A program made the translations under genes and the position numbers. From contig OZ024745.1 in assembly GCA_964016885.1 (NCBI GenBank), positions 73,284,001-73,348,000 on the forward strand: a stretch of DNA of 64,000 nucleotides. Direction: 5' to 3'. Within the stretch, counting starts at the first letter, position 1, and every line of letters begins with the position of its first letter. Below the pieces are notes generated by a model. The model saw only the letters and a list, made by a program, of their open reading frames with translations. It was not told the origin of the DNA and did not search any database. This stretch comes from Eledone cirrhosa. Its lineage: Eukaryota. Positions 1-64,000 of this stretch are shown one piece after another.

Positions 1-547
1 AAGGTTTCTTGGTGAGGAGGGTGACTTTGGACATCCTGCAGGACTAAAAACAAAACCTGTCAAAGGGCAAAGGAGCTCTTAAGAGTCAATGGCCATCCAA
101 AATCACCGGGAGAGATGACCCCTTTAGCCTTAGTCAAGGCAGAATTCTAGGAGAAGGAAAACTCTGATATAACACCTGCAACCCTGATGGTATCCAATGA
201 TGTTGACTTGTTCTTCTTTTTGGTAAATAGCATCTTGGTTAAGAGAGTGGGACTGGCTTTGTGCAGTGCCTTTGCTCACTATAAAAGCTTCACGGCACAG
301 GCATTGCTTTATATCTGGAGATCTCTCTGCACTTGTCCTCACATGAGCCCAGCACTATGTGTCAATAATTGTCCTACCATGGGCCTAGCACTATGTGTCA
401 ATAATTGTCACAGGTGTAGTGTTTGTACCAGAGGTTTCAAGTCGCTGGCTGGACTAAAAAGTCACACTCGTTCAGCGCTTCGGTAGGGGTTATCCTACAT
501 GGATGTAAAGTAGTGGCCGTACTCGAAAACGAGTTGGCAGCCACCAT
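1..547 (+). repeat. ~640-bp interspersed repeat, copy 1 (left end outside window); possibly a short non-autonomous RTE derivative
   Basis: Near-identical to 5102-5712 and 6506-7146. Ends in a stem-loop (gtggc..actcg aaaa cgagt..gccac) fused to (TA)n. Encodes a C2H2-like remnant [17 protein letters not shown]. Confidence 0.75.
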
Positions 548-1020
548 ATGTATGTATATATGTATATATATGTATGTATATATATATATATATGTATGTA
601 TATATATGTATATATATATATGTATATATATGTATATATATGTATGTATATATATGTATATATATGTATATATGTATATATATATATATATGTATATATA
701 TGTATATATATATGTATATATATGTATATATATGTATATATATGTATGTATATGTATGTATATATATGTATATATATGTATATGTATATATATGTATATA
801 TATGTATATGTATATATATGTATATGTATATATATGTATATATATGTATATGTATATATATGTATATATATGTATATATATGTATATATATGTATATATA
901 TATATGTATATATATATATATGTATATATATGTATATATGTATATATATGTATATATATATATGTATATATATATATATGTATATATATGTATATATATA
1001 TATGTATATATATGTATATA
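548..1020. repeat. (TA)n/(TATG) compound microsatellite
   Basis: Direct reading; it produces the artefactual IYIYMY ORFs. Confidence 0.98.
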
Positions 1021-3010
1021 TAACTTTGAATAACTTTGAAATGTTTTGGCCAGTATTGGCCCAGGCCATGTCTAACTTAATAGCACCACCTGGCGAAGTC
1101 TTTCAATTCAGGATTTGGGCACCATGGCCCATTCGAGAAGAGAATTACTGTTTGCGGAGACATATCCGGGTGTGGGTGGTTTGTCCGGGATTACTTGGAG
1201 GAATTTGTCCAAAGACTTCTTGAATCTTGTGTGGTCAGTTTCTGTTTTGACGTGTCCTGGTGTGATGTTGAAGAGAGCAGGGCCGATTGAGGTGAAATAA
1301 TTGTGCCGTATTGTTGTTATGAGTTGCGATTTAGATTTTTGAATGGGACGGATAGCACGGGGCCCAAGCCTTGGGTGTATCTTGAAGGCGATGCCAACAT
1401 CATTTGGGCAGTGATGATGGAACATTTTCCACATCATGCAGATAATATAACGCTCACGGCGACGTTGGAGTGAGTAAAGTTTCAGGTTTTCCAATCGACC
1501 CCAGTAGTCAAGGTCTGACATGCCATCTATCTTTTTCGTGATTGCCCTTTGAGGAGCTTCAAGTTTCATGATACTTTGTTTCGTGTGGGGAGACCACAGT
1601 GGACAACAGTATTCAAGGTGTGGTCGGGCGAAAGTAGAGAAGAGAAGGATAATGGTGCGGGAATCTCTCGACTGGAAGGTTCTGAGGATCCAGGAACACA
1701 TTCTGCGGGCCATGTCAACTTTGCTGCTTATATGCGTGGTCCAGCTTATGTTGCTGTCCACGGTTACTCCCAAGTCTCTGATGTTGTTAGATGCCACGAG
1801 AGTTTCCCCGGAGGGAAGGGAGTACGGGAGTTTCAGAGCATCCTCTTTTCCAAAGTGGATCAGTTCGAATTTGTCTTCGTTCAGTAACATGTTGTTCTTT
1901 TCTGCCCATTGGGTAACAGCCAGTAGGTCTGACTGAAGGCTTATCCGGTCATCCACGCCATTGATGACCTTTTGGAGCTTGGAATCATCAGCGAAAATTT
2001 TAATGTTGCTGTGTTTGATGATGTCAGTGATGTCATTAATATAGATGATGAAGAGAAGTGGGCCCAACACAGTGCCTTGTGGGACTCCACTACTGACTTT
2101 GGCTGGGCTTGATTTGACTCCCTCAACTACAACATGTTGGGTTCTGTTTGACAGGAAGCTCTTGATCCACTGCAGCAGCTTTCCAGTGACACCAATATTG
2201 GACAGCTTTCTCAGTAGAATGTTATGATCAACCCTGTCAAAGGCCTTGCTGAAATCAAGGTAGATAACATCAGTGTTGGAACCCTCTCCCAAGGCTCTCA
2301 AAATGTCATCAAAGTGATGCAGTAGTTGCGTCAGGCAATCCCTTCCATTACGGAATCCATGCTGGTTGGAGTTCAGCATATTGTTACTCTCAAGGAAGTG
2401 GGTCATTCGCGATCTCACCACTCGCTCAAATACCTTAATGATATGAGAGGTGAGTGAGATTGGACGGTAATTCACGGCAAGGGATTTGTTTCCCTTTTTG
2501 AAAACTGGGACAACAGACTGGGATAGAAGGTTTTCTGGCACATATCCAGCATCCAGTGAGTTCCGCCACAGATTGGCAAGAGGAGAAGCAAGTTGGTGTT
2601 GACACGCCTTCAAGACACAAGCAGGGAACCTATCGGGACCTACTGCTGAATTATGTTTGATTTCCTTTATTGCCGCCAAGACATCAGGGGCGCCAAACGT
2701 TATGTCCGATAAGGTGTAATGGGGAGTAACATCGCCGATACAGCCCAGATCGGCCATATCAGGATTGCTGAAAACAGAGCAGTATTGTTTCTGCAGTATC
2801 TCACCCATGGTTTTAGCATTGTCTTGAAGAGTGCCATTTTCATCAATTAGAGGGCCAACAGTAGAGCCAGTGATTTTGTGTTTTTTTGCAAATGAAAAGA
2901 ACACTTTGGGATTGAGTTTGATCTTCTCAATGGCCCAGGCCTCTTCAGCTCTTCTCTGATTGTTGATGAGGGACATTATGTTGTTTTGGAGGTTATGTTT
3001 TTTAATCTCT
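1021..3010 (-). mobile_element. CR1-like non-LTR retrotransposon, 5'-truncated, both ends in (TA)n
   Basis: RT ORF plus short 3' UTR ending in the tandem tail (ttcaaagtta)x2. Confidence 0.9.
1108..2976 (-). CDS. LINE ORF2 reverse transcriptase domain (CR1-like), lacks endonuclease
   Basis: Motifs [40 protein letters not shown] and the CR1-type RPHLEYC..WSPH. Confidence 0.92.
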
Positions 3011-3057
3011 ATACATATATGTATATATATGTATATGTATATATATGTATATATATG

Positions 3058-3120
<63 letters not shown>

Positions 3121-3141
3121 GTATATATATGTATATATATG

Positions 3142-3174
<33 letters not shown>

Positions 3175-3233
3175 GTATATATATGTATATATATATATGT
3201 ATATATATGTATATATATATATGTATATATATG

Positions 3234-3280
<47 letters not shown>

Positions 3281-3289
3281 GTATATATG

Positions 3290-3327
<38 letters not shown>

Positions 3328-3355
3328 TATATGTATATATATATATATGTATATA

Positions 3356-3424
<69 letters not shown>

Positions 3425-3473
3425 ATATATATATATATGTATATATGTATATATGTATATATATGTATATATG

Positions 3474-3506
<33 letters not shown>

Positions 3507-3919
3507 GTATATATGTATATATATGTATATATGTATATATGTATATATGTATATATATGTATATATGTATATATGTATATATATATGTATATATGTATAT
3601 ATATATGTATATATGTATATATATATGTATATATGTATATATGTATATATATATGTATATATGTATATATGTATATATATATGTATATATGTATATATAT
3701 ATGTATATATGTATATATGTATGTATGTATATATATATGTATATATATGTTTATATATATATATGTATATATATGTTTATATATATATATGTATATATAT
3801 GTTTATATATGTATATATATATATATGTATATATATGTATATATATATATATGTATATATATATGTATATATATGTATATATATATATATGTATATATGT
3901 ATATATATGTATATATATG

Positions 3920-3954
<35 letters not shown>

Positions 3955-3965
3955 GTATATATATG

Positions 3966-4000
<35 letters not shown>

Positions 4001-4091
4001 GTATATATATGTATATATATATATATATGTATATATATGTATATATGTATATGTATATATATGTATATATATATATATGTATATATATATG

Positions 4092-4142
<51 letters not shown>

Positions 4143-4202
4143 GTATATATATGTATATATATATATATGTATATATGTATATATATATATGTATATATAC
4201 AC

Positions 4203-4235
<33 letters not shown>

Positions 4236-4257
4236 TATATGTATATATATGTATATA

Positions 4258-4298
<41 letters not shown>

Positions 4299-4299
4299 G

Positions 4300-4330
<31 letters not shown>

Positions 4331-4849
4331 GTATATATATATATGTATATATATGTATATATATATATGTATATATATGTATATATATATGTATATATAT
4401 ATATATGTATATATATGTGTATATATATGTATATATATATGTATATATATATGTGTATATATATGTGTATATATATGTGTATATATATATGTATATATAT
4501 ATGTGTATATATATATGTATATGTATATGTATATATATGTATATATATATGTGTATATATATATGTATATGTATATGTATATATATGTATATATATATGT
4601 GTATATGTATATGTATATATATGTATATATATATGTGTATATGTATATGTATATGTATATATATATGTATATATATATGTATATATATATCTATATCTAT
4701 ATGTATATATATATGTATGTATATATATATATGTATATATATATGTGTATATATATATGTATATATATATGTATATATATATGTATATATATATATGTAT
4801 ATATATATATGTATATATATATATGTATGTATATATGTATATATATATG

Positions 4850-4932
<83 letters not shown>

Positions 4933-4955
4933 GTATGTATATATGTATGTATATA

Positions 4956-4996
<41 letters not shown>

Positions 4997-5039
4997 ATAT
5001 GTATGTATATATGTATGTATATATATATGTATATATATG

Positions 5040-5072
<33 letters not shown>

Positions 5073-5100
5073 GTATATATATATATATATATATATGTAT
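3011..5100. repeat. ~2.1 kb (TA)n/(TATG) microsatellite
   Basis: Direct reading. Confidence 0.98.
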
Positions 5101-5101
5101 G

Positions 5102-5712
5102 ATGTCAGGTCACCAGTTGGTGCTACTGGTAACATGTATCCCAGTACAACCTGTCTCATGGTCGGGTCGTTGGCGACTAAACTGGCAACCCCACCAAGGT
5201 TTCTTGGTGAGGAGGGTGACTTTGGACATCCTGCAGGACTAAAAACAAAACCTGTCAAAGGGCAAAGGAGCTCTTAAGAGTCAATGGCCATCCAAAATCA
5301 CCGGGAGAGATAACCCCTTAGCCTTTGTAAAGGCAGAATTCTAGGAGAAGGAAAACTCTGATATAACACCTGCAACCCTGACGGTATCCAATGATGTTGA
5401 CTTGTTCTTCTTTTTGGTAAATATCATCTTGGTTAAGAGAGTGGGACTGGCTTTGTGCAGTGCCTTTGCTCACTATAAAAGTTTCACGGCACAGGCATTG
5501 CTTTATATCTAGAGATCTCTCTGCACTTGTCGTCACATGGAACCATGGGCTCAGCACTATGTGTCAATAATTGTCACAAGTGTAGTGTTTGTACCAGAGT
5601 TTTCAAGTCGCTGGCTGGACTAAAATGTCACACTCGTTCAGCGCATCGGTAGGGGTTCTCCTACATGGATATAAAGTAGTGGCCGTACTCGAAAACGAGT
5701 TGGCAGCCACCA
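5102..5712 (+). repeat. ~640-bp interspersed repeat, copy 2 (more diverged)
   Basis: Matches 6506-7146 with substitutions and one fewer internal gcactatgtgtcaataattgtc unit; flanked by (TA)n. Confidence 0.8.
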
Positions 5713-5728
5713 TATATATATGTATATA

Positions 5729-5776
<48 letters not shown>

Positions 5777-5846
5777 GAAAAAGAGATGAAATCGAAAATG
5801 CAACTGAAGTCTTATTTTTCTAAAAAATATATATATTTATTTGGTT

Positions 5847-5884
5847 CCTTTACCGGTTTCGCAGTTCTTCTGCTTTTCAAAAGG
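5847..5884 (-). ncRNA. Minimal type I hammerhead ribozyme, U3-A8 core variant
   Basis: cctt TTGAAAA gcag aagaa ctgc GAAA ccgg TA aagg. Confidence 0.65.
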
Positions 5885-6056
5885 TGAGTTGAGATGGAGG
5901 GTCTGTGGGATGTGATAAAAACCATGTGGGATGTGAGAAAAACCATGTGAGAAAAACCACAGACCCTCCATCTCAAGAGAAAAACCATGTGAGAAAACCA
6001 TGTGGGATGTGAGAAAAACCATGTGAGAAAAACCACAGACCCTTCATCTCAACTCA

Positions 6057-6094
6057 CCTTTTGAAAAGCAGAAGAACTGCGAAACCGGTATAGG
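6057..6094 (+). ncRNA. Minimal type I hammerhead ribozyme, U3-A8 core variant
   Basis: cctt TTGAAAA gcag aagaa ctgc GAAA ccgg TA tagg (one stem I mismatch). Confidence 0.6.
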
Positions 6095-6258
6095 AACCAA
6101 ATAAATATATATATTTTTTAGAAAAATAAGACTTCAGTTGCATTTTCGATTTCATCTATTTTTCTTTATACTTTCACTCGTGTAGGACACCTCGGTTATT
6201 TTTCATTTTGTAAAAATAACCTCACTTTCTAATGTATATATATATATATATATGTATA

Positions 6259-6337
<79 letters not shown>

Positions 6338-6361
6338 ATATATATATATATATATGTGTAT

Positions 6362-6395
<34 letters not shown>

Positions 6396-6505
6396 ATGTG
6401 TATATATATATGTATATATATGTATATATATGTATATATATGTATGTATATATGTATATATATATGTATATATGTATATATGTATGTATATATGTATATA
6501 TATTT

Positions 6506-7146
6506 ATGTCAGGTCACCAGTTGGTGCTACTGGTAACATGTATCCCAGTACAACCTGTCTCATGGTCGGGTCGTTGGCGACTAAACTGGCAACCCCACCA
6601 AGGTTTCTTGGTGAGGAGGGTGACTTTGGACATCCTGCAGGACTAAAAACAAAACCTGTCAAAGGGCAAAGGAGCTCTTAAGAGTCAATGGCCATCCAAA
6701 ATCACCGGGAGAGATGACCCCTTTAGCCTTAGTCAAGGCAGAATTCTAGGAGAAGGAAAACTCTGATATAACACCTGCAACCCTGATGGTATCCAATGAT
6801 GTTGACTTGTTCTTCTTTTTGGTAAATAGCATCTTGGTTAAGAGAGTGGGACTGGCTTTGTGCAGTGCCTTTGCTCACTATAAAAGCTTCACGGCACAGG
6901 CATTGCTTTATATCTGGAGATCTCTCTGCACTTGTCCTCACATGAGCCCAGCACTATGTGTCAATAATTGTCCTACCATGGGCCTAGCACTATGTGTCAA
7001 TAATTGTCACAGGTGTAGTGTTTGTACCAGAGGTTTCAAGTCGCTGGCTGGACTAAAAAGTCACACTCGTTCAGCGCTTCGGTAGGGGTTATCCTACATG
7101 GATGTAAAGTAGTGGCCGTACTCGAAAACGAGTTGGCAGCCACCAT
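6506..7146 (+). repeat. ~640-bp interspersed repeat, copy 3
   Basis: Appears identical to 1-547 over the overlap, including the following microsatellite interruption pattern. Confidence 0.8.
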
Positions 7147-7398
7147 ATGTATGTATATATGTATATATATGTATGTATATATATATATATATGTATGTAT
7201 ATATATGTATATATATATATGTATATATATGTATATATATGTATGTATATATATGTATATATATGTATATATGTATATATATATATATATGTATATATAT
7301 GTATATATATATGTATATATATGTATATATATGTATATATATGTATGTATATGTATGTATATATATGTATATGTATGTATATGTATATATATGTATAT

Positions 7399-8400
7399 AA
7401 ACAATTTAAACCATCCACTCTCGCCTCAACATTTTTGCTTAATGTCCAAGGCATCAGCCCTTCCACCAATACTCAAAAATGGAAGATCAAATTCCTGGAG
7501 CACTGGGTTGATGTCCATCCAAACCACATCCCTTTCTTCGTCCTCAGTGAAACCCATCTCAGTAACCTCCACTTGGAAGCCGAGGTGAAAGTGAAAAATT
7601 TCAAAGCCATCTGTGCTGATCGCGCTGGCAGAAGAAAGGGTGGGACTGCCATTTATGTCCATAATTCTTTCTCAACAGAGGCTATGAACATATTTACTAA
7701 TGGATACTGCGAAGCAGTCACTGTATTCAGTCAAACCAACAACCTAATAGTAGTTGGGCTCTATAGGCCACCCCAAACGCCTCTACCATGCTTCAAGGAA
7801 TGCCTCAACAGCGTAAAGTGTTTCATCCAAGAGTGTCACCCTGACAACATCTTAATGATGGGGGACTTCAAACTCCCCGGATTTGACTGGTCCACAAACA
7901 GCCTGCCACCAGGTTCTTCTGCCTCAACCTCTGACAGGGAAGCAGTGGAATCGCTTCTTGACTTCATGGATGATTTCTTCCTGTCCCAACTGGTGCTCGA
8001 ACCATTGAGGTGCCACAAAAACGTCCTAGACTTAATTTTCAGCAATCACACTGACAATATCCACAATATTGCAGTGGAGAAAACTCTACTCTCTGATCAT
8101 GACATGGTTCTCTGTGATCTGAGATTCCACCGTCCAATATACAAACCCAATGTCATCTCTCCCGTCCATCCATTTGACGCTATGGATTTCCACAATGCAA
8201 ACTGGGAAGCGATCAGTCATGATCTTGCACATGTCGACTGGTCCTTCACGCACACTCATACACCCACTAACATCAAAAAGTCCTGGCAGACATTTGTGGA
8301 CACTGTTACAAACATATGTGCAAAACACACCCCATTAAGAACTATAAACAAATCTAAGAGCAGAATCCCTAGAAATAGAAAAACGCTCATCAGGAAGACA
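7399..8400 (+). pseudogene. APE-type endonuclease domain of LINE ORF2
   Basis: Motifs LSETHL, GGTAIYV, LYRPP, MGDF, LDLIFS, SDH. Confidence 0.88.
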
Positions 8401-8491
8401 AATACTGAACGAAGACAAATTCGAACTGATCCACTTTGGAAAAGAGGATGCTCTGAAACTCCAGTACTCCCTTCCCTCCGGGGAAACTCTC

Positions 8492-9181
8492 GTGGCATCT
8501 AACAACATCAGAGACTTGGGAGTAACCGTGGACAGCAACATAAGCTGGACCACGCATATAAGCAGCAAAGTTGACATGGCCCGCAAAATGTGTTCCTGGA
8601 TCCTCAGAACCTTCCAGTCGAGAGATTCCCGCACCATTATCCTTCTCTTCTCTACTTTCGCCCGACCACACCTTGAATACTGTTGTCCACTGTGGTCTCC
8701 CCACACGAAACAAAGTATCATGAAACTTGAAGCTCCTCAAAGGGCAATCACGAAAAAGATAGATGGCATGTCAGACCTTGACTACTGGGGTCGATTAGAA
8801 AACCTGAAACTTGACTCACTCCAACGTCGCCGTGAGCGTTATATTATCTGCATGATGTGGAAAATGTTCCATCATCACTGCCCAAATGATGTTGGCATCG
8901 CCTTCAAGATACACCCAATGCTTGGGCCCCGTGATATCCGTCCCATTCAAAAATCCAAATCGCAACTCATAACAACAATAGGGCACAATTATTTCACCTC
9001 AATCGGCCCTGCTCTCTTCAACATCACACCAGGACACGTCAAAACAGAAACTGACCACACAAAATTCAAGAAGTCTTTGGACAAATTCCTCCAAGTAATC
9101 CCGGACAAACCACCCACACCCGGATATGTCTCCGCAAACAGTAATTCTCTTCTCGAATGGGCCATGGTGCCCAAATCCTGA
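8492..9181 (+). pseudogene. C-terminal part of CR1-like ORF2
   Basis: Nearly identical to the last ~230 aa of 1108-2976. Confidence 0.88.
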
Positions 9182-9290
9182 ATTGAAAGACTTCGCCAGG
9201 TGGTGCTATTAAGTTAGACATGGCCTGGGCCAATACTGGCCAAAACATTTCAAAGTTATTCAAAGTTATATATACGTATATATGTATATG

Positions 9291-9321
<31 letters not shown>

Positions 9322-9382
9322 GTATATGTATATGTATATATATGTATATATATATGTATATGTATATATATGTATATGTATA

Positions 9383-9487
<105 letters not shown>

Positions 9488-9763
9488 GTATATATATATA
9501 TATGAATATATATGTATATATATGTATATATATATATGTATATATATATATATGAATATATATGTATATATATGTATATATATATATGTATATATATATA
9601 TATGAATATATATGTATATATATGTATATATATATATGTATATATATATATATGTATATATATATATGTATATATATATGTATATATATATATGTATATA
9701 TATATACGTATATATGTATGTATATGTATATGTATATATATATGTATATGTATATATGTATAT

Positions 9764-10276
9764 AGAGGCGAACTAGCCTACAAATTTAGAAGAGCCCTAA
9801 AGAAACATGATCTCAATATTAAGATAGTAGAAAGACCTGGTACCTCCGTAAAAACACTTATTAGCAAGACATACCCGTTCCAAAGACCCTCATGTATAGA
9901 TAAGAAATGTATAACCTGTAAAATAAGCCCCCATATTAACTGTAAAACTAGAAATGTAGTATATAGCATAAGATGTACTGAAGGACAATGTAGAAACAAA
10001 AATATAGTGTACATAGGTGAGACAGCTCGTAGTATAGGGGAACGAATAAATGAACACTGGCGAGACCTCCAAGATAGTAAAGAATCATCTGTGCTCTACC
10101 AACATGCTAAGATAGAACACAGGGGTAAATTAGAGAGCATAGAAATAAAAATAGAATCCACACACAAGAAAGACGCAATGTTTAGGCAAATTACAGAGGC
10201 AGTAAGCATAAAAGAATTAAAACCAAAATTAAATAGAAAATATGAGTGGAACAGCAACATCACAACTTACAATTAA
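9764..10276 (+). pseudogene. PLE linker + GIY-YIG endonuclease (fragment)
   Basis: C..KKC..C linker; NVVYSIRC...[16 protein letters not shown]; LYQHA..EH; EA..I....P.LN. Confidence 0.85.
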
Positions 10277-10611
10277 GGACAAAATGAAAACACACACAGG
10301 ACAAAATGAAAACACACACACACATAGAACAAACAACTTACAATTAAGGACAGAATGAAAACACACACAGGACAGAATGAAAACACACACAGGACAAAAT
10401 GAAAACACACACACACATAGAACAAACAACCAACCAACAATAAATAAATAAATAAACAAACAAATATAAATAGAAAAATAGAAAAATGAATACAAACACA
10501 CACAGACACCCGGATGTGGCGCATGCGCAAACTGAACACGCAACCCACACACAAACAAAATGGCTTAGGATAGAAGAAAGGAAAGGCACAGAAACGAAGA
10601 AAGAAATCCCC

Positions 10612-10656
10612 AGTCACTGAAGAGGTCACATAGTGTGTGACGAAAGAACTATGACT
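10612..10656 (+). ncRNA. Minimal type I hammerhead ribozyme in PLE pLTR
   Basis: agtca CTGAAGA g gtcaca tagtg tgtgac GAAA gaac TA tgact. Confidence 0.8.
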
Positions 10657-10799
10657 ATATATATATAAACAACTATCTGGTTGTGGAACCAACCAACCAA
10701 CCAGAAATTTATAAATTTATAAATATATATTAAATTAAATTGAAGTGAAAGCAACTGGTGCGTGTGTTTCTTATTGGCAACATGACCCTCCCAAAGTAT

Positions 10800-10841
<42 letters not shown>

Positions 10842-10843
<2 letters not shown>

Positions 10844-11400
10844 ACTCTTTTACTCTTTTACCTGTTTCAGCCATCCGGCTGAGGCCATGCTGGGGCACCG
10901 CCCTTGTTGCTACACATTTTATCTCCAGCCTGTATAGGTTGGCCACTGGTGTAGGAGGGAGTTTGTTGCTGCTGCCCTTAGGTTTCCCTCGTGTCTTGCT
11001 GTGGGCTCATCCGGGATCCTGGATAACAAGGTGTCGAGATGTTTCTTAAAGACATCCACCTCCACGTCATGCAAGTCTCGCAGATGCCTCGGCAGCCTGT
11101 TGAAGAGTTGAGGGCCCTTGAATCCCAGGCTATTGCAATACCTGCTCCTTATTCCAGATGTGGAAGACGGGACCTTTGGCACCACACAGTGACGTCCTGT
11201 TCGACGGTTGGTCCAGCTCCCAATGCCAAAGTTTGGTGCTAGTCCCTCCAGGATTTTCCACATGTAGATCACTGCGTATCTCTCCCGTCTTCGCTCCAAG
11301 GAGTAGAGGTTCAGTTCCTTCAGCCTCTCCCAGTAGCTTGTCTCCCTCATCTTGGCAATCCTCTTGGTGTAGCTTCGCTGGATTGCCTCAAGCTCTGTGG
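10842..11400 (-). mobile_element. 3' fragment of a second CR1-like LINE family
   Basis: ORF 10919-11400 ([20 protein letters not shown]...) is homologous to the 1108-2976 C-terminus; short repeat tail (aaagagta). Confidence 0.8.
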
Positions 11401-13339
<1,939 letters not shown>

Positions 13340-13539
13340 NNNNNNNNNNNNNNNNNNNNNNNNNNNNNNNNNNNNNNNNNNNNNNNNNNNNNNNNNNNNN
13401 NNNNNNNNNNNNNNNNNNNNNNNNNNNNNNNNNNNNNNNNNNNNNNNNNNNNNNNNNNNNNNNNNNNNNNNNNNNNNNNNNNNNNNNNNNNNNNNNNNNN
13501 NNNNNNNNNNNNNNNNNNNNNNNNNNNNNNNNNNNNNNN
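13340..13539. other. Assembly gap (200 N)
   Basis: Run of n. Confidence 1.
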
Positions 13540-13693
13540 AGTCCCTATCATCTCATTTCTACAGCTGAGTAAACTGGAGCAATGTGAAATAAAGTGCCTT
13601 GCTCAAGGAAACAACACATCACCCAGTCTGAGAATTGAACTCACAACCTTTCGATTGCAAGGCCAATACTCTAACCACTAAGCCATGTGCCTC
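13540..13693 (-). mobile_element. tRNA-derived SINE (5' part)
   Basis: A box TGGCTTAGTGG, B box GAGTTCAATTC, body ccttgagcaaggcacttta; identical copy at 18856-19009. Confidence 0.85.
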
Positions 13694-13883
13694 GATATAT
13701 TTTTATATATATATATCCATATATATATATATATCCATATATATATATATATACCCATATATATATATATATATCCATATATATATATATATATATCCAT
13801 ATATATATATATATATATCCATATATATATATATATATATCCATATATATATATATATATATATCCATATATATATATATATC

Positions 13884-16089
13884 CATCATCATCATCATCA
13901 TCATCAACGTTTAACGTCCGTGTTCCACGCTTGCATGGGTTTGGACGGGGGTAGTCCCACTTGAGGCAAGAGTGATTGTCTTGCTCGCATAGGACTGTCT
14001 GGCAGGTTTTCTACAGTTGGATGCCCTTCCTAACACCAACCACATTTACAGTGTGGGTCTGGGAGGTTTTTACCGTGTTGCCTACACGGCCACATTACAG
14101 CGTGGACTGTGTGTTTTTTTGTCGTGACACCTACACGATCTCATTTGTTTCGGCCTCGATGGCGCGGCACCAACATAACTTTACATAGAACGGGGTGGTG
14201 TGGATCGGGTGGGGGTGGTGGTGGTGGGACGGGGTGTATTTTGTTAGAGATGCCTACTGGCTGGAGTAGGTTTTACTATATATTTAGGTAAGGCGGGTCT
14301 TCTCTGTTACTGAGTACCGCCAAAGGTCTCGGTCCAGTGACATTGTCTTGGAGAGGTGTAAGTGTGTGATGTCGGAGTTTATCAGCTCGTCCCAGGTTTT
14401 TCTAGGTCTGCCTATTCCGTGACTACCGTCTATCTTTATTGCCCTGCACTTTGTTATACAGCTATCGACTTTCATGCGCATCACGTGTCCATACCAACGT
14501 AGCCTTCTCTCGAGTAAACAACATCTGATCCCTCTTATCTCTAATTTTTTCCTTAGTTCGTTTATGCTTTGCCGTTCACGTATATTACTGTTACACATCC
14601 AGCGGAGTATGCAAGCTTCGTTCCTCTCTAGTCTGCGTATATCCTCTGCACACAATGCCCAGGTCTCACTGCCATGCAGCATTGCTGTTCGTATGCAGGC
14701 ATCGTACAACCTGCCTTTCATTTTTAGTGAGAACCCTTTAGCAGCTAATAGTGGTATAAGCTCTCTGAACTTTTTCCAACCAGTTCTGACTCTAGCTACA
14801 GTACTTTCAGAGCACCCTCCCCCACTGCTGATTTTATCGCCCAGGTAACGGAAGCTGTCCACTATTTCTATAGAACCCTCTGCGCAATTGAAAGAGCTAG
14901 TAGTTTGTGGGCACTTGCTGCTACTTATTGCACCAGAGCACCGGCCACATGTAAAATCTATGTTCTTAGTTAGCTTACCTGTGATCCCACTACATCTTTT
15001 ATGCACCCATACTTTGCATTTAGGACATAAAATGGAGTTTCTACCTACGCCTTTCCTACACACCGAGCACGACCATTTCCCAGAAGGGACCGCCGCCTTG
15101 TTTTCTTTCCTACAAACTAGTACTTTGGTCTTAGCCAGGTTAATTTTAAGTCCTTTTGACTCTAGGCCGTGCTTCCATGTTTGGAATTTCTTCTCTAGCT
15201 CGGCCATTGATTCCGCTATGAGTGTCAGGTCGTCTGCGTATAGGAGTTCCCATGGGCAGCCTGTCTTGAACTCCTCTGTTATAGCCTGAAGGGCAATAAT
15301 AAATAGTAGTGGACTGAGAACAGAGCCCTGATGGACGCCAACTTTTACGCTAAACTCTTCACTATATTCGTTGTTAATTCTAACCTTGCTGACTGTTTCT
15401 TTATACATGGCTTGTATAGCCCTCACAAGCCATTCGTCAACGCCTAGTTTTCTAAGAGCCCACCAGATAATGGAGCGGGGGACTCTGTCGAAGGCTTTCT
15501 CCAAGTCGACAAAAGCTAAGTAGAGGGGTTTACCTTTAGCTAGGTACTTCTCCTGTAGTTGTCGTACTATGAAAAGAGCGTCTGTGGTACTTTTGCCTGA
15601 CACAAACCCGAACTGCATTTCATCTAGGTCAATTCTCTCTCTGATTAGTTGCGCTATTACTCTTTCCGTGACCTTCATGACCTGGTCGATTAATTTAATG
15701 CCTCTATAGTTACTCCTATCTAGGGCGTCTCCTTTACCCTTATAACAGTTAACGATGATGCTGCTATGCCAGTCCTTCGGAACAACCCCATTCTGTACGA
15801 CTTGGTTAACTATGCGGGTGACCATGGTGTGTCCCACCGTGCCAGATGCCTTCAGCATCTCAGCAACTATTTCCGAAGGCCCAGCCGCCTTACCCGTCTT
15901 CATATCCTTGATTGCCTTACTTATTATACTCCCCTCGACTAACACTGCTGGTCCCTCTATTGGGTCGATATGGGGGAGACTGCCTTTCTCCCAATTATTC
16001 TCCTCATTTAGAAGCCTTTCATAGTGACACTTCCAAGCTACCTTCTTATCAGCGTCGGTGATGGCAAGTGTGCCATCGTCGTTTAGTAC
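13884..16089 (-). mobile_element. RTE-clade LINE, 5'-truncated at (TA)n, with 3' UTR and (ATG)n tail
   Basis: RT ORF; 3' UTR ending ...ggacgttaaacgtt(gat)n. Confidence 0.9.
14284..16089 (-). CDS. RTE reverse transcriptase with embedded PHD-like zinc finger (N-terminus lost)
   Basis: [39 protein letters not shown]...VHKRC...[20 protein letters not shown]. The upstream 16090-17007 part of the predicted ORF is microsatellite. Confidence 0.9.
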
Positions 16090-16509
16090 ATATATATATA
16101 TATATCCATATATATATCCATATATATATATATCCATATATATATATATCCATATATATATATATCCATATATATATATATATCCATATATATATATATA
16201 TCCATATCCATATATATATCCATATATATATATATATCCATATCCATATATATATCCATATATATATATATATCCATATATATATATATCCATATCCATA
16301 TATATCCATATATATATATATATCCATATATATATATATCCATATATATATATCCATATATATATATATCCATATATATATATATCCATATATATATATA
16401 TCCATATATATATATATATATATATATATCCATATATATATATATATATATATATATCCATATATATATATATATATATATATCCATATATATATATATA
16501 TATATATAT

Positions 16510-16543
<34 letters not shown>

Positions 16544-16799
16544 ATATATATATATATATATATATATCCATATATATATATATATATCCATATATATATA
16601 TATATATCCATATATATATATATATATCCATATATATATATATGTATATCCATATATATATATATGTATATCCATATATATATATATGTATATCCATATA
16701 TATATATATATATATATCCATATATATATAAATATATATCCATATATATATAAATATATATCCATATATATATATATCCATATCCATATATATATATAT

Positions 16800-16838
<39 letters not shown>

Positions 16839-16879
16839 TATATATATATATATATCCATATATATATAAATATATATCC

Positions 16880-16912
<33 letters not shown>

Positions 16913-16947
16913 TATATACATATATCCATATATATATATATATATCC

Positions 16948-16978
<31 letters not shown>

Positions 16979-17209
16979 TATATATATATATATATATATA
17001 TATCCATATATATACATATATATATATATATTCATATATATATATATATATATATATCCATATATATATATATATATATCCATATATATATCCATATATA
17101 TATATATATATATCCATATATACATATATATATATCCATATATATATATATATATATATATCCATATATATATATATATATATATATCCATATATATATA
17201 TATATATAT

Positions 17210-17250
<41 letters not shown>

Positions 17251-17265
17251 TATATCCATATATAT

Positions 17266-17300
<35 letters not shown>

Positions 17301-17305
17301 TATAT

Positions 17306-17346
<41 letters not shown>

Positions 17347-17657
17347 TATATCCATATATATATATATCCATATATATATATATATATATATCCATATATA
17401 TATATATCCATATATATATATATATATATATCCATATATATATATATCCATATATATATATATATATATATATCCATATATATATATATATCCATATATA
17501 TATATCTATATATCCATATCCATATATATATATATATATATATCCCTATATATATATATATATATATATATCCATATATATATATATATATATATATCCA
17601 TATATATATATCCATATATATATATATATATATATCCATATATATATATATATATAT

Positions 17658-17691
<34 letters not shown>

Positions 17692-17907
17692 ATATATATA
17701 TATCCATATATATATATATCCATATATATATATATATCCATATATATATATATCCATATATATATATATATCCATATATATATATATATATATATATATC
17801 CATATATATATATATCCATATATATATATATATATATCCATATATATATATCCATATATATATATATATATATATCTCCATATATATATATATATATATA
17901 TATATCT

Positions 17908-17943
<36 letters not shown>

Positions 17944-18640
17944 ATATATATATATATATATATATAATCCATATATATATATATATCCATATATATATAT
18001 ACATATATATATACATATATATATATCCATATATATATACATATATATATATACATATATCCATATATCTATACATATATATCCATATATATATCCATAT
18101 ATATATACATATATATCCATATATATCCATATATATATATCCATATATACATATATATCCATATATATATATATATATATATCCATATATATATCTATAT
18201 ATATATCCATATATATATCCGGATATATAGATATATATGGATATATATATGGATATATATATATGGATATATATGTATATATATATGGATATATATATAT
18301 GGATATATATGTATGTATATATGGATATATATGTATATATATATGGATATATATTATATATCCATATATATATATATATATTTATTATATATCCATATAT
18401 ATATATACATATATATATATACATATATATATATACATATATCCATATATCTATACATATCCATATATATACATATATATACATATATACATATATATAT
18501 ATCTATACATATCCATATATATTTATATGTATATCCATATATATTTATATATATGTATATCCATATATATTTATATATATGTATATCCATATATATTTAT
18601 ATATATGTATATCCATATATATTTATATATATGTATATCC
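16090..18640. repeat. (TA)n microsatellite punctuated by CC (CCATATATAT..)
   Basis: Direct reading; internal strand flips near 17940 and 18220-18350. Confidence 0.97.
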
Positions 18641-18641
18641 A

Positions 18642-18850
18642 TATCATCATTTCATTTCATTTTACAAGGGTGGGACGGGAACTGATTCTGGCTGGATTTC
18701 TACAGCTGGATGCCCTTCCTAATACCAACCTCATTTACAGTGAGTGCTGGGTGCTTTTTTTTTTTTCGTGGCGCCTACACGTCCACTTTACAGTGTGGGT
18801 GTTTTTTTGCCGTGGCACCTCCACGACCACTCTACAGTGGATTGATATGG
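18642..18850 (-). mobile_element. RTE-like 3' end fragment
   Basis: Shares ttctacagctggatgcccttcctaataccaacc and tttacagtgtgg with the RTE 3' UTR at ~14010-14060. Confidence 0.6.
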
Positions 18851-18855
18851 ATCCC

Positions 18856-19009
18856 AGTCCCTATCATCTCATTTCTACAGCTGAGTAAACTGGAGCAATG
18901 TGAAATAAAGTGCCTTGCTCAAGGAAACAACACATCACCCAGTCTGAGAATTGAACTCACAACCTTTCGATTGCAAGGCCAATACTCTAACCACTAAGCC
19001 ATGTGCCTC
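18856..19009 (-). mobile_element. tRNA-derived SINE (duplicate of 13540-13693)
   Basis: A/B boxes; identical sequence and flank. Confidence 0.85.
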
Positions 19010-19363
19010 GATATATTTTTATATATATATATCCATATATATTTATATATATCCATATATTTTTATATATATATATATCCATATATTTTTATATATATAT
19101 ATATATATCCATATATTTTTATATATATATATATCCATATATTTTTATATATATATATATATCCATATATTTTTATATATATATATATCCATATATTTTT
19201 ATATATATATATATATATCCATATATTTTTATATATATATATATATATCCATATATTTTTATATATATATATATATCCATATATTTTTATATATATATAT
19301 ATCCATATATTTTTATATATATATATATATCCATATATTTTTATATATATATATATATCCATA

Positions 19364-19396
<33 letters not shown>

Positions 19397-19427
19397 CCAT
19401 ATATTTTTATATATATATATATCCATA

Positions 19428-19470
<43 letters not shown>

Positions 19471-19523
19471 ATATATTTTTATATATATATATATCCATAT
19501 ATTTTTATATATATATATATCCA

Positions 19524-19565
<42 letters not shown>

Positions 19566-20078
19566 ATATATTTTTATATATATATATATATCCATATATT
19601 TTTATATATATATATATATATCCATATATTTTTATATATATATATATATATATATCCATATATTTTTATATATATATATATATATATCCATATATTTTTA
19701 TATATATATATATCCATATATTTTTATATATATATATATATATCCATATATATATATATATATATCCATATATATATATATATATATCCATATATATATA
19801 TATATATATATCCATATATATATATATATATATCCATATATATATATCCATATATTTATATATATATATATATATATATATCCATATATATATATATATA
19901 TATATTCATATATATATATCCATATATATCCATATATATATATATATCCATATATATCCATATATATATATATATATCCATATATATCCATATATATATA
20001 TATCCATATATTTATATATATATATCCATATATATATATCCATATCTATATATATATATATATATCCATATATATATA
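19010..20078. repeat. Compound satellite CCATATATTTTT(AT)n grading to CC(AT)n
   Basis: Direct reading. Confidence 0.95.
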
Positions 20079-20180
20079 TTGTTATACTTTGGGAGGGTCA
20101 TGTTGCCAATAAGAAACACACGCAGTCCATGACTGAATTTTAACCATCAACTTAGTCAAGGTATGTCAAGCATCATCTTA

Positions 20181-20243
20181 TTTTATCTGATGAGGACGTA
20201 CTGTTGAACATAGCTCAGTACCTCTGAAATACGTATAATAAAA
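20181..20243 (+). ncRNA. Type I hammerhead ribozyme in solo pLTR fragment
   Basis: ttttat CTGATGA ggacgtactg..cagtacctct GAAA tacgta TA ataaaa; palindromic stem III ATACGTAT. Confidence 0.78.
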
Positions 20244-20733
20244 TATACTTTATCACACAAATGTCTATATTTGTTAATATTTTGATTTAATATATATCCA
20301 TATATATATATAGAGACATATATGTCCAAATATATATATATATATAGATATATATATCCATATATAGATATATATATCCATATATATATATATATAGATA
20401 TATATAGATATATATATCCATATATATATAGAGATATATATATCCATATATATATATATATAGATATATATATCCATATATATATATCCATATATATGGA
20501 TATATATATATATCCATATATATGTATATATATATCCATATATATGTATATATATCCCCGTATATATATATATATATCCCCGTATATATATATATATATC
20601 CCCGTATATATATATATATATATATAGTAATAATAATAAATTTTAAGACTAAATAAATATACATATATATAAATACAATATATATATCCGTATATATATA
20701 TATATATATATCCGTATATATATATATATATCC

Positions 20734-20789
<56 letters not shown>

Positions 20790-20812
20790 ATATATATATA
20801 TATATATATCCG

Positions 20813-20843
<31 letters not shown>

Positions 20844-20870
20844 ATATATATATATATATATATATATCCG

Positions 20871-20995
<125 letters not shown>

Positions 20996-21086
20996 ATATA
21001 TGCATATATATATATATATATCCGTCTAACCCATGCTAGCGTGGAATAACGGACGTAAAACGGTGATGATGATGATCCATATATAC

Positions 21087-21118
<32 letters not shown>

Positions 21119-21150
21119 CCACATATAGATATATTTATATCCATATATAT

Positions 21151-21188
<38 letters not shown>

Positions 21189-22175
21189 GGAGCACTAGAA
21201 AAGTCTTGTTCACACAAGGGACGTCAGTTAACTGTAGAATAACCAGGTAATGTCTTTCTAATCTTTTTTTTTTTTTTCTGGCTTTTCTCACGGAATATGT
21301 ATTGAAAGGGTACATAAGCTGACTAGAATTGTCAGTCTGTGTGGTATGTGAATGACGATCGAGTGACTGCATGTGGTTTTGATAGATATAAGTAACAACC
21401 TCCTCTTCCTATACGGGTACCAACTGAACTGAGGCCGCCTACATATGAAAACTGCAACCATCGATCGATCATCTAGCTTACATCCATACAATACATCTAT
21501 GCATCCATACACCCACTACCCAAACCAATCATATATTTATATCCACATATATTGTATCTCCAACATTATCCGTTTTACACCCATCTATTTTATTTTATAT
21601 TTCGATGTTGCATCCCTGTACTCCCATTTTATCTAGTAAATCTCAAACAAGCAGCCTACGTCTTTGTTCGTTTACCTACCTATCAATTCGCTTTGTCAAA
21701 ATTAAATCCATACCTATTTCTATGTGTAGCTATTAATTCAAATGTATCGAGATAGGTCACTAGATCAATATCAACACATCAATCATCGTGTTTAGTTTAT
21801 TCAATAAATACATACATAACATATTTCAATTATACCACCGGTACCACTGACACACATCCATGTGCCTGAGCGTAAACATGAAAAAAAAAAAAAAAAAAGA
21901 ACGATAAATAAGTGAGTGTATAAAATAAGTTTCAGAATGCAAAGACAAAAAAAAAATTAGCAGGTATTTTTATTTTTTTTACTTTGCAATCAATATAACG
22001 AAACAAGTTACAGAAAACATCATGTAAGCATATCTACAACTTTATACACACAGTTTTTATCTCTCATTCTCATGTATCTGTAGAGATTATATAACGGAGT
22101 TATGCAGTGGTGTTTCATGCTTCGCTTTATGTAATAATAATGATTTATTGAATAGTAAAGTAGTGGACACGCACA

Positions 22176-22219
<44 letters not shown>

Positions 22220-22286
22220 TGAGAGAGAGAGAGCATATAATACATATATTTATGTGTGTGTATGTTATTTAGGCTAAATAGTGTGT

Positions 22287-22334
22287 CTTGTTACTCTGGA
22301 GTTTCGCCTGTTTATCACAGGGGCATCAGACAAG
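22287..22334 (-). ncRNA. Degenerate type I hammerhead
   Basis: cttgt CTGATGC ccctg tgataaa caggc GAAA ctccagag TA acaag; A9 and G10.1 altered. Confidence 0.5.
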
Positions 22335-22339
22335 AACTT

Positions 22340-22460
<121 letters not shown>

Positions 22461-23551
22461 AGAGAGTATAATTCTATTTGCATGTAGAGCTATATAAGAG
22501 AATATATGACTAGTTAGAATATATTAGATACATATATACCTTCAACCACTATATACAAATGGGAATAAAATATAGTCACGCATATGTACTCCTGTATGTG
22601 TAAACACGTGTATGTGTGTATATGTTTTTATGTCATTGAATACGTGAGCCGTAACACAGCGCGTGACTATTGCATTGTGTTTTATACTGTTTGTTGTATT
22701 ATTTAGGGGGAAAGAAACTATAATCAGTAAAAACAAAACTAATGTCACAACGATAAGTACTCCGTCCTTTTTATAAGCAAAAATACAAAATATTTAAGCC
22801 GTAATGTAATGTTCAAGCATGGTGTGTGCATACATACTTTTATACAAACACACATGTATACATTCATATAAACATACACACACACACATACATACATGTG
22901 TGTGTGCGTGTGTGTAAATGTTTGAATAGTATTTTGTACGGGCCAGCTGGTTGTAACAATGACAGGTAGCAAACAGTGGCAGAGGATGTGTTTTTTTTGT
23001 TTCGTTGTAATTTTTTTTAGAAGGCAATCTCATAAAGAAACTGTCAAAACACATTCACACAGAGATGCAGACACACCTTGCAGCATTCGCTCTTATCTGT
23101 TGACAGAGACATGCTTAGATGCGTACACATATGTAGCGGACTGGTCTGTAAAAGTGTAAGCCTGTGCGTGTGTGAAAGGGAAGCGAGGAAATCATGAGAA
23201 CAACACCGCACGCAGTAATTAAAGATAGATAGAAAATCGGAGATAACGAGTGAGTGACCATAGACGAATGACAGAAAGAAAGAAAAAGCAACGTTGCATG
23301 CTTTTCATTCCCTTCTCTTTGGTAAATAATAGCATCAATAACAGTAAAGAATGAAAACTTCAGGATATCTCCCAAAATTGTCAGAATGTAAACGAAACCA
23401 CTGGGGAATGGGGAATAAAAAAATATCGAAAAAAAAATAAAGAAAAAAAACGGGTATGAGAAGTGATAGTACTGTCAATTTTGCCAGCTGTTTCTGAATG
23501 TATGTGTGTGTGTATGTAATAATAACATAACATGAGCATTTGAGAACTTAC

Positions 23552-23605
23552 CGTTATAATCACATGGAGATAAGCAAAAACTAAAAGAGATTTCACCTTT
23601 GCCAT
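23552..23605 (-). CDS. Candidate first coding exon of a host gene (signal-peptide-like MAKVKSLLVFAYLHVIIT)
   Basis: ATG followed by 18 codons ending at a consensus donor ACG|GTAAGT; upstream AAGATGGC motif; lies in non-repetitive DNA. Confidence 0.45.
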
Positions 23606-24205
23606 TCACGACAGCATAAAAGCAGCCATCTTTGAAACATTAGTCGAATCGGTGACTACTCGATGTTCGGAAGCAGGCAATACTACTTGATAAAACTTTA
23701 ACAACCCCTCCGTCTATCTTTATCTCTCTTTTTCTCTCTCTCTCTCTTTCTTTTTATTTATTTCTCTGTCTCCACTGCTTCCTTTGCTTCTCTCTCTCTC
23801 TTTCCCAACCGTTGTTCTCTGCTTAGTATCTATAATGCCATGAATAACTTGGTCTCAACAGTGATAGATTGCGAGAGATAAATTGACAAAGATATGCATA
23901 GATATATAAACAGAGTTTGATAGATTCTGTTGTTCACAGCATTATCCATTATTCAGATAGTAGCATCGTGTGTTTATATATCTATAATGTATACATGTAT
24001 CTCTCTCTCTCTCACACTCTTCCCCCCTCTCTCTCTCTCACACACACACATATATATACAGGGTGTCCCAAAAAATGTATACACACTTTGATTACCTGTA
24101 CAGGCAATATTTATTAGAATGCTGTTGAAGTGTGTATATATATATATATATACATATAGATAGATACAGATACAGGTATGCGTGTGTGTATATACATGCA
24201 CACGG

Positions 24206-24320
24206 GGACGCGCGGCTTAGTGGTTATGGTCTTTGACTTACGATCTTTAAGTTCAACTCCCGTTGGCGCGTTGTGTCCTTGAGCAAGACACTTTATTTCT
24301 CGATGCCCCACTTCACTCAC
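24206..24320 (+). mobile_element. tRNA-derived SINE (same family as 13540)
   Basis: CGGCTTAGTGG, AGTTCAACTCC, gtgtccttgagcaagacacttta. Confidence 0.75.
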
Positions 24321-24437
24321 ATGGGAAAAAAATCTTATATAAAAAGCCAGTTGTATCATTCGTCATCATAACTGACGGAGGTCCAACATACAGAAAACAT
24401 ACATCCACATATGTATATATATGTATGTGTACACACA

Positions 24438-24486
<49 letters not shown>

Positions 24487-24507
24487 CATATATACGCATA
24501 CGTAAAT

Positions 24508-24554
<47 letters not shown>

Positions 24555-26099
24555 ATGATAATAATAATCATTCCACGCCTGTTATCCGTTGTGGCATGGG
24601 TTGGACCTGTCATGGTCCGAGACAAGATCTAGTCGAATAGCTACATCTTGCTCATACGTTTTATATTTCGGCATGGTTTCTACAACTGGTTGCTTAACGC
24701 CTATCACTTCACACGCATGTGTGTAGCGAAACCTCGACATATTTTCCCAAGATAGTTTTCTTAGTCTGCTACATACGACCGCCAAAAGACTGATCTTTGA
24801 CCTCAGAACTACAAACTTAGATAATGTTCTCTTGCAGGAGACTCACGGCGCCAGATTGTCCGAAAAGAGCACAACTCTAAAAGCCATCTGTTTAATGTTT
24901 CCGGGTAACCTAATTCTTATTTATATATATATATACAAGTGATTTCAACCCCAATGTAGCCATACGCAATGACCAGCCCTGCTGTGATCGGCACTAGCTG
25001 AGCTTGCTACCAACATATTCCACACACAGGCTAGTAGTTTTACTGCTTTAGAATTCTACATTCCAATACATAACACACTACAACTTGCATTTTTTTCCTC
25101 ATCGTTCATTGCTGTACATGATTTCGAAATAAATTATATTACAAAAAACATTAAAATTAGCGGTGTCTTGTTCATTTGTTATATCTTATCCATGTGATTT
25201 AGGAAAATCATATTCCTTATGGTAATATCACTTCACACAACAAGAAGCGAATACAACTACTTGTTTCCTAGAACATGACACTTTTCTCGACTCACTGGAT
25301 GTATTTCACTTACTTGCCATTATTCGACCAAAAGCTACTCACTCATCAACTTCGCATTTCATTAATACCACTACATGAAACAGGCAACCAACCCTATACC
25401 AAACTAAAGTTTCATCATTACCCCTCTAAATATATATGTAGCGAAACCGTTCATATGTTCTCAGGTGGTCGCTTTATCAAGACACACTGACCTTTAACTT
25501 CAGTCAGACTAACTGTGATACCAATTCTTTTGTTTGAGTTAACAATGTCGCCATTTCGATTTATTGCCTTTGTTTAAAAGGAAATTATCAAGGGTCATAT
25601 GTTTAATGTTTTCTGGACGCATACTCCTTATACAGTTACTCGTTTCTTCGCTCTGCCACAGAACAGTCGGCTTCTTTGCTCTGCAGCATACTGACAGCAC
25701 AGTTGATGATGTAGCCACACTCGCAGATACATACGCTCGCTAGCCAGCCTTGGTTGCTAGGTGGGCTGGCTACCAACAACCCAAAGGTTAGTAATTCACT
25801 ATTTTGATATTCTAAATTCATACACACAATCAACACACTTCAATTATACGTGTACCTTTTCCGATGTTCATTACTACAACATGTGATTTTGAAGTAATTC
25901 ACGCAACCAATAGAAACATATAAACATTAGTGGTGTCATGTTCATTTATAAATTCATATCAATGTGATTGGGGAAAAACGTTTTCCCCACGGCAATATCA
26001 CATCACCACAATAAGCGAATACACCTAATGGTTTCCTCACGATGGACTCAGCTGATTCTCAATGTTCGACATAAACCCACAATTCAGCAATACTAGGAC

Positions 26100-26930
26100 T
26101 CTTGTCGATGGCGTGCAGGACTGTATCGTCGTCCTATGCGCACCTTGGAAAGGCTAGGCTGACTGCGCTTCCATGCCTGTAGAGATTTTCTCGAACTGGC
26201 GATGCTCCCTGGTAGCACTGCCACGCCAGGTATTTCTGGAAGTTATCTATGAGCTCTTGACCTAAAGTACTCTGGAAAAGAGAGGCTAGTTGAATTTTCG
26301 ACCTCAGAATCTCCAAAAGAAGGCCATCACTTTTTACCCGCCACTAACCCTTTATAGAACGCAAAGGTGGAGTTTCCTTCGATCGTATATCATACTGTCA
26401 GATTGGCAGACACTGTGATCGTTGAAGACATTCTAGTTTCCAAACGTTCCTTCTCTGTCTTCACATGACCCAGGACTGTAGCTCCGTCAAATAGACGAGC
26501 TGGAGAAAACGCCTCTTGCGAATCGTGACCACTCGTGTTCACCGCCAAGGAAAAGCTAGAGATGTCGTAGCAACAAAGCATGTTTGTGCATCATCAGCCA
26601 CAGCCTGACCACTGGAACGTGTCCCTTCCCCAAACACCGATAGAGCAAACGATCCAGTGCAGCCAGACGTGGACCAGGACAAAGTATGACAGCCTGGCGG
26701 AATAGTAGATGATGGATCGTGGCTTTGTGGCCAAGTATCGCCTGTACCATTTGGGCTCATTGAACAGCTTTCGTTACCTCATGTCTAAGAGCACGCACCC
26801 TAGCTCTAACAGCGCAGCCTTCATGCTTTGTGCTGAAGTATTGGTCGAGAGCCAATCTCGCGGCAAGCACGTCAGTTGTGTTGCCTTTCATAAACGCCTC
26901 TTCTAGACTTCTAGCTAGCTCTCCCTATGT
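26100..26930 (-). pseudogene. Degenerate L1/Tx1-type LINE ORF2 fragments
   Basis: EGCAVRARVR linker and C-terminal LAWQCYQGASPVRENLYRHG..PRCA..TVLHA (zf-RVT-like), with stops. Confidence 0.55.
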
Positions 26931-27109
26931 CTAGTTTTCTCTATCGCTGTTATTTTCCTTAATATTATTGGTTCTACTCTAATTGCCATTTTTAGGGCCA
27001 ACCACCATTTGTTGTTGACAATTTCCCCCGTCAATGCCCGTCAATAATAATAATAATAATTTACGTAAAAGAAATTCTAATGTCGAAATTCACCACAATG
27101 GAATAAAGA

Positions 27110-28900
27110 TGGAAATGATCCAAGAACTCCGTACAGTATATCTCCCTATAAACGAAAGAATACACCCACCAAAGATAAAAATCAATAGTAAAATAGTAAT
27201 AACTACAAAAAATGTTAACATGGCCAACAAAGACTTAATTAGCACAAACGCAAACATTAGTATCGCAAGGCTAAATAAGATAATATATGCAGCAGCCACA
27301 GTTGTTACAAAAGAAAGTGGGTACTTCCTTAGATCTACAAAAACACGAATAACAAAACCCTCACAAGCATGGAAATCAAAGACACAAAAGAATTTAGAAC
27401 ATAAAAGAAAAAAAATCCACAAATCTTTAATGAAAAGTGTAGAAAATGAAAACATTAAAAAAATATATTACATAAAAGGAAATCACCGAATCTAAGAAAT
27501 GCCTAAAACATCAAATATTTGCAAATGTACAAAGAATCCAGAGATATGAAAAGTGCCAATAATTTTTGAACAAAACCAACAATTTCAATCCAAGCCAAAA
27601 CGATTCTACCAAGAACTTAATAGAAACAAAATAGAGGTAAATATAACCCCAAAGTAAAAGAAGTGGAAGAGTACAGAGTAGGGATGGTAGACAACAGAGG
27701 AATACTCATGTACATGAATAATTAGAACAACAAACACAACCTCTGAAGAACTATGGAAAGACATCACAACAGAAGATGTGTTTAACTCACTGAAAACAGA
27801 AAGCAACTGGAAAATGCCAGGACATGCCAAAATACCAAACTTCTGGATGAAATATTTAACAGGGACAGATAGTGTACTTTCAAAAAAGTTTAATGAGATA
27901 TTGTTGGTGCTAGAAATGACACTCGATTAGCTTACTATATAAAAAAAAAACACCCTGGTCCTCAGAAATAATGACACATTAACCCCAAAACTACAGCCCC
28001 AAAACATGCCCTTCTACAACCAAGTCTTTCTACAAGACTCTAACTGTAATACCATCACAGACACTGACCAAGCACGTGGAAAACCAACTTGTTTCCAGAA
28101 AAGTAGAAACGATGAGCTCATCCCAATTTACAGAGGGATATTGCAAGAGGACTACCTTTCTCCATTCCTTTTCTGCCTAGCACTGACAACATTATTTGAG
28201 ATAATAAGCAGGATTGGACTTGGTTATAAATGCTATAATACGAAAATTAACTATCTTCTGTATATGGATGATCTAAAGCTGTACGCTATAGATGAGACAC
28301 AACTTGAAACTCTGCTAAAGAATGTGCATGGATTCACAATAGAAATAATCATGACAATTGGATTAGAAAAATCTGCCAAGGCAACACTGAAGAGAGGAAA
28401 TATAGTGAATGTTTCTTATATCATGCTAGGTAAAGAAACTGAGATAAGGGAATTAGATGAAATACAGACATTCAAATACTTAGAAATCAATGAGCTAGAC
28501 GGGTTTTAACATACACAGATGGATTAAAGATTAGACAGGAATATTATAGACGGATTAAATTACTACATAAGACAGAACTAAATGCAAAGAATAAGGTAAT
28601 AGGCTACAGTTTTAACATTCTGAACTGGACACTAAAAGAACTAACAGGGCTAGACAGAAAAACAAGAAAAACAATAACTGCATTTAGAATACACCACCCA
28701 AAATCAGATGTAGAAAGAATATACCTACCACCAACACAAGGAGAAAGAAGTCTTATGCAACTAGAAAACTATTATAAAATTACCACTGTAGGACTACAAA
28801 AATAACTAAGAATAATGGAAAGTTAATACAAATGAAACATGAAGAAATAAAAATAAAATTGTTATCTATCTTCAAGGAATCCAACAAATTACTAAAGATA
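27110..28900 (+). pseudogene. Degenerate R4/Dong-like non-LTR RT
   Basis: RGILQEDYLSPFLFCLAL, LLYMDDLKLYA, GLEKSAK, FKYLEI; many stops and frameshifts; preceded by (AAT)n. Confidence 0.65.
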
Positions 28901-29149
28901 AGACCCTAGTTTAGGAAAAAGCCTAAAAATATAGATATGAAGTGCTATTACGTAAGCAACCCAGCCGAAGCAGGATTTAGAAGAAGAATGTTAGATAACC
29001 GAAAATGGCTTGGAATGGAAACGATTGAAGGAAAAACTGACTGGCTGAGTGATCTTTATTGAAAGTAATGGGTAAAACAAGAGCTGCAAGGAGAAAGGAA
29101 GGCTGTGATTTGTGACTACCAAGCAATGGCACTGGCATAAAATGATAAA

Positions 29150-30390
29150 ATAGAAATACAGGAGGAAAATATCTCCTGGTCAAAGGAACGAAAGACGATA
29201 GTAATGGAATGCTACTTCATGAGCGAACAGAATCAGCGAGGGTATAAGAAAATAATGTTTTCAATCTGGTTCAAAATACGTGTGTTGTGTTTCCAGTGAT
29301 AGAACAGAAACTCTCAGGGCAAGAACACTATAAATCAAAACGACTACCTGTCGAAACTAGAATTAGAAGAAATTGAAGGGGACAACAGCAAACCTAAAAT
29401 GAATGTAAGTAAATGTAATAAGGAAACAGAGTTAAACTACCGCAGTGAAGGGGGTGAAATAGATAGAGAGAAAATAAAACTGAAAATGAAACAAGATGGT
29501 CGGAGGGCTGATGAGATTGAACGATTGAGTAAAACAATAATGAGAAGCATGACAACTTAAGAAAGTTTGATAGGAAGAAGGTAAAAAAAAAAGTTCAATT
29601 ATGTTATAGGATATTTATCACTAACTCCTCTACCGGAGGTAAATAACTCGTATAAAGCAGTAGCAGAAGTATTAATCAAAGAATTTGGCTACAAGGGAGA
29701 GAAACTAAAAATCAAGTAGCTTGGTAGAAAAGACGAATAAAAAATAGCATAAAAAGCTAGTGACAAAAAGTGACAAGAAGGTTCATTAAGGAAAGAAGGA
29801 TTCATCGCGACGCTAGCGAGAAAATGCAATGTGACAAAGAGGGGAGCGAATGTGGTAGCGGGGGAGCTGAAGCAAAGAGTGACAACAAAAACAGAGAGAA
29901 GACTAGATGAGTTCCAGTAGAACAGGTTGTTTTAGAATAATCAGAAAAGATTGTTTGAGAAAGTGGAAAGAATAGAGCGGTGACACAGCAATGATTTACA
30001 AGGCACAGAGAGAAGCAAAACGTTTTGGAATGATATAAGTTTTTCCACAACATAAAGGGCATCAAGATGAGAATTTATTTTAGTAACTAAAGAAGTGGGG
30101 TCTGAAAACAGAGACAGAGACTTTAATCTTAATCATGCAGGATCAGGCAATCAGTTATTAAAGAAGTGGGATCTAAAAAGAGAGACAGAGACCTTAATTT
30201 CAGTCTTGCAGGATCAGTTAATCAGAACGAGATAAATCAGAAAGAACATGGATAAAGAGAACATCTCAGTTACATGTAGAATAAGTGGTGAAAGAGAAGA
30301 GACAGTGATGCATGGTGCCTCTGAGTCAAGATACTTGTTCAAAACCATTCAAAGATCTGGAAACACGATAAAGTTGTGAAAACGTTTGAA
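29150..30390 (+). pseudogene. Second, highly decayed R4-like LINE remnant
   Basis: A-rich coding-like strand with AGS/QDQ..RT and CR..GE.EETVMH...HDKV (zinc-knuckle/RHD region) near 30200-30375. Confidence 0.4.
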
Positions 30391-31256
30391 TTTGAACATG
30401 CGAAGCAGTTAATTATTATATAGTAAATTAGAGTCACAGTATAAGAAAATACTTAAAGTTACAATGTGCTAATTATACTGGTCAAAACTTATTAGTAAGT
30501 TTTTTTTTCTTATATATAAAGGTCCGTTAACTGATCTGCAATTTTAGTTAAACTATACTATGGTGATGACATTTAATAGATCGAAACATGCCCTCGCTTG
30601 AAAGCAAAGATTTTTTGACAAAATGTTTTTTCTATCTTTTTATCTATATCAGAGTGCTAAAAAGTTTGGTTAAAATTTACTTAGAAAATTGAAGCTATAT
30701 CTGCAAATGTTCGCAAGAAATATATCAAGAATATAGTTGCGTACAAAATCTATGGAAAGAGCTCAATAGACTTAGGTTGGTCTATAGCGAAAATATGTGT
30801 CCTAAATGAACTCAAAATCAATCATGGCATGTATATAAAAGTAAACGATTTTTTTTCATCCTTATCGTATATTTCTATAGGATAAACACACATAAAAATA
30901 GACATACTTCTATTCTGCTCAACGGCATAATTGCTCGAAATGAACTCATTTATATACACTCATAGCTAACATAAAGCAAGACACGAGTTATCGATAAAAA
31001 TAGTCGATATGATTGAAATTTGGGGCAAAACTGTGAACATAGATTTATTAGATACATGTGCTTACTGATTTCGTATATGAATATCAAATTATGGAACGGG
31101 AGGTATATTTATTCGCCAAATACATCGCGAATCTATTCCAATCTAAAATCTTTGAATAGTACTCAATAACAATACACAAGGAGAAAGCAATAATCTCTAA
31201 AATATATATTAACTAAATGAACTGAAAATTAATCAAGTCATGCATATTAAAATATA

Positions 31257-31790
31257 ATTGTTTCTACTTTTGGCACAAGGCCAGCAATTATCCCAGTGCA
31301 TTACTGGTACTTTATTTTATCGACCCCGTAAGGATAAAAGGCAAAGTTAACCTCGGCGGGATTTGAACTCGAAATGGCAAGGGCCGTAACTTTATACAAC
31401 AAAGCACGGCGTCCAATGCAAAAATGTTTGTTTTTTACTCTGGGTATAATTATGTGGCTGAAGAAGCAGCCCCGCGAGGTGGGGTGGCTGTTGCAGCAGA
31501 TGTCGCTGGCCATTGTCCACAGGGCGCAGTCTTGTCCGTGGGGCGCAGTCTAGAACCCATCACCCTTCCCATTTTCTGTTTTCATACCCACAAAAGGCAC
31601 TTGCATTTATAATGGTTCTACTTTTGGCACAAGGCCGGCATTACTGGTGCTTTATTTTATCGACCCCGTAAGGATGAAAGGCAAAGTTAACCTCGGTGGG
31701 ATTTGAACTCAAAATGAAAAGGGCCATAACTCTATGCTGCAAAGCATGGTATCTGATGCTCTACCGATACTGCCAAACCACTGCATTTAT
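31257..31790 (-). mobile_element. Two copies of a second tRNA-SINE family (Deu/Nin-like core) separated by a GC-richer insert
   Basis: Reverse complement of gagttcaaatccc..ttgcctttcatccttacggggtcgataaaataaagtaccag; same family as 45621-46402. Confidence 0.7.
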
Positions 31791-34009
31791 AATAAAACAT
31801 TTTCTTTTGTGTCTCTGAGATAAACGCATGTAAAATATTTGCACATGTATTCAACGTCATCAGCTGGACAGGAAAGTAAATAATTGTTCGGCATATACTC
31901 AGTTATGTAGAATTGTGGCTGACGTAAATTAAAACCCGAAGTGGAAAAGCTGTAAATGTTTAACAAAAAACAGTCTCTTGTAGATATTCCATACCAATCT
32001 GATCAATGATTTTGTATATAACATTTAAATTACGAAACTGGAGCTATATTTGTCAAATACATCGAAAGTGTATTTCCGTATAAAAAACTACGAAAACGGT
32101 TTAATAGACCTATCTTCGCCTGGAGCAAAAATATCTAAAATAGATAATATAAACTGAATGAACCGAAAATAAATCAAGACATACACAAGAAAATACAATA
32201 CATATATTTTCCCCTTTAGCCATAATTATGTTTCTGTGAGATAAATGCATGTAAAAATAGACATACTTGTATTCACATCATCAGGATGACCGCAAGAAAG
32301 ATTGTTGTTCGAAATAAACTCGTTTATATACACTCGTGACTGGCGTAAAGTAAATCATGAATTATTGTGAACATAGTCGAAAAAGGTAAGTTTCGAGCGA
32401 AACTTTCTAGCTGTAGACACTCAATAATTTCGGATTTAAAATTTGGATGACGGAACTGGAATTATATCTGTAAATATTCGCTAAATATATCGATAAAAAA
32501 TTTCCTTGGAAGGTCTTCGAAAAGGACTCAGATCACCTAGGTAGGTTTAGAGCTATAATGTATAAAATACAAATTGTAAATTGAATGAACTAACAATTAA
32601 TAAACAACAAAGAAAAGTAAATTTATACTATTTATACGGAAATACATTTGTAGCAGTCTTTTGATACTCCCCTCAATAGAGTTTCTGTCACACTATCAAG
32701 CCGCCACCATGAAGCTGACGTTGGTGGTCTCATATCCATTGTGAATCGGCCAATATGTCTGAGATTTTGACATATGAAACGGCTATCCGCTTATTCTCAA
32801 GTTTCGGAGACCAAAGGAGACAATACCCATAGTAAATTCAAGCAGTTGCAGAGTTCATACCGACTAGCTAAGATGTAGTGGTCAACTGTCTCACACACCC
32901 ACCCCTTTGGGTCTCTCTTTTTCTCTTGGTTTCTCTGTCAGCCAGACCAACGAAATTCATCCCATCAACAGAAGTTTGGTAAATACAATTTAAATAATAC
33001 CTTTGCAAGCAAACACGTATATACACATCACACCTAATACATAACATCACACAATTCAACTGCAGTTATTTGTTCTTCATGTATTGTCGTATAACTTCGA
33101 CGAAAATTATATTTAGTAACAGCGATTTTGTGTTGTAGTTTATATATTTCATTTCCTATGTGATCAGGGTCAATCACTTACTCAAGGAATCATCTTATCA
33201 TCATCATCATAATGAACACCGTTACTCACTTACTTGCACACCTGCAATCTCTGGTCACACTGTATCAGGCACGTCAATCTTCCTTCACCTAAACTCTAGA
33301 CAATAGTGACCACATCACTGCGCTATCCACAAGTGAGTGCACACACAACAACCAAATCAACACCACAACACAACCACCATTCAACCCGCTATATACTTTC
33401 GATGTATTTGACGAACATATATTTACAAATATAGCTCTAGTATCATAATTTAAATGTTATATACAAAATCATTGATCGGGCTGATATAGAAGATCTACCA
33501 TAGACTAATTTTGTGAGATAAACTCATATGAAAATATATTCACGCCATCGGTTGAACTTCAAGAAAGATATTTCTTCTAAATAAACTAGTTTTTATATAT
33601 ACACAAGTGGTTAGCTTAGAGCAAAACGTGAATTATTGCAAACAAAGTCAAAATATTGTAAGTTCCCAGTAAAATCTTTGTAGTTGTAAGTTCTTTTAAT
33701 CAAAATGCTGAATATTCAAATCACGGAAATTGAAATATATCTGTAAATATTTGTGTATCACATAAATCTATTTCCGTACAAAGTCTACTAAAAGTGCTTA
33801 ACAGGCTACAGTGATGATATATAAGATATGTATTTTAAAAATCGTATGTTTAGAAAACGGCAAGTGGAATTTGAAAATTGAATTAGAAGATTTCGCGAAA
33901 ACTTTAACTAAATAAAATAGTCCGATAATAACGGGGTGTATAACCGCACTGAACGGAAAAACATGGGCATCGGCACCACCATCTTCTAATTTAATTATAT
34001 ATTATGATA

Positions 34010-34069
<60 letters not shown>

Positions 34070-34108
34070 TTGAATTCGGGAATTTTATATATTCTCCGAG
34101 CGAGAAGA

Positions 34109-34191
34109 GCCTTCTGAAGAGAGTCCCCTTCTCAATGAAATTCGCTTGGATTATCCGTTTATTTTGGGATTTGAAACCGCGCGGTAAAGGC
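34109..34191 (+). ncRNA. Type I hammerhead ribozyme
   Basis: gcctt CTGAAGA gagtccc..gggattt GAAA ccgcgcgg TA aaggc; palindromic stem III. Confidence 0.78.
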
Positions 34192-34956
34192 ACATATAGC
34201 AGGTACAGCGAAGTTTTTAAAATTATTTAAAAACTTTTTCTCTATTTGCCAGACCTTGATTATAGGACCACTTTATTCATATGTAACCTATTTGCAACCA
34301 CGCAGCACGTTTATTCTCATATTTACACATATTTTTTCCCCCGCTATGACCCGTCTATTTCGTTCTTACTGCTTCCTCTTTCTCTGTATATTTACCCTCT
34401 CTAACAGTCACTCTCTCTGTTAGCCTCTTCCTCACCCTTCACTCACTCACTCTCTGTTACTACCTCTCCTCCTCACCCTTCACTCACTCACTCTCTGTTA
34501 CTACCTCTCCTCCTCCCCCTTCTTCCCGTTTGACCTGTGCGTAATTCTTTTCTTTCGCACGCTTGGTCAGGCTGGTTCGCCTTTTTTCTCTCTCTCGTCT
34601 ACGATTTCACAGAACTTACGTTCACCGAATTCACAAACTAGATTCCTTCTTCCTCCCGTTAGACCTGTACGGAATTCCTTCCTTGCTCACATTCCAACCA
34701 GGTTTGATGGTCTTTATTCTCTCTCGTTCACGATTTCACCGAACTTATATTCATGGAAATTTGGGACTTGACTCGTTCTTCCTCATTTTTCGTTGCTTCA
34801 CCATCTTTGTTTGTTTACACTCTCGCTGTCCCCTTTATTTACGTGTCCCAACGACTTTTTTTAGCCGTTGCTCGCACCAACCGGATGTATATAGTCTTTA
34901 AAGCGAAGAAATACCTGTGATGGTTGGAAGATCACTAATGAAGGACCACTTTATTC

Positions 34957-34988
<32 letters not shown>

Positions 34989-35027
34989 GATATTAACAAA
35001 TGGAAACTATATTTATAAAACCATATT

Positions 35028-35092
35028 TATTTTATTATACATATTTCAAGGATACCATGTTAAATTATGGTATGCCTTCATCAGACAAAATA
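35028..35092 (-). ncRNA. Type I hammerhead ribozyme in pLTR fragment
   Basis: tattttgt CTGATGA aggcatacca..tggtatcctt GAAA tatgta TA ataaaata. Confidence 0.72.
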
Positions 35093-35304
35093 CAATATAT
35101 ACCAGTTTTATAAATAAACATTGACGTACCCTTTCAAAATGCAACCGTTACTTTTGGAAGACATCCTGATGTCTTCCAAAAGTATATTTACTCCAAATAC
35201 TTGTCGAGTGCTTTATATCAGTTATAAAAATATTTGCTTGTTGTATCCCAACAATTTAAATAGAACTTTTGCATATATATATATATATATTATATATATA
35301 TATT

Positions 35305-35695
35305 TGAATTGACCAATAGAAAAGTAGTAAGTGGTCAAGTTGATAGAATAGTAGTAGTAGAAATTTAATTTAGGGGTAGAGGAATGCAGACTTCAGTTTT
35401 GAATGGAAAGAATATTTTGAATGAAAAGATTACTTTGGGGATGAAAAGAGGTCAAGCCGGTGAAAGGTACACGAAAATTTGATGTTATTAAAGAATAATT
35501 CTAATGTTAAAATCGAAGGTGAATAAAATTTTAGGATGTGTTAGTGAGAAATACCAATCTTATTTAAAACATAAGGAATTTAGATCTATAAAAAGAAATT
35601 AAATTAATTTAATTGATAGGTATACTTATAGGGATAAATTTAAATTAATTCATATAGATGTTATTAAAAAATGTTGTTAAAAACGAAGGAAAATT
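35305..35695. repeat. Left arm of ~400-bp inverted repeat (partner 45138-45552)
   Basis: Near-perfect reverse complement of 45138-45552. Confidence 0.85.
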
Positions 35696-35731
35696 TTTTT
35701 TTTTAATATATATTTTTTTATATATATATAT

Positions 35732-35763
<32 letters not shown>

Positions 35764-35995
35764 ATATATATAATTAAGTTAAAAAAAAATTACATCTACA
35801 TATGCATACTGAAATACTAGTGTGTATATGAATACACACACGTATACATATGTATATGTAACAAGTCTTTCACTGGTTGCTTTACTGTGAGCACCCAGCT
35901 ATTCTGTATGTAAACAGACAGACAAACCGGTTTTTAGAGTCATACTGGTTTTTGAGGGAACACCTTCCCTCTATTCTCTAGAAAGCCAGACAAGG

Positions 35996-36040
35996 AATAT
36001 TGAACTAGTTTCGTTGTTGTTACAACTCATCAGCAATATT
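35996..36040 (-). ncRNA. Minimal type I HHR (representative of 3 reverse array copies)
   Basis: aatattg CTGATGA gttgt aaca acaac GAAA ctag TT caatatt. Confidence 0.88.
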
Positions 36041-37306
36041 TACCTATCTACCGGCCTTTCTGGAGAATTGTAAAAGCACATATCGTTATATGCTTTTTCC
36101 ATGAAAATTAGTAGTGGGCAGACTAATTTGCATAGAGTGTGAGTACGCACCGGTTCAGCGGAGACGATAAAAACAAATGACGAAACGAAATTAAATTTCG
36201 TTTCGTTTGTAACTCACTTTTGTATGACTGACGCTTAAACAATTAAGTTTAAAAAAAAAATTACATCTACATATGCATACTGAAATACTAGTGTGTATAT
36301 GAATACACACACGTATACATATGTATATGTAACAAGTCTTTCACTGGTTGCTTTACTGTGAGCACCCAGCTATTCTGTATGTAAACACACAGACAAACCG
36401 GTTTTTAGAGTCATACTGGTTTTTGAGGGAACACCTTCCCTCTATTCTTCAGAAAGCCAGACAAGGAATATTGAATTAGTTTCGTTGTTGTTACAACTCA
36501 TCAGCAATATTTACCTATCTACCGGCCTTTCTGGAGAATTGTAAAAGCACATATCGTTATATGCTTTTTCTATGAAAATTAGTAGTGGGCAGACTAATTT
36601 GCATAGAGTGTGAGTACGCACCGGTTCAGCGGAGACGATAAAAACAAATGACGAAACGAAATTAAATTTCGTTTCGTTTGTAACTCACTTTTGTATGATT
36701 GACGCTTAAACAATTAAGTTAAAAAAAATTACATCTACATATGCATACTGAAATACTAGTGTGTATATGAATACACACACGTATACATATGTATATGTAA
36801 CAAGTCTTTCACTGGTTGCTTTACTGTGAGCACCCAGCTATTCTGTATGTAAACACACAGACAAACCGGTTTTTAGAGTCATACTGGTTTTTGAGGGAAC
36901 ACCTTCCCTCTATTCTCCAGAAAGCCAGACAAGGAATATTGAACTAGTTTCGTTGTTGTTACAACTCATCAGCAATATTTACCTATCTACCGGCCTTTCT
37001 GGAGAATTGTAAAAGCACATATCGTTATATGCTTTTTCTATGAAAATTAGTAGTGGATAGGTAAATATTGCTGATGTAGATGTAATTTTTTTTTTTTAAC
37101 TTAATTGTTTAAGCGTCAGTCATACAAAAGTGAGTTACAAACGAAACGAAATTTAATTTCGTTTCGTCATTTGTTTTTATCGTCTCCGCTGAACCGGTGC
37201 GTACTCACACTCTATGCAAATTAATCTGCCCACTACTAATTTTCATAGAAAAAGCATATAACGATATGTGCTTTTACAATTCTCCAGAAAGGCCGGTAGA
37301 TAGGTA

Positions 37307-37351
37307 AATATTGCTGATGAGTTGTAACAACAACGAAACTAGTTCAATATT
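37307..37351 (+). ncRNA. Minimal type I HHR (representative of 11 forward array copies)
   Basis: 7-bp stem I, intact core, 5-bp stem II with G10.1-C11.1, palindromic AACTAGTT stem III, GUU cleavage triplet. Confidence 0.9.
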
Positions 37352-40300
37352 CCTTGTCTGGCTTTCTGAAGAATAGAGGGAAGGTGTTCCCTCAAAATCC
37401 AGTATGACTCTAAAAACCGGTTTGTCTGTGTGTTTACATACAGAATAGCTGGGTGCTCACAGTAAAGCAACCAGTGAAAGACTTGTTACATATACATATG
37501 TATACGTGTGTGTATTCATATACACACTAGTATTTCAGTATGCATATGTAGATGTAATTTTTTTTTTTAACTTAATTGTTTAAGCGTCAGTCATACAAAA
37601 GTGAGTTACAAACGAAACGAAATTTAATTTCGTTTCGTCATTTTTATCGTCTCCGCTGAACCGGTGCGTACTCACACTCTATGCAAATTAGTCTGCCCAC
37701 TACTAATTTTCATGGAAAAAGCATATAACGATATGTGCTTTTACAATTCTCCAGAAAGGCCGGTAGATAGGTAAATATTGCTGATGAGTTGTAACAACAA
37801 CGAAACTAGTTCAATATTCCTTGTCTGGCTTTCTAGAGAATAGAGGGAAGGTGTTCCCTCAAAAACCAGTATGACTCTAAAAACCGGTTTGTCTGTGTGT
37901 TTACATACAGAATAGCTGGGTGCTCACAGTAAAGCAAACAGTGAAAGACTTGTTACATATACATATGTATACGTGTGTGTATTCATATACACACTAGTAT
38001 TTCAGTATGCATATGTAGATGTAATTTTTTTTTTAACTTAATTGTTTAAGCGTCAGTCATACAAAAGTGAGTTACAAACGAAACGAAATTTAATTTCGTT
38101 TCGTCATTTGTTTTTATCGTCTCCGCTGAACCGGTGCGTACTCACACTCTATGCAAATTAGTCTGCCCACTACTAATTTTCATAGAAAAAGCATATAACG
38201 ATATGTGCTTTTACAATTCTCCAGAAAGGCCGGTAGATAGGTAAATATTGCTGATGAGTTGTAACAACAACGAAACTAGTTCAATATTCCTTGTCTGGTT
38301 TTCTGGAGAATAGAGGGAAGGTGTTCCCTCAAAAACCAGTATGACTCTAAAAACCGGTTTGTCTGTGTGTTTACATACAGAATAGCTGGGTGCTCACAGT
38401 AAAGCAACCAGTGAAAGACTTGTTACATATACATATGTATACGTGTGTGTATTCATATACACACTAGTATTTCAGTATGCATATGTAGATGTAATTTTTT
38501 TTTTAACTTAATTGTTTAAGCGTCAGTCATACAAAAGTGAGTTACAAACGAAACGAAATTTAATTTCGTTTCGTCATTTGTTTTTATCGTCTCCGCTGAA
38601 CCGGTGCGTACTCACACTCTATGCAAATTAGTCTGCCCACTACTAATTTTCATAGAAAAAGCATATAACGATATGTGCTTTTACAATTCTCCAGAAAGGC
38701 CGGTAGATAGGTAAATATTGCTGATGAGTTGTAACAACAACGAAACTAGTTCAATATTCCTTGTCTGGCTTTCTGGAGAATAGAGGGAAGGTGTTCCCTC
38801 AAAAACCAGTATGACTCTAAAAACCGGTTTGTCTGTGTGTTTACATACAGAATAGCTGGGTGCTCACAGTAAAGCAACCAGTGAAAGACTTGTTACATAT
38901 ACATATGTATACGTGTGTGTATTCATATACACACTAGTATTTCAGTATTCATATGTAGATGTAATTTTTTTTTCTAACTTAATTGTTTAAGCGTCAGTCA
39001 TACAAAAGTGAGTTACAAACGAAACGAAATTTAATTTCGTTTCGTCATTTGTTTTTATCGTCTCCGCTGAACCGGTGCGTACTCACACTCTATGCAAATT
39101 AGTCTGCCCACTACTAATTTTCATAGAAAAAGCATATAACGATATGTGCTTTTACAATTCTCCAGAAAGGCCGGTAGATAGGTAAATATTGCTGATGAGT
39201 TGTAACAACAACGAAACTAGTTCAATATTCCTTGTCTGGCTTTCTGGAGAATAGAGGGAAGGTGTTCCCTCAAAAACCAGTATGACTCTAAAAACCGGTT
39301 TGTCTGTGTGTTTACATACAGAATAGCTGGGTGCTCACAGTAAAGCAACCAGTGAAAGACTTATTACATGTACATATGTATACGTGTGTGTATTCATATA
39401 CACACTAGTATTTCAGTATGCATATGTAGATGTAATTTTTTTTAATTTTTTTTTGACTTAATTGTTTAAGCGTCAGTCATACAAAAGTGAGTTACAAACG
39501 AAACGAAATTTAATTTCGTTTCGTCATTTGTTTTTATCGTCTCCGCTGAACCGGTGCGTACTCACCCTCTATGCAAATTAGTCTGCCCACTACTAATTTT
39601 CATAGAAAAAGCATATAACGATATGTGCTTTTACAATTCTCCAGAAAGGCCGGTAGATAGGTAAATATTGCTGATGAGTTGTAACAACAACGAAACTAGT
39701 TCAATATTCCTTGTCTGGCTTTCTGGAGAATAGAGGGAAGGTGTTCCCTCAAAAACCAGTATGACTCTAAAAACCGGTTTGTCTGTGTGTTTACATACAG
39801 AGTAGCTGGGTGCTCACAGTAAAGCAACCAGTGAAAGACTTGTTACATATACATATGTATACGTGTGTGTATTCATATACACACTAGTATTTCAGTATGC
39901 ATATGTAGATGTAATTTTTTTAACTTAATTGTTTAAGCGTCAGTCATACAAAAGTGAGTTACAAACGAAACGAAATTTAATTTCGTTTCGTCATTTGTTT
40001 TTATCGTCTCCGCTGAACCGGTGCGTACTCACACTCTATGCAAATTATTCTGCCCACTACTAATTTTCATAGAAAAAGCATATAACGATATGTGCTTTTA
40101 CAATTCTCCAGAAAGGCCGGTAGATAGGTAAATATTGCTGATGAGTTGTAACAACAACGAAACTAGTTCAATATTCCTTGTCTGGCTTTCTAGAGAATAG
40201 AGGGAAGGTGTTCCCTCAAAAACCAGTATGACTCTAAAAACCGGTTTGTCTGTGTGTTTACATACAGAATAGCTGGGTGCTCACAGTAAAGCAACCAGTG

Positions 40301-42344
40301 AAAGACTTGTTACATATACATATGTATACGTGTGTGTATTCATATACACACTAGTATTTCAGTATGCATATGTAGATGTAATTTTTTTTTTTAACTTAAT
40401 TGTTTAAGCGTCAGTCATACAAAAGTGAGTTACAAACGAAACGAAATTTAATTTCGTTTCGTCATCTGTTTTTATCGTCTCCGCTGAACCGGTGCGTACT
40501 CACACTCTATGCAAATTAGTCTGCCCACTACTAATTTTCATAGAAAAAGCATATAACGATATGTGCTTTTACAATTCTCCAGAAAGGCCGGTAGATAGGT
40601 AAATATTGCTGATGAGTTGTAACAACAACGAAACTAGTTCAATATTCCTTGTCTGGCTTTCTGGAGAATAGAGGGAAGGTGTTCCCTCAAAAACCAGTAT
40701 GACTCTAAAAACCGGTTTGTCTGTGTGTTTACATACAGAATAGCTGGGTGCTCACAGTAAAGCAACCAGTGAAAGACTTGTTACATATACATATGTATAC
40801 GTGTGTGTATTCATATACACACTAGTATTTCAGTATGCATATGTAGATGTAATTTTTTTTTTAACTTAATTGTTTAAGCGTCAGTCATACAAAAGTGAGT
40901 TACAAACGAAACGAAATTTAATTTCGTTTCGTCATTTGTTTTTATCGTCTCCGCTGAACCGGTGCGTACTCACACTCTATGCAAATTAGTCTGCCACTAC
41001 TAATTTTCATAGAAAAAGCATATAACGATATGTGCTTTTACAATTCTCCAGAAAGGCCGGTAGATAGGTAAATATTGCTGATGAGTTGTAACAACAACGA
41101 AACTAGTTCAATATTCCTTGTCTGGCTTTCTGGAGAATAGAGGGAAGGTGTTCCCTCAAAAACCAGTATGACTCTAAAAACCGGTTTGTCTGTGTGTTTA
41201 CATACAGAATGGCTGGGTGCTCACAGTAAAGCAACCAGTGAAAGACTTGTTACATATACATATGTATACGTGTGTGTATTCATATACACACTAGTATTTC
41301 AGTATGCATATGTAGATGTAATTTTTTTTTTAAAACTTAATTGTTTAAGCGTCAGTCATACAAAAGTGAGTTACAAACGAAACGAAATTTAATTTCGTTT
41401 CGTCATTTGTTTTTATCGTCTCCGCTGAACCGGTGCGTACTCACACTCTATGCAAATTAGTCTGCCCACTACTAATTTTCATAGAAAAAGCATATAACGA
41501 TATGTGCTTTTACAATTCTCCAGAAAGGCCGGTAGATAGGTAAATATTGCTGATGAGTTGTAACAACAACGAAACTAGTTCAATATTCCTTGTCTGGCTT
41601 TCTGGAGAATAGAGGGAAGGTGTTCCCTCAAAAACCAGTATGACTCTAAAAACCGGTTTGTCTGTGTGTTTACATACAGAATAGCTGGGTGCTCACAGTA
41701 AAGCAACCAGTGAAAGACTTGTTACATGTACATATATATACGTGTGTGTATTCATATACACACTAGTATTTCAGTATGCATATGTAGATGTAATTTTTTT
41801 AACTTAATTGTTTAAGCGTCAGTCATACAAAAGTGAGTTACAAACGAAACGAAATTTAATTTCGTTTCGTCATTTGTTTTTATCGTCTCCGCTGAACCGG
41901 TGCGTACTCACACTCTATGCAAATTATTCTGCCCACTACTAATTTTCATAGAAAAAGCATATAACGATATGTGCTTTTACAATTCTCCAGAAAGGCCGGT
42001 AGATAGGTAAATATTGCTGATGAGTTGTAACAACAACGAAACTAGTTCAATATTCCTTGTCTGACTTTCTGGAGAATAGAGGGAAGGTGTTCCCTCAAAA
42101 ACCAGTATGACTCTAAAAACCGGTTTGTCTGTGTGTTTACATACAGAATAGCTGGGTGCTCACAGTAAAGCAACCAGTGAAAGACTTGTTACATATACAT
42201 ATGTATACGTGTGTGTATTCATATACACACTAGTATTTCAGTATGCATATGTAGATGTTATTTTTTAAAACTTAATTGTTTAAGCGTCAGTCATACAAAA
42301 GTGAGTTACAAACGAAACGAAATTTAATTTCGTTTCGTCATTTG

Positions 42345-42413
<69 letters not shown>

Positions 42414-42593
42414 GTTTGAGGTTCACCACTGGTCAATTCCGTATGGTCAATCGCAATGTAATAATATAGAGAGTACTCAACGTAAAGCAGTTCAACGGTC
42501 TTTGTTTTTGTAGTTGGTGGTGCTATTACGGAGTTAAATATTATAATGAAATGACAGGAGGCTGGATTTGTGTAAATCCTTGAAAGGTTTATT

Positions 42594-42651
42594 ATACTAT
42601 GATCATTTCAATGACCGGGTTCCGTATGAATCTGGTGATATCATCAGGTAT
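42594..42651 (-). ncRNA. Type I hammerhead ribozyme
   Basis: atac CTGATGA tatcaccag..ccggtcatt GAAA tgatca TA gtat. Confidence 0.65.
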
Positions 42652-44999
42652 TCGAAATATAATAAGTGAATGTAATAGATAAAATCCATGGGGCTGAAAA
42701 TCAAGGACCCGAGGGCGACCGCCGTCCAGCATCTTCCACCTTTGCCGGTCGCCCTCGAGTGACGTGGCTAAAGCTTACAGTGTGCTACTACCGGTCAAAT
42801 AAAGGAAAACAGAAAGGGATGGGAACATAAGTTAGCGTTCATATCATGCCACAAGAAAAAAGAAAGAAAGAAAGAAGAGAGAAGAAGGGGTAAGGAAGAA
42901 GAAGAGAAGCCAGGGTTAATGTCAGCTATAAGAAGAAAGACAGAAAGAAAGAGGAGGAAAGGTCGGTATTACAGTCAGGCCAGGATTGTCGCGAAGAATT
43001 TTTTTATTCTAAGGGACCCGTATCTTAACAACTACTACCGGTCAAATATAGGCAAACAAAAAGGGGAAGGAAGATAAGTCAGCGGGAGGAAGACAGAAAG
43101 AATGGAGAAGAGAAGGAAGAAAAGGAAGAAGTAGAAAAGTCAGGGTTGATGGCTACAAGAAGAAAGATAGAAAGAAAGAAAGGTCGATATTAATGTCAGA
43201 CTACAGTCAGGCCAGGAGTGGCGCGAAAAAAAATGTTCACAGGGACCCGTATCTTAGCAGAGGTAAATATAGTGGGGGTCAGTGTGTTATAATGTGTGAG
43301 CAGGAGATTGGAACGTTACGTTTTTGTTTAGACTTATAGGATGAAGTTAAAAATTAATATTTAATATTAAAGAAATTAGATAATTTTAAGTTAAACTGTT
43401 TAACATTTTTAAGGTTGCGAGGTTTAGGCAAAGAAAGAGTCTTTTATGAAGACACTTAAATTTTATTATAGAGTAAAGATTATGTCTTTGTTTAGCCGTC
43501 AAACATCATGCGGCGACTACAACCTTGGGCAGCCCAGCCCATCACTCCGAGTGATATCGCCTAGTGAAAGATATGGAAATCGATTTTTCCGAGCACTCTA
43601 GGAATGTATAACAGGCTTCAGTGGCGCCAGCAGGAAGTCAGCCCGCATCGTTAGGCCATTCTTGTACAAAACCAGTACTATTCCTTTACCCAGGAGGGGT
43701 TGCTTAAGTAGAGGGAGGCGTGATATATCTAATAGTTTTGATTTGATCTGTAATTTAAAGGTACTATGTGGCGGTTAAAAAACCGGCTGCACGCCGGGCC
43801 CCTGGGGCGAATCAAGCCACTCCGAGTAGTTTCATTTACCGAAAGAAGGGGAAATTTATTTTTCCAAGCATTCCAGGTAGGCCTATGCGCCAGGGGGCCG
43901 GTCCCGCCGCCAGGAAAACCAACCCAACAGTCCGACAGAAAGTTGGAGCGTTAAAATATTGTTTAAATTTATAGGATGAAGTTGAAAGAATTCAGAATAA
44001 CATTATAAGATTAAAGAGTAAGAAGATTGAGAATTGAACAAACAAAAAATGGAAAATTAAACATTTAAAAAAACTTTTTTAAGGTTTTAGGTTGCGGGGT
44101 TTAGTTAAAGAGAGTCTTTTATGAAGAAACATTAATTGTATTATGTAGATCTTCTATAATTTATCCTAGTGGGATGTAGAGTAAGGGATATAGTCGGGTA
44201 ATATTTATTTTTGTTCTCAGGGGGAGACATTCTAGTATCGTGTGCTAATGGGTACACGTGAGCAAAAGTCCCAATAAGAGGAGTAGAAATACATGGATAC
44301 ATAGAAGTGGAATACGTGGAAAAGCACATTGATAAAGCAAAGGTATAAATATATAAATATATAAATATAAATATATAAATAAACCAAAAAGAGTGGTGGT
44401 AGAGTAAGATGGAGAAATCAAGACATAGGAGAAATACAATATAGTTCAGGTTGCAGTATTTATGTTCCCAGGGGGAGACATTCCAGTGTCGTGTGCTAAG
44501 GGTACACGCGAGTAAAAGTCCGAATAAGGGAAGTAAAAATTACATGGATGTATAGAAGTAGAATACGTGGAAAAAGCATTAATACAGCAAAGGTATAAAG
44601 ATATAAATAAACAACCAAGAGTGGTGGTGGAGTAAATGGAGAGATCAAGACACAGGAGAAATACAATTTAGTTCAAGTTGCAGTCAGATAATGCATATAG
44701 ATGTGGAAATGGAATCAGTGTGTGTTCGAGCCTGGGAGTTCAATGTGAGTTATACATGCCCAGAAGTATAGGGTAGCGAATTTAGTTAATACAGTGCAGT
44801 ACAATACATGTTATGGTATAATCCGTAGAATTTCGTCGAAGTCTGAATATTCTGAGAGGGAAGTAGCAATGGGCCAGGTGGGCGGTAGGCAAAAACACTG
44901 GGTAGCCAAAATCCGAATGGTGGTTAGATATATTCAGTCCCATGCCGCTGTTCATTATTACATTTGTAAGTGCTCAACATTTCAGGAGCATTATTTCGA

Positions 45000-45057
45000 A
45001 TACCTGATGATATCACCGGATTCATACAGAACCCGGTCATTGAAATGATCATAGTAT
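45000..45057 (+). ncRNA. Type I hammerhead ribozyme
   Basis: atac CTGATGA tatcaccgg..ccggtcatt GAAA tgatca TA gtat; palindrome ATGATCAT. Confidence 0.7.
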
Positions 45058-45103
45058 AATAAACCTTTCAAGGATTTACACAAATCCAGCCTCCTGTCAT
45101 TTC

Positions 45104-45137
<34 letters not shown>

Positions 45138-45142
<5 letters not shown>

Positions 45143-45552
45143 TGTTTTCCTTCGTTTTTAACAACATTTTTTAATAACATCTAACTCTTATTTATCACAT
45201 CTATATGAATTAATATAAATTTATCCCTATAAGTATACCTATCAATTAAATTAATTTAATTTCTTTTTATAGATCTAAATTCCTTATGTTTTAAATAAGA
45301 TTGGTATTTCTCACTAACACATCCTAAAATTTTATTCTCCTTCGATTTTAACATTAGAATTATTCTTTAATAACATCAAATTTTCGTGTACCTTTCACCG
45401 GCTTGACCTCTTTTCATCCCCAAAGTAATCTTTTCATTCAAAATATTCTTTCCATTCAAAACTGAAGTCTGCATTCCTCTACCCCTAAATTAAATTTCTA
45501 CTACTACTATTCTATCAACTTGACCACTTACTACTTTTCTATTGGACAATTT
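45138..45552. repeat. Right arm of ~400-bp inverted repeat (partner 35305-35695)
   Basis: Reverse-complement match. Confidence 0.85.
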
Positions 45553-45620
45553 AAAACCTGTTCCCAAACAGACCTATTATATTAAATCTTTGTTGGTTTT
45601 TTTCATTAAGCAAATATCAT

Positions 45621-46402
45621 TATTTCTGAGTGGCAGTGAATTGGCAGTATCGGTAGAGGGTCTGACGCCATGCTTTCCAGCAAAGTTACGTCCCTTTACG
45701 GTCTGAGTTCAAATCCGGCCGAGGTTAACTTTGCCTTTCATCCTTACGGGGTCGATAAAATAAAGTACCAGTAATGTACTGGGTAATTGCTGGCCTTGTG
45801 CCTAAAATAGAAACAATTATTTCTGAGTGGCAGTGGATTGGCAGTATCGGTAGAGGGTCGGACGCCATGGTTTGATGCATAGAGTTACGGCCCTTGCCAT
45901 TCTGAGTTCAAATCCCGCCGGGGTTAACTTTGCCTTTCATCCTTACGGGGTCGATAAAATAAAGTACCAGTAATAAACTGGGCAATTGCTGGCCTTGTGC
46001 CAAAAGTAGAAACAATTATTTCTGAGTGGCAGTATCGGTAGAGGGTCGGACGCCATGCTTTGACGTATAGAGTTACAGCCCTTGCCATTCTTAGTTCAAA
46101 TCCCGCCGAGGTTAACTTTGCTTTTCATCCTTACGGGGTCGATAAAATAAAGTACCAGTAATGTACTGGGTAATGTACTGGCCTTGTGCCAATAGTAGAA
46201 ACAATTATTTGTGAGTGAATTGGCAGTATCGGTAGAGGGTCGGATATGCTTTCTAGCATAGTTATGTCTTTTTATGATCTGATTTCAAATCCCGTCGAGG
46301 TTAACTTTGCCTTTCATCCATACGGGGTCGATAAAATAAAGTACCAGTAATGTACTGAGTAATTGCTGGCCTTGTGCCAAAAGTAGAAACAATTATTTCT
46401 GA
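45621..46402 (+). mobile_element. Head-to-tail tetramer of a ~195-bp tRNA-SINE (Deu/Nin-like core)
   Basis: Four units, each with tggcagtatcggtag (A-box-like), a gttcaaatcc-type B box and the core ttcatccttacggggtcgataaa. Confidence 0.8.
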
Positions 46403-46801
46403 AGACAGCATATATATGTGTAGGTATGTATATTCCCTCTGATAGTTTGTAAATTTTTTTACATAGATCTATATGATATACACACCAACACACACATATA
46501 TATCTTAGAAACGATCGTAAAATGATGAATTTTTTAATATAAGGAACTGTTTCTTTGTTTTTATTCACTATTTTTATTAATTTATATATATATATTTCGT
46601 TTCTGAATTTGTTTAGCAAGATTCTTTATTTGAAAACGTGTGTTGAAACCGATATTGTTATACTTTGGGAGGGTCAAGTTGCCAATAAGAAACACACGCA
46701 CCAGTTGCTTTCACTTCAATTTATTATAATAAATTTATAAATTTAGGAATTTATAAATTTCCGGTTGGTTGGTTCCACAACCAGATGGTTGTTTATATAT
46801 T

Positions 46802-46845
46802 GTCAAAGTTCTTTCGTCACATATTCTGTGACCTCTTCAGTGACT
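46802..46845 (-). ncRNA. Minimal type I HHR
   Basis: gtca CTGAAGA g gtcaca gaata tgtgac GAAA gaac TT tgac. Confidence 0.75.
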
Positions 46846-46959
46846 GAGGATTCTTTTCTTTGATTTTTGTGCCTCTCCTTTGTTTTGTCCTACAAGAAAA
46901 ACAAGATGGCGTAGGACAGAACAAAGGAGAGGCACAAAAATCAAAGAAAAGAATCCCCA

Positions 46960-47002
46960 GTCACTGAAGATGTCACACAATGTGTGACGAAAGAAATTTG
47001 AC
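46960..47002 (+). ncRNA. Minimal type I HHR
   Basis: gtca CTGAAGA t gtcacac aat gtgtgac GAAA gaaa TT tgac. Confidence 0.7.
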
Positions 47003-47216
47003 AATATATAAACAACCATCTGGTTGTGGAACCAACGAACCAACCGGAAATTTATAAATTCCAAAATTTATGAATTTATTATAATAAATTGAAGTGAAAG
47101 CAACTGGTGCGTGTGTTTCTTATTGGCAACATGACCCTCCCAAAGTATAACAATATATATAATCAGGAAAGAAGAGTGACACGGTTTGCTATACAAAAAA
47201 GGTTTTTAATCTCATT

Positions 47217-47322
47217 GCTGACAATTGTTTCTCTGAACTGGTAGGTCTAGAGATCGCTACCCGCTTATTTTCACGTTATTCGATCACCAATACAAAGTAA
47301 TAACCAGTCAATTCATCGGAGC
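47217..47322 (-). ncRNA. Type I HHR with U4C change and long stem II
   Basis: gct CCGATGA attgactgg..ccagttcaga GAAA caattg TC agc. Confidence 0.5.
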
Positions 47323-48119
47323 TTGTGAGAATGAAAAGAATATACAGGCATGGTTACTATATATAGTAGTAATGGCATTCAATCAGAACAATAACAACAA
47401 TACTAACAATGCTAGCAATAAATTATTTGAAATAATCACAACATCAATCTAGGTGGGAAGTATCGTATATCTACGATTTTAGCCTGTAAAACTAGCTGAC
47501 ATGAGGCAGATGTATAAAATTGACATGTAAAAGCTGTCATGGGGTGTATTATATCTAGTGTAAAGATAAGCCGGTGGCTTTAAACAACGTAGGTCTGGTG
47601 GCCGTAAGAATCTTCATTATCTGACAGATGAAGAATTTATCACTGTAGTGAGGATAGTAATATTTGTATGGTCTATATTAGATGAAAGGGTTGTCTAGCT
47701 TTCTCATCATCAATAACATACATGTATAAGACAACATTAACAGAGTAGCAATATAATGGGCAAGTTAATACAGAGGTTAAGGAGGCAATATATATATACA
47801 CATACATGTACACAAACATATATATATATATATACATACACATATATACATACATATAAAGAGAAAACATGCTGACTATAATTATAACAGGAGGAAGGTA
47901 AAGTTCTGTTGTAGTAATATTTTGAAATGTTCTTGGATTTAGGTTCATGTGCTGACAACAGCTGAGAAGAGATATGTTTATGGGTTGATGAGGTACTTAC
48001 AGACATTAGTGTGGTATAGAACTAAGAAGGCTAGAATGTACTTAATGATTATATTTCTGTGGTGGTTCGTGCAGTGTAGTGGGTATCCTAAGTTGAAAGC
48101 TAAGTTACGTCGGTTCGAT

Positions 48120-50474
48120 TCACGGAAGTTTAAATCTTGTGAATTTAGTGGCGATCCTGTGTCTGCAGAAGATAGATCTTTCTAACTTGTTGTTAAGTTG
48201 CTTTTTTACATTTCTAAGGATATACAGTAATTCTAGATCACATAGCCTACAGTGAGATATACTGGTACTGTAGGTCTTTGCGGCCGACAACCTCGACCAG
48301 TTGATACTGTAGTTGGTGTTGTTGTCCTTAAGTTCCCATATTTTTTTGGCGAGGGTTGTAGAACCCATAAGTGCACGATTTTTCATCGAGTGTCTGTGCA
48401 CATACCATCTTTTTTTAAAAGTATCCGTGGTGGATCCAATGTAATGCCAAGTGGAGTTGTCTGAGTTGACCGTACACACGTACACTAGGCTCGAATCGAG
48501 GCATCTATTCGCCAATGGGCACCTATCCGGTAGGTGGCAGTTACAGTTTGAGGTGTTATTTCGTGCAGCTTCTACACTGCTGTTTTGTACACTGCTATAA
48601 GTGGGTTGTGATTCATGCCCGTTGGGGTTTTGCTGCTGCGTGCTTGTATGCGCTTGCGGTTGTGATACTGTGATGTGTTTATGCTTATAATTTGGTGCTA
48701 TGTTGCGCATAGGTGGGGCGGATTCCCTAGAGATATTTCTGTGGTTGATCTTGCGTATGTGCGATTCTACATTTGCTGCCGTAGAGTATGAGAGTTTTAT
48801 AGTGTTTCTATTGAGTATTTTATGATATCTGTGTGAAATAGGGAAGTGTTTATCTATTAGTTTAAAGAATGTAGAAGGCAGTCTGGTTTTTACAGAGGAG
48901 TTGAAGATTGGGTTGAACCATAGGTATTTTCTTTCTCTGATTCTTCTATTGTTTCTAGGGTTTACATTATTGGTGTTTGGACCGCTTACTCTAGGTGCTA
49001 CGTGCCTAACTCTATGTCTAGTCCTGTTACCTCTATATTTGTGTGAGCGGTTGGTGTAATTGCTATTAGGTTTGTTTAAGTTGTTTTTATTCGCTATATA
49101 CAGGTTTATCTTTATGTCCAGCCCTATGTAATGCTGCGTTATAATAGTTAGCATGTTCATTAAAAATTTCTAGGTTTGAGGATAAGCGGGATATTCTGAG
49201 GATAAGCGGGATATAATCAGATCCATAGCACTACGTGCTATGGATCTGATTATGGATTTGGGGTGGTTTGAGTTATAACTAATGTAGGCCAGATTTTCAT
49301 TATTTTTGTGGAAAGGTTCTATTAATCCCGTATTTAGATTTAGAGTCACATCTAGAAAGTTTACCTTCTTATGGTTCAGTTCGTAGGTAATACTTAGGCC
49401 TAGTTTTTTGAAGAATGTTCTAATGTTTTTTTATTTCTTTCCATGCTCTGGTTGTTTAAGTTCCTAGCTATAAGGAGCGTGTCGTCTCTATAAATCCCTC
49501 CTTGGAGGTTACTGAATTCCTTATGTAGGTTGTGTGTTATAAATAACCCCACGATGTCAGTGATTTGCGCAGAGTCATTTGATCCCATTGTGATATCGAA
49601 GCTGTTTATCCTATCTCTCCTTACCCAGTAGCTATTTTCAAATTTTATGATAGTCCTTTTAGCCGCTATTATTATTTCAATTTCCTCAGGGGTAAGATCG
49701 GAGTTATTTTGGGCAAATATAAGCGCTTTATCTAGGGTGGCTGGGGATATGGATGCATAGTAGTCGTTTATATCAAATTGTATGAAGTTACATGTCACCC
49801 TATTTCGTATTTTATTGAACCATTCAATCGCCTCGTTAGTGTTACCCCATAAATTGATTTCTAGTTTACCCTTTATTTGTGCGATTACCCTATCTAGAAT
49901 ATTCTTGCTAATTTTACCTATATCTGACGTAGATGGGCATATTAATCTAATAGTAGGGTTTGTTTCAAAATTATTTTTGTGATCCTTCAGGTTAAATGTG
50001 GGGTTGCATGGGGTTAGAGGCTCGGTCCTATCAGGTATTCCGAGTTTATTTACTATCCTAAGGCCCTCCACGTTAATGCTGGTGAGTGTGGATTCATTTG
50101 TTTTTTTTTTTGTATTTTTTATGTAGTTCACGCTGAAAAAAATTATTGTATGTGTTAAGGTCCATAGAGTATACGTTTGATGTTTCGTCTGCTTTTACTA
50201 TGATACCGTTAGTGTCTTTTAGTTTTTTTAGTAGTGTATTGATGTCATTTTGTAATTTGTTGTGATGTGTTCTTTTTTTGAATTTAGTTCCACTTATCAT
50301 ATTCATAAGGTCCAACTCGAAGGCATCGAGTGTGGGGTTGTTTGGAGGGTTTTTGCAGGATTTAAATCCGTAATTCTCTTTAGAAAATTTTCTTGCGTTA
50401 ATAGCTGGTCCTTTGTCGAAATGGTAAGCCTTCCATCGGACCCTACGGTTGAAATCATTAGTCCGTTGTATCAT
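48120..50474 (-). pseudogene. PLE RT + GIY-YIG polyprotein, broken into three frames
   Basis: See motifs above; frameshifts near 50100 and 49160-49420. Confidence 0.82.
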
Positions 50475-50721
50475 GCCCAGTGTATAGTCGGACTACACTT
50501 AAGTGGACTACCTATAACAATAATTTGTTACCCCGTATATATATATATAATATAACTTAGAGTTTACACTTAATGGGGTCATTTACAATTATTTCAGCTC
50601 TAAGAATCGCTTCTGAGCAGTATAAATTAATATATGATAAACATTTAACTATATTTAACTATATGATAAACATTCTAACTATTTTATTAGTCAATTGCAA
50701 CTAAAACATATATATATATAT

Positions 50722-50752
<31 letters not shown>

Positions 50753-50753
<1 letters not shown>

Positions 50754-51342
50754 TATAAAAGAAAAACGAACACAGACATACACATATATGTGTTCAAATC
50801 TTAAGGGACCGGATTCGCTAAGGTGAAAAGAATACTAACTATAGACAATTGGGTTTGCTTGTCTCAATTTAAGAAAAAATCAATAAAATAAAATAAATAC
50901 AAACCGGAATTGTGGTAACTACCAATCACCCAGACAACTTGTTGTTTCGCAATGTTAATTGTGAATATTGTCGAGTAAACCTGGCTGCTTTTTTTAGTGG
51001 TGTGGGTTTGTGAGATACGCTAGGCAGCCATGTGCGCTATTTGATATATAGCACACTATTTCTTAATATACTTAGAAGTGTCTAGGATACTAATTCATCA
51101 CCCACTGATGAGCTTGAATTGGTAATTCTATTCACAATTAACATTGCGAAACAACAAGTTGTCTGGGTGATTGGTAGTTACCACAAATCCGGTTTGTATT
51201 TATATTATTTTTTTAATATTTTCTTAAATTGAGACAAGCAAACCCAATTGTCTATAGTTAGTATTCTTTTCACCTTAGCGAATCCGGTCCCCTACGATTT
51301 GAACACATATATGTGTATGTCTGTGTTCGTTTTTCTTTTATA
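50753..51342. mobile_element. Non-coding fold-back HHR element
   Basis: ~50753-50967 is the reverse complement of ~51129-51342. Confidence 0.78.
51097..51171 (+). ncRNA. Type I hammerhead ribozyme
   Basis: atcaccca CTGATGA gc..gc GAAA caac aa gttg TC tgggtgat; GUC triplet. Confidence 0.8.
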
Positions 51343-51434
51343 ATCTATTATAATATACGGCTCGGAAATATCTCTTTCTTAGAGCTATTTTGTTGTAAGA
51401 GACTATTTTGAGTTCATAACTCAATACATACCTT

Positions 51435-51492
<58 letters not shown>

Positions 51493-51597
51493 TTTTTTTT
51501 TTAACGATCGGCTTTTGTGAAATCGGACCGAGGAAACTATGTTTCCGTTGGTCTTTCCAATTGCTAATACTATCTATCGGTCGCAACTCCAGGTAGA

Positions 51598-51705
51598 AGG
51601 AGCAACGTGAAATAAAGTGTCTTGCTCAAGGACATAACGCATCGCCTGCTCCAGGAATCGAACTCACAACCTTACGATTGCGAATCCAATTCTCTAACCA
51701 CGCCT

Positions 51706-51707
<2 letters not shown>
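51598..51707 (-). mobile_element. tRNA-derived SINE (family of 13540)
   Basis: gtggttag, gagttcgattcc, ccttgagcaagacacttta. Confidence 0.75.
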
Positions 51708-51771
<64 letters not shown>

Positions 51772-51887
51772 TAAGAGGAATTCCAACTTTGTCTGATTTA
51801 CTCGTTTTATTTACAATCCTTTAAAATATATATAATATGGTATTATAATGAAATAGTATGATAGAATATTAAATTCTAAGTGTTAAT

Positions 51888-51926
51888 TGAACAAGTACTT
51901 TCATGCTTTCGCAATCTTCAGGTTCA
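51888..51926 (-). ncRNA. Minimal type I HHR (inverted pLTR)
   Basis: Reverse complement of 54398-54436. Confidence 0.78.
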
Positions 51927-52538
51927 TGATATGTGGTGACAGTCGAGTTTGCAATTTTCAACTGTAATGAGATGGGTAAATTTACTACCTTTTATACATT
52001 TTATACAGAGAAAAGTGGCTCCAGAATGCAAAGCCCTGTAAACTGTATTTCGACAAATCAGTGTGTAGTTTCACTGAATTACTACAGCTGATTGGTTTAA
52101 GCGCCACGGCTGGTTGAGCATGCTAACGACCAATAGTCATACCCAACGTATCAATTGTTTTGCTTTTTGAAATGATGAAAATAGCATTTTCTATTAATCA
52201 TCACCATCAACATCACTTTTATTATTATTATTATTGTTGTTGTTGTTGTTGTTGTTGTTGTTAGTGGTCGTGGTCATAGTGGTAGTAGAAGTAATACCCC
52301 TAGGCGTTATTATTGTTCATTTAGCTTGGGTTTGAATTTATCAATAAAATTCTTTTCTTTGATTTTTCTCTTGATTTCACTTGGGCTGTGTAATTTGTAG
52401 AATGGGAATATTATAAATATTCCCTGACCACATGTTGCCAGGTGGCCGCTTAGGGCTATCTGACGGACATTTGGGTCTCTGATTTGTTGACGGTGTACCC
52501 GTGCACGTTCCGATAGTGCATTTCCAGTTGACATTATT

Positions 52539-54014
52539 TTGAAACCACTATGTATTCACATACCCAGTTTCATCCGGGATGATATCGACTTCCTGTCCCA
52601 TCTTCCCAAAACCACGGAAACGAATTCACTTCTACTCAGTTTTGATGTGGTAAGCCTTTACACCAACATTACACATGATTTAGGAATAAAGGCGGTTAAA
52701 TACTGGGTGGAAAAACATAGAGAAGTGATTCCCATTAGATTCACAGCGCCATTTATATTAGACGCAGTTAAACTTATTCTGGAAAACAACACTTTCTTCT
52801 TCAATGGAAAGAATTACATCCAAATTAGAGGCACAGCGATGGGAACGAAGTTTGCTCCCGTTTACGCGAACTCTGTAATGGGATACTTAGAACAACAACT
52901 CTACGAAGAAATAGAGGAAAAATATAGTACTGACTTTAGAAAGTACATTGAAAAATCTTGGAAGAGATACCTTGACGACTGTTTCATCATCTGGACAGAA
53001 TCTCTAGATACTCTGGATGAGTTCAATATCCTCCTGAATAACCTACACCCATCTCTCCAATTCACAAAAGAGATGAGTAGGACCAAATTACCATTCCTAG
53101 ATATAATGATAATCAAAAACGACACCACCATTACCACGGATATATATTTTAAACACACAGACACCCATCAATATCTGAATTTTAAGTCATGCCATCCACC
53201 TCATACAAAACGCAACATCCCATACTGCCTAGCCAGAAGAATTTGTACCATTGTAGAAGATACGAATACCAGGTACAAACGCCTAACAGAACTAAGAGAA
53301 TTTTTGCTCAAACAAAAATACCCATCTCTACTTATAGAAAATGGCATACAGCGGGCTATAAAAATACCTATACAACAACTTAGAACAAACCAAGGAAGAA
53401 GAAACCAAGAACTGGTCATACCATTTATAATGACACACAACCCATGTCACCAGAATATCTTCAACACTGCCAAAGCAAACCTACCGATCATTGCTCAAAG
53501 TAATGAATTAAAAGGCTTAATCACAGATCGATCTTTGACTCTTAGTAAAAGACAGCCAAAAAATTTGAAGCAATTGCTAACAAAAGTAAAGTTTGACATT
53601 AACAACAAAGACCAATCATTTACTGTATCTAAATGCAATGATAATCGATGCGGCACATGTCAATCCATACACGCCGGTCAATATATGAAAACAAAAACTG
53701 GAAAAATATTCCCAAATGCAAATATGAACTGCAAAAGCAGAAATCTAATTTACTGCATTAAATGCCCGAATTGTGAAGAACTATATGTCGGTCAAACTGG
53801 AAATGCACTATCGGAACGTGCACGGGTACACCGTCAACAAATCAGAGACCCAAATGTCCGTCAGATAGCCCTAAGCGGCCACCTGGCAACATGTTGTCAG
53901 GGAATATTTATAATATTCCCATTCTACAAATTACACAGCCCAAGTGAAATCAAGAGAAAAATCAAAGAAAAGAATTTTATTGATAAATTCAAACCCAAGC
54001 TAAATGAACAATAA
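52539..54014 (+). CDS. PLE reverse transcriptase + GIY-YIG endonuclease (N-truncated, otherwise open)
   Basis: SFDVVSLYTNI, GTAMG, RYLDD, LPFLD, CHPPHTK, CNDNRCGTC, LIYCIKC..C..LYVGQT..R...H. Confidence 0.9.
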   Translation: MKPLCIHIPSFIRDDIDFLSHLPKTTETNSLLLSFDVVSLYTNITHDLGIKAVKYWVEKHREVIPIRFTAPFILDAVKLILENNTFFFNGKNYIQIRGTAMGTKFAPVYANSVMGYLEQQLYEEIEEKYSTDFRKYIEKSWKRYLDDCFIIWTESLDTLDEFNILLNNLHPSLQFTKEMSRTKLPFLDIMIIKNDTTITTDIYFKHTDTHQYLNFKSCHPPHTKRNIPYCLARRICTIVEDTNTRYKRLTELREFLLKQKYPSLLIENGIQRAIKIPIQQLRTNQGRRNQELVIPFIMTHNPCHQNIFNTAKANLPIIAQSNELKGLITDRSLTLSKRQPKNLKQLLTKVKFDINNKDQSFTVSKCNDNRCGTCQSIHAGQYMKTKTGKIFPNANMNCKSRNLIYCIKCPNCEELYVGQTGNALSERARVHRQQIRDPNVRQIALSGHLATCCQGIFIIFPFYKLHSPSEIKRKIKEKNFIDKFKPKLNEQ

Positions 54015-54397
54015 TAACGCCTAGGGGTATTACTTCTACTACCACTATGACCACGACCACTAACAACAACAACAACAACAACAACAATAATAATAATAAT
54101 AATAAAAGTGATGTTGATGGTGATGATTAATAGAAAATGCTATTTTCATCATTTCAAAAAGCAAAACAATTGATACGTTGGGTATGACTATTGGTCGTTA
54201 GCATGCTCAACCAGCCGTGGCGCTTAAACCAATCAGCTGTAGTAATTCAGTGAAACTACACACAGATTGGTCGAAATACAGTTTACAGGGCTTTGCATTC
54301 TGGAGCCACTTTTCTCTGTATAAAATGTATAAAAGGTAGTAAATTTACCCATCTCATTACAGTTGAAAATTGCAAACTCGACTGTCACCACATATCA

Positions 54398-54436
54398 TGA
54401 ACCTGAAGATTGCGAAAGCATGAAAGTACTTGTTCA
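54398..54436 (+). ncRNA. Minimal type I HHR (3' pLTR)
   Basis: tgaac CTGAAGA t tgc gaaa gca t GAAA gtac TT gttca. Confidence 0.8.
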
Positions 54437-54622
54437 ATTAACACTTAGAATTTAATATTCTATCATACTATTTCATTATAATACCATATTATATATATTT
54501 TAAAGGATTGTAAATAAAACGAGTAAATCAGACAAAGTTGGAATTCCTCTTATTAATATAATCTTCTATACACAATCATACACACCCGTGTATATTTACC
54601 TATCTATATCTATATCTATCTA

Positions 54623-54667
<45 letters not shown>

Positions 54668-54737
54668 TAAAAGAGAAAACACAGGTAAGCTTTAAGAGAA
54701 GATGGATCACAATAAGCAAATTTTTGCTTCTCTAACT

Positions 54738-54778
<41 letters not shown>

Positions 54779-54781
54779 TAT

Positions 54782-54839
<58 letters not shown>

Positions 54840-54882
54840 AACAAAGCGAGGTTTCATTTTAAGGTCTTTATTGATCATACAT

Positions 54883-54966
54883 AGTTACAACTGTTTCATA
54901 GATTGGTGACTCAGGATCTATATTAATGCTATAGACTCGACTCCAGCCCGATCTACTATTCAGACT
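54883..54966 (-). ncRNA. Degenerate HHR (G8U)
   Basis: agt CTGAATA gtagatcgg..ccaatctat GAAA cagttg TA act. Confidence 0.4.
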
Positions 54967-55168
54967 TGTTAATCAAGCAAAGCCAATATCTCATCATAAC
55001 TATACCCCCATATCAGACGATGTACACACACCACCAAAAATGGGTATTGACCAACCAGTGCACACACATCCATGCATGCACTCACATACATACAGGTGTG
55101 TACTTACACACAAGAAAAAATGTGCGCATGTATACACACACACACACACAGGCGCGCACGTACACGCA

Positions 55169-55271
<103 letters not shown>

Positions 55272-55289
55272 GCACACACACATATATAG

Positions 55290-55940
55290 ATAAGTTATTC
55301 CGGGTTGAATCGGAGGTAACCACAGTAAGTAAGGTACTCAATACATAGCAGAGTATAAAAGTTTTAATATAGAAGAGCTTCTACAGGACTAGAACTGTTT
55401 CATTCGTGAGAAATCATCAGGGAGCTGGCTATCCAAGTAAGTAGTGGTATTTATATCTTTTCTTTTCTGGTAGTAGGAGAGGGTCGGATTGGGATGGGTG
55501 GAGGTCATTGGTTGAAGGATTTAAAGAAAAGGGAGTTCATTAAAAGCTAATTCTTTAAAGCTATAGTATTAACAAAGGCAGAAAGAATACTGTAAACAAA
55601 ATCAAATTTGGAATACCAATCCTAGTTTATCACTTAGACTAACAATGCCTGTAAGAAAGGTGTCTACAGGATGGGTGGGGTTCAATGGTTTAAAGAAAAG
55701 GAAAATTCTTTAGAAGCTAATTCTTTAAGGCTGGAATAAGGGTGACAAAGGCAGAAAGGGTTCCATCAACAGATTCAAGTGTTGGGGTGATTCCCCTTAT
55801 TGTGAAGTTTCTCTTAATATATATTCCAGGTGTCGACAAGCACATTCACACACTCGCCCACTTACACACGTACACACACATACACGCACACACACACAGG
55901 CAGGGACACACACAACAAACATACATAATGGTACATACAC
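55290..55940 (-). mobile_element. pLTR-like HHR element; inverted partner at ~60270-60690
   Basis: Reverse-complement match to 60270-60690 except an internal ~175-bp duplicated block. Confidence 0.72.
55376..55426 (-). ncRNA. Type I HHR
   Basis: agctcc CTGATGA t ttc tcac gaa t GAAA cag ttctagtc ctg TA gaagct. Confidence 0.65.
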
Positions 55941-55944
55941 ACGT

Positions 55945-57040
55945 CATTTTAAGACCCGCTGGTATGCCCATACCCATTCTTTCAGAAGACCGGACAAATC
56001 AAATCAGACAACACTCGCCTCCTATGTCTGGGACCTCAAAAGGAACTCCACTTCCTTCACGCTTAAATGGAAAATACTCCAGAAAGCGCGCTCATACAAG
56101 GGAGGACACAAGTGCTGCGACCTTTGTATCTCAGAGAGCTACGAAATATTATTTGTCAAGGGCCCGCTACTGAACAATCTCCCTGAACACTGCCCGAATT
56201 GCATGCACAAAAACTTTTCAACTTTCAAATACCTCAAGCCAGTGTTAATGCCAGATGGCTAAAAAAGATTCCCTTTTAAAAAAAAAAAAACCCCACGCGC
56301 ATCAGAAAACCTAATATATGTATTAACTTGCTCAGGTTGTCGAGAACAATACATAGGCCAGACTAAGAACAGCCTCCGCCAACGCATGACTGTCCATAGA
56401 TCCCAAATCAAAATACGGGAATACAGAAAAATACCGCTGAGTGAACACATTAATACCTGTGCCGCCCAAAATCATCCCACCTTTAGAATCTTTCCCCTCT
56501 ACAAATTTAAAGATAATGCCACCCACACCCAGCGCATCAGCAAGGAATCTCACTTAAATAACAAATACGGACCCCGTCTAAACACTTCTCCCTAAGACGA
56601 ACCCACAACATACACACGTCCACATACATACCTACATCAACATACATCCTACATACATTTCTATCCACAAGTATCCCATACGGCAGGGCCTAATAGATTC
56701 CCTTGCAGTACGTACAATCTGGAGACTCTCACGCACACTTTGGTGTCATTACAATCCTATACATCATTTCACCTCTTTTATTATTGAACATTCACGTGAC
56801 TTCTACCGACCAATCAAAATTATAATGCTTATTCACATGACATTCAACAACCAACCAAATCACGAACGCTCTATCTCAAAATTATTTTTGAAAAGCATTT
56901 GAAATGCGCAACCGGTAAAAAACTTACAACTAAACACTGAATACTAACCATTACTTATTACTAATTTATACTTATTCCTCATTAAACTATTTTTCACTGG
57001 AAAAAATCTGTCAGCATTTTCTTTTCCTTTTTACTAATAT
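55945..57040 (+). mobile_element. Decayed PLE 3' fragment (GIY-YIG) with pLTR
   Basis: NLIYVLTCSGCREQYIGQTKNSLRQRMTVH...EH..C..F.IFPLYK at ~56305-56595. Confidence 0.75.
56885..56920 (+). ncRNA. HHR-like motif, U3-A8 core with GCAA
   Basis: ttt TTGAAAA gcattt g aaatgc GCAA ccgg TA aaa; same family at 61311-61347 and 61422-61458. Confidence 0.45.
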
Positions 57041-57215
57041 ATATAGAATTAGTACATTTACCAACATATGTGTACAGATGTTCACCTATGCTAGCAAATA
57101 TATATGTTATGTCTTAGTACCTGTGTAGTTCTATGCAGGGGGATGCAGAACAATTATATGAAAGACGTAAAATAAGAAAATTTAAAAAATTAAAAATCAA
57201 CTTACTAAAATTTTC

Positions 57216-57297
57216 ACTCCAACTAATTAGTTTCTGTAAGGGGATAAATATAGTTACATAATATAACTATAGAGAATTCCTTACGTCATCAGGGAGT
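57216..57297 (-). ncRNA. Type I HHR (also 57754-57835, -)
   Basis: Reverse complement of 57888-57969. Confidence 0.75.
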
Positions 57298-57887
57298 CTA
57301 TTCTCAGCTAAGTTCCCAGGCGATGCGCGGACACTAGGAACCCATATAAAAATAATAATAATTCAGTGGATGGAATAAAGCTAGCGAGGACTAAATTCCG
57401 GAGCATCGACAAAATTCACTGCCTCTGGTCAGTGGCAGATTCTAAAGAATCAATCACGTGACACTGAGGTTAATCAGTTAGAAGCGGGGTGGTATTATGA
57501 CAAGAGCCTACTACTACCATGAATCAGCAGTAAATTTTGGCAAGTTTTGCTCAACAAATAATTTGGAGCTAAATATAGAGAATTAGTACATTTACCAACA
57601 TATGTGTACAGATGTTCACCTATGCTAGCAAATATATATGTTATGTCTTAGTACCTTTGTGGTTCTATGCAGGGGGATGCAGAACAATTATATGAAAGAC
57701 GTAAAATAAGAAAATTTTAAAAATTAAAAATCAACTTACTTACTAAAATTTTCACTCCAACTAATTAGTTTCTGTAAGGGGATAAATATAGTTACATAAT
57801 ATAACTATAGAGAATTCCTTACGTCATCAGGGAGTCTATTTTACGTCTTTCATATAATTGTTCTGCATCCCCCTTAGCTGAGAATAG

Positions 57888-57969
57888 ACTCCCTGATGAC
57901 GTAAGGAATTCTCTATAGTTATATTATGTAACTATATTTATCCCCTTACAGAAACTAATTAGTTGGAGT
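57888..57969 (+). ncRNA. Type I HHR
   Basis: actcc CTGATGA c gtaagg..ccttac a GAAA ctaattag TT ggagt; palindromic ACTAATTAGT. Confidence 0.78.
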
Positions 57970-58021
57970 GAAAATTTTAGTAAGTTGATTTTTAATTTTT
58001 AAAATTTTCTTATTTTACGTC

Positions 58022-58087
<66 letters not shown>

Positions 58088-58093
<6 letters not shown>

Positions 58094-59908
58094 ATACTTG
58101 GGGAGGGTCATATTTGCGTAATATTGCCAGAATTAATAACAGAACACACTCACTGTTTGGTTGGTTTTCGCTTCTCGCTGTCTTTTATATCTGCGATCTA
58201 ACTTACTCGGTCCTCAATGTTGCCATTGACTGACCGTCGGTCAAAAATAATACAGATACAATATAGACACAAACACATATATATAATTTACATAATTTAC
58301 ATAAATCTTTCGTTGCACATCTGCAACATCGTCAGTGGTGTTATATTCTTTGTTCCTCCTGTTGTGTTGTATGTCTACGCCATTTTTTTTTTATTCAGTC
58401 TGTCTATATATTTATTTATTTATTTGCTTGTTTGTTTATCTTATTTTATTTTGTCTTCTTTGCGCATGCGTTTGCGTGTGTGTATAGTGTTATGTGTGCT
58501 GTGTGACTAGTGTGTATAGTGTTGTGTCTGCTGGGTGACTAGTGTGTGTTTATGTGCTTGTTGTTATTGTGCTTGTGTATGTATTTATTTATCTTATTTT
58601 ATTTTATTTTATTTACTTATTTATACTTCTCTTAGGTCAGTGTTGTTTGTTTGGGTGTTGTTGTTGTTCCACTCATTCTTTCTGTTTAGCTTTGGTCTTC
58701 TAATTTCTATTTCACTGGCCTCTCTGATTTGCCTATCTGCTGGGTCATTCCTATGTTTAGATATTATTCTAATTTCTATGCTGTCTATGTTACCGTCATG
58801 TTGTTGTCTAGCATGTTCGTATAGTACTGACCCGTTTTTTCGTCCTTTTAGTTCCCCCCAGTGTTGGTCTATCCTTTCACCTATGCTACGAGCTGTCTCA
58901 CCTATGTATGTTGTTGTCATGTTTCTGCAAGTACCCTCTGTACATCTTATGCTATAGACTACGTTTCTAGTTTAACAGTTTATCCGGGGGTTCACCTTAC
59001 ATATGATACATTTCCTATTGGTACAGTGGGTTTTCTTAAAAGGGTAGGTTTTGCTGATCATGGATTTTATGGTGGTTCCTGGCTTTTCTACCACCTTTAT
59101 TTTTAAGTGGGTCTTTCTCAGGGCCTTTCTACACTGGTTAGCTAATTTCCCTCCAGGGGTGGCGTCCACAAACATGACACTCTGATATCTCTGGTTGTCG
59201 TACCATGATGTGGCCTTCCCTATCTTATGTCTAGCCCTATCTAAGCTATTCCATGATTTGCTCCTGTATAGTGGGCAAATTCCTTTCATGTCCTGTTCTA
59301 TGAGGGTCTTATACTTTTCCATGGCTCCTTCGTATACTCTGACTCTGTCTCTTTGGTTGTAGCCAGAGAACTGCATGCGGTTGATGAAGTGTTGGATGTG
59401 TCTTTCCATTTCTGTTAGGTCGCACATGCTGGACACATTCTTCATCACTCGTACCAAATCTGCGATCAGAATATTAAACTTAGCACTACTGGACATTGCT
59501 GAGTTTTTGAGTATCAGGTATTTGGAGGCCATGGGTTTAGCATAGTGTGAGTGGAGAATTTGGGCTCTCTCGTCTATAGTGTTAATCCAGAGTTCTGTGT
59601 CTAATACAGGTAGTCTATTGTTAGGGTGTTTGGAAGGGAAGTCGATAGTTACAGTTATACTCTGGTGTATGGAATTAGCTATCTGCTGGATGCTTTCCAT
59701 CGTGCTACGTTCTAAATCAAACTTGTTAGTGCTCTCTAGTGGGGGTGTTCTTATAACTATATTGATATCGTCTACATAACGAGAGTACATGATGAGGTCT
59801 ATGGAGCTTTCATTAAGGAGATCTTTAAGTCTCCTTTCCCACCATACCATGAAAAGGTTGGCAACATCACCAGCTATGCTGACGCCGATGGCTGCTCCCT
59901 CATTTTGG

Positions 59909-59910
<2 letters not shown>
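58088..59910 (-). mobile_element. Penelope-like element, 5'-truncated in RT, both ends in (TA)n; relative of 9764-10803
   Basis: RT + GIY-YIG ORF; HHR-like motif at ~58298-58339 (CTGACGA t gttgca gatg tgcaac GAAA); terminus gaccctccccaagtataacaa. Confidence 0.85.
58621..59910 (-). pseudogene. PLE RT + GIY-YIG with one premature TAA at 58972
   Basis: Q.EGAAIG.S...[41 protein letters not shown]. Confidence 0.85.
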
Positions 59911-59958
<48 letters not shown>

Positions 59959-59965
59959 GTATGCA

Positions 59966-60038
<73 letters not shown>

Positions 60039-60159
60039 CTATGTATGTATGTATGTATGTATGTATGTATGTATGTATGTGTATATATGTGCGTACGCGT
60101 GTCTATATGTATGTATATGTGTACGTTTGAATGTGTGTATGCGTGTGTATGCATGAGAG

Positions 60160-60211
<52 letters not shown>

Positions 60212-60620
60212 CGTATGTATGTACACATATTTGTATGTATATATATATATGTGTATATATTTGTATATGTGTATGTGTGTATGTACCATTATGTATGTTT
60301 GTTGTGTGTGTGCCTGCCTGTGTGCGTGTGCGTGTATGTGTGTGTACCAGAGTAAGTGGGCGAGTGTGTGAATGTGCTTGTCGACACCTGGAATATATAT
60401 TAAGAGAAATTTCACAATATGGGAATCACCCCAACACTTGAATCTATTGATGGAACCCTTTCTGTCTTTGTCACCCTTATTCCAGCCTTAAAGAATTAGC
60501 TTTTAATGAACTCCCTTTTCTTTAAATCCTTCAACCAATGGCCTCCACCCATCCCAATCCCCACCCTCTCCTACCACCAGAAAAGAAAAGATATAAATAC
60601 CACTACTTACTTGGACAGCC

Positions 60621-60671
60621 AGATCCCTGATGATTTCTCACGAATGAAACAGTTCTAGTCCTGTAGAAGCT
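60621..60671 (+). ncRNA. Type I HHR (inverted partner of 55376-55426)
   Basis: CTGATGA tttctcacgaat GAAA cag..ctg TA; weaker stem I. Confidence 0.55.
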
Positions 60672-60871
60672 GTTCCATATTAAAACTTATATATATATAT
60701 ACAAATAAATATTTTATTTTATTTCGGCTCCTTATCTGTTGAGCTAATAAAAATGAGTGTAAATAGGTTATTATTTCTAGCATAACCACTCGCACCGCAT
60801 ATGACTTTCAACGCACGAGGTGTAAACTTTAGTGAATTTATCGGTATGGGTGTTATGTAACGTTTAGTCTT

Positions 60872-60963
60872 ATCTCTCGCTGACGAAATGCCTACGGATT
60901 ACTTGTTACAAACACGATTCATTCAGGGCGAAACGGATTAAATCTTTAGTCTGTCCGGGAGAT
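60872..60963 (+). ncRNA. Type I HHR with long stem III
   Basis: atctctcg CTGACGA aat gcc..ggc GAAA cggattaaa tc tttagtctg TC cgggagat. Confidence 0.68.
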
Positions 60964-61113
60964 GAAATGGTTATTGATATGGTATTTATGAGAAATCTTG
61001 TAAGAAATCTTGTAACATCCCATATGATTCAGGTTGAATGATATATAACATTTGTGGTGTAATCTACCCTCGTAATTTTAGACATGGGTTTACTGTGTTT
61101 ACTTCTACACATA

Positions 61114-61153
<40 letters not shown>

Positions 61154-61182
61154 AAAGAATAGAGGTGTAACACACAAGTTAT

Positions 61183-61576
61183 TATATATTGGTAAACGGA
61201 ATAGAAAATGCTGACAAATTGTTCACAGTTGAAAAATGGTTTAATTAGGAATAAAAGAGTATTAGTGATTGTATGGGTTAGTATTCAGTTGTGGTTTTAA
61301 GTTTTTAAGTTTTTACCGGTTGCGCATTTCTAAATGCTTTTCAAAAATAATTTTGAGATAGAGTGTCCGTGCTGTTTGCTCTGATCTGAGCAAACAGCAC
61401 GGACACTCTATCTCAAAATTATTTTTGAAAAGCATTTAGAAATGCGCAACCGGTAAAAACTTAAAAACTTAAAACCACAACTGAATACTAACCCATACAA
61501 TCACTAATACTCTTTTATTCCTAATTAAACCATTTTTCAACTGTGAACAATTTGTCAGCATTTTCTATTCCGTTTA

Positions 61577-61586
<10 letters not shown>
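61183..61586. mobile_element. Perfect ~200-bp-arm palindrome of pLTR with two U3-A8 HHR-like motifs
   Basis: Arms meet at the 6-nt loop tgatct (61382-61387). Confidence 0.85.
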
Positions 61587-61645
<59 letters not shown>

Positions 61646-61677
61646 AGATCAAAAGATGGTTAAAGGAGTTCCATATA

Positions 61678-61744
61678 TTTTATTATGCGCATTTCAAAAA
61701 CAAACATCATCAAGCAATAATATTTGTGTTTTCATCAGATAAAA
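61678..61744 (-). ncRNA. Type I HHR in pLTR
   Basis: ttttat CTGATGA aaacacaaata..tgtttgttttt GAAA tgcgca TA ataaaa. Confidence 0.72.
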
Positions 61745-62731
61745 CAGGAGAACATGATATGAAGGCTAAAAAACACTTGTTGATAGTGCAGTTTTAAATC
61801 AACATATGAAAAGTGGTTTTAGATTGATGTGTGATATTGGGAAAAATATTTTATTTAGAGAGGGGGGGGGGGAAGGATGAGAAGGGAAGGGGATGAGAGG
61901 GAGAGATGGGTGATAGAGAGAAAGAGATAGTTTTTATAACTGAGAGGAGATATATTTTTTATATAGAGGGGTTGAAAACCGTTGGAAGATACTGTATAAA
62001 TTAAAAATTTTGAAAATTAACGAAGGGAGGATATGTGCGAGGAAAAATATTTTATTTAGGGAGGGGGGGGGGAAGGATGAAAAAAAGGGGGAGGAGATGA
62101 GAGTGAAGGTGGAGAGGGAGAGATGGGTGATAGAGAGAAAGAGATAGTTTTTATAACTGAGAAAAAGATATATTGTTTTAATATAGAGAGGTTGGGAACC
62201 GTTGGAAGATAATGTATAAATTAAAGGAATTTGAAAATTAACGAAGGGAAATTATGTATGAAGATAGAGAGAAGAAAATAATAATTGTGGGTGAATATTC
62301 TAACGTCAAAAGAAGAAATGTATGTATTGTGGCTATTTCAAAATTAGCGAAGAGAGAAATGTTAAGGTTTATGTGTAGAAGGATTTGAGAAAAATAATGT
62401 GAAGTTAAAGTTTGTATATTGAATTCATATGTATTAATAATGAGTTCGTTGATGGGGAGAAAAAAATAAATAATAATAAATTAAGGATGAAATTGAGATT
62501 AAAAAGATTTATGATAGAGAGAAAAAATAATAATGATTGCGGATGAATATTCAAAAAGTCAAAAACAAATGTTATTGTTTTACGAGAAGATAGAATGAGG
62601 GTAATGAGTAAACGAGTATTATAGAGTGTATAATGCCCTTTAAAGTAAGGTAAGGTAGATGGGTATATTTTAAAGAGGTGTATGTATATGTGCCTTTGAG
62701 AAAAGATTCTAAATTGATAAAGAATTGAATA

Positions 62732-63640
62732 TTAACTGTATACTTTGTGAAAAGTTCTATGGAATTTATGCAGGCAGATAGAAAACAAATCTGAGCGTCT
62801 ATTTATTATGGATTCTAGGTTAGAGATAATGGTAAATTTTTCATTTAGGCAGAGATTACAGATTTTAGATAGAGAGCTGTTCAAGTATGAGGATGCAGAA
62901 GAAATCTTTTTCCAAAAGATGCTATATTTAATGTTTTTGTCTTTTAAGGACCATATGAGTTCTGAGAGAGCAGTGTTAGTTCTTTTAAGTTTGTATTTGA
63001 AAGATGAATGATGATTATAGAGACGAGCTTTAAAAGAGGTGGAAGTGGAGCCAAAATAGGTGAAGGAATTGGTGCTAGTTATAATTTTACATTCATAAAT
63101 TAAGTTTTTATCGAGGCAATGGTTGTTGAGAGGACATTTATTTTTAATGCGGCAGTTGCAATTAGAGAGATTATTAATGAGTGATCTAGTGTTATCTATA
63201 GAAGGAATTGGATTGGAGAAGTTGTTTGCGATAGGAATAATAGGAATAATAGTTTCTTGATTTAGAGTTGGATTATGAACATTTAGCGAAGTTGTGTTTG
63301 ACGTTGTATTTGGGTTTACAGAAGTTAGCCTAGGGTTTACAATGACGTCGGGAGTACTATTACTGTTATTATGAAATTCAATATTGGAAGGAAGAGATTT
63401 AGTATTTAATATTTTGTTGTTGTGTTTAGAGATGATGTTGGAAATATTGGAGGATGTAGAATACGAAAATTTGATGGTGTGTTTGTTAAATATTTTACTA
63501 TAGATATGTGAGGGAGGGAAGCATTTATTTAAGACACTAAAAAATAATTTAGGAATATTGTTATTAATAGAGATGGAGAAAGGAGCATTATACCAGATTA
63601 TGTTTTTGTATCTAGGTCTTTTATTAAAATTATTGGAATG
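62732..63640 (-). pseudogene. PLE linker + GIY-YIG (no ATG, absent from ORF track)
   Basis: Hand translation: IIWYNAPFS..KFSYST..LIYECKI..YFGSTSTSFKARLYNH..ICNLCLNE; homologous to 48120-49160. Confidence 0.75.
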
Positions 63641-64000
63641 GTTATGAACAGCTCATACTTGAACAGCTCTCTATCTAAAATCTGTAATCTCTGCCTAAAT
63701 GAAAAATTTACCATTATCTCTAACCTAGAATCCATAATAAATAGACGCTCAGATTTGTTTTCTATCTGCCTGCATAAATTCCATAGAACTTTTCACAAAG
63801 TATACAGTTAATATTCAATTCTTTATCAATTTAGAATCTTTTCTCAAAGGCACATATACATACACCTCTTTAAAATATACCCATCTACCTTACCTTACTT
63901 TAAAGGGCATTATACACTCTATAATACTCGTTTACTCATTACCCTCATTCTATCTTCTCGTAAAACAATAACATTTGTTTTTGACTTTTTGAATATTCAT

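Follow-up and report, generated by a model that had tools for sequence, protein, structure and literature searches.

The window analysed here, a 64,000-nucleotide stretch of Eledone cirrhosa DNA (contig OZ024745.1, positions 73,284,001 to 73,348,000, forward strand), contains at 35772..42351 a tandem array of a 470-base repeat (Table 1). Twelve whole units and four part units are arranged in two opposed arms with their 3' ends outward. Unit positions are numbered from u1, the base right after the predicted cleavage site (window position 38282 in the reference unit). The GC content of the unit is about 0.35, below 50%, and the array contains no stop-to-stop frame of at least 120 aa. TRF and a hammerhead descriptor reproduced the coordinates, unit size, motif, 14 cores and (TA)n flanks listed in an initial annotation of this DNA, and the absence of such frames bears out its description of the repeat as non-coding. 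Its view that the array had been integrated as one multimer was not borne out, because the arms point in opposite directions and their fixed ends differ.

Table 1. Coordinates of the array, its ribozymes and the Penelope-like elements (PLEs) in the window.
Feature	Positions	Strand	Details	Basis
Left (AT)n tract	35706..35772	.	Abuts short-end arm	TRF + sequence
Left arm	35772..37056	-	2.7 units, ribozyme sense leftward; outer end u232 (tail-less end), inner end u356	TRF period 471
Minus-strand cores	36033, 36504, 36972	-	36504 is the stem III variant	
Junction filler	37057..37076	+	20 bases copied from u426-445 (ribozyme 5' half)	Sequence
Right arm	37074..42351	+	11.2 units; from u202 (inner end) to u306 (outer, tailed end)	TRF period 467
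Reference-unit type I hammerhead	38233..38304	+	Core CUGAUGA at 38251; predicted cut after GUU at 38281	
Other plus-strand cores	37314, 37781, 38721, 39192, 39671, 40138, 40609, 41078, 41550, 42017	+		
Hairpin u338-374	38619..38655	+	Carries genome-wide A>G excess	
Tail, u238-306	42283..42351	+	About 70 nt; at this outer end only	
Right (TA)n tract	42349..42409	.		TRF
Truncated PLE	52491..54606	+	RT + GIY-YIG; minimal hammerhead at 54403; ends in (TA)n	
Truncated copy, very young PLE-like family	58089..60102	-	Two ends about 55 nt apart	
Truncated copy, second young PLE-like family	61645..63652	-	Hammerhead at 61738	

Where the arms meet, the junction filler has an ATG in common with the start of the right arm, and it looks like the trace of a brief template switch or a microhomology join. 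The tail contains a 12-bp hairpin immediately before the outer end, and the hairpin at u338-374 is the best-conserved non-repetitive block between family A and its diverged sister family, B. Non-LTR retrozymes, where they have a target-site duplication at all, have one of more than 4 bp; because the ends here sit in (AT)n, such a duplication is unreadable.

The array contains 14 type I hammerhead cores, 11 on the plus strand and 3 on the minus strand. Thirteen satisfy the type I descriptor; the exception, at 36504(-), has CTAA replacing CTAG and is the single reverse copy with a stem III change that had been noted before. In the reference unit, a 7-bp stem I is followed by an internal loop and a further helix, stem II has 5 bp, and helix III consists of one pair and a palindromic CUAG loop. 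The extended type I model Hammerhead_HH9 covers the ribozyme over all 77 model positions with an E value of 1.7e-8 and a score of 39.4 bits, below its gathering score of 52, and no Rfam family reached its gathering score anywhere in the window. The descriptor and the HH9 fit agree with the type I hammerheads given in the initial annotation; the label "minimal" did not survive, given the fit to the extended model and a reduction in helix III only. Self-cleavage after GUU is predicted. The predicted circular fold of the unit (-155 kcal/mol, 69% paired) has a z of -13.0, compared with -7.3 for the other strand (40 shuffles), and includes the hammerhead formed across the junction. The ribozyme stems covary: subfamilies differ by paired substitutions (double changes) in both stem I and stem II. 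Locus-level differences number 2/756 in the core and 737/24,898 in the rest of the unit, although when counted by variable sites the core (2/11) is not clearly lower than the rest (104/359). These differences and the covariation argue against the possibility, raised beforehand, of a core no more conserved than its surroundings.

A 30-nt core has 5,212 exact copies in the genome and its reversed control has none, which excludes a chance origin of the motif. The non-coding repeat is dispersed genome-wide in thousands of copies, so it is not confined to this locus, and the proposal of a young, dispersed non-LTR retrozyme family residing in (TA)n with a conserved hammerhead is supported. Non-LTR retrozymes are characterised by the lack of LTRs, a primer-binding site and a polypurine tract; the mapped loci showed no LTR-type anatomy. 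Relatives include one covarying subfamily and the sister family B; among the matches listed, pattern searches for other CUAG-type hammerheads yielded family A2, family B and some isolated hits. Of five such hits that were looked at individually, one belongs to family B, and the other four had neither a match to a PLE protein nor a match to the unit beyond AT-rich sequence. Contigs from four sequencing runs, two other organisms among them, span most of the unit, and three include the head-to-tail joint; these are evidence of presence only. The sequence ATGCAAAT is conserved in families A and B. Newt satellite 2 is a self-promoting satellite of the snRNA type, with an octamer and a proximal element common to snRNA genes. 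In six U2 upstream regions of the present genome the octamer was absent and similarity to the unit did not exceed chance, and this comparison does not support an snRNA-type promoter in the unit.

The ends of the insertions fall at two fixed places. Among the first 27 loci on contig C1, an end at u304-307 is present in 26, an end at u231-237 in 22, and both ends with opposed arms in 21. When 113 arms were examined, 55 were found to stop at u304-307 and another 46 at u231-238; nine of the remaining 12 end at u469-470 and look like missed terminal pieces. Contigs of sequencing run X1 also switch to (AT)n at u306, and family B ends at equivalent places 57 nt apart. Neither fixed end (~306 and ~232-237) coincides with the cleavage site. 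These ends are the two-start-site "tail" footprint of Penelope elements. Autonomous PLE-like families of this genome share this anatomy, and their tails, about 37-86 nt long, bracket the roughly 70 nt seen here; further PLE-type traits are present at the mapped loci, namely partial tandems, an inverted 5'-truncated copy and a (TA)n bias. The inner breakpoints, by comparison, are uniformly distributed (KS p 0.16), with 2/88 within 5 nt of the cleavage site where 1.9 are expected. Unit-unit junctions are precise: 275 of 295 are identical, two have lost a base, and no added bases occur among the 295 matched by the search pattern. The shortest arms hold less than one unit and the longest about 31. 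In 13 of 37 two-armed loci the tail-less arm exceeds the tailed one; the arms are thus independent in length, which rules out fold-back copying of the first arm.

The PLE at 52491..54606 lies outside the array and has no homology to the unit, and it belongs to the enzyme class of the putative helper. Elsewhere in the genome, the family at 58089..60102 has open frames of about 1,217 aa that are 99% identical. The family at 61645..63652 has 821-aa open frames elsewhere and two ends about 86 nt apart; it has no Pfam match and was assigned by motifs and anatomy. Both families are candidate, unproven helpers. Comparison of the unit with the rest of the window revealed no homology to these elements, and the suggestion of helper PLEs "nearby" is therefore not supported as it was written. 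Nor was a homologous parent or helper found among the 3' regions of 50 GIY-YIG loci (9 clusters), which were fetched from 150 scored among 10,597 candidates. The only similarity was a stretch of 15 bases (u423-437) that matched one PLE 3' end in reverse, which was rejected as chance (E 0.03-0.4, absent in family B). Since the array has no ORF with RT and GIY-YIG, it was not classified as an autonomous PLE.

In the long hairpin, A>G changes on the ribozyme strand are, per site, about 14 times as frequent as T>C, in a hairpin window that was picked after edits had been noticed there and with copies within arrays that are not independent. Genome-wide, A>G adds 246 and 141 hairpin copies over two sets of four A, and T>C adds 35 over ten T; in the ribozyme core, the figures are 47 over 12 A and 16 over 7 T. 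About 1,510 of the full A>G excess of about 1,897 involve one site, which may be a subfamily mark. Array-fixed private changes (n=21) include 12 A>G and 2 T>C, whereas minority changes within arrays show no such bias (18 versus 16). Uniform marks are found in the 20-unit array L053, where A>G at u340, 344 and 345 is present in all 19-20 covering units of both arms, and single array-fixed A>G changes were also detected in L067, L041 and L059. The strand-specific marks are a record of the RNA that was copied and, for some arrays, of a bottleneck of one unit. The opposed arms, the two fixed ends and the A>G marks show that the family spreads through RNA. Mobilisation by Penelope-type machinery, as first proposed, is supported by the two-start-site ends, with the enzyme itself presumed.

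Opposed arms share a haplotype, differing by 0.41% compared with 4.02% between loci. Units of the window array differ by 0.76% within arms and 0.86% across arms and are no closer to one another than to the nearest other loci (0.70-0.75%). Given this difference of about 0.8%, a single-circle origin is not supported for the window array; rolling-circle copying of one monomer, the mode first suggested, has support in some sister arrays but not in this one. Its template could have been one unit, aged or error-prone, or else mixed or multimeric RNA. In L023 and L053, no difference was detected (0.00% over 33,048 and 38,020 compared sites), which could reflect assembly smoothing, while the cross-arm distance is up to 3.3-3.4% in L031 and L037. 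L024 repeats with period 4 and L063 with period 2, and the 31-unit arm of L166 contains nested haplotypes mixed without periodicity, a pattern that fits multimeric templates or DNA-level duplication. Among 72 multi-variant units, only 2 cross-locus pairs have two or more variants in common, so that the passing on of source-array haplotypes is rarely seen. The two window arms also share an order of marked units, 25A+373G then 24A, a weak resemblance because u24-27 is a recurrent hotspot.

In our view the array is rather likely to represent a single insertion of a dispersed non-LTR retrozyme, whose edited RNA was copied by a twice-priming Penelope-like enzyme, probably on circles. Arrays would be transcribed in the ribozyme sense, as the strand-specific A>G marks suggest. 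Hammerheads, probably dimeric through the CUAG palindrome, would cut the multimers to 470-nt units, which a ligase would close into circles by analogy with other retrozymes, and ADAR would be the likely editor of the double-stranded stems. The enzyme, presumably a Penelope-like RT/GIY-YIG protein, would introduce a nick into each strand of a (TA)n tract, and each nicked strand would prime its own cDNA, one at u306 and the other about 70 nt upstream, in keeping with the fixed ends observed. Each RT would run upstream through the cleavage/ligation junction without a stop, over the range of lengths observed in the arms and with the breakpoints seen there. Finally, the two cDNA ends would be joined at random points, often by microhomology, to give the observed tail-out opposed arms. 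In a more specific form, the arrays would be a fossil record of double rolling-circle reverse transcription, in which a dimer of a Penelope RT/endonuclease takes up one ADAR-edited circle made by the ribozyme and primes both strands of a (TA)n break at fixed sites 70 nt apart, with each RT travelling round that one circle for up to tens of turns; we regard this form as possible, at somewhat less than an even chance.

The same two-site priming might instead act on long uncut multimeric transcripts of older arrays, with the hammerhead kept for RNA turnover or as baggage and the long uniform arms growing later by unequal crossing-over. Such a history would fit the heterogeneous window array, the period-4 and period-2 blocks and the nested haplotypes of L166, as well as a GUU ribozyme that looks weak with its one-pair helix III. 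It also agrees with the anole PLE, for which insertion in vitro does not need hammerhead cleavage (PMC11167929), and with the local tandem amplification proposed in 10.64898/2026.07.22.740005. What makes it unlikely in our view is that the A>G changes carried by all units of the two arms, clustered in L053 and single in the three other arrays, require that the RNA passed through a bottleneck of one unit. Moreover, haplotypes are seldom shared across loci, and both arms of L023 and L053 would have to expand separately without new mutation. A pool of hammerhead-cut linear monomers, with the RT jumping end to end to build head-to-tail arms, could explain the non-periodic mixing of few unit haplotypes in L166 and the one family B locus of 25 (L098) that starts exactly at the cleavage site. 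However, breakpoints are not in excess at that site, the junctions are precise, and the uniform edited arrays require reuse of one molecule, which leaves this template improbable.

Two further readings concern the nature of the repeat itself. Instead of forming a non-autonomous family in their own right, the units could be remnants of the pLTRs of an ordinary autonomous PLE, since their anatomy matches PLE ends exactly and Xenopus retrozymes match PLE pLTRs (10.64898/2026.07.22.740005). We consider this very improbable: the repeats stop at fixed ends of their own, next to (AT)n or unrelated flank (27 ordered and other mapped loci), the units are joined head to tail as closed 470-mers, and they lack homology to the sampled GIY-YIG 3' regions and the window PLEs. 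A plain satellite spread at the DNA level, through unequal exchange or circular DNA and with an incidental ribozyme motif, would account for near-identical tandem units and some block duplications. It would hardly produce dispersed short arrays with two fixed ends and variable inner ends, a strand-specific A>G excess and covarying ribozyme stems; the fixed ends and strand asymmetry already contradict it, and we give it almost no credence.

The type of element, a non-LTR retrozyme, is already known. Metazoan retrozymes of coral, mussel and axolotl (Rtz331 and Rtz353; PMC7229834) are likewise non-coding tandems of a few hundred bases with a GC content below 50%, one type I hammerhead per unit and a highly self-paired predicted RNA. 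Axolotl HHR_Amex1 has the same one-pair helix III with a tetraloop cap that is palindromic, and it cleaves well as a dimer only (PMC7229834). Those units measure 150-450 bp, compared with 470 nt and a GUU triplet here, and cleavage and circles have been demonstrated for them, whereas here they are predictions. The passages of PMC7229834 drawn on here propose PLE mobilisation of retrozymes without insertion-level evidence, and they do not describe opposed two-arm insertions, two fixed internal ends or A>G marks; the word "inverted" is absent from the main text. Vertebrate retrozymes, presented as PLE derivatives in 10.64898/2026.07.22.740005, are similarly non-autonomous, PLE-dependent and arranged in monomer-to-multimer arrays. 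Their reported families of 51-972 bp span the 470-nt unit, whose size is thus not the novelty it had been taken for. The evidence there is co-occurrence and pLTR homology, whereas here it is an insertion footprint, with no homologous pLTR found among the 50 GIY-YIG loci and the window families. That source favours local tandem amplification and reports that 8/9 Xenopus dimers did not cleave; our uniform edited two-arm arrays point to multimers formed during reverse transcription in at least some loci.

In vitro, the Poseidon PLE of Anolis carolinensis uses two adjacent internal RT starts, nicks both strands and leaves a tail (PMC11167929). The family described here resembles PLEs (Poseidon, PMC11167929; Neptune, Naiad and Hydra, PMC8557442) in four respects: two adjacent internal RT starts that lie downstream of the point where the hammerhead cuts, a target that is AT-rich or (TA)n, a 5'-truncated copy in inverted orientation, and a tail at one end only. 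It differs from them in having no ORF, a tail of about 70 nt against the published 30-40 bp, starts 232-237 and 306 nt past the cut, an extended rather than minimal hammerhead, and two arms that are both multimers of a closed unit. The algal Chlamys elements, for example MRC1 (PMC8557442), are also non-autonomous PLE clients with multicopy head-to-tail insertions, but they have 3' ends in common with an autonomous family, in a clade said there to be without canonical hammerheads. In our family, by contrast, every unit has a hammerhead and no partner homology was found among the loci compared. In L1 twin priming, both target strands prime on the RNA and the resulting inversion is joined by microhomology; the position of the second site varies, and the inverted part, which derives from upstream, barely overlaps. 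In our family this site is fixed, and the entire unit recurs in each arm.

Within freely accessible literature, with PMC7229834 and 10.64898/2026.07.22.740005 considered apart from their supplements, we found no paper on two-armed retrozyme insertions and nothing on edited retrozyme copies or on the 470-base family. In the parts of the literature drawn on here, how animal retrozymes return from RNA circles to DNA and how Penelope elements make tandem and inverted insertions both stand as open questions. This family links the two, with thousands of young insertions that carry the Penelope two-start-site footprint known in vitro. With the start positions defined to the base, a template this small and candidate enzymes from young families, the rolling-circle model is directly testable. 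If true, the double rolling-circle form would be the first evidence from insertions themselves for the life cycle that has been proposed for retrozymes, would suggest that the pseudo-LTRs, tandems and inversions of PLEs arise likewise, and would offer a 470-nt circular substrate for programmable concatemer insertion.

The 470-nt repeat lies where the initial annotation placed it and is bordered by (AT)n and (TA)n tracts, as proposed, but it is not the single multimer envisaged there: its two blocks are opposed, with the 3' ends of the ribozyme strand pointing outward. They comprise 12 whole and 4 partial units and contain all 14 hammerhead cores originally counted (11 on the forward strand, 3 on the reverse, one with a stem III change). 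Unit numbering begins (u1) with the base following the predicted cut, which is 38282 in the 470-nt reference unit. The arms are joined via 20 bases copied from u426–445, with 3-base microhomology. No 120-aa frame was found across the array.

The Rfam model Hammerhead_HH9 matched the unit ribozyme end to end (E 1.7e-8, under the gathering score). Because stem I continues past its internal loop, this is an extended type I hammerhead and not the minimal form described earlier; only helix III is short, consisting of a single pair plus the palindrome CUAG. An axolotl ribozyme shares this reduced helix III and cuts efficiently only as a dimer (PMC7229834). The palindromes pair with each other in the predicted two-copy fold, and the predicted circular fold of the unit reaches -155 kcal/mol (z -13.0 versus 40 shuffles; opposite strand, z -7.3).

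Features of the window (nt, strand) and of loci elsewhere in the same genome (L handles)
Feature	Position	Description
Array, left block	35772-37056	2.7 copies (Tandem Repeats Finder)
Array, right block	37074-42351	11.2 copies (Tandem Repeats Finder)
Mutation hotspot u24-27	38305-38308	G>A or G>T changes recur inside arrays, each site hit in 4-8 independent loci
Tail-out element adjoining array	42410-45117	opposed hammerheads 42647(-) and 45004(+), long stem II, palindromic loop
Inverted pair	35303-35734 / 45104-45555	encloses the tail-out element
Tandem repeat	45619-46402	188-bp unit
RT+GIY-YIG fragment	52491-54014	
Very young PLE-like family	58089-60102(-)	25,691 candidates at 99% identity; frames close to 1,217 aa remain intact, N-terminal part rich in asparagine, only weak Pfam match; 4.1-kb tandems and inverted pairs
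Related hammerheads	20187(+), 35084(-), 61738(-)	long stem II, six-base palindromes in helix III; 61738(-) part of an 821-aa PLE-like family
Other RT or endonuclease fragments	1108-3750(-), 14284-17031(-), 7108-8502(+), 27943-28509(+)	one with PHD finger; several end in very long (AT)n
A2 locus	L166-L167, G000:C1:5738327-5752443	31-unit arm; a few linked variants recur, no period
Family B loci	L051:3040-3525; L038; L073; L081-L105	same two-arm anatomy, ends 57 nt apart
Degenerate family B array	L174, G000:C3:12270500-12280400	long; irregular 470-600 bp spacing; G at cleavage position
U2 snRNA genes	L156-L159, L168-L169	tandem arrays, about 2.2-kb spacing; upstream regions without octamer, common motif near -58 to -27

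The repeat is dispersed, as had been anticipated: the exact 30-nt core occurs 5,212 times in the genome (control, 0), and units match on many contigs, at 95–100% identity among the matches listed (scores cover 40 of 732 candidates). Searching with a different stem II base gave 4,331 further matches; 99 of the first 100 belong to A2, a subfamily with a double change in stem II. The core and CUAG are preserved in sister family B, whose unit is about 440 nt; both of its stems are changed with pairing retained, and GUA stands at the cut. Its pattern matched 16,934 times, and each of the first 100 matches belongs to B. Insertions of B often adjoin those of family A, to which the window array belongs, within the same (AT)n tracts. 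The degenerate B array resembles a retrozyme that has become an ordinary satellite, its hammerheads probably inactive judging from their sequence. Most of the unit is also present, with few differences, in contigs of two other organisms. The expected conservation of the core is upheld by between-locus differences (2 of 756 cells, versus 737 of 24,898 elsewhere), while the count of variable sites (2/11 versus 104/359) is weak taken alone.

Family A insertions have two fixed ends. All 27 loci on contig C1 among the first 100 core matches were examined, shape not being a selection criterion: 26 had an end at u304–307 and 22 at u231–237, with both ends in opposed arms in 21. These ends nearly always abut AT-rich microsatellite, and several second arms are merely 10–20 nt. 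Among 113 script-mapped arms, 55 ended at u304–307, 46 at u231–238 and 12 elsewhere. The cleavage site coincides with neither end. Equivalent ends occur in family B (long end in 25/25 loci, which the query favoured; short end in 8/25). These ends are the Penelope footprint, described as an inverted 5'-truncated copy with a tail on one end (PMC8557442). In vitro work explains this footprint by PLE reverse transcription that begins at two neighbouring internal positions, both downstream of the hammerhead cut, together with an endonuclease that nicks each strand of the AT-rich DNA (PMC11167929). Autonomous PLE-like families of the same genome have the same anatomy, and since their tails span about 37–86 nt (about 37, 45, 55, 61 and 86), the ~70-nt tail is ordinary here.

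A fold-back copy of the first arm was ruled out, as 13 of 37 two-armed loci have a tail-less arm that exceeds the other in length. Between units from 61 loci (hypervariable tracts masked), divergence is 0.51% for the same arm, 0.41% for opposite arms of one locus and 4.02% for different loci. The opposed arms probably represent two independent primings on one haplotype. Inner arm ends are evenly spread (2 of 88 fall no more than 5 nt from the cut, against 1.9 expected), and 275 of 295 pattern-caught junctions are identical, 18 having substitutions and 2 lacking one base. Reverse transcription therefore does not run off at the predicted cut, where the template is closed or uncut.

Helper PLEs had been proposed nearby. 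The window does contain an RT+GIY-YIG fragment, and two very young PLE-like families are represented by pieces; their long open frames recur elsewhere (RVT_1 in Pfam matches one weakly and the other not at all). None of these has sequence in common with the unit, and the same holds for the 3' ends of 50 GIY-YIG loci, grouped in nine clusters. The insertion footprint points to a helper of the Penelope class. PLE-type insertions accumulate in the same (TA)n tracts. In several RT+GIY-YIG PLE families (clusters L106, L112 and L120), the stretch from the endonuclease to the first (AT)n shows no ordinary hammerhead, a lead only, as internal (AT)n shortens some 3' regions.

ADAR editing of sense RNA leaves a strand-specific A>G excess restricted to a long helix. 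Private changes, defined as fixed in all units of one array and shared with no more than one further sampled locus, number 21; A>G on the ribozyme strand accounts for 12 of them and T>C for 2 (10 distinct sites, 9 loci). One locus, L053, carries three A>G inside six bases in all 19–20 covering units of both arms, with 0 internal differences in 38,020 compared sites (as assembled). The hairpin at u338–367, picked after these marks were seen, has 5,180 exact copies genome-wide. These counts include units inside arrays, which are non-independent. If G is permitted, the gain is 246 copies for four A of the 5' side, 141 for four of the 3' side and 1,897 for all nine A, most of the remainder coming from one site that may be a subfamily mark; permitting C at ten T gains 35. 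The same test on the ribozyme core gave 47 over 12 A versus 16 over 7 T. We infer that this strand-specific A>G excess, limited to a long helix, probably reflects ADAR editing of sense RNA. For a cluster of edits to recur in every unit of both arms, the RNA must have passed through a bottleneck of one unit; the simplest would be a putative circle read repeatedly.

Other results weigh against this reading. The window array diverges by 0.76% within and 0.86% across arms, similar to its distance from the nearest loci. Changes within arrays are not biased towards A>G (18 against 16 T>C) but show an excess of G>A (47 versus 24 C>T, p 0.013), which, like the hotspot changes, may stem from RT error or from deaminated single-stranded cDNA. 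Units repeat with period 4 at locus L024 and period 2 at L063, and form nested, aperiodic haplotypes at L166; multimeric circles, uncut multimers, jumping among molecules and later DNA duplication all fit these patterns. L166-L167 is the best locus for separating template jumping from DNA-level shuffling. Cleavage itself is in doubt because of the GUU triplet and weak helix III. No cutting was seen in eight of nine Xenopus dimers (10.64898/2026.07.22.740005), and PLE insertion in vitro did not require hammerhead cleavage (PMC11167929).

PLE mobilisation and circle-templated tandem cDNA have been proposed, without insertion-level evidence in the parts of those reports available (10.64898/2026.07.22.740005; PMC7229834), and our literature searches found no account of two-armed, fixed-end or edited retrozyme insertions. 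Autonomous PLE identity was rejected for the array. In each feature with a clear outcome the family resembles a non-LTR retrozyme, and it would work like one, with self-cleavage and circles predicted. A PLE-driven retrozyme with two-site priming is very probable; that circles are its main template is the somewhat favoured reading.

Follow-up and report, generated by a model that had tools for sequence, protein, structure and literature searches.

Two fixed start sites, one per DNA strand, at the outer ends of inverted hammerhead retrozyme-like arrays in Eledone cirrhosa

In a 64,000-nt stretch of the Eledone cirrhosa genome (hereafter the window), an inverted array of a non-coding unit of ~470 nt is flanked by two (TA)n tracts. 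The two unlike ends of this array are two fixed start sites, one per DNA strand, and not random points on a circle. The insertion footprint is the 'tail on one end' signature known from Penelope elements; the feature flagged in an earlier note on this DNA is thus itself a known signature, and it suggests that retrozyme repeats are inserted whole by a Penelope enzyme. We consider it likely that the array is one retrozyme insertion made in trans by a Penelope-like reverse transcriptase (RT)/GIY-YIG protein, through twin priming on one uncut RNA.

Anatomy and identity of the window array

Unit positions are numbered from the first base 3' of the hammerhead cut (u1), with window 38282-38751 as the reference unit. 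The two arms meet 5'-to-5' via a 17-nt patch, which overlaps them by 1 nt and 3 nt and probably represents a template-switch patch (Table 1). In the hammerhead sense, both outer ends are 3' ends that run into (TA)n, as the earlier note had observed, at u232 (site A) and u304-306 (site B). Its estimate of ~70 nt between them also holds, the spacing being 74 nt on the 470-nt unit, and both lie well away from the cut site, as it stated. The A-to-B stretch, hereafter the tail, is among the best-conserved parts of the unit. The further claim that each end falls at a TA stands for the right end, which overlaps the microsatellite by TAT, and fails for the left end, where the overlap is a single T. 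Since the unit reads ...AACTTAATT-G at this position and thus continues with G, the final 'a' read there belongs to the microsatellite. An end would fall on A or T at 303 of the 470 unit positions, and the overlap of 1-3 nt with (TA)n is, taken alone, near chance. The end positions, unlike the overlap length, are far from chance and recur genome-wide. Any target duplication at the window locus is obscured by the pure TA flanks. Elsewhere in the window, fragments of LINE-type RT or endonuclease occur at 1108-3000, 7108-8499, 14287-16089, and 27943-28506, several of them bordered by long TA-rich tracts, and positions 45619-46402 hold four tandem 188-nt units, which may resemble an octopus SINE.

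Table 1 Positions of the array, its parts and the comparator element in the window.
Feature	Position	Strand	Remarks
Left (TA)n target flank	35706..35771	none	
Left arm	35772..37056	- (hammerhead sense)	2.7 units; 5' end u356; 3' end u232 (site A); without tail
Minimal type I hammerhead, outermost left unit	35996..36040	-	
Junction patch between the two 5' ends	37057..37073	+	Short copy of u425-445
Right arm	37074..42351	+	11.2 units; 5' end u202; 3' end u304-306 (site B); tail-bearing
First right-arm hammerhead	37307..37351	+	Predicted cut after 37344; palindromic stem III
Tail (A-to-B stretch)	42278..42351	+	Right arm only; contains 12-bp hairpin
Right (TA)n target flank	42349..42409	none	First 3 nt common to the arm
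Comparator, outside the array: 5'-truncated autonomous Penelope-like element	51767..54615	+	Boundaries approximate; in (TA)n

The window contains 14 hammerhead cores; one minimal type I hammerhead, its stem III palindromic, is present in every unit. Besides the outermost one, the left-arm cores begin at 36504 and 36972, and the 11 cores of the right arm extend from 37314 to 42017. Since the array gave no Rfam match at the gathering score, the hammerhead assignment rests on the motif and on covariation, stem II being altered on both sides in a subfamily of 86% identity. Genome-wide, 5052 exact matches to the core were found (3.0-Gb genome). The units in the window are 467-479 nt long with a GC content of about 35%, and the array has no coding frame of at least 150 aa; lacking RT and GIY-YIG endonuclease, it can be classed as non-autonomous only. 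The best explanation of these sequence features is that the array belongs to the animal non-LTR retrozyme type, a non-coding hammerhead tandem element, with predicted self-cleavage. The predicted cleavage triplet at u467-470 is GUU in the window subfamily and GUC in a distant subfamily. A GUU triplet may cut more weakly than GUC, and the window subfamily may therefore cleave more weakly. In two more samples, one of them a second organism, assembled read contigs contain the unit and also show units joined head to tail. The breaks in reduced-representation reads on the unit were mainly at TTAA words; they would be restriction-site ends, which makes such reads uninformative on the element ends.

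According to the available text of PMC7229834 and bioRxiv 10.64898/2026.07.22.740005, animal non-LTR retrozymes are likewise non-coding, low-GC, tandem elements with a type I hammerhead per unit, and they share with the present family thousands of copies and target duplications of more than 4 nt. The 470-nt unit is marginally longer than the range of 150-450 nt given there, and its hammerhead is of the minimal kind, unlike those of the retrozymes compared in these sources.

Outer ends, arm pairing and target duplications

Outer ends were mapped at 68 loci in two sets, both picked independently of their ends: the 40 loci of top similarity among 741 candidates, with the window as one of them, and 28 loci drawn in positional order from the exact core matches in the first 56 Mb of contig C1. 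End classes in these sets and in the larger arm set below were called by hand from alignments. Throughout, duplicates (L099, L100, L155) were left out, L096/097, L106/107 and L141/176 were merged to one locus each, second arms of 8-11 nt (L055, L067, L073) were scored as single-arm, and L069 was scored as off-site. The outer 3' end lay at A (u231-238) or B (u302-307) in 109 of 117 cases, and in 47 of 50 in the position-ordered set alone; the other eight of the 117 were off-site. Forward-strand junction matches across the genome numbered 1067 for B, 566 for A and 2 for a control at u386, which is among the three longest TA homologies of the unit. Since the A junction pattern is narrower than the B pattern, 566 and 1067 do not form a ratio; reverse-strand counts, inflated by overlapping matches, were left out. 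The tally and the junction counts together establish that the ends are fixed and not permuted. The flanks of A and B ends are AT-rich or microsatellite targets. A literature search, with most subscription papers outside its coverage, found no published mapping of retrozyme ends.

The earlier note had instead explained the ends by cDNA priming at internal TA microhomologies of a circular or multimeric RNA, with permuted end points as the expectation for a circle, and had proposed mapping the termini across copies as a check. That mapping gives two fixed sites and no scatter. Each unit contains 46 TA dinucleotides, yet the longest TA homologies (5 nt, at u150, u178, and u386) are almost unused as ends, and a 4.2-kb coding Penelope-like element shows the same two-site pattern (see below). 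The internal, (TA)n-flanked position of the ends does agree with priming at TA, and since a few off-site ends fall at long TA homologies (L046 at u178, L095 at u206), a minor route of this kind may exist. As the main route, any-TA priming is refuted by the end tally, and we regard this account of the array as very unlikely. It is exceedingly improbable that the left arm is an assembly chimera: A and B ends recur in this arrangement at dozens of independent loci, each with flanks and a duplication of its own, and the window junction falls short of a perfect fold-back palindrome. The window finding is real and not an artefact.

Two inverted arms were found at 49 of the 68 loci. Forty of these pair A with B, one pairs B with B, none pairs A with A, and eight have an off-site end (mixed versus same-site pairing, p = 4e-11). 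Twenty further loci chosen by their A end comprised 17 A+B insertions, two single-arm insertions and one composite of two subfamilies (L190, in which subfamilies of 86% and 96% identity are fused at the tail hairpin), and 20 stretches chosen by their B end contained no B+B insertion. A single arm only was seen at 19 of the 68 loci at the threshold used, and several seemingly single-arm loci conceal an opposite arm of 8-17 nt that ends at the other site. Where both arms can be read, the insertions follow a near-absolute rule of one of each site. The extent of the arms varies among loci from 0.1 to over 20 units.

A scan of 53 two-arm stretches yielded 12 with a flank repeat other than pure TA, and 10 of them were accepted. 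The target duplications in these 10 loci measure 10-17 nt (12 nt in five), and element and duplication overlap by 1-5 nt at 19 of 20 ends. From the geometry of the duplications, both target strands probably served as primers. The inverted arms, the duplications and the short overlaps all bear out the earlier proposal that, after a cut in (TA)n, each of the two strands primed cDNA at internal sites. At L103, where the target is not TA, element and duplication share 4 and 5 nt, and the L071 element reaches u307 exactly where the target supplies a matching G; these two loci indicate that the short pairing is real and only fine-tunes the start. The best explanation is that microhomology tunes the start within the A or B range and does not select the range.

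The RNA template

In the mechanism that we propose, the protein, probably a dimer, would bind the hairpin that separates A from B on the RNA and nick (TA)n in a staggered fashion. The two target strands would prime on one unit of a single uncut RNA, which may be a circle or a multimer, one of them at B and the other at A. Each cDNA would grow to between 0.1 and over 20 units before a random drop-off, and microhomology or a short patch would then connect the two 5'-to-5'. The A-B hairpin has a z of about -3.3 against 200 shuffles, and the inner 5' ends are scattered uniformly over the unit (p = 0.43). Recurrent 5' stops were observed at u321 (L036, L044, L056), u423 (L051, L052, L092), and u219 (L059, L088, L095, L182), the last of which sits on a short palindrome; such stops may be induced by structure, or they may mark a transcript start.

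The most economical reading, which has moderate support, is that one RNA is engaged at both sites. Five B arms consist of the tail alone (58-69 nt), and 5' ends at u237-250, just behind A, occur in nine of 99 B arms versus one of 81 A arms (Fisher p = 0.024). Among 56 two-arm loci, seven were informative for locus-polymorphic variants common to both arms. Counted from the outer ends, five of the seven are in register; the window locus is offset by nine units, and L143 is not registrable. The chance of five in-register cases is about 1 in 60 by rough arithmetic; gene conversion between arms could mimic a shared register, and both the register and the tail-stop evidence come from few loci and were noticed after the fact. 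A rival reading retains the two fixed sites and lets each strand copy a different RNA held by the same complex. It would accommodate the out-of-register window locus, L059, whose arms come from different subfamilies, and L096, where a variant is restricted to the A arm. However, the in-register variants and the tail-only B arms that stop just behind A argue against it, and 55 of the 56 two-arm loci show no multi-site difference between their arms, despite coexisting subfamilies of 86-99% identity. We consider two RNAs rather unlikely.

The inverted arm could also result from a single priming at B followed by fold-back self-priming, with endonuclease resolution removing one tail; fold-back and endonuclease-resolution models are described in the available text of PMC3846280 and PMC8557442. 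Such a route would account for one tail per insertion and for identical arms, and short palindromes occur at some junctions (L059, L088, L092, L095). On the other hand, arm lengths and 5' positions are unrelated, and A arms often greatly exceed their B arms in length (L034; L106/107; L176/141, with over 20 versus 0.7 units). The A arm is therefore not a copy of the B cDNA. The A ends, moreover, overlap the target duplication by 1-5 nt in nine of 10 loci. The frequent excess length of the A arm disfavours fold-back, which seems to us quite unlikely.

For twin priming on one uncut RNA, the form of the template can be narrowed down. The hammerhead cut site is crossed by 149 of 180 complete arms, and seven of the 180, one of them an alignment edge, start within 5 nt of it (about four expected). 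A pile-up of 5' ends at the cut was rejected (one of 118 in the 68-locus set; uniform, p = 0.43). Since the arms cross the cut and no 5' pile-up occurs, a linear monomer cut by the hammerhead can have been the template only if the enzyme jumps repeatedly; here the earlier note was right.

The chance that the template is a circle is about even. The earlier note had taken the ends as a sign of a circle; since the 4.2-kb coding element has the same two-site pattern and linear RNA is used in vitro (PMC11167929), the ends say nothing on circularity. Circles are favoured by arrays that are identical over 20-28 pieces in both arms, by period-2 and period-3 variant patterns (L050, L102, L096), and by B arms that stop behind A after whole laps (L053, L060, L063, L194). 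The argument that a private haplotype proves a monomer circle is weakened by the L082 haplotype, which occurs at seven places without further fixed differences, five of them holding 6-25 units, so that a homogeneous donor array is possible. At L159, only the outermost unit carries two variants, which requires a template made up of several different units. Both points, like the finding that uncut RNA is the main substrate in vitro (PMC11167929), weigh against circles or are neutral. A more specific model, which we hold tentatively and rate somewhat short of an even chance, places an RT dimer on one hammerhead RNA circle (monomer, dimer or trimer) with its fixed sites bridged by the hairpin; both subunits would roll with strand displacement, on opposite strands.

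The array-fixed rare variants of the L031-L102 haplotypes, which are not phylogenetically independent, show an excess of A>G in the RNA sense (14 versus 3 T>C, p = 0.007), and singletons comprise 11 A>G versus 18 T>C. In another sample (run X23), a genomic read family at window 38307-38353 carries an A>G cluster within 50 nt, in reads from one or two start places. The A>G changes suggest that edited RNA was reverse-transcribed, and the excess is a further hint at the circle model above.

Short insertions might alternatively have been expanded into arrays later by unequal crossover at the DNA level, so that array length would not stem from reverse transcription, a model found in the available text of bioRxiv 10.64898/2026.07.22.740005. 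Older arrays are heterogeneous and some have irregular higher-order patterns (window, L036, L176), as this model would have it, but long arrays are base-identical over both inverted arms (L060, L082, L106/107), and the young haplotype at seven places holds 6-25 units at five of them. Crossover also leaves the ends unexplained. We judge it highly improbable as the source of the arrays; it could act on top of the main model.

Penelope-like elements and known systems

The autonomous Penelope-like element in the window (Table 1) contains an RT and GIY-YIG frame at 52491-54014 and a hammerhead near 54398-54437. Its inverted left arm lacks a tail of ~55 nt that the right arm carries. The family has a tandem unit of 4202 nt, which includes a minimal hammerhead of its own in its 3' region, and the ends of its copies fall at two sites (A' and B') about 55 nt apart; the two-arm loci are A'+B' in 10 of 10 cases (the window and nine of 10 fetched loci, the tenth being single-arm). 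The family is abundant and young, with many intact copies of a 775-aa RT/GIY-YIG frame, which is overlapped by an upstream open frame of 476 codons. A cysteine motif precedes GIY-YIG, as described for Neptune/Nematis in the available text of PMC8557442. Comparison with this one family, among others in the genome, yielded no autonomous partner whose terminal repeat is homologous to the retrozyme, a point against the proposed mechanism. Retrozyme and comparator family share only short antisense words, the longest of which, 15 nt, is not colinear; this length was reached by none of 200 shuffles. Antisense initiation at this word, shared with the tail end of the comparator, was rejected, with one genome-wide match. 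Penelope-like frames near six retrozyme loci were likewise rejected as partners, since they look like neighbours or nested insertions (two inspected). Another, canonical-looking hammerhead motif lies in the flank of an autonomous copy (L121:719-790). A second small inverted element at window 50751-51343, with 216-nt arms of 97% identity next to (TA)n and a hammerhead-like core near 51106, is probably another non-autonomous Penelope-type family.

LINE-1 twin priming has primers from both target strands copy a single RNA and leaves an inversion inside a target duplication. Unlike in LINE-1, the second site here is fixed and not opportunistic, and the cDNAs usually overlap over whole units. Penelope-like insertions, as portrayed in the available text of PMC3846280 and PMC8557442, likewise combine a 5'-truncated inverted arm, a one-ended tail, a target duplication and microsatellite targets. 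Their tail of 30-40 bp is often at one end only, and the build-up of inverted, tailed insertions is described as still undefined in the available text of PMC8557442. Compared with these insertions, the present ones have no coding frame, arms that can reach 20 or more short units, and a near-absolute tail asymmetry (40 to 1); their tail of ~70 nt is longer than the usual 30-40, which counts against the assignment.

A close parallel to the two sites is Poseidon of Anolis, where the sequence separating two RT start sites makes up the tail and a dimer is predicted (Frangieh et al. 2024, PMC11167929). In that study, RT was shown in vitro to start internally at both sites on linear RNA. The arrays resemble Poseidon in the two internal starts that bound the tail, in the extension of both target strands and in the dispensability of hammerhead cleavage (PMC11167929). 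The available text of the same paper reports no start-site difference between top and bottom strands in vitro and describes the priming as non-homologous, whereas one of each site per insertion and overlaps of 1-5 nt are seen here. Unlike those of Poseidon, the starts here lie in U-rich stretches beside the hairpin.

The link between retrozymes and Penelope-like elements rests on co-occurrence and phylogeny in the available text of PMC7229834 and bioRxiv 10.64898/2026.07.22.740005; the word 'tail' is absent from the searched text of the latter (Li et al. 2026) and 'inverted' from that of the former (Cervera and de la Pena 2020). The present arrays add a direct Penelope-type insertion footprint on retrozymes, beyond co-occurrence and phylogeny. 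Well over a thousand insertions with two fixed start sites constitute a large natural data set, and the substrate is defined, with 470 nt, two mapped sites, a ~12-nt duplication and intact Penelope-like proteins in the same genome, so that single-RNA twin priming and the choice between circle and multimer become testable. If the rolling model is true, a single RNA, sometimes A-to-I-edited, would give rise to each inverted array in one step, as a two-armed rolling-circle cDNA, and the model would unite the Penelope tail, the inversion and the retrozyme arrays.
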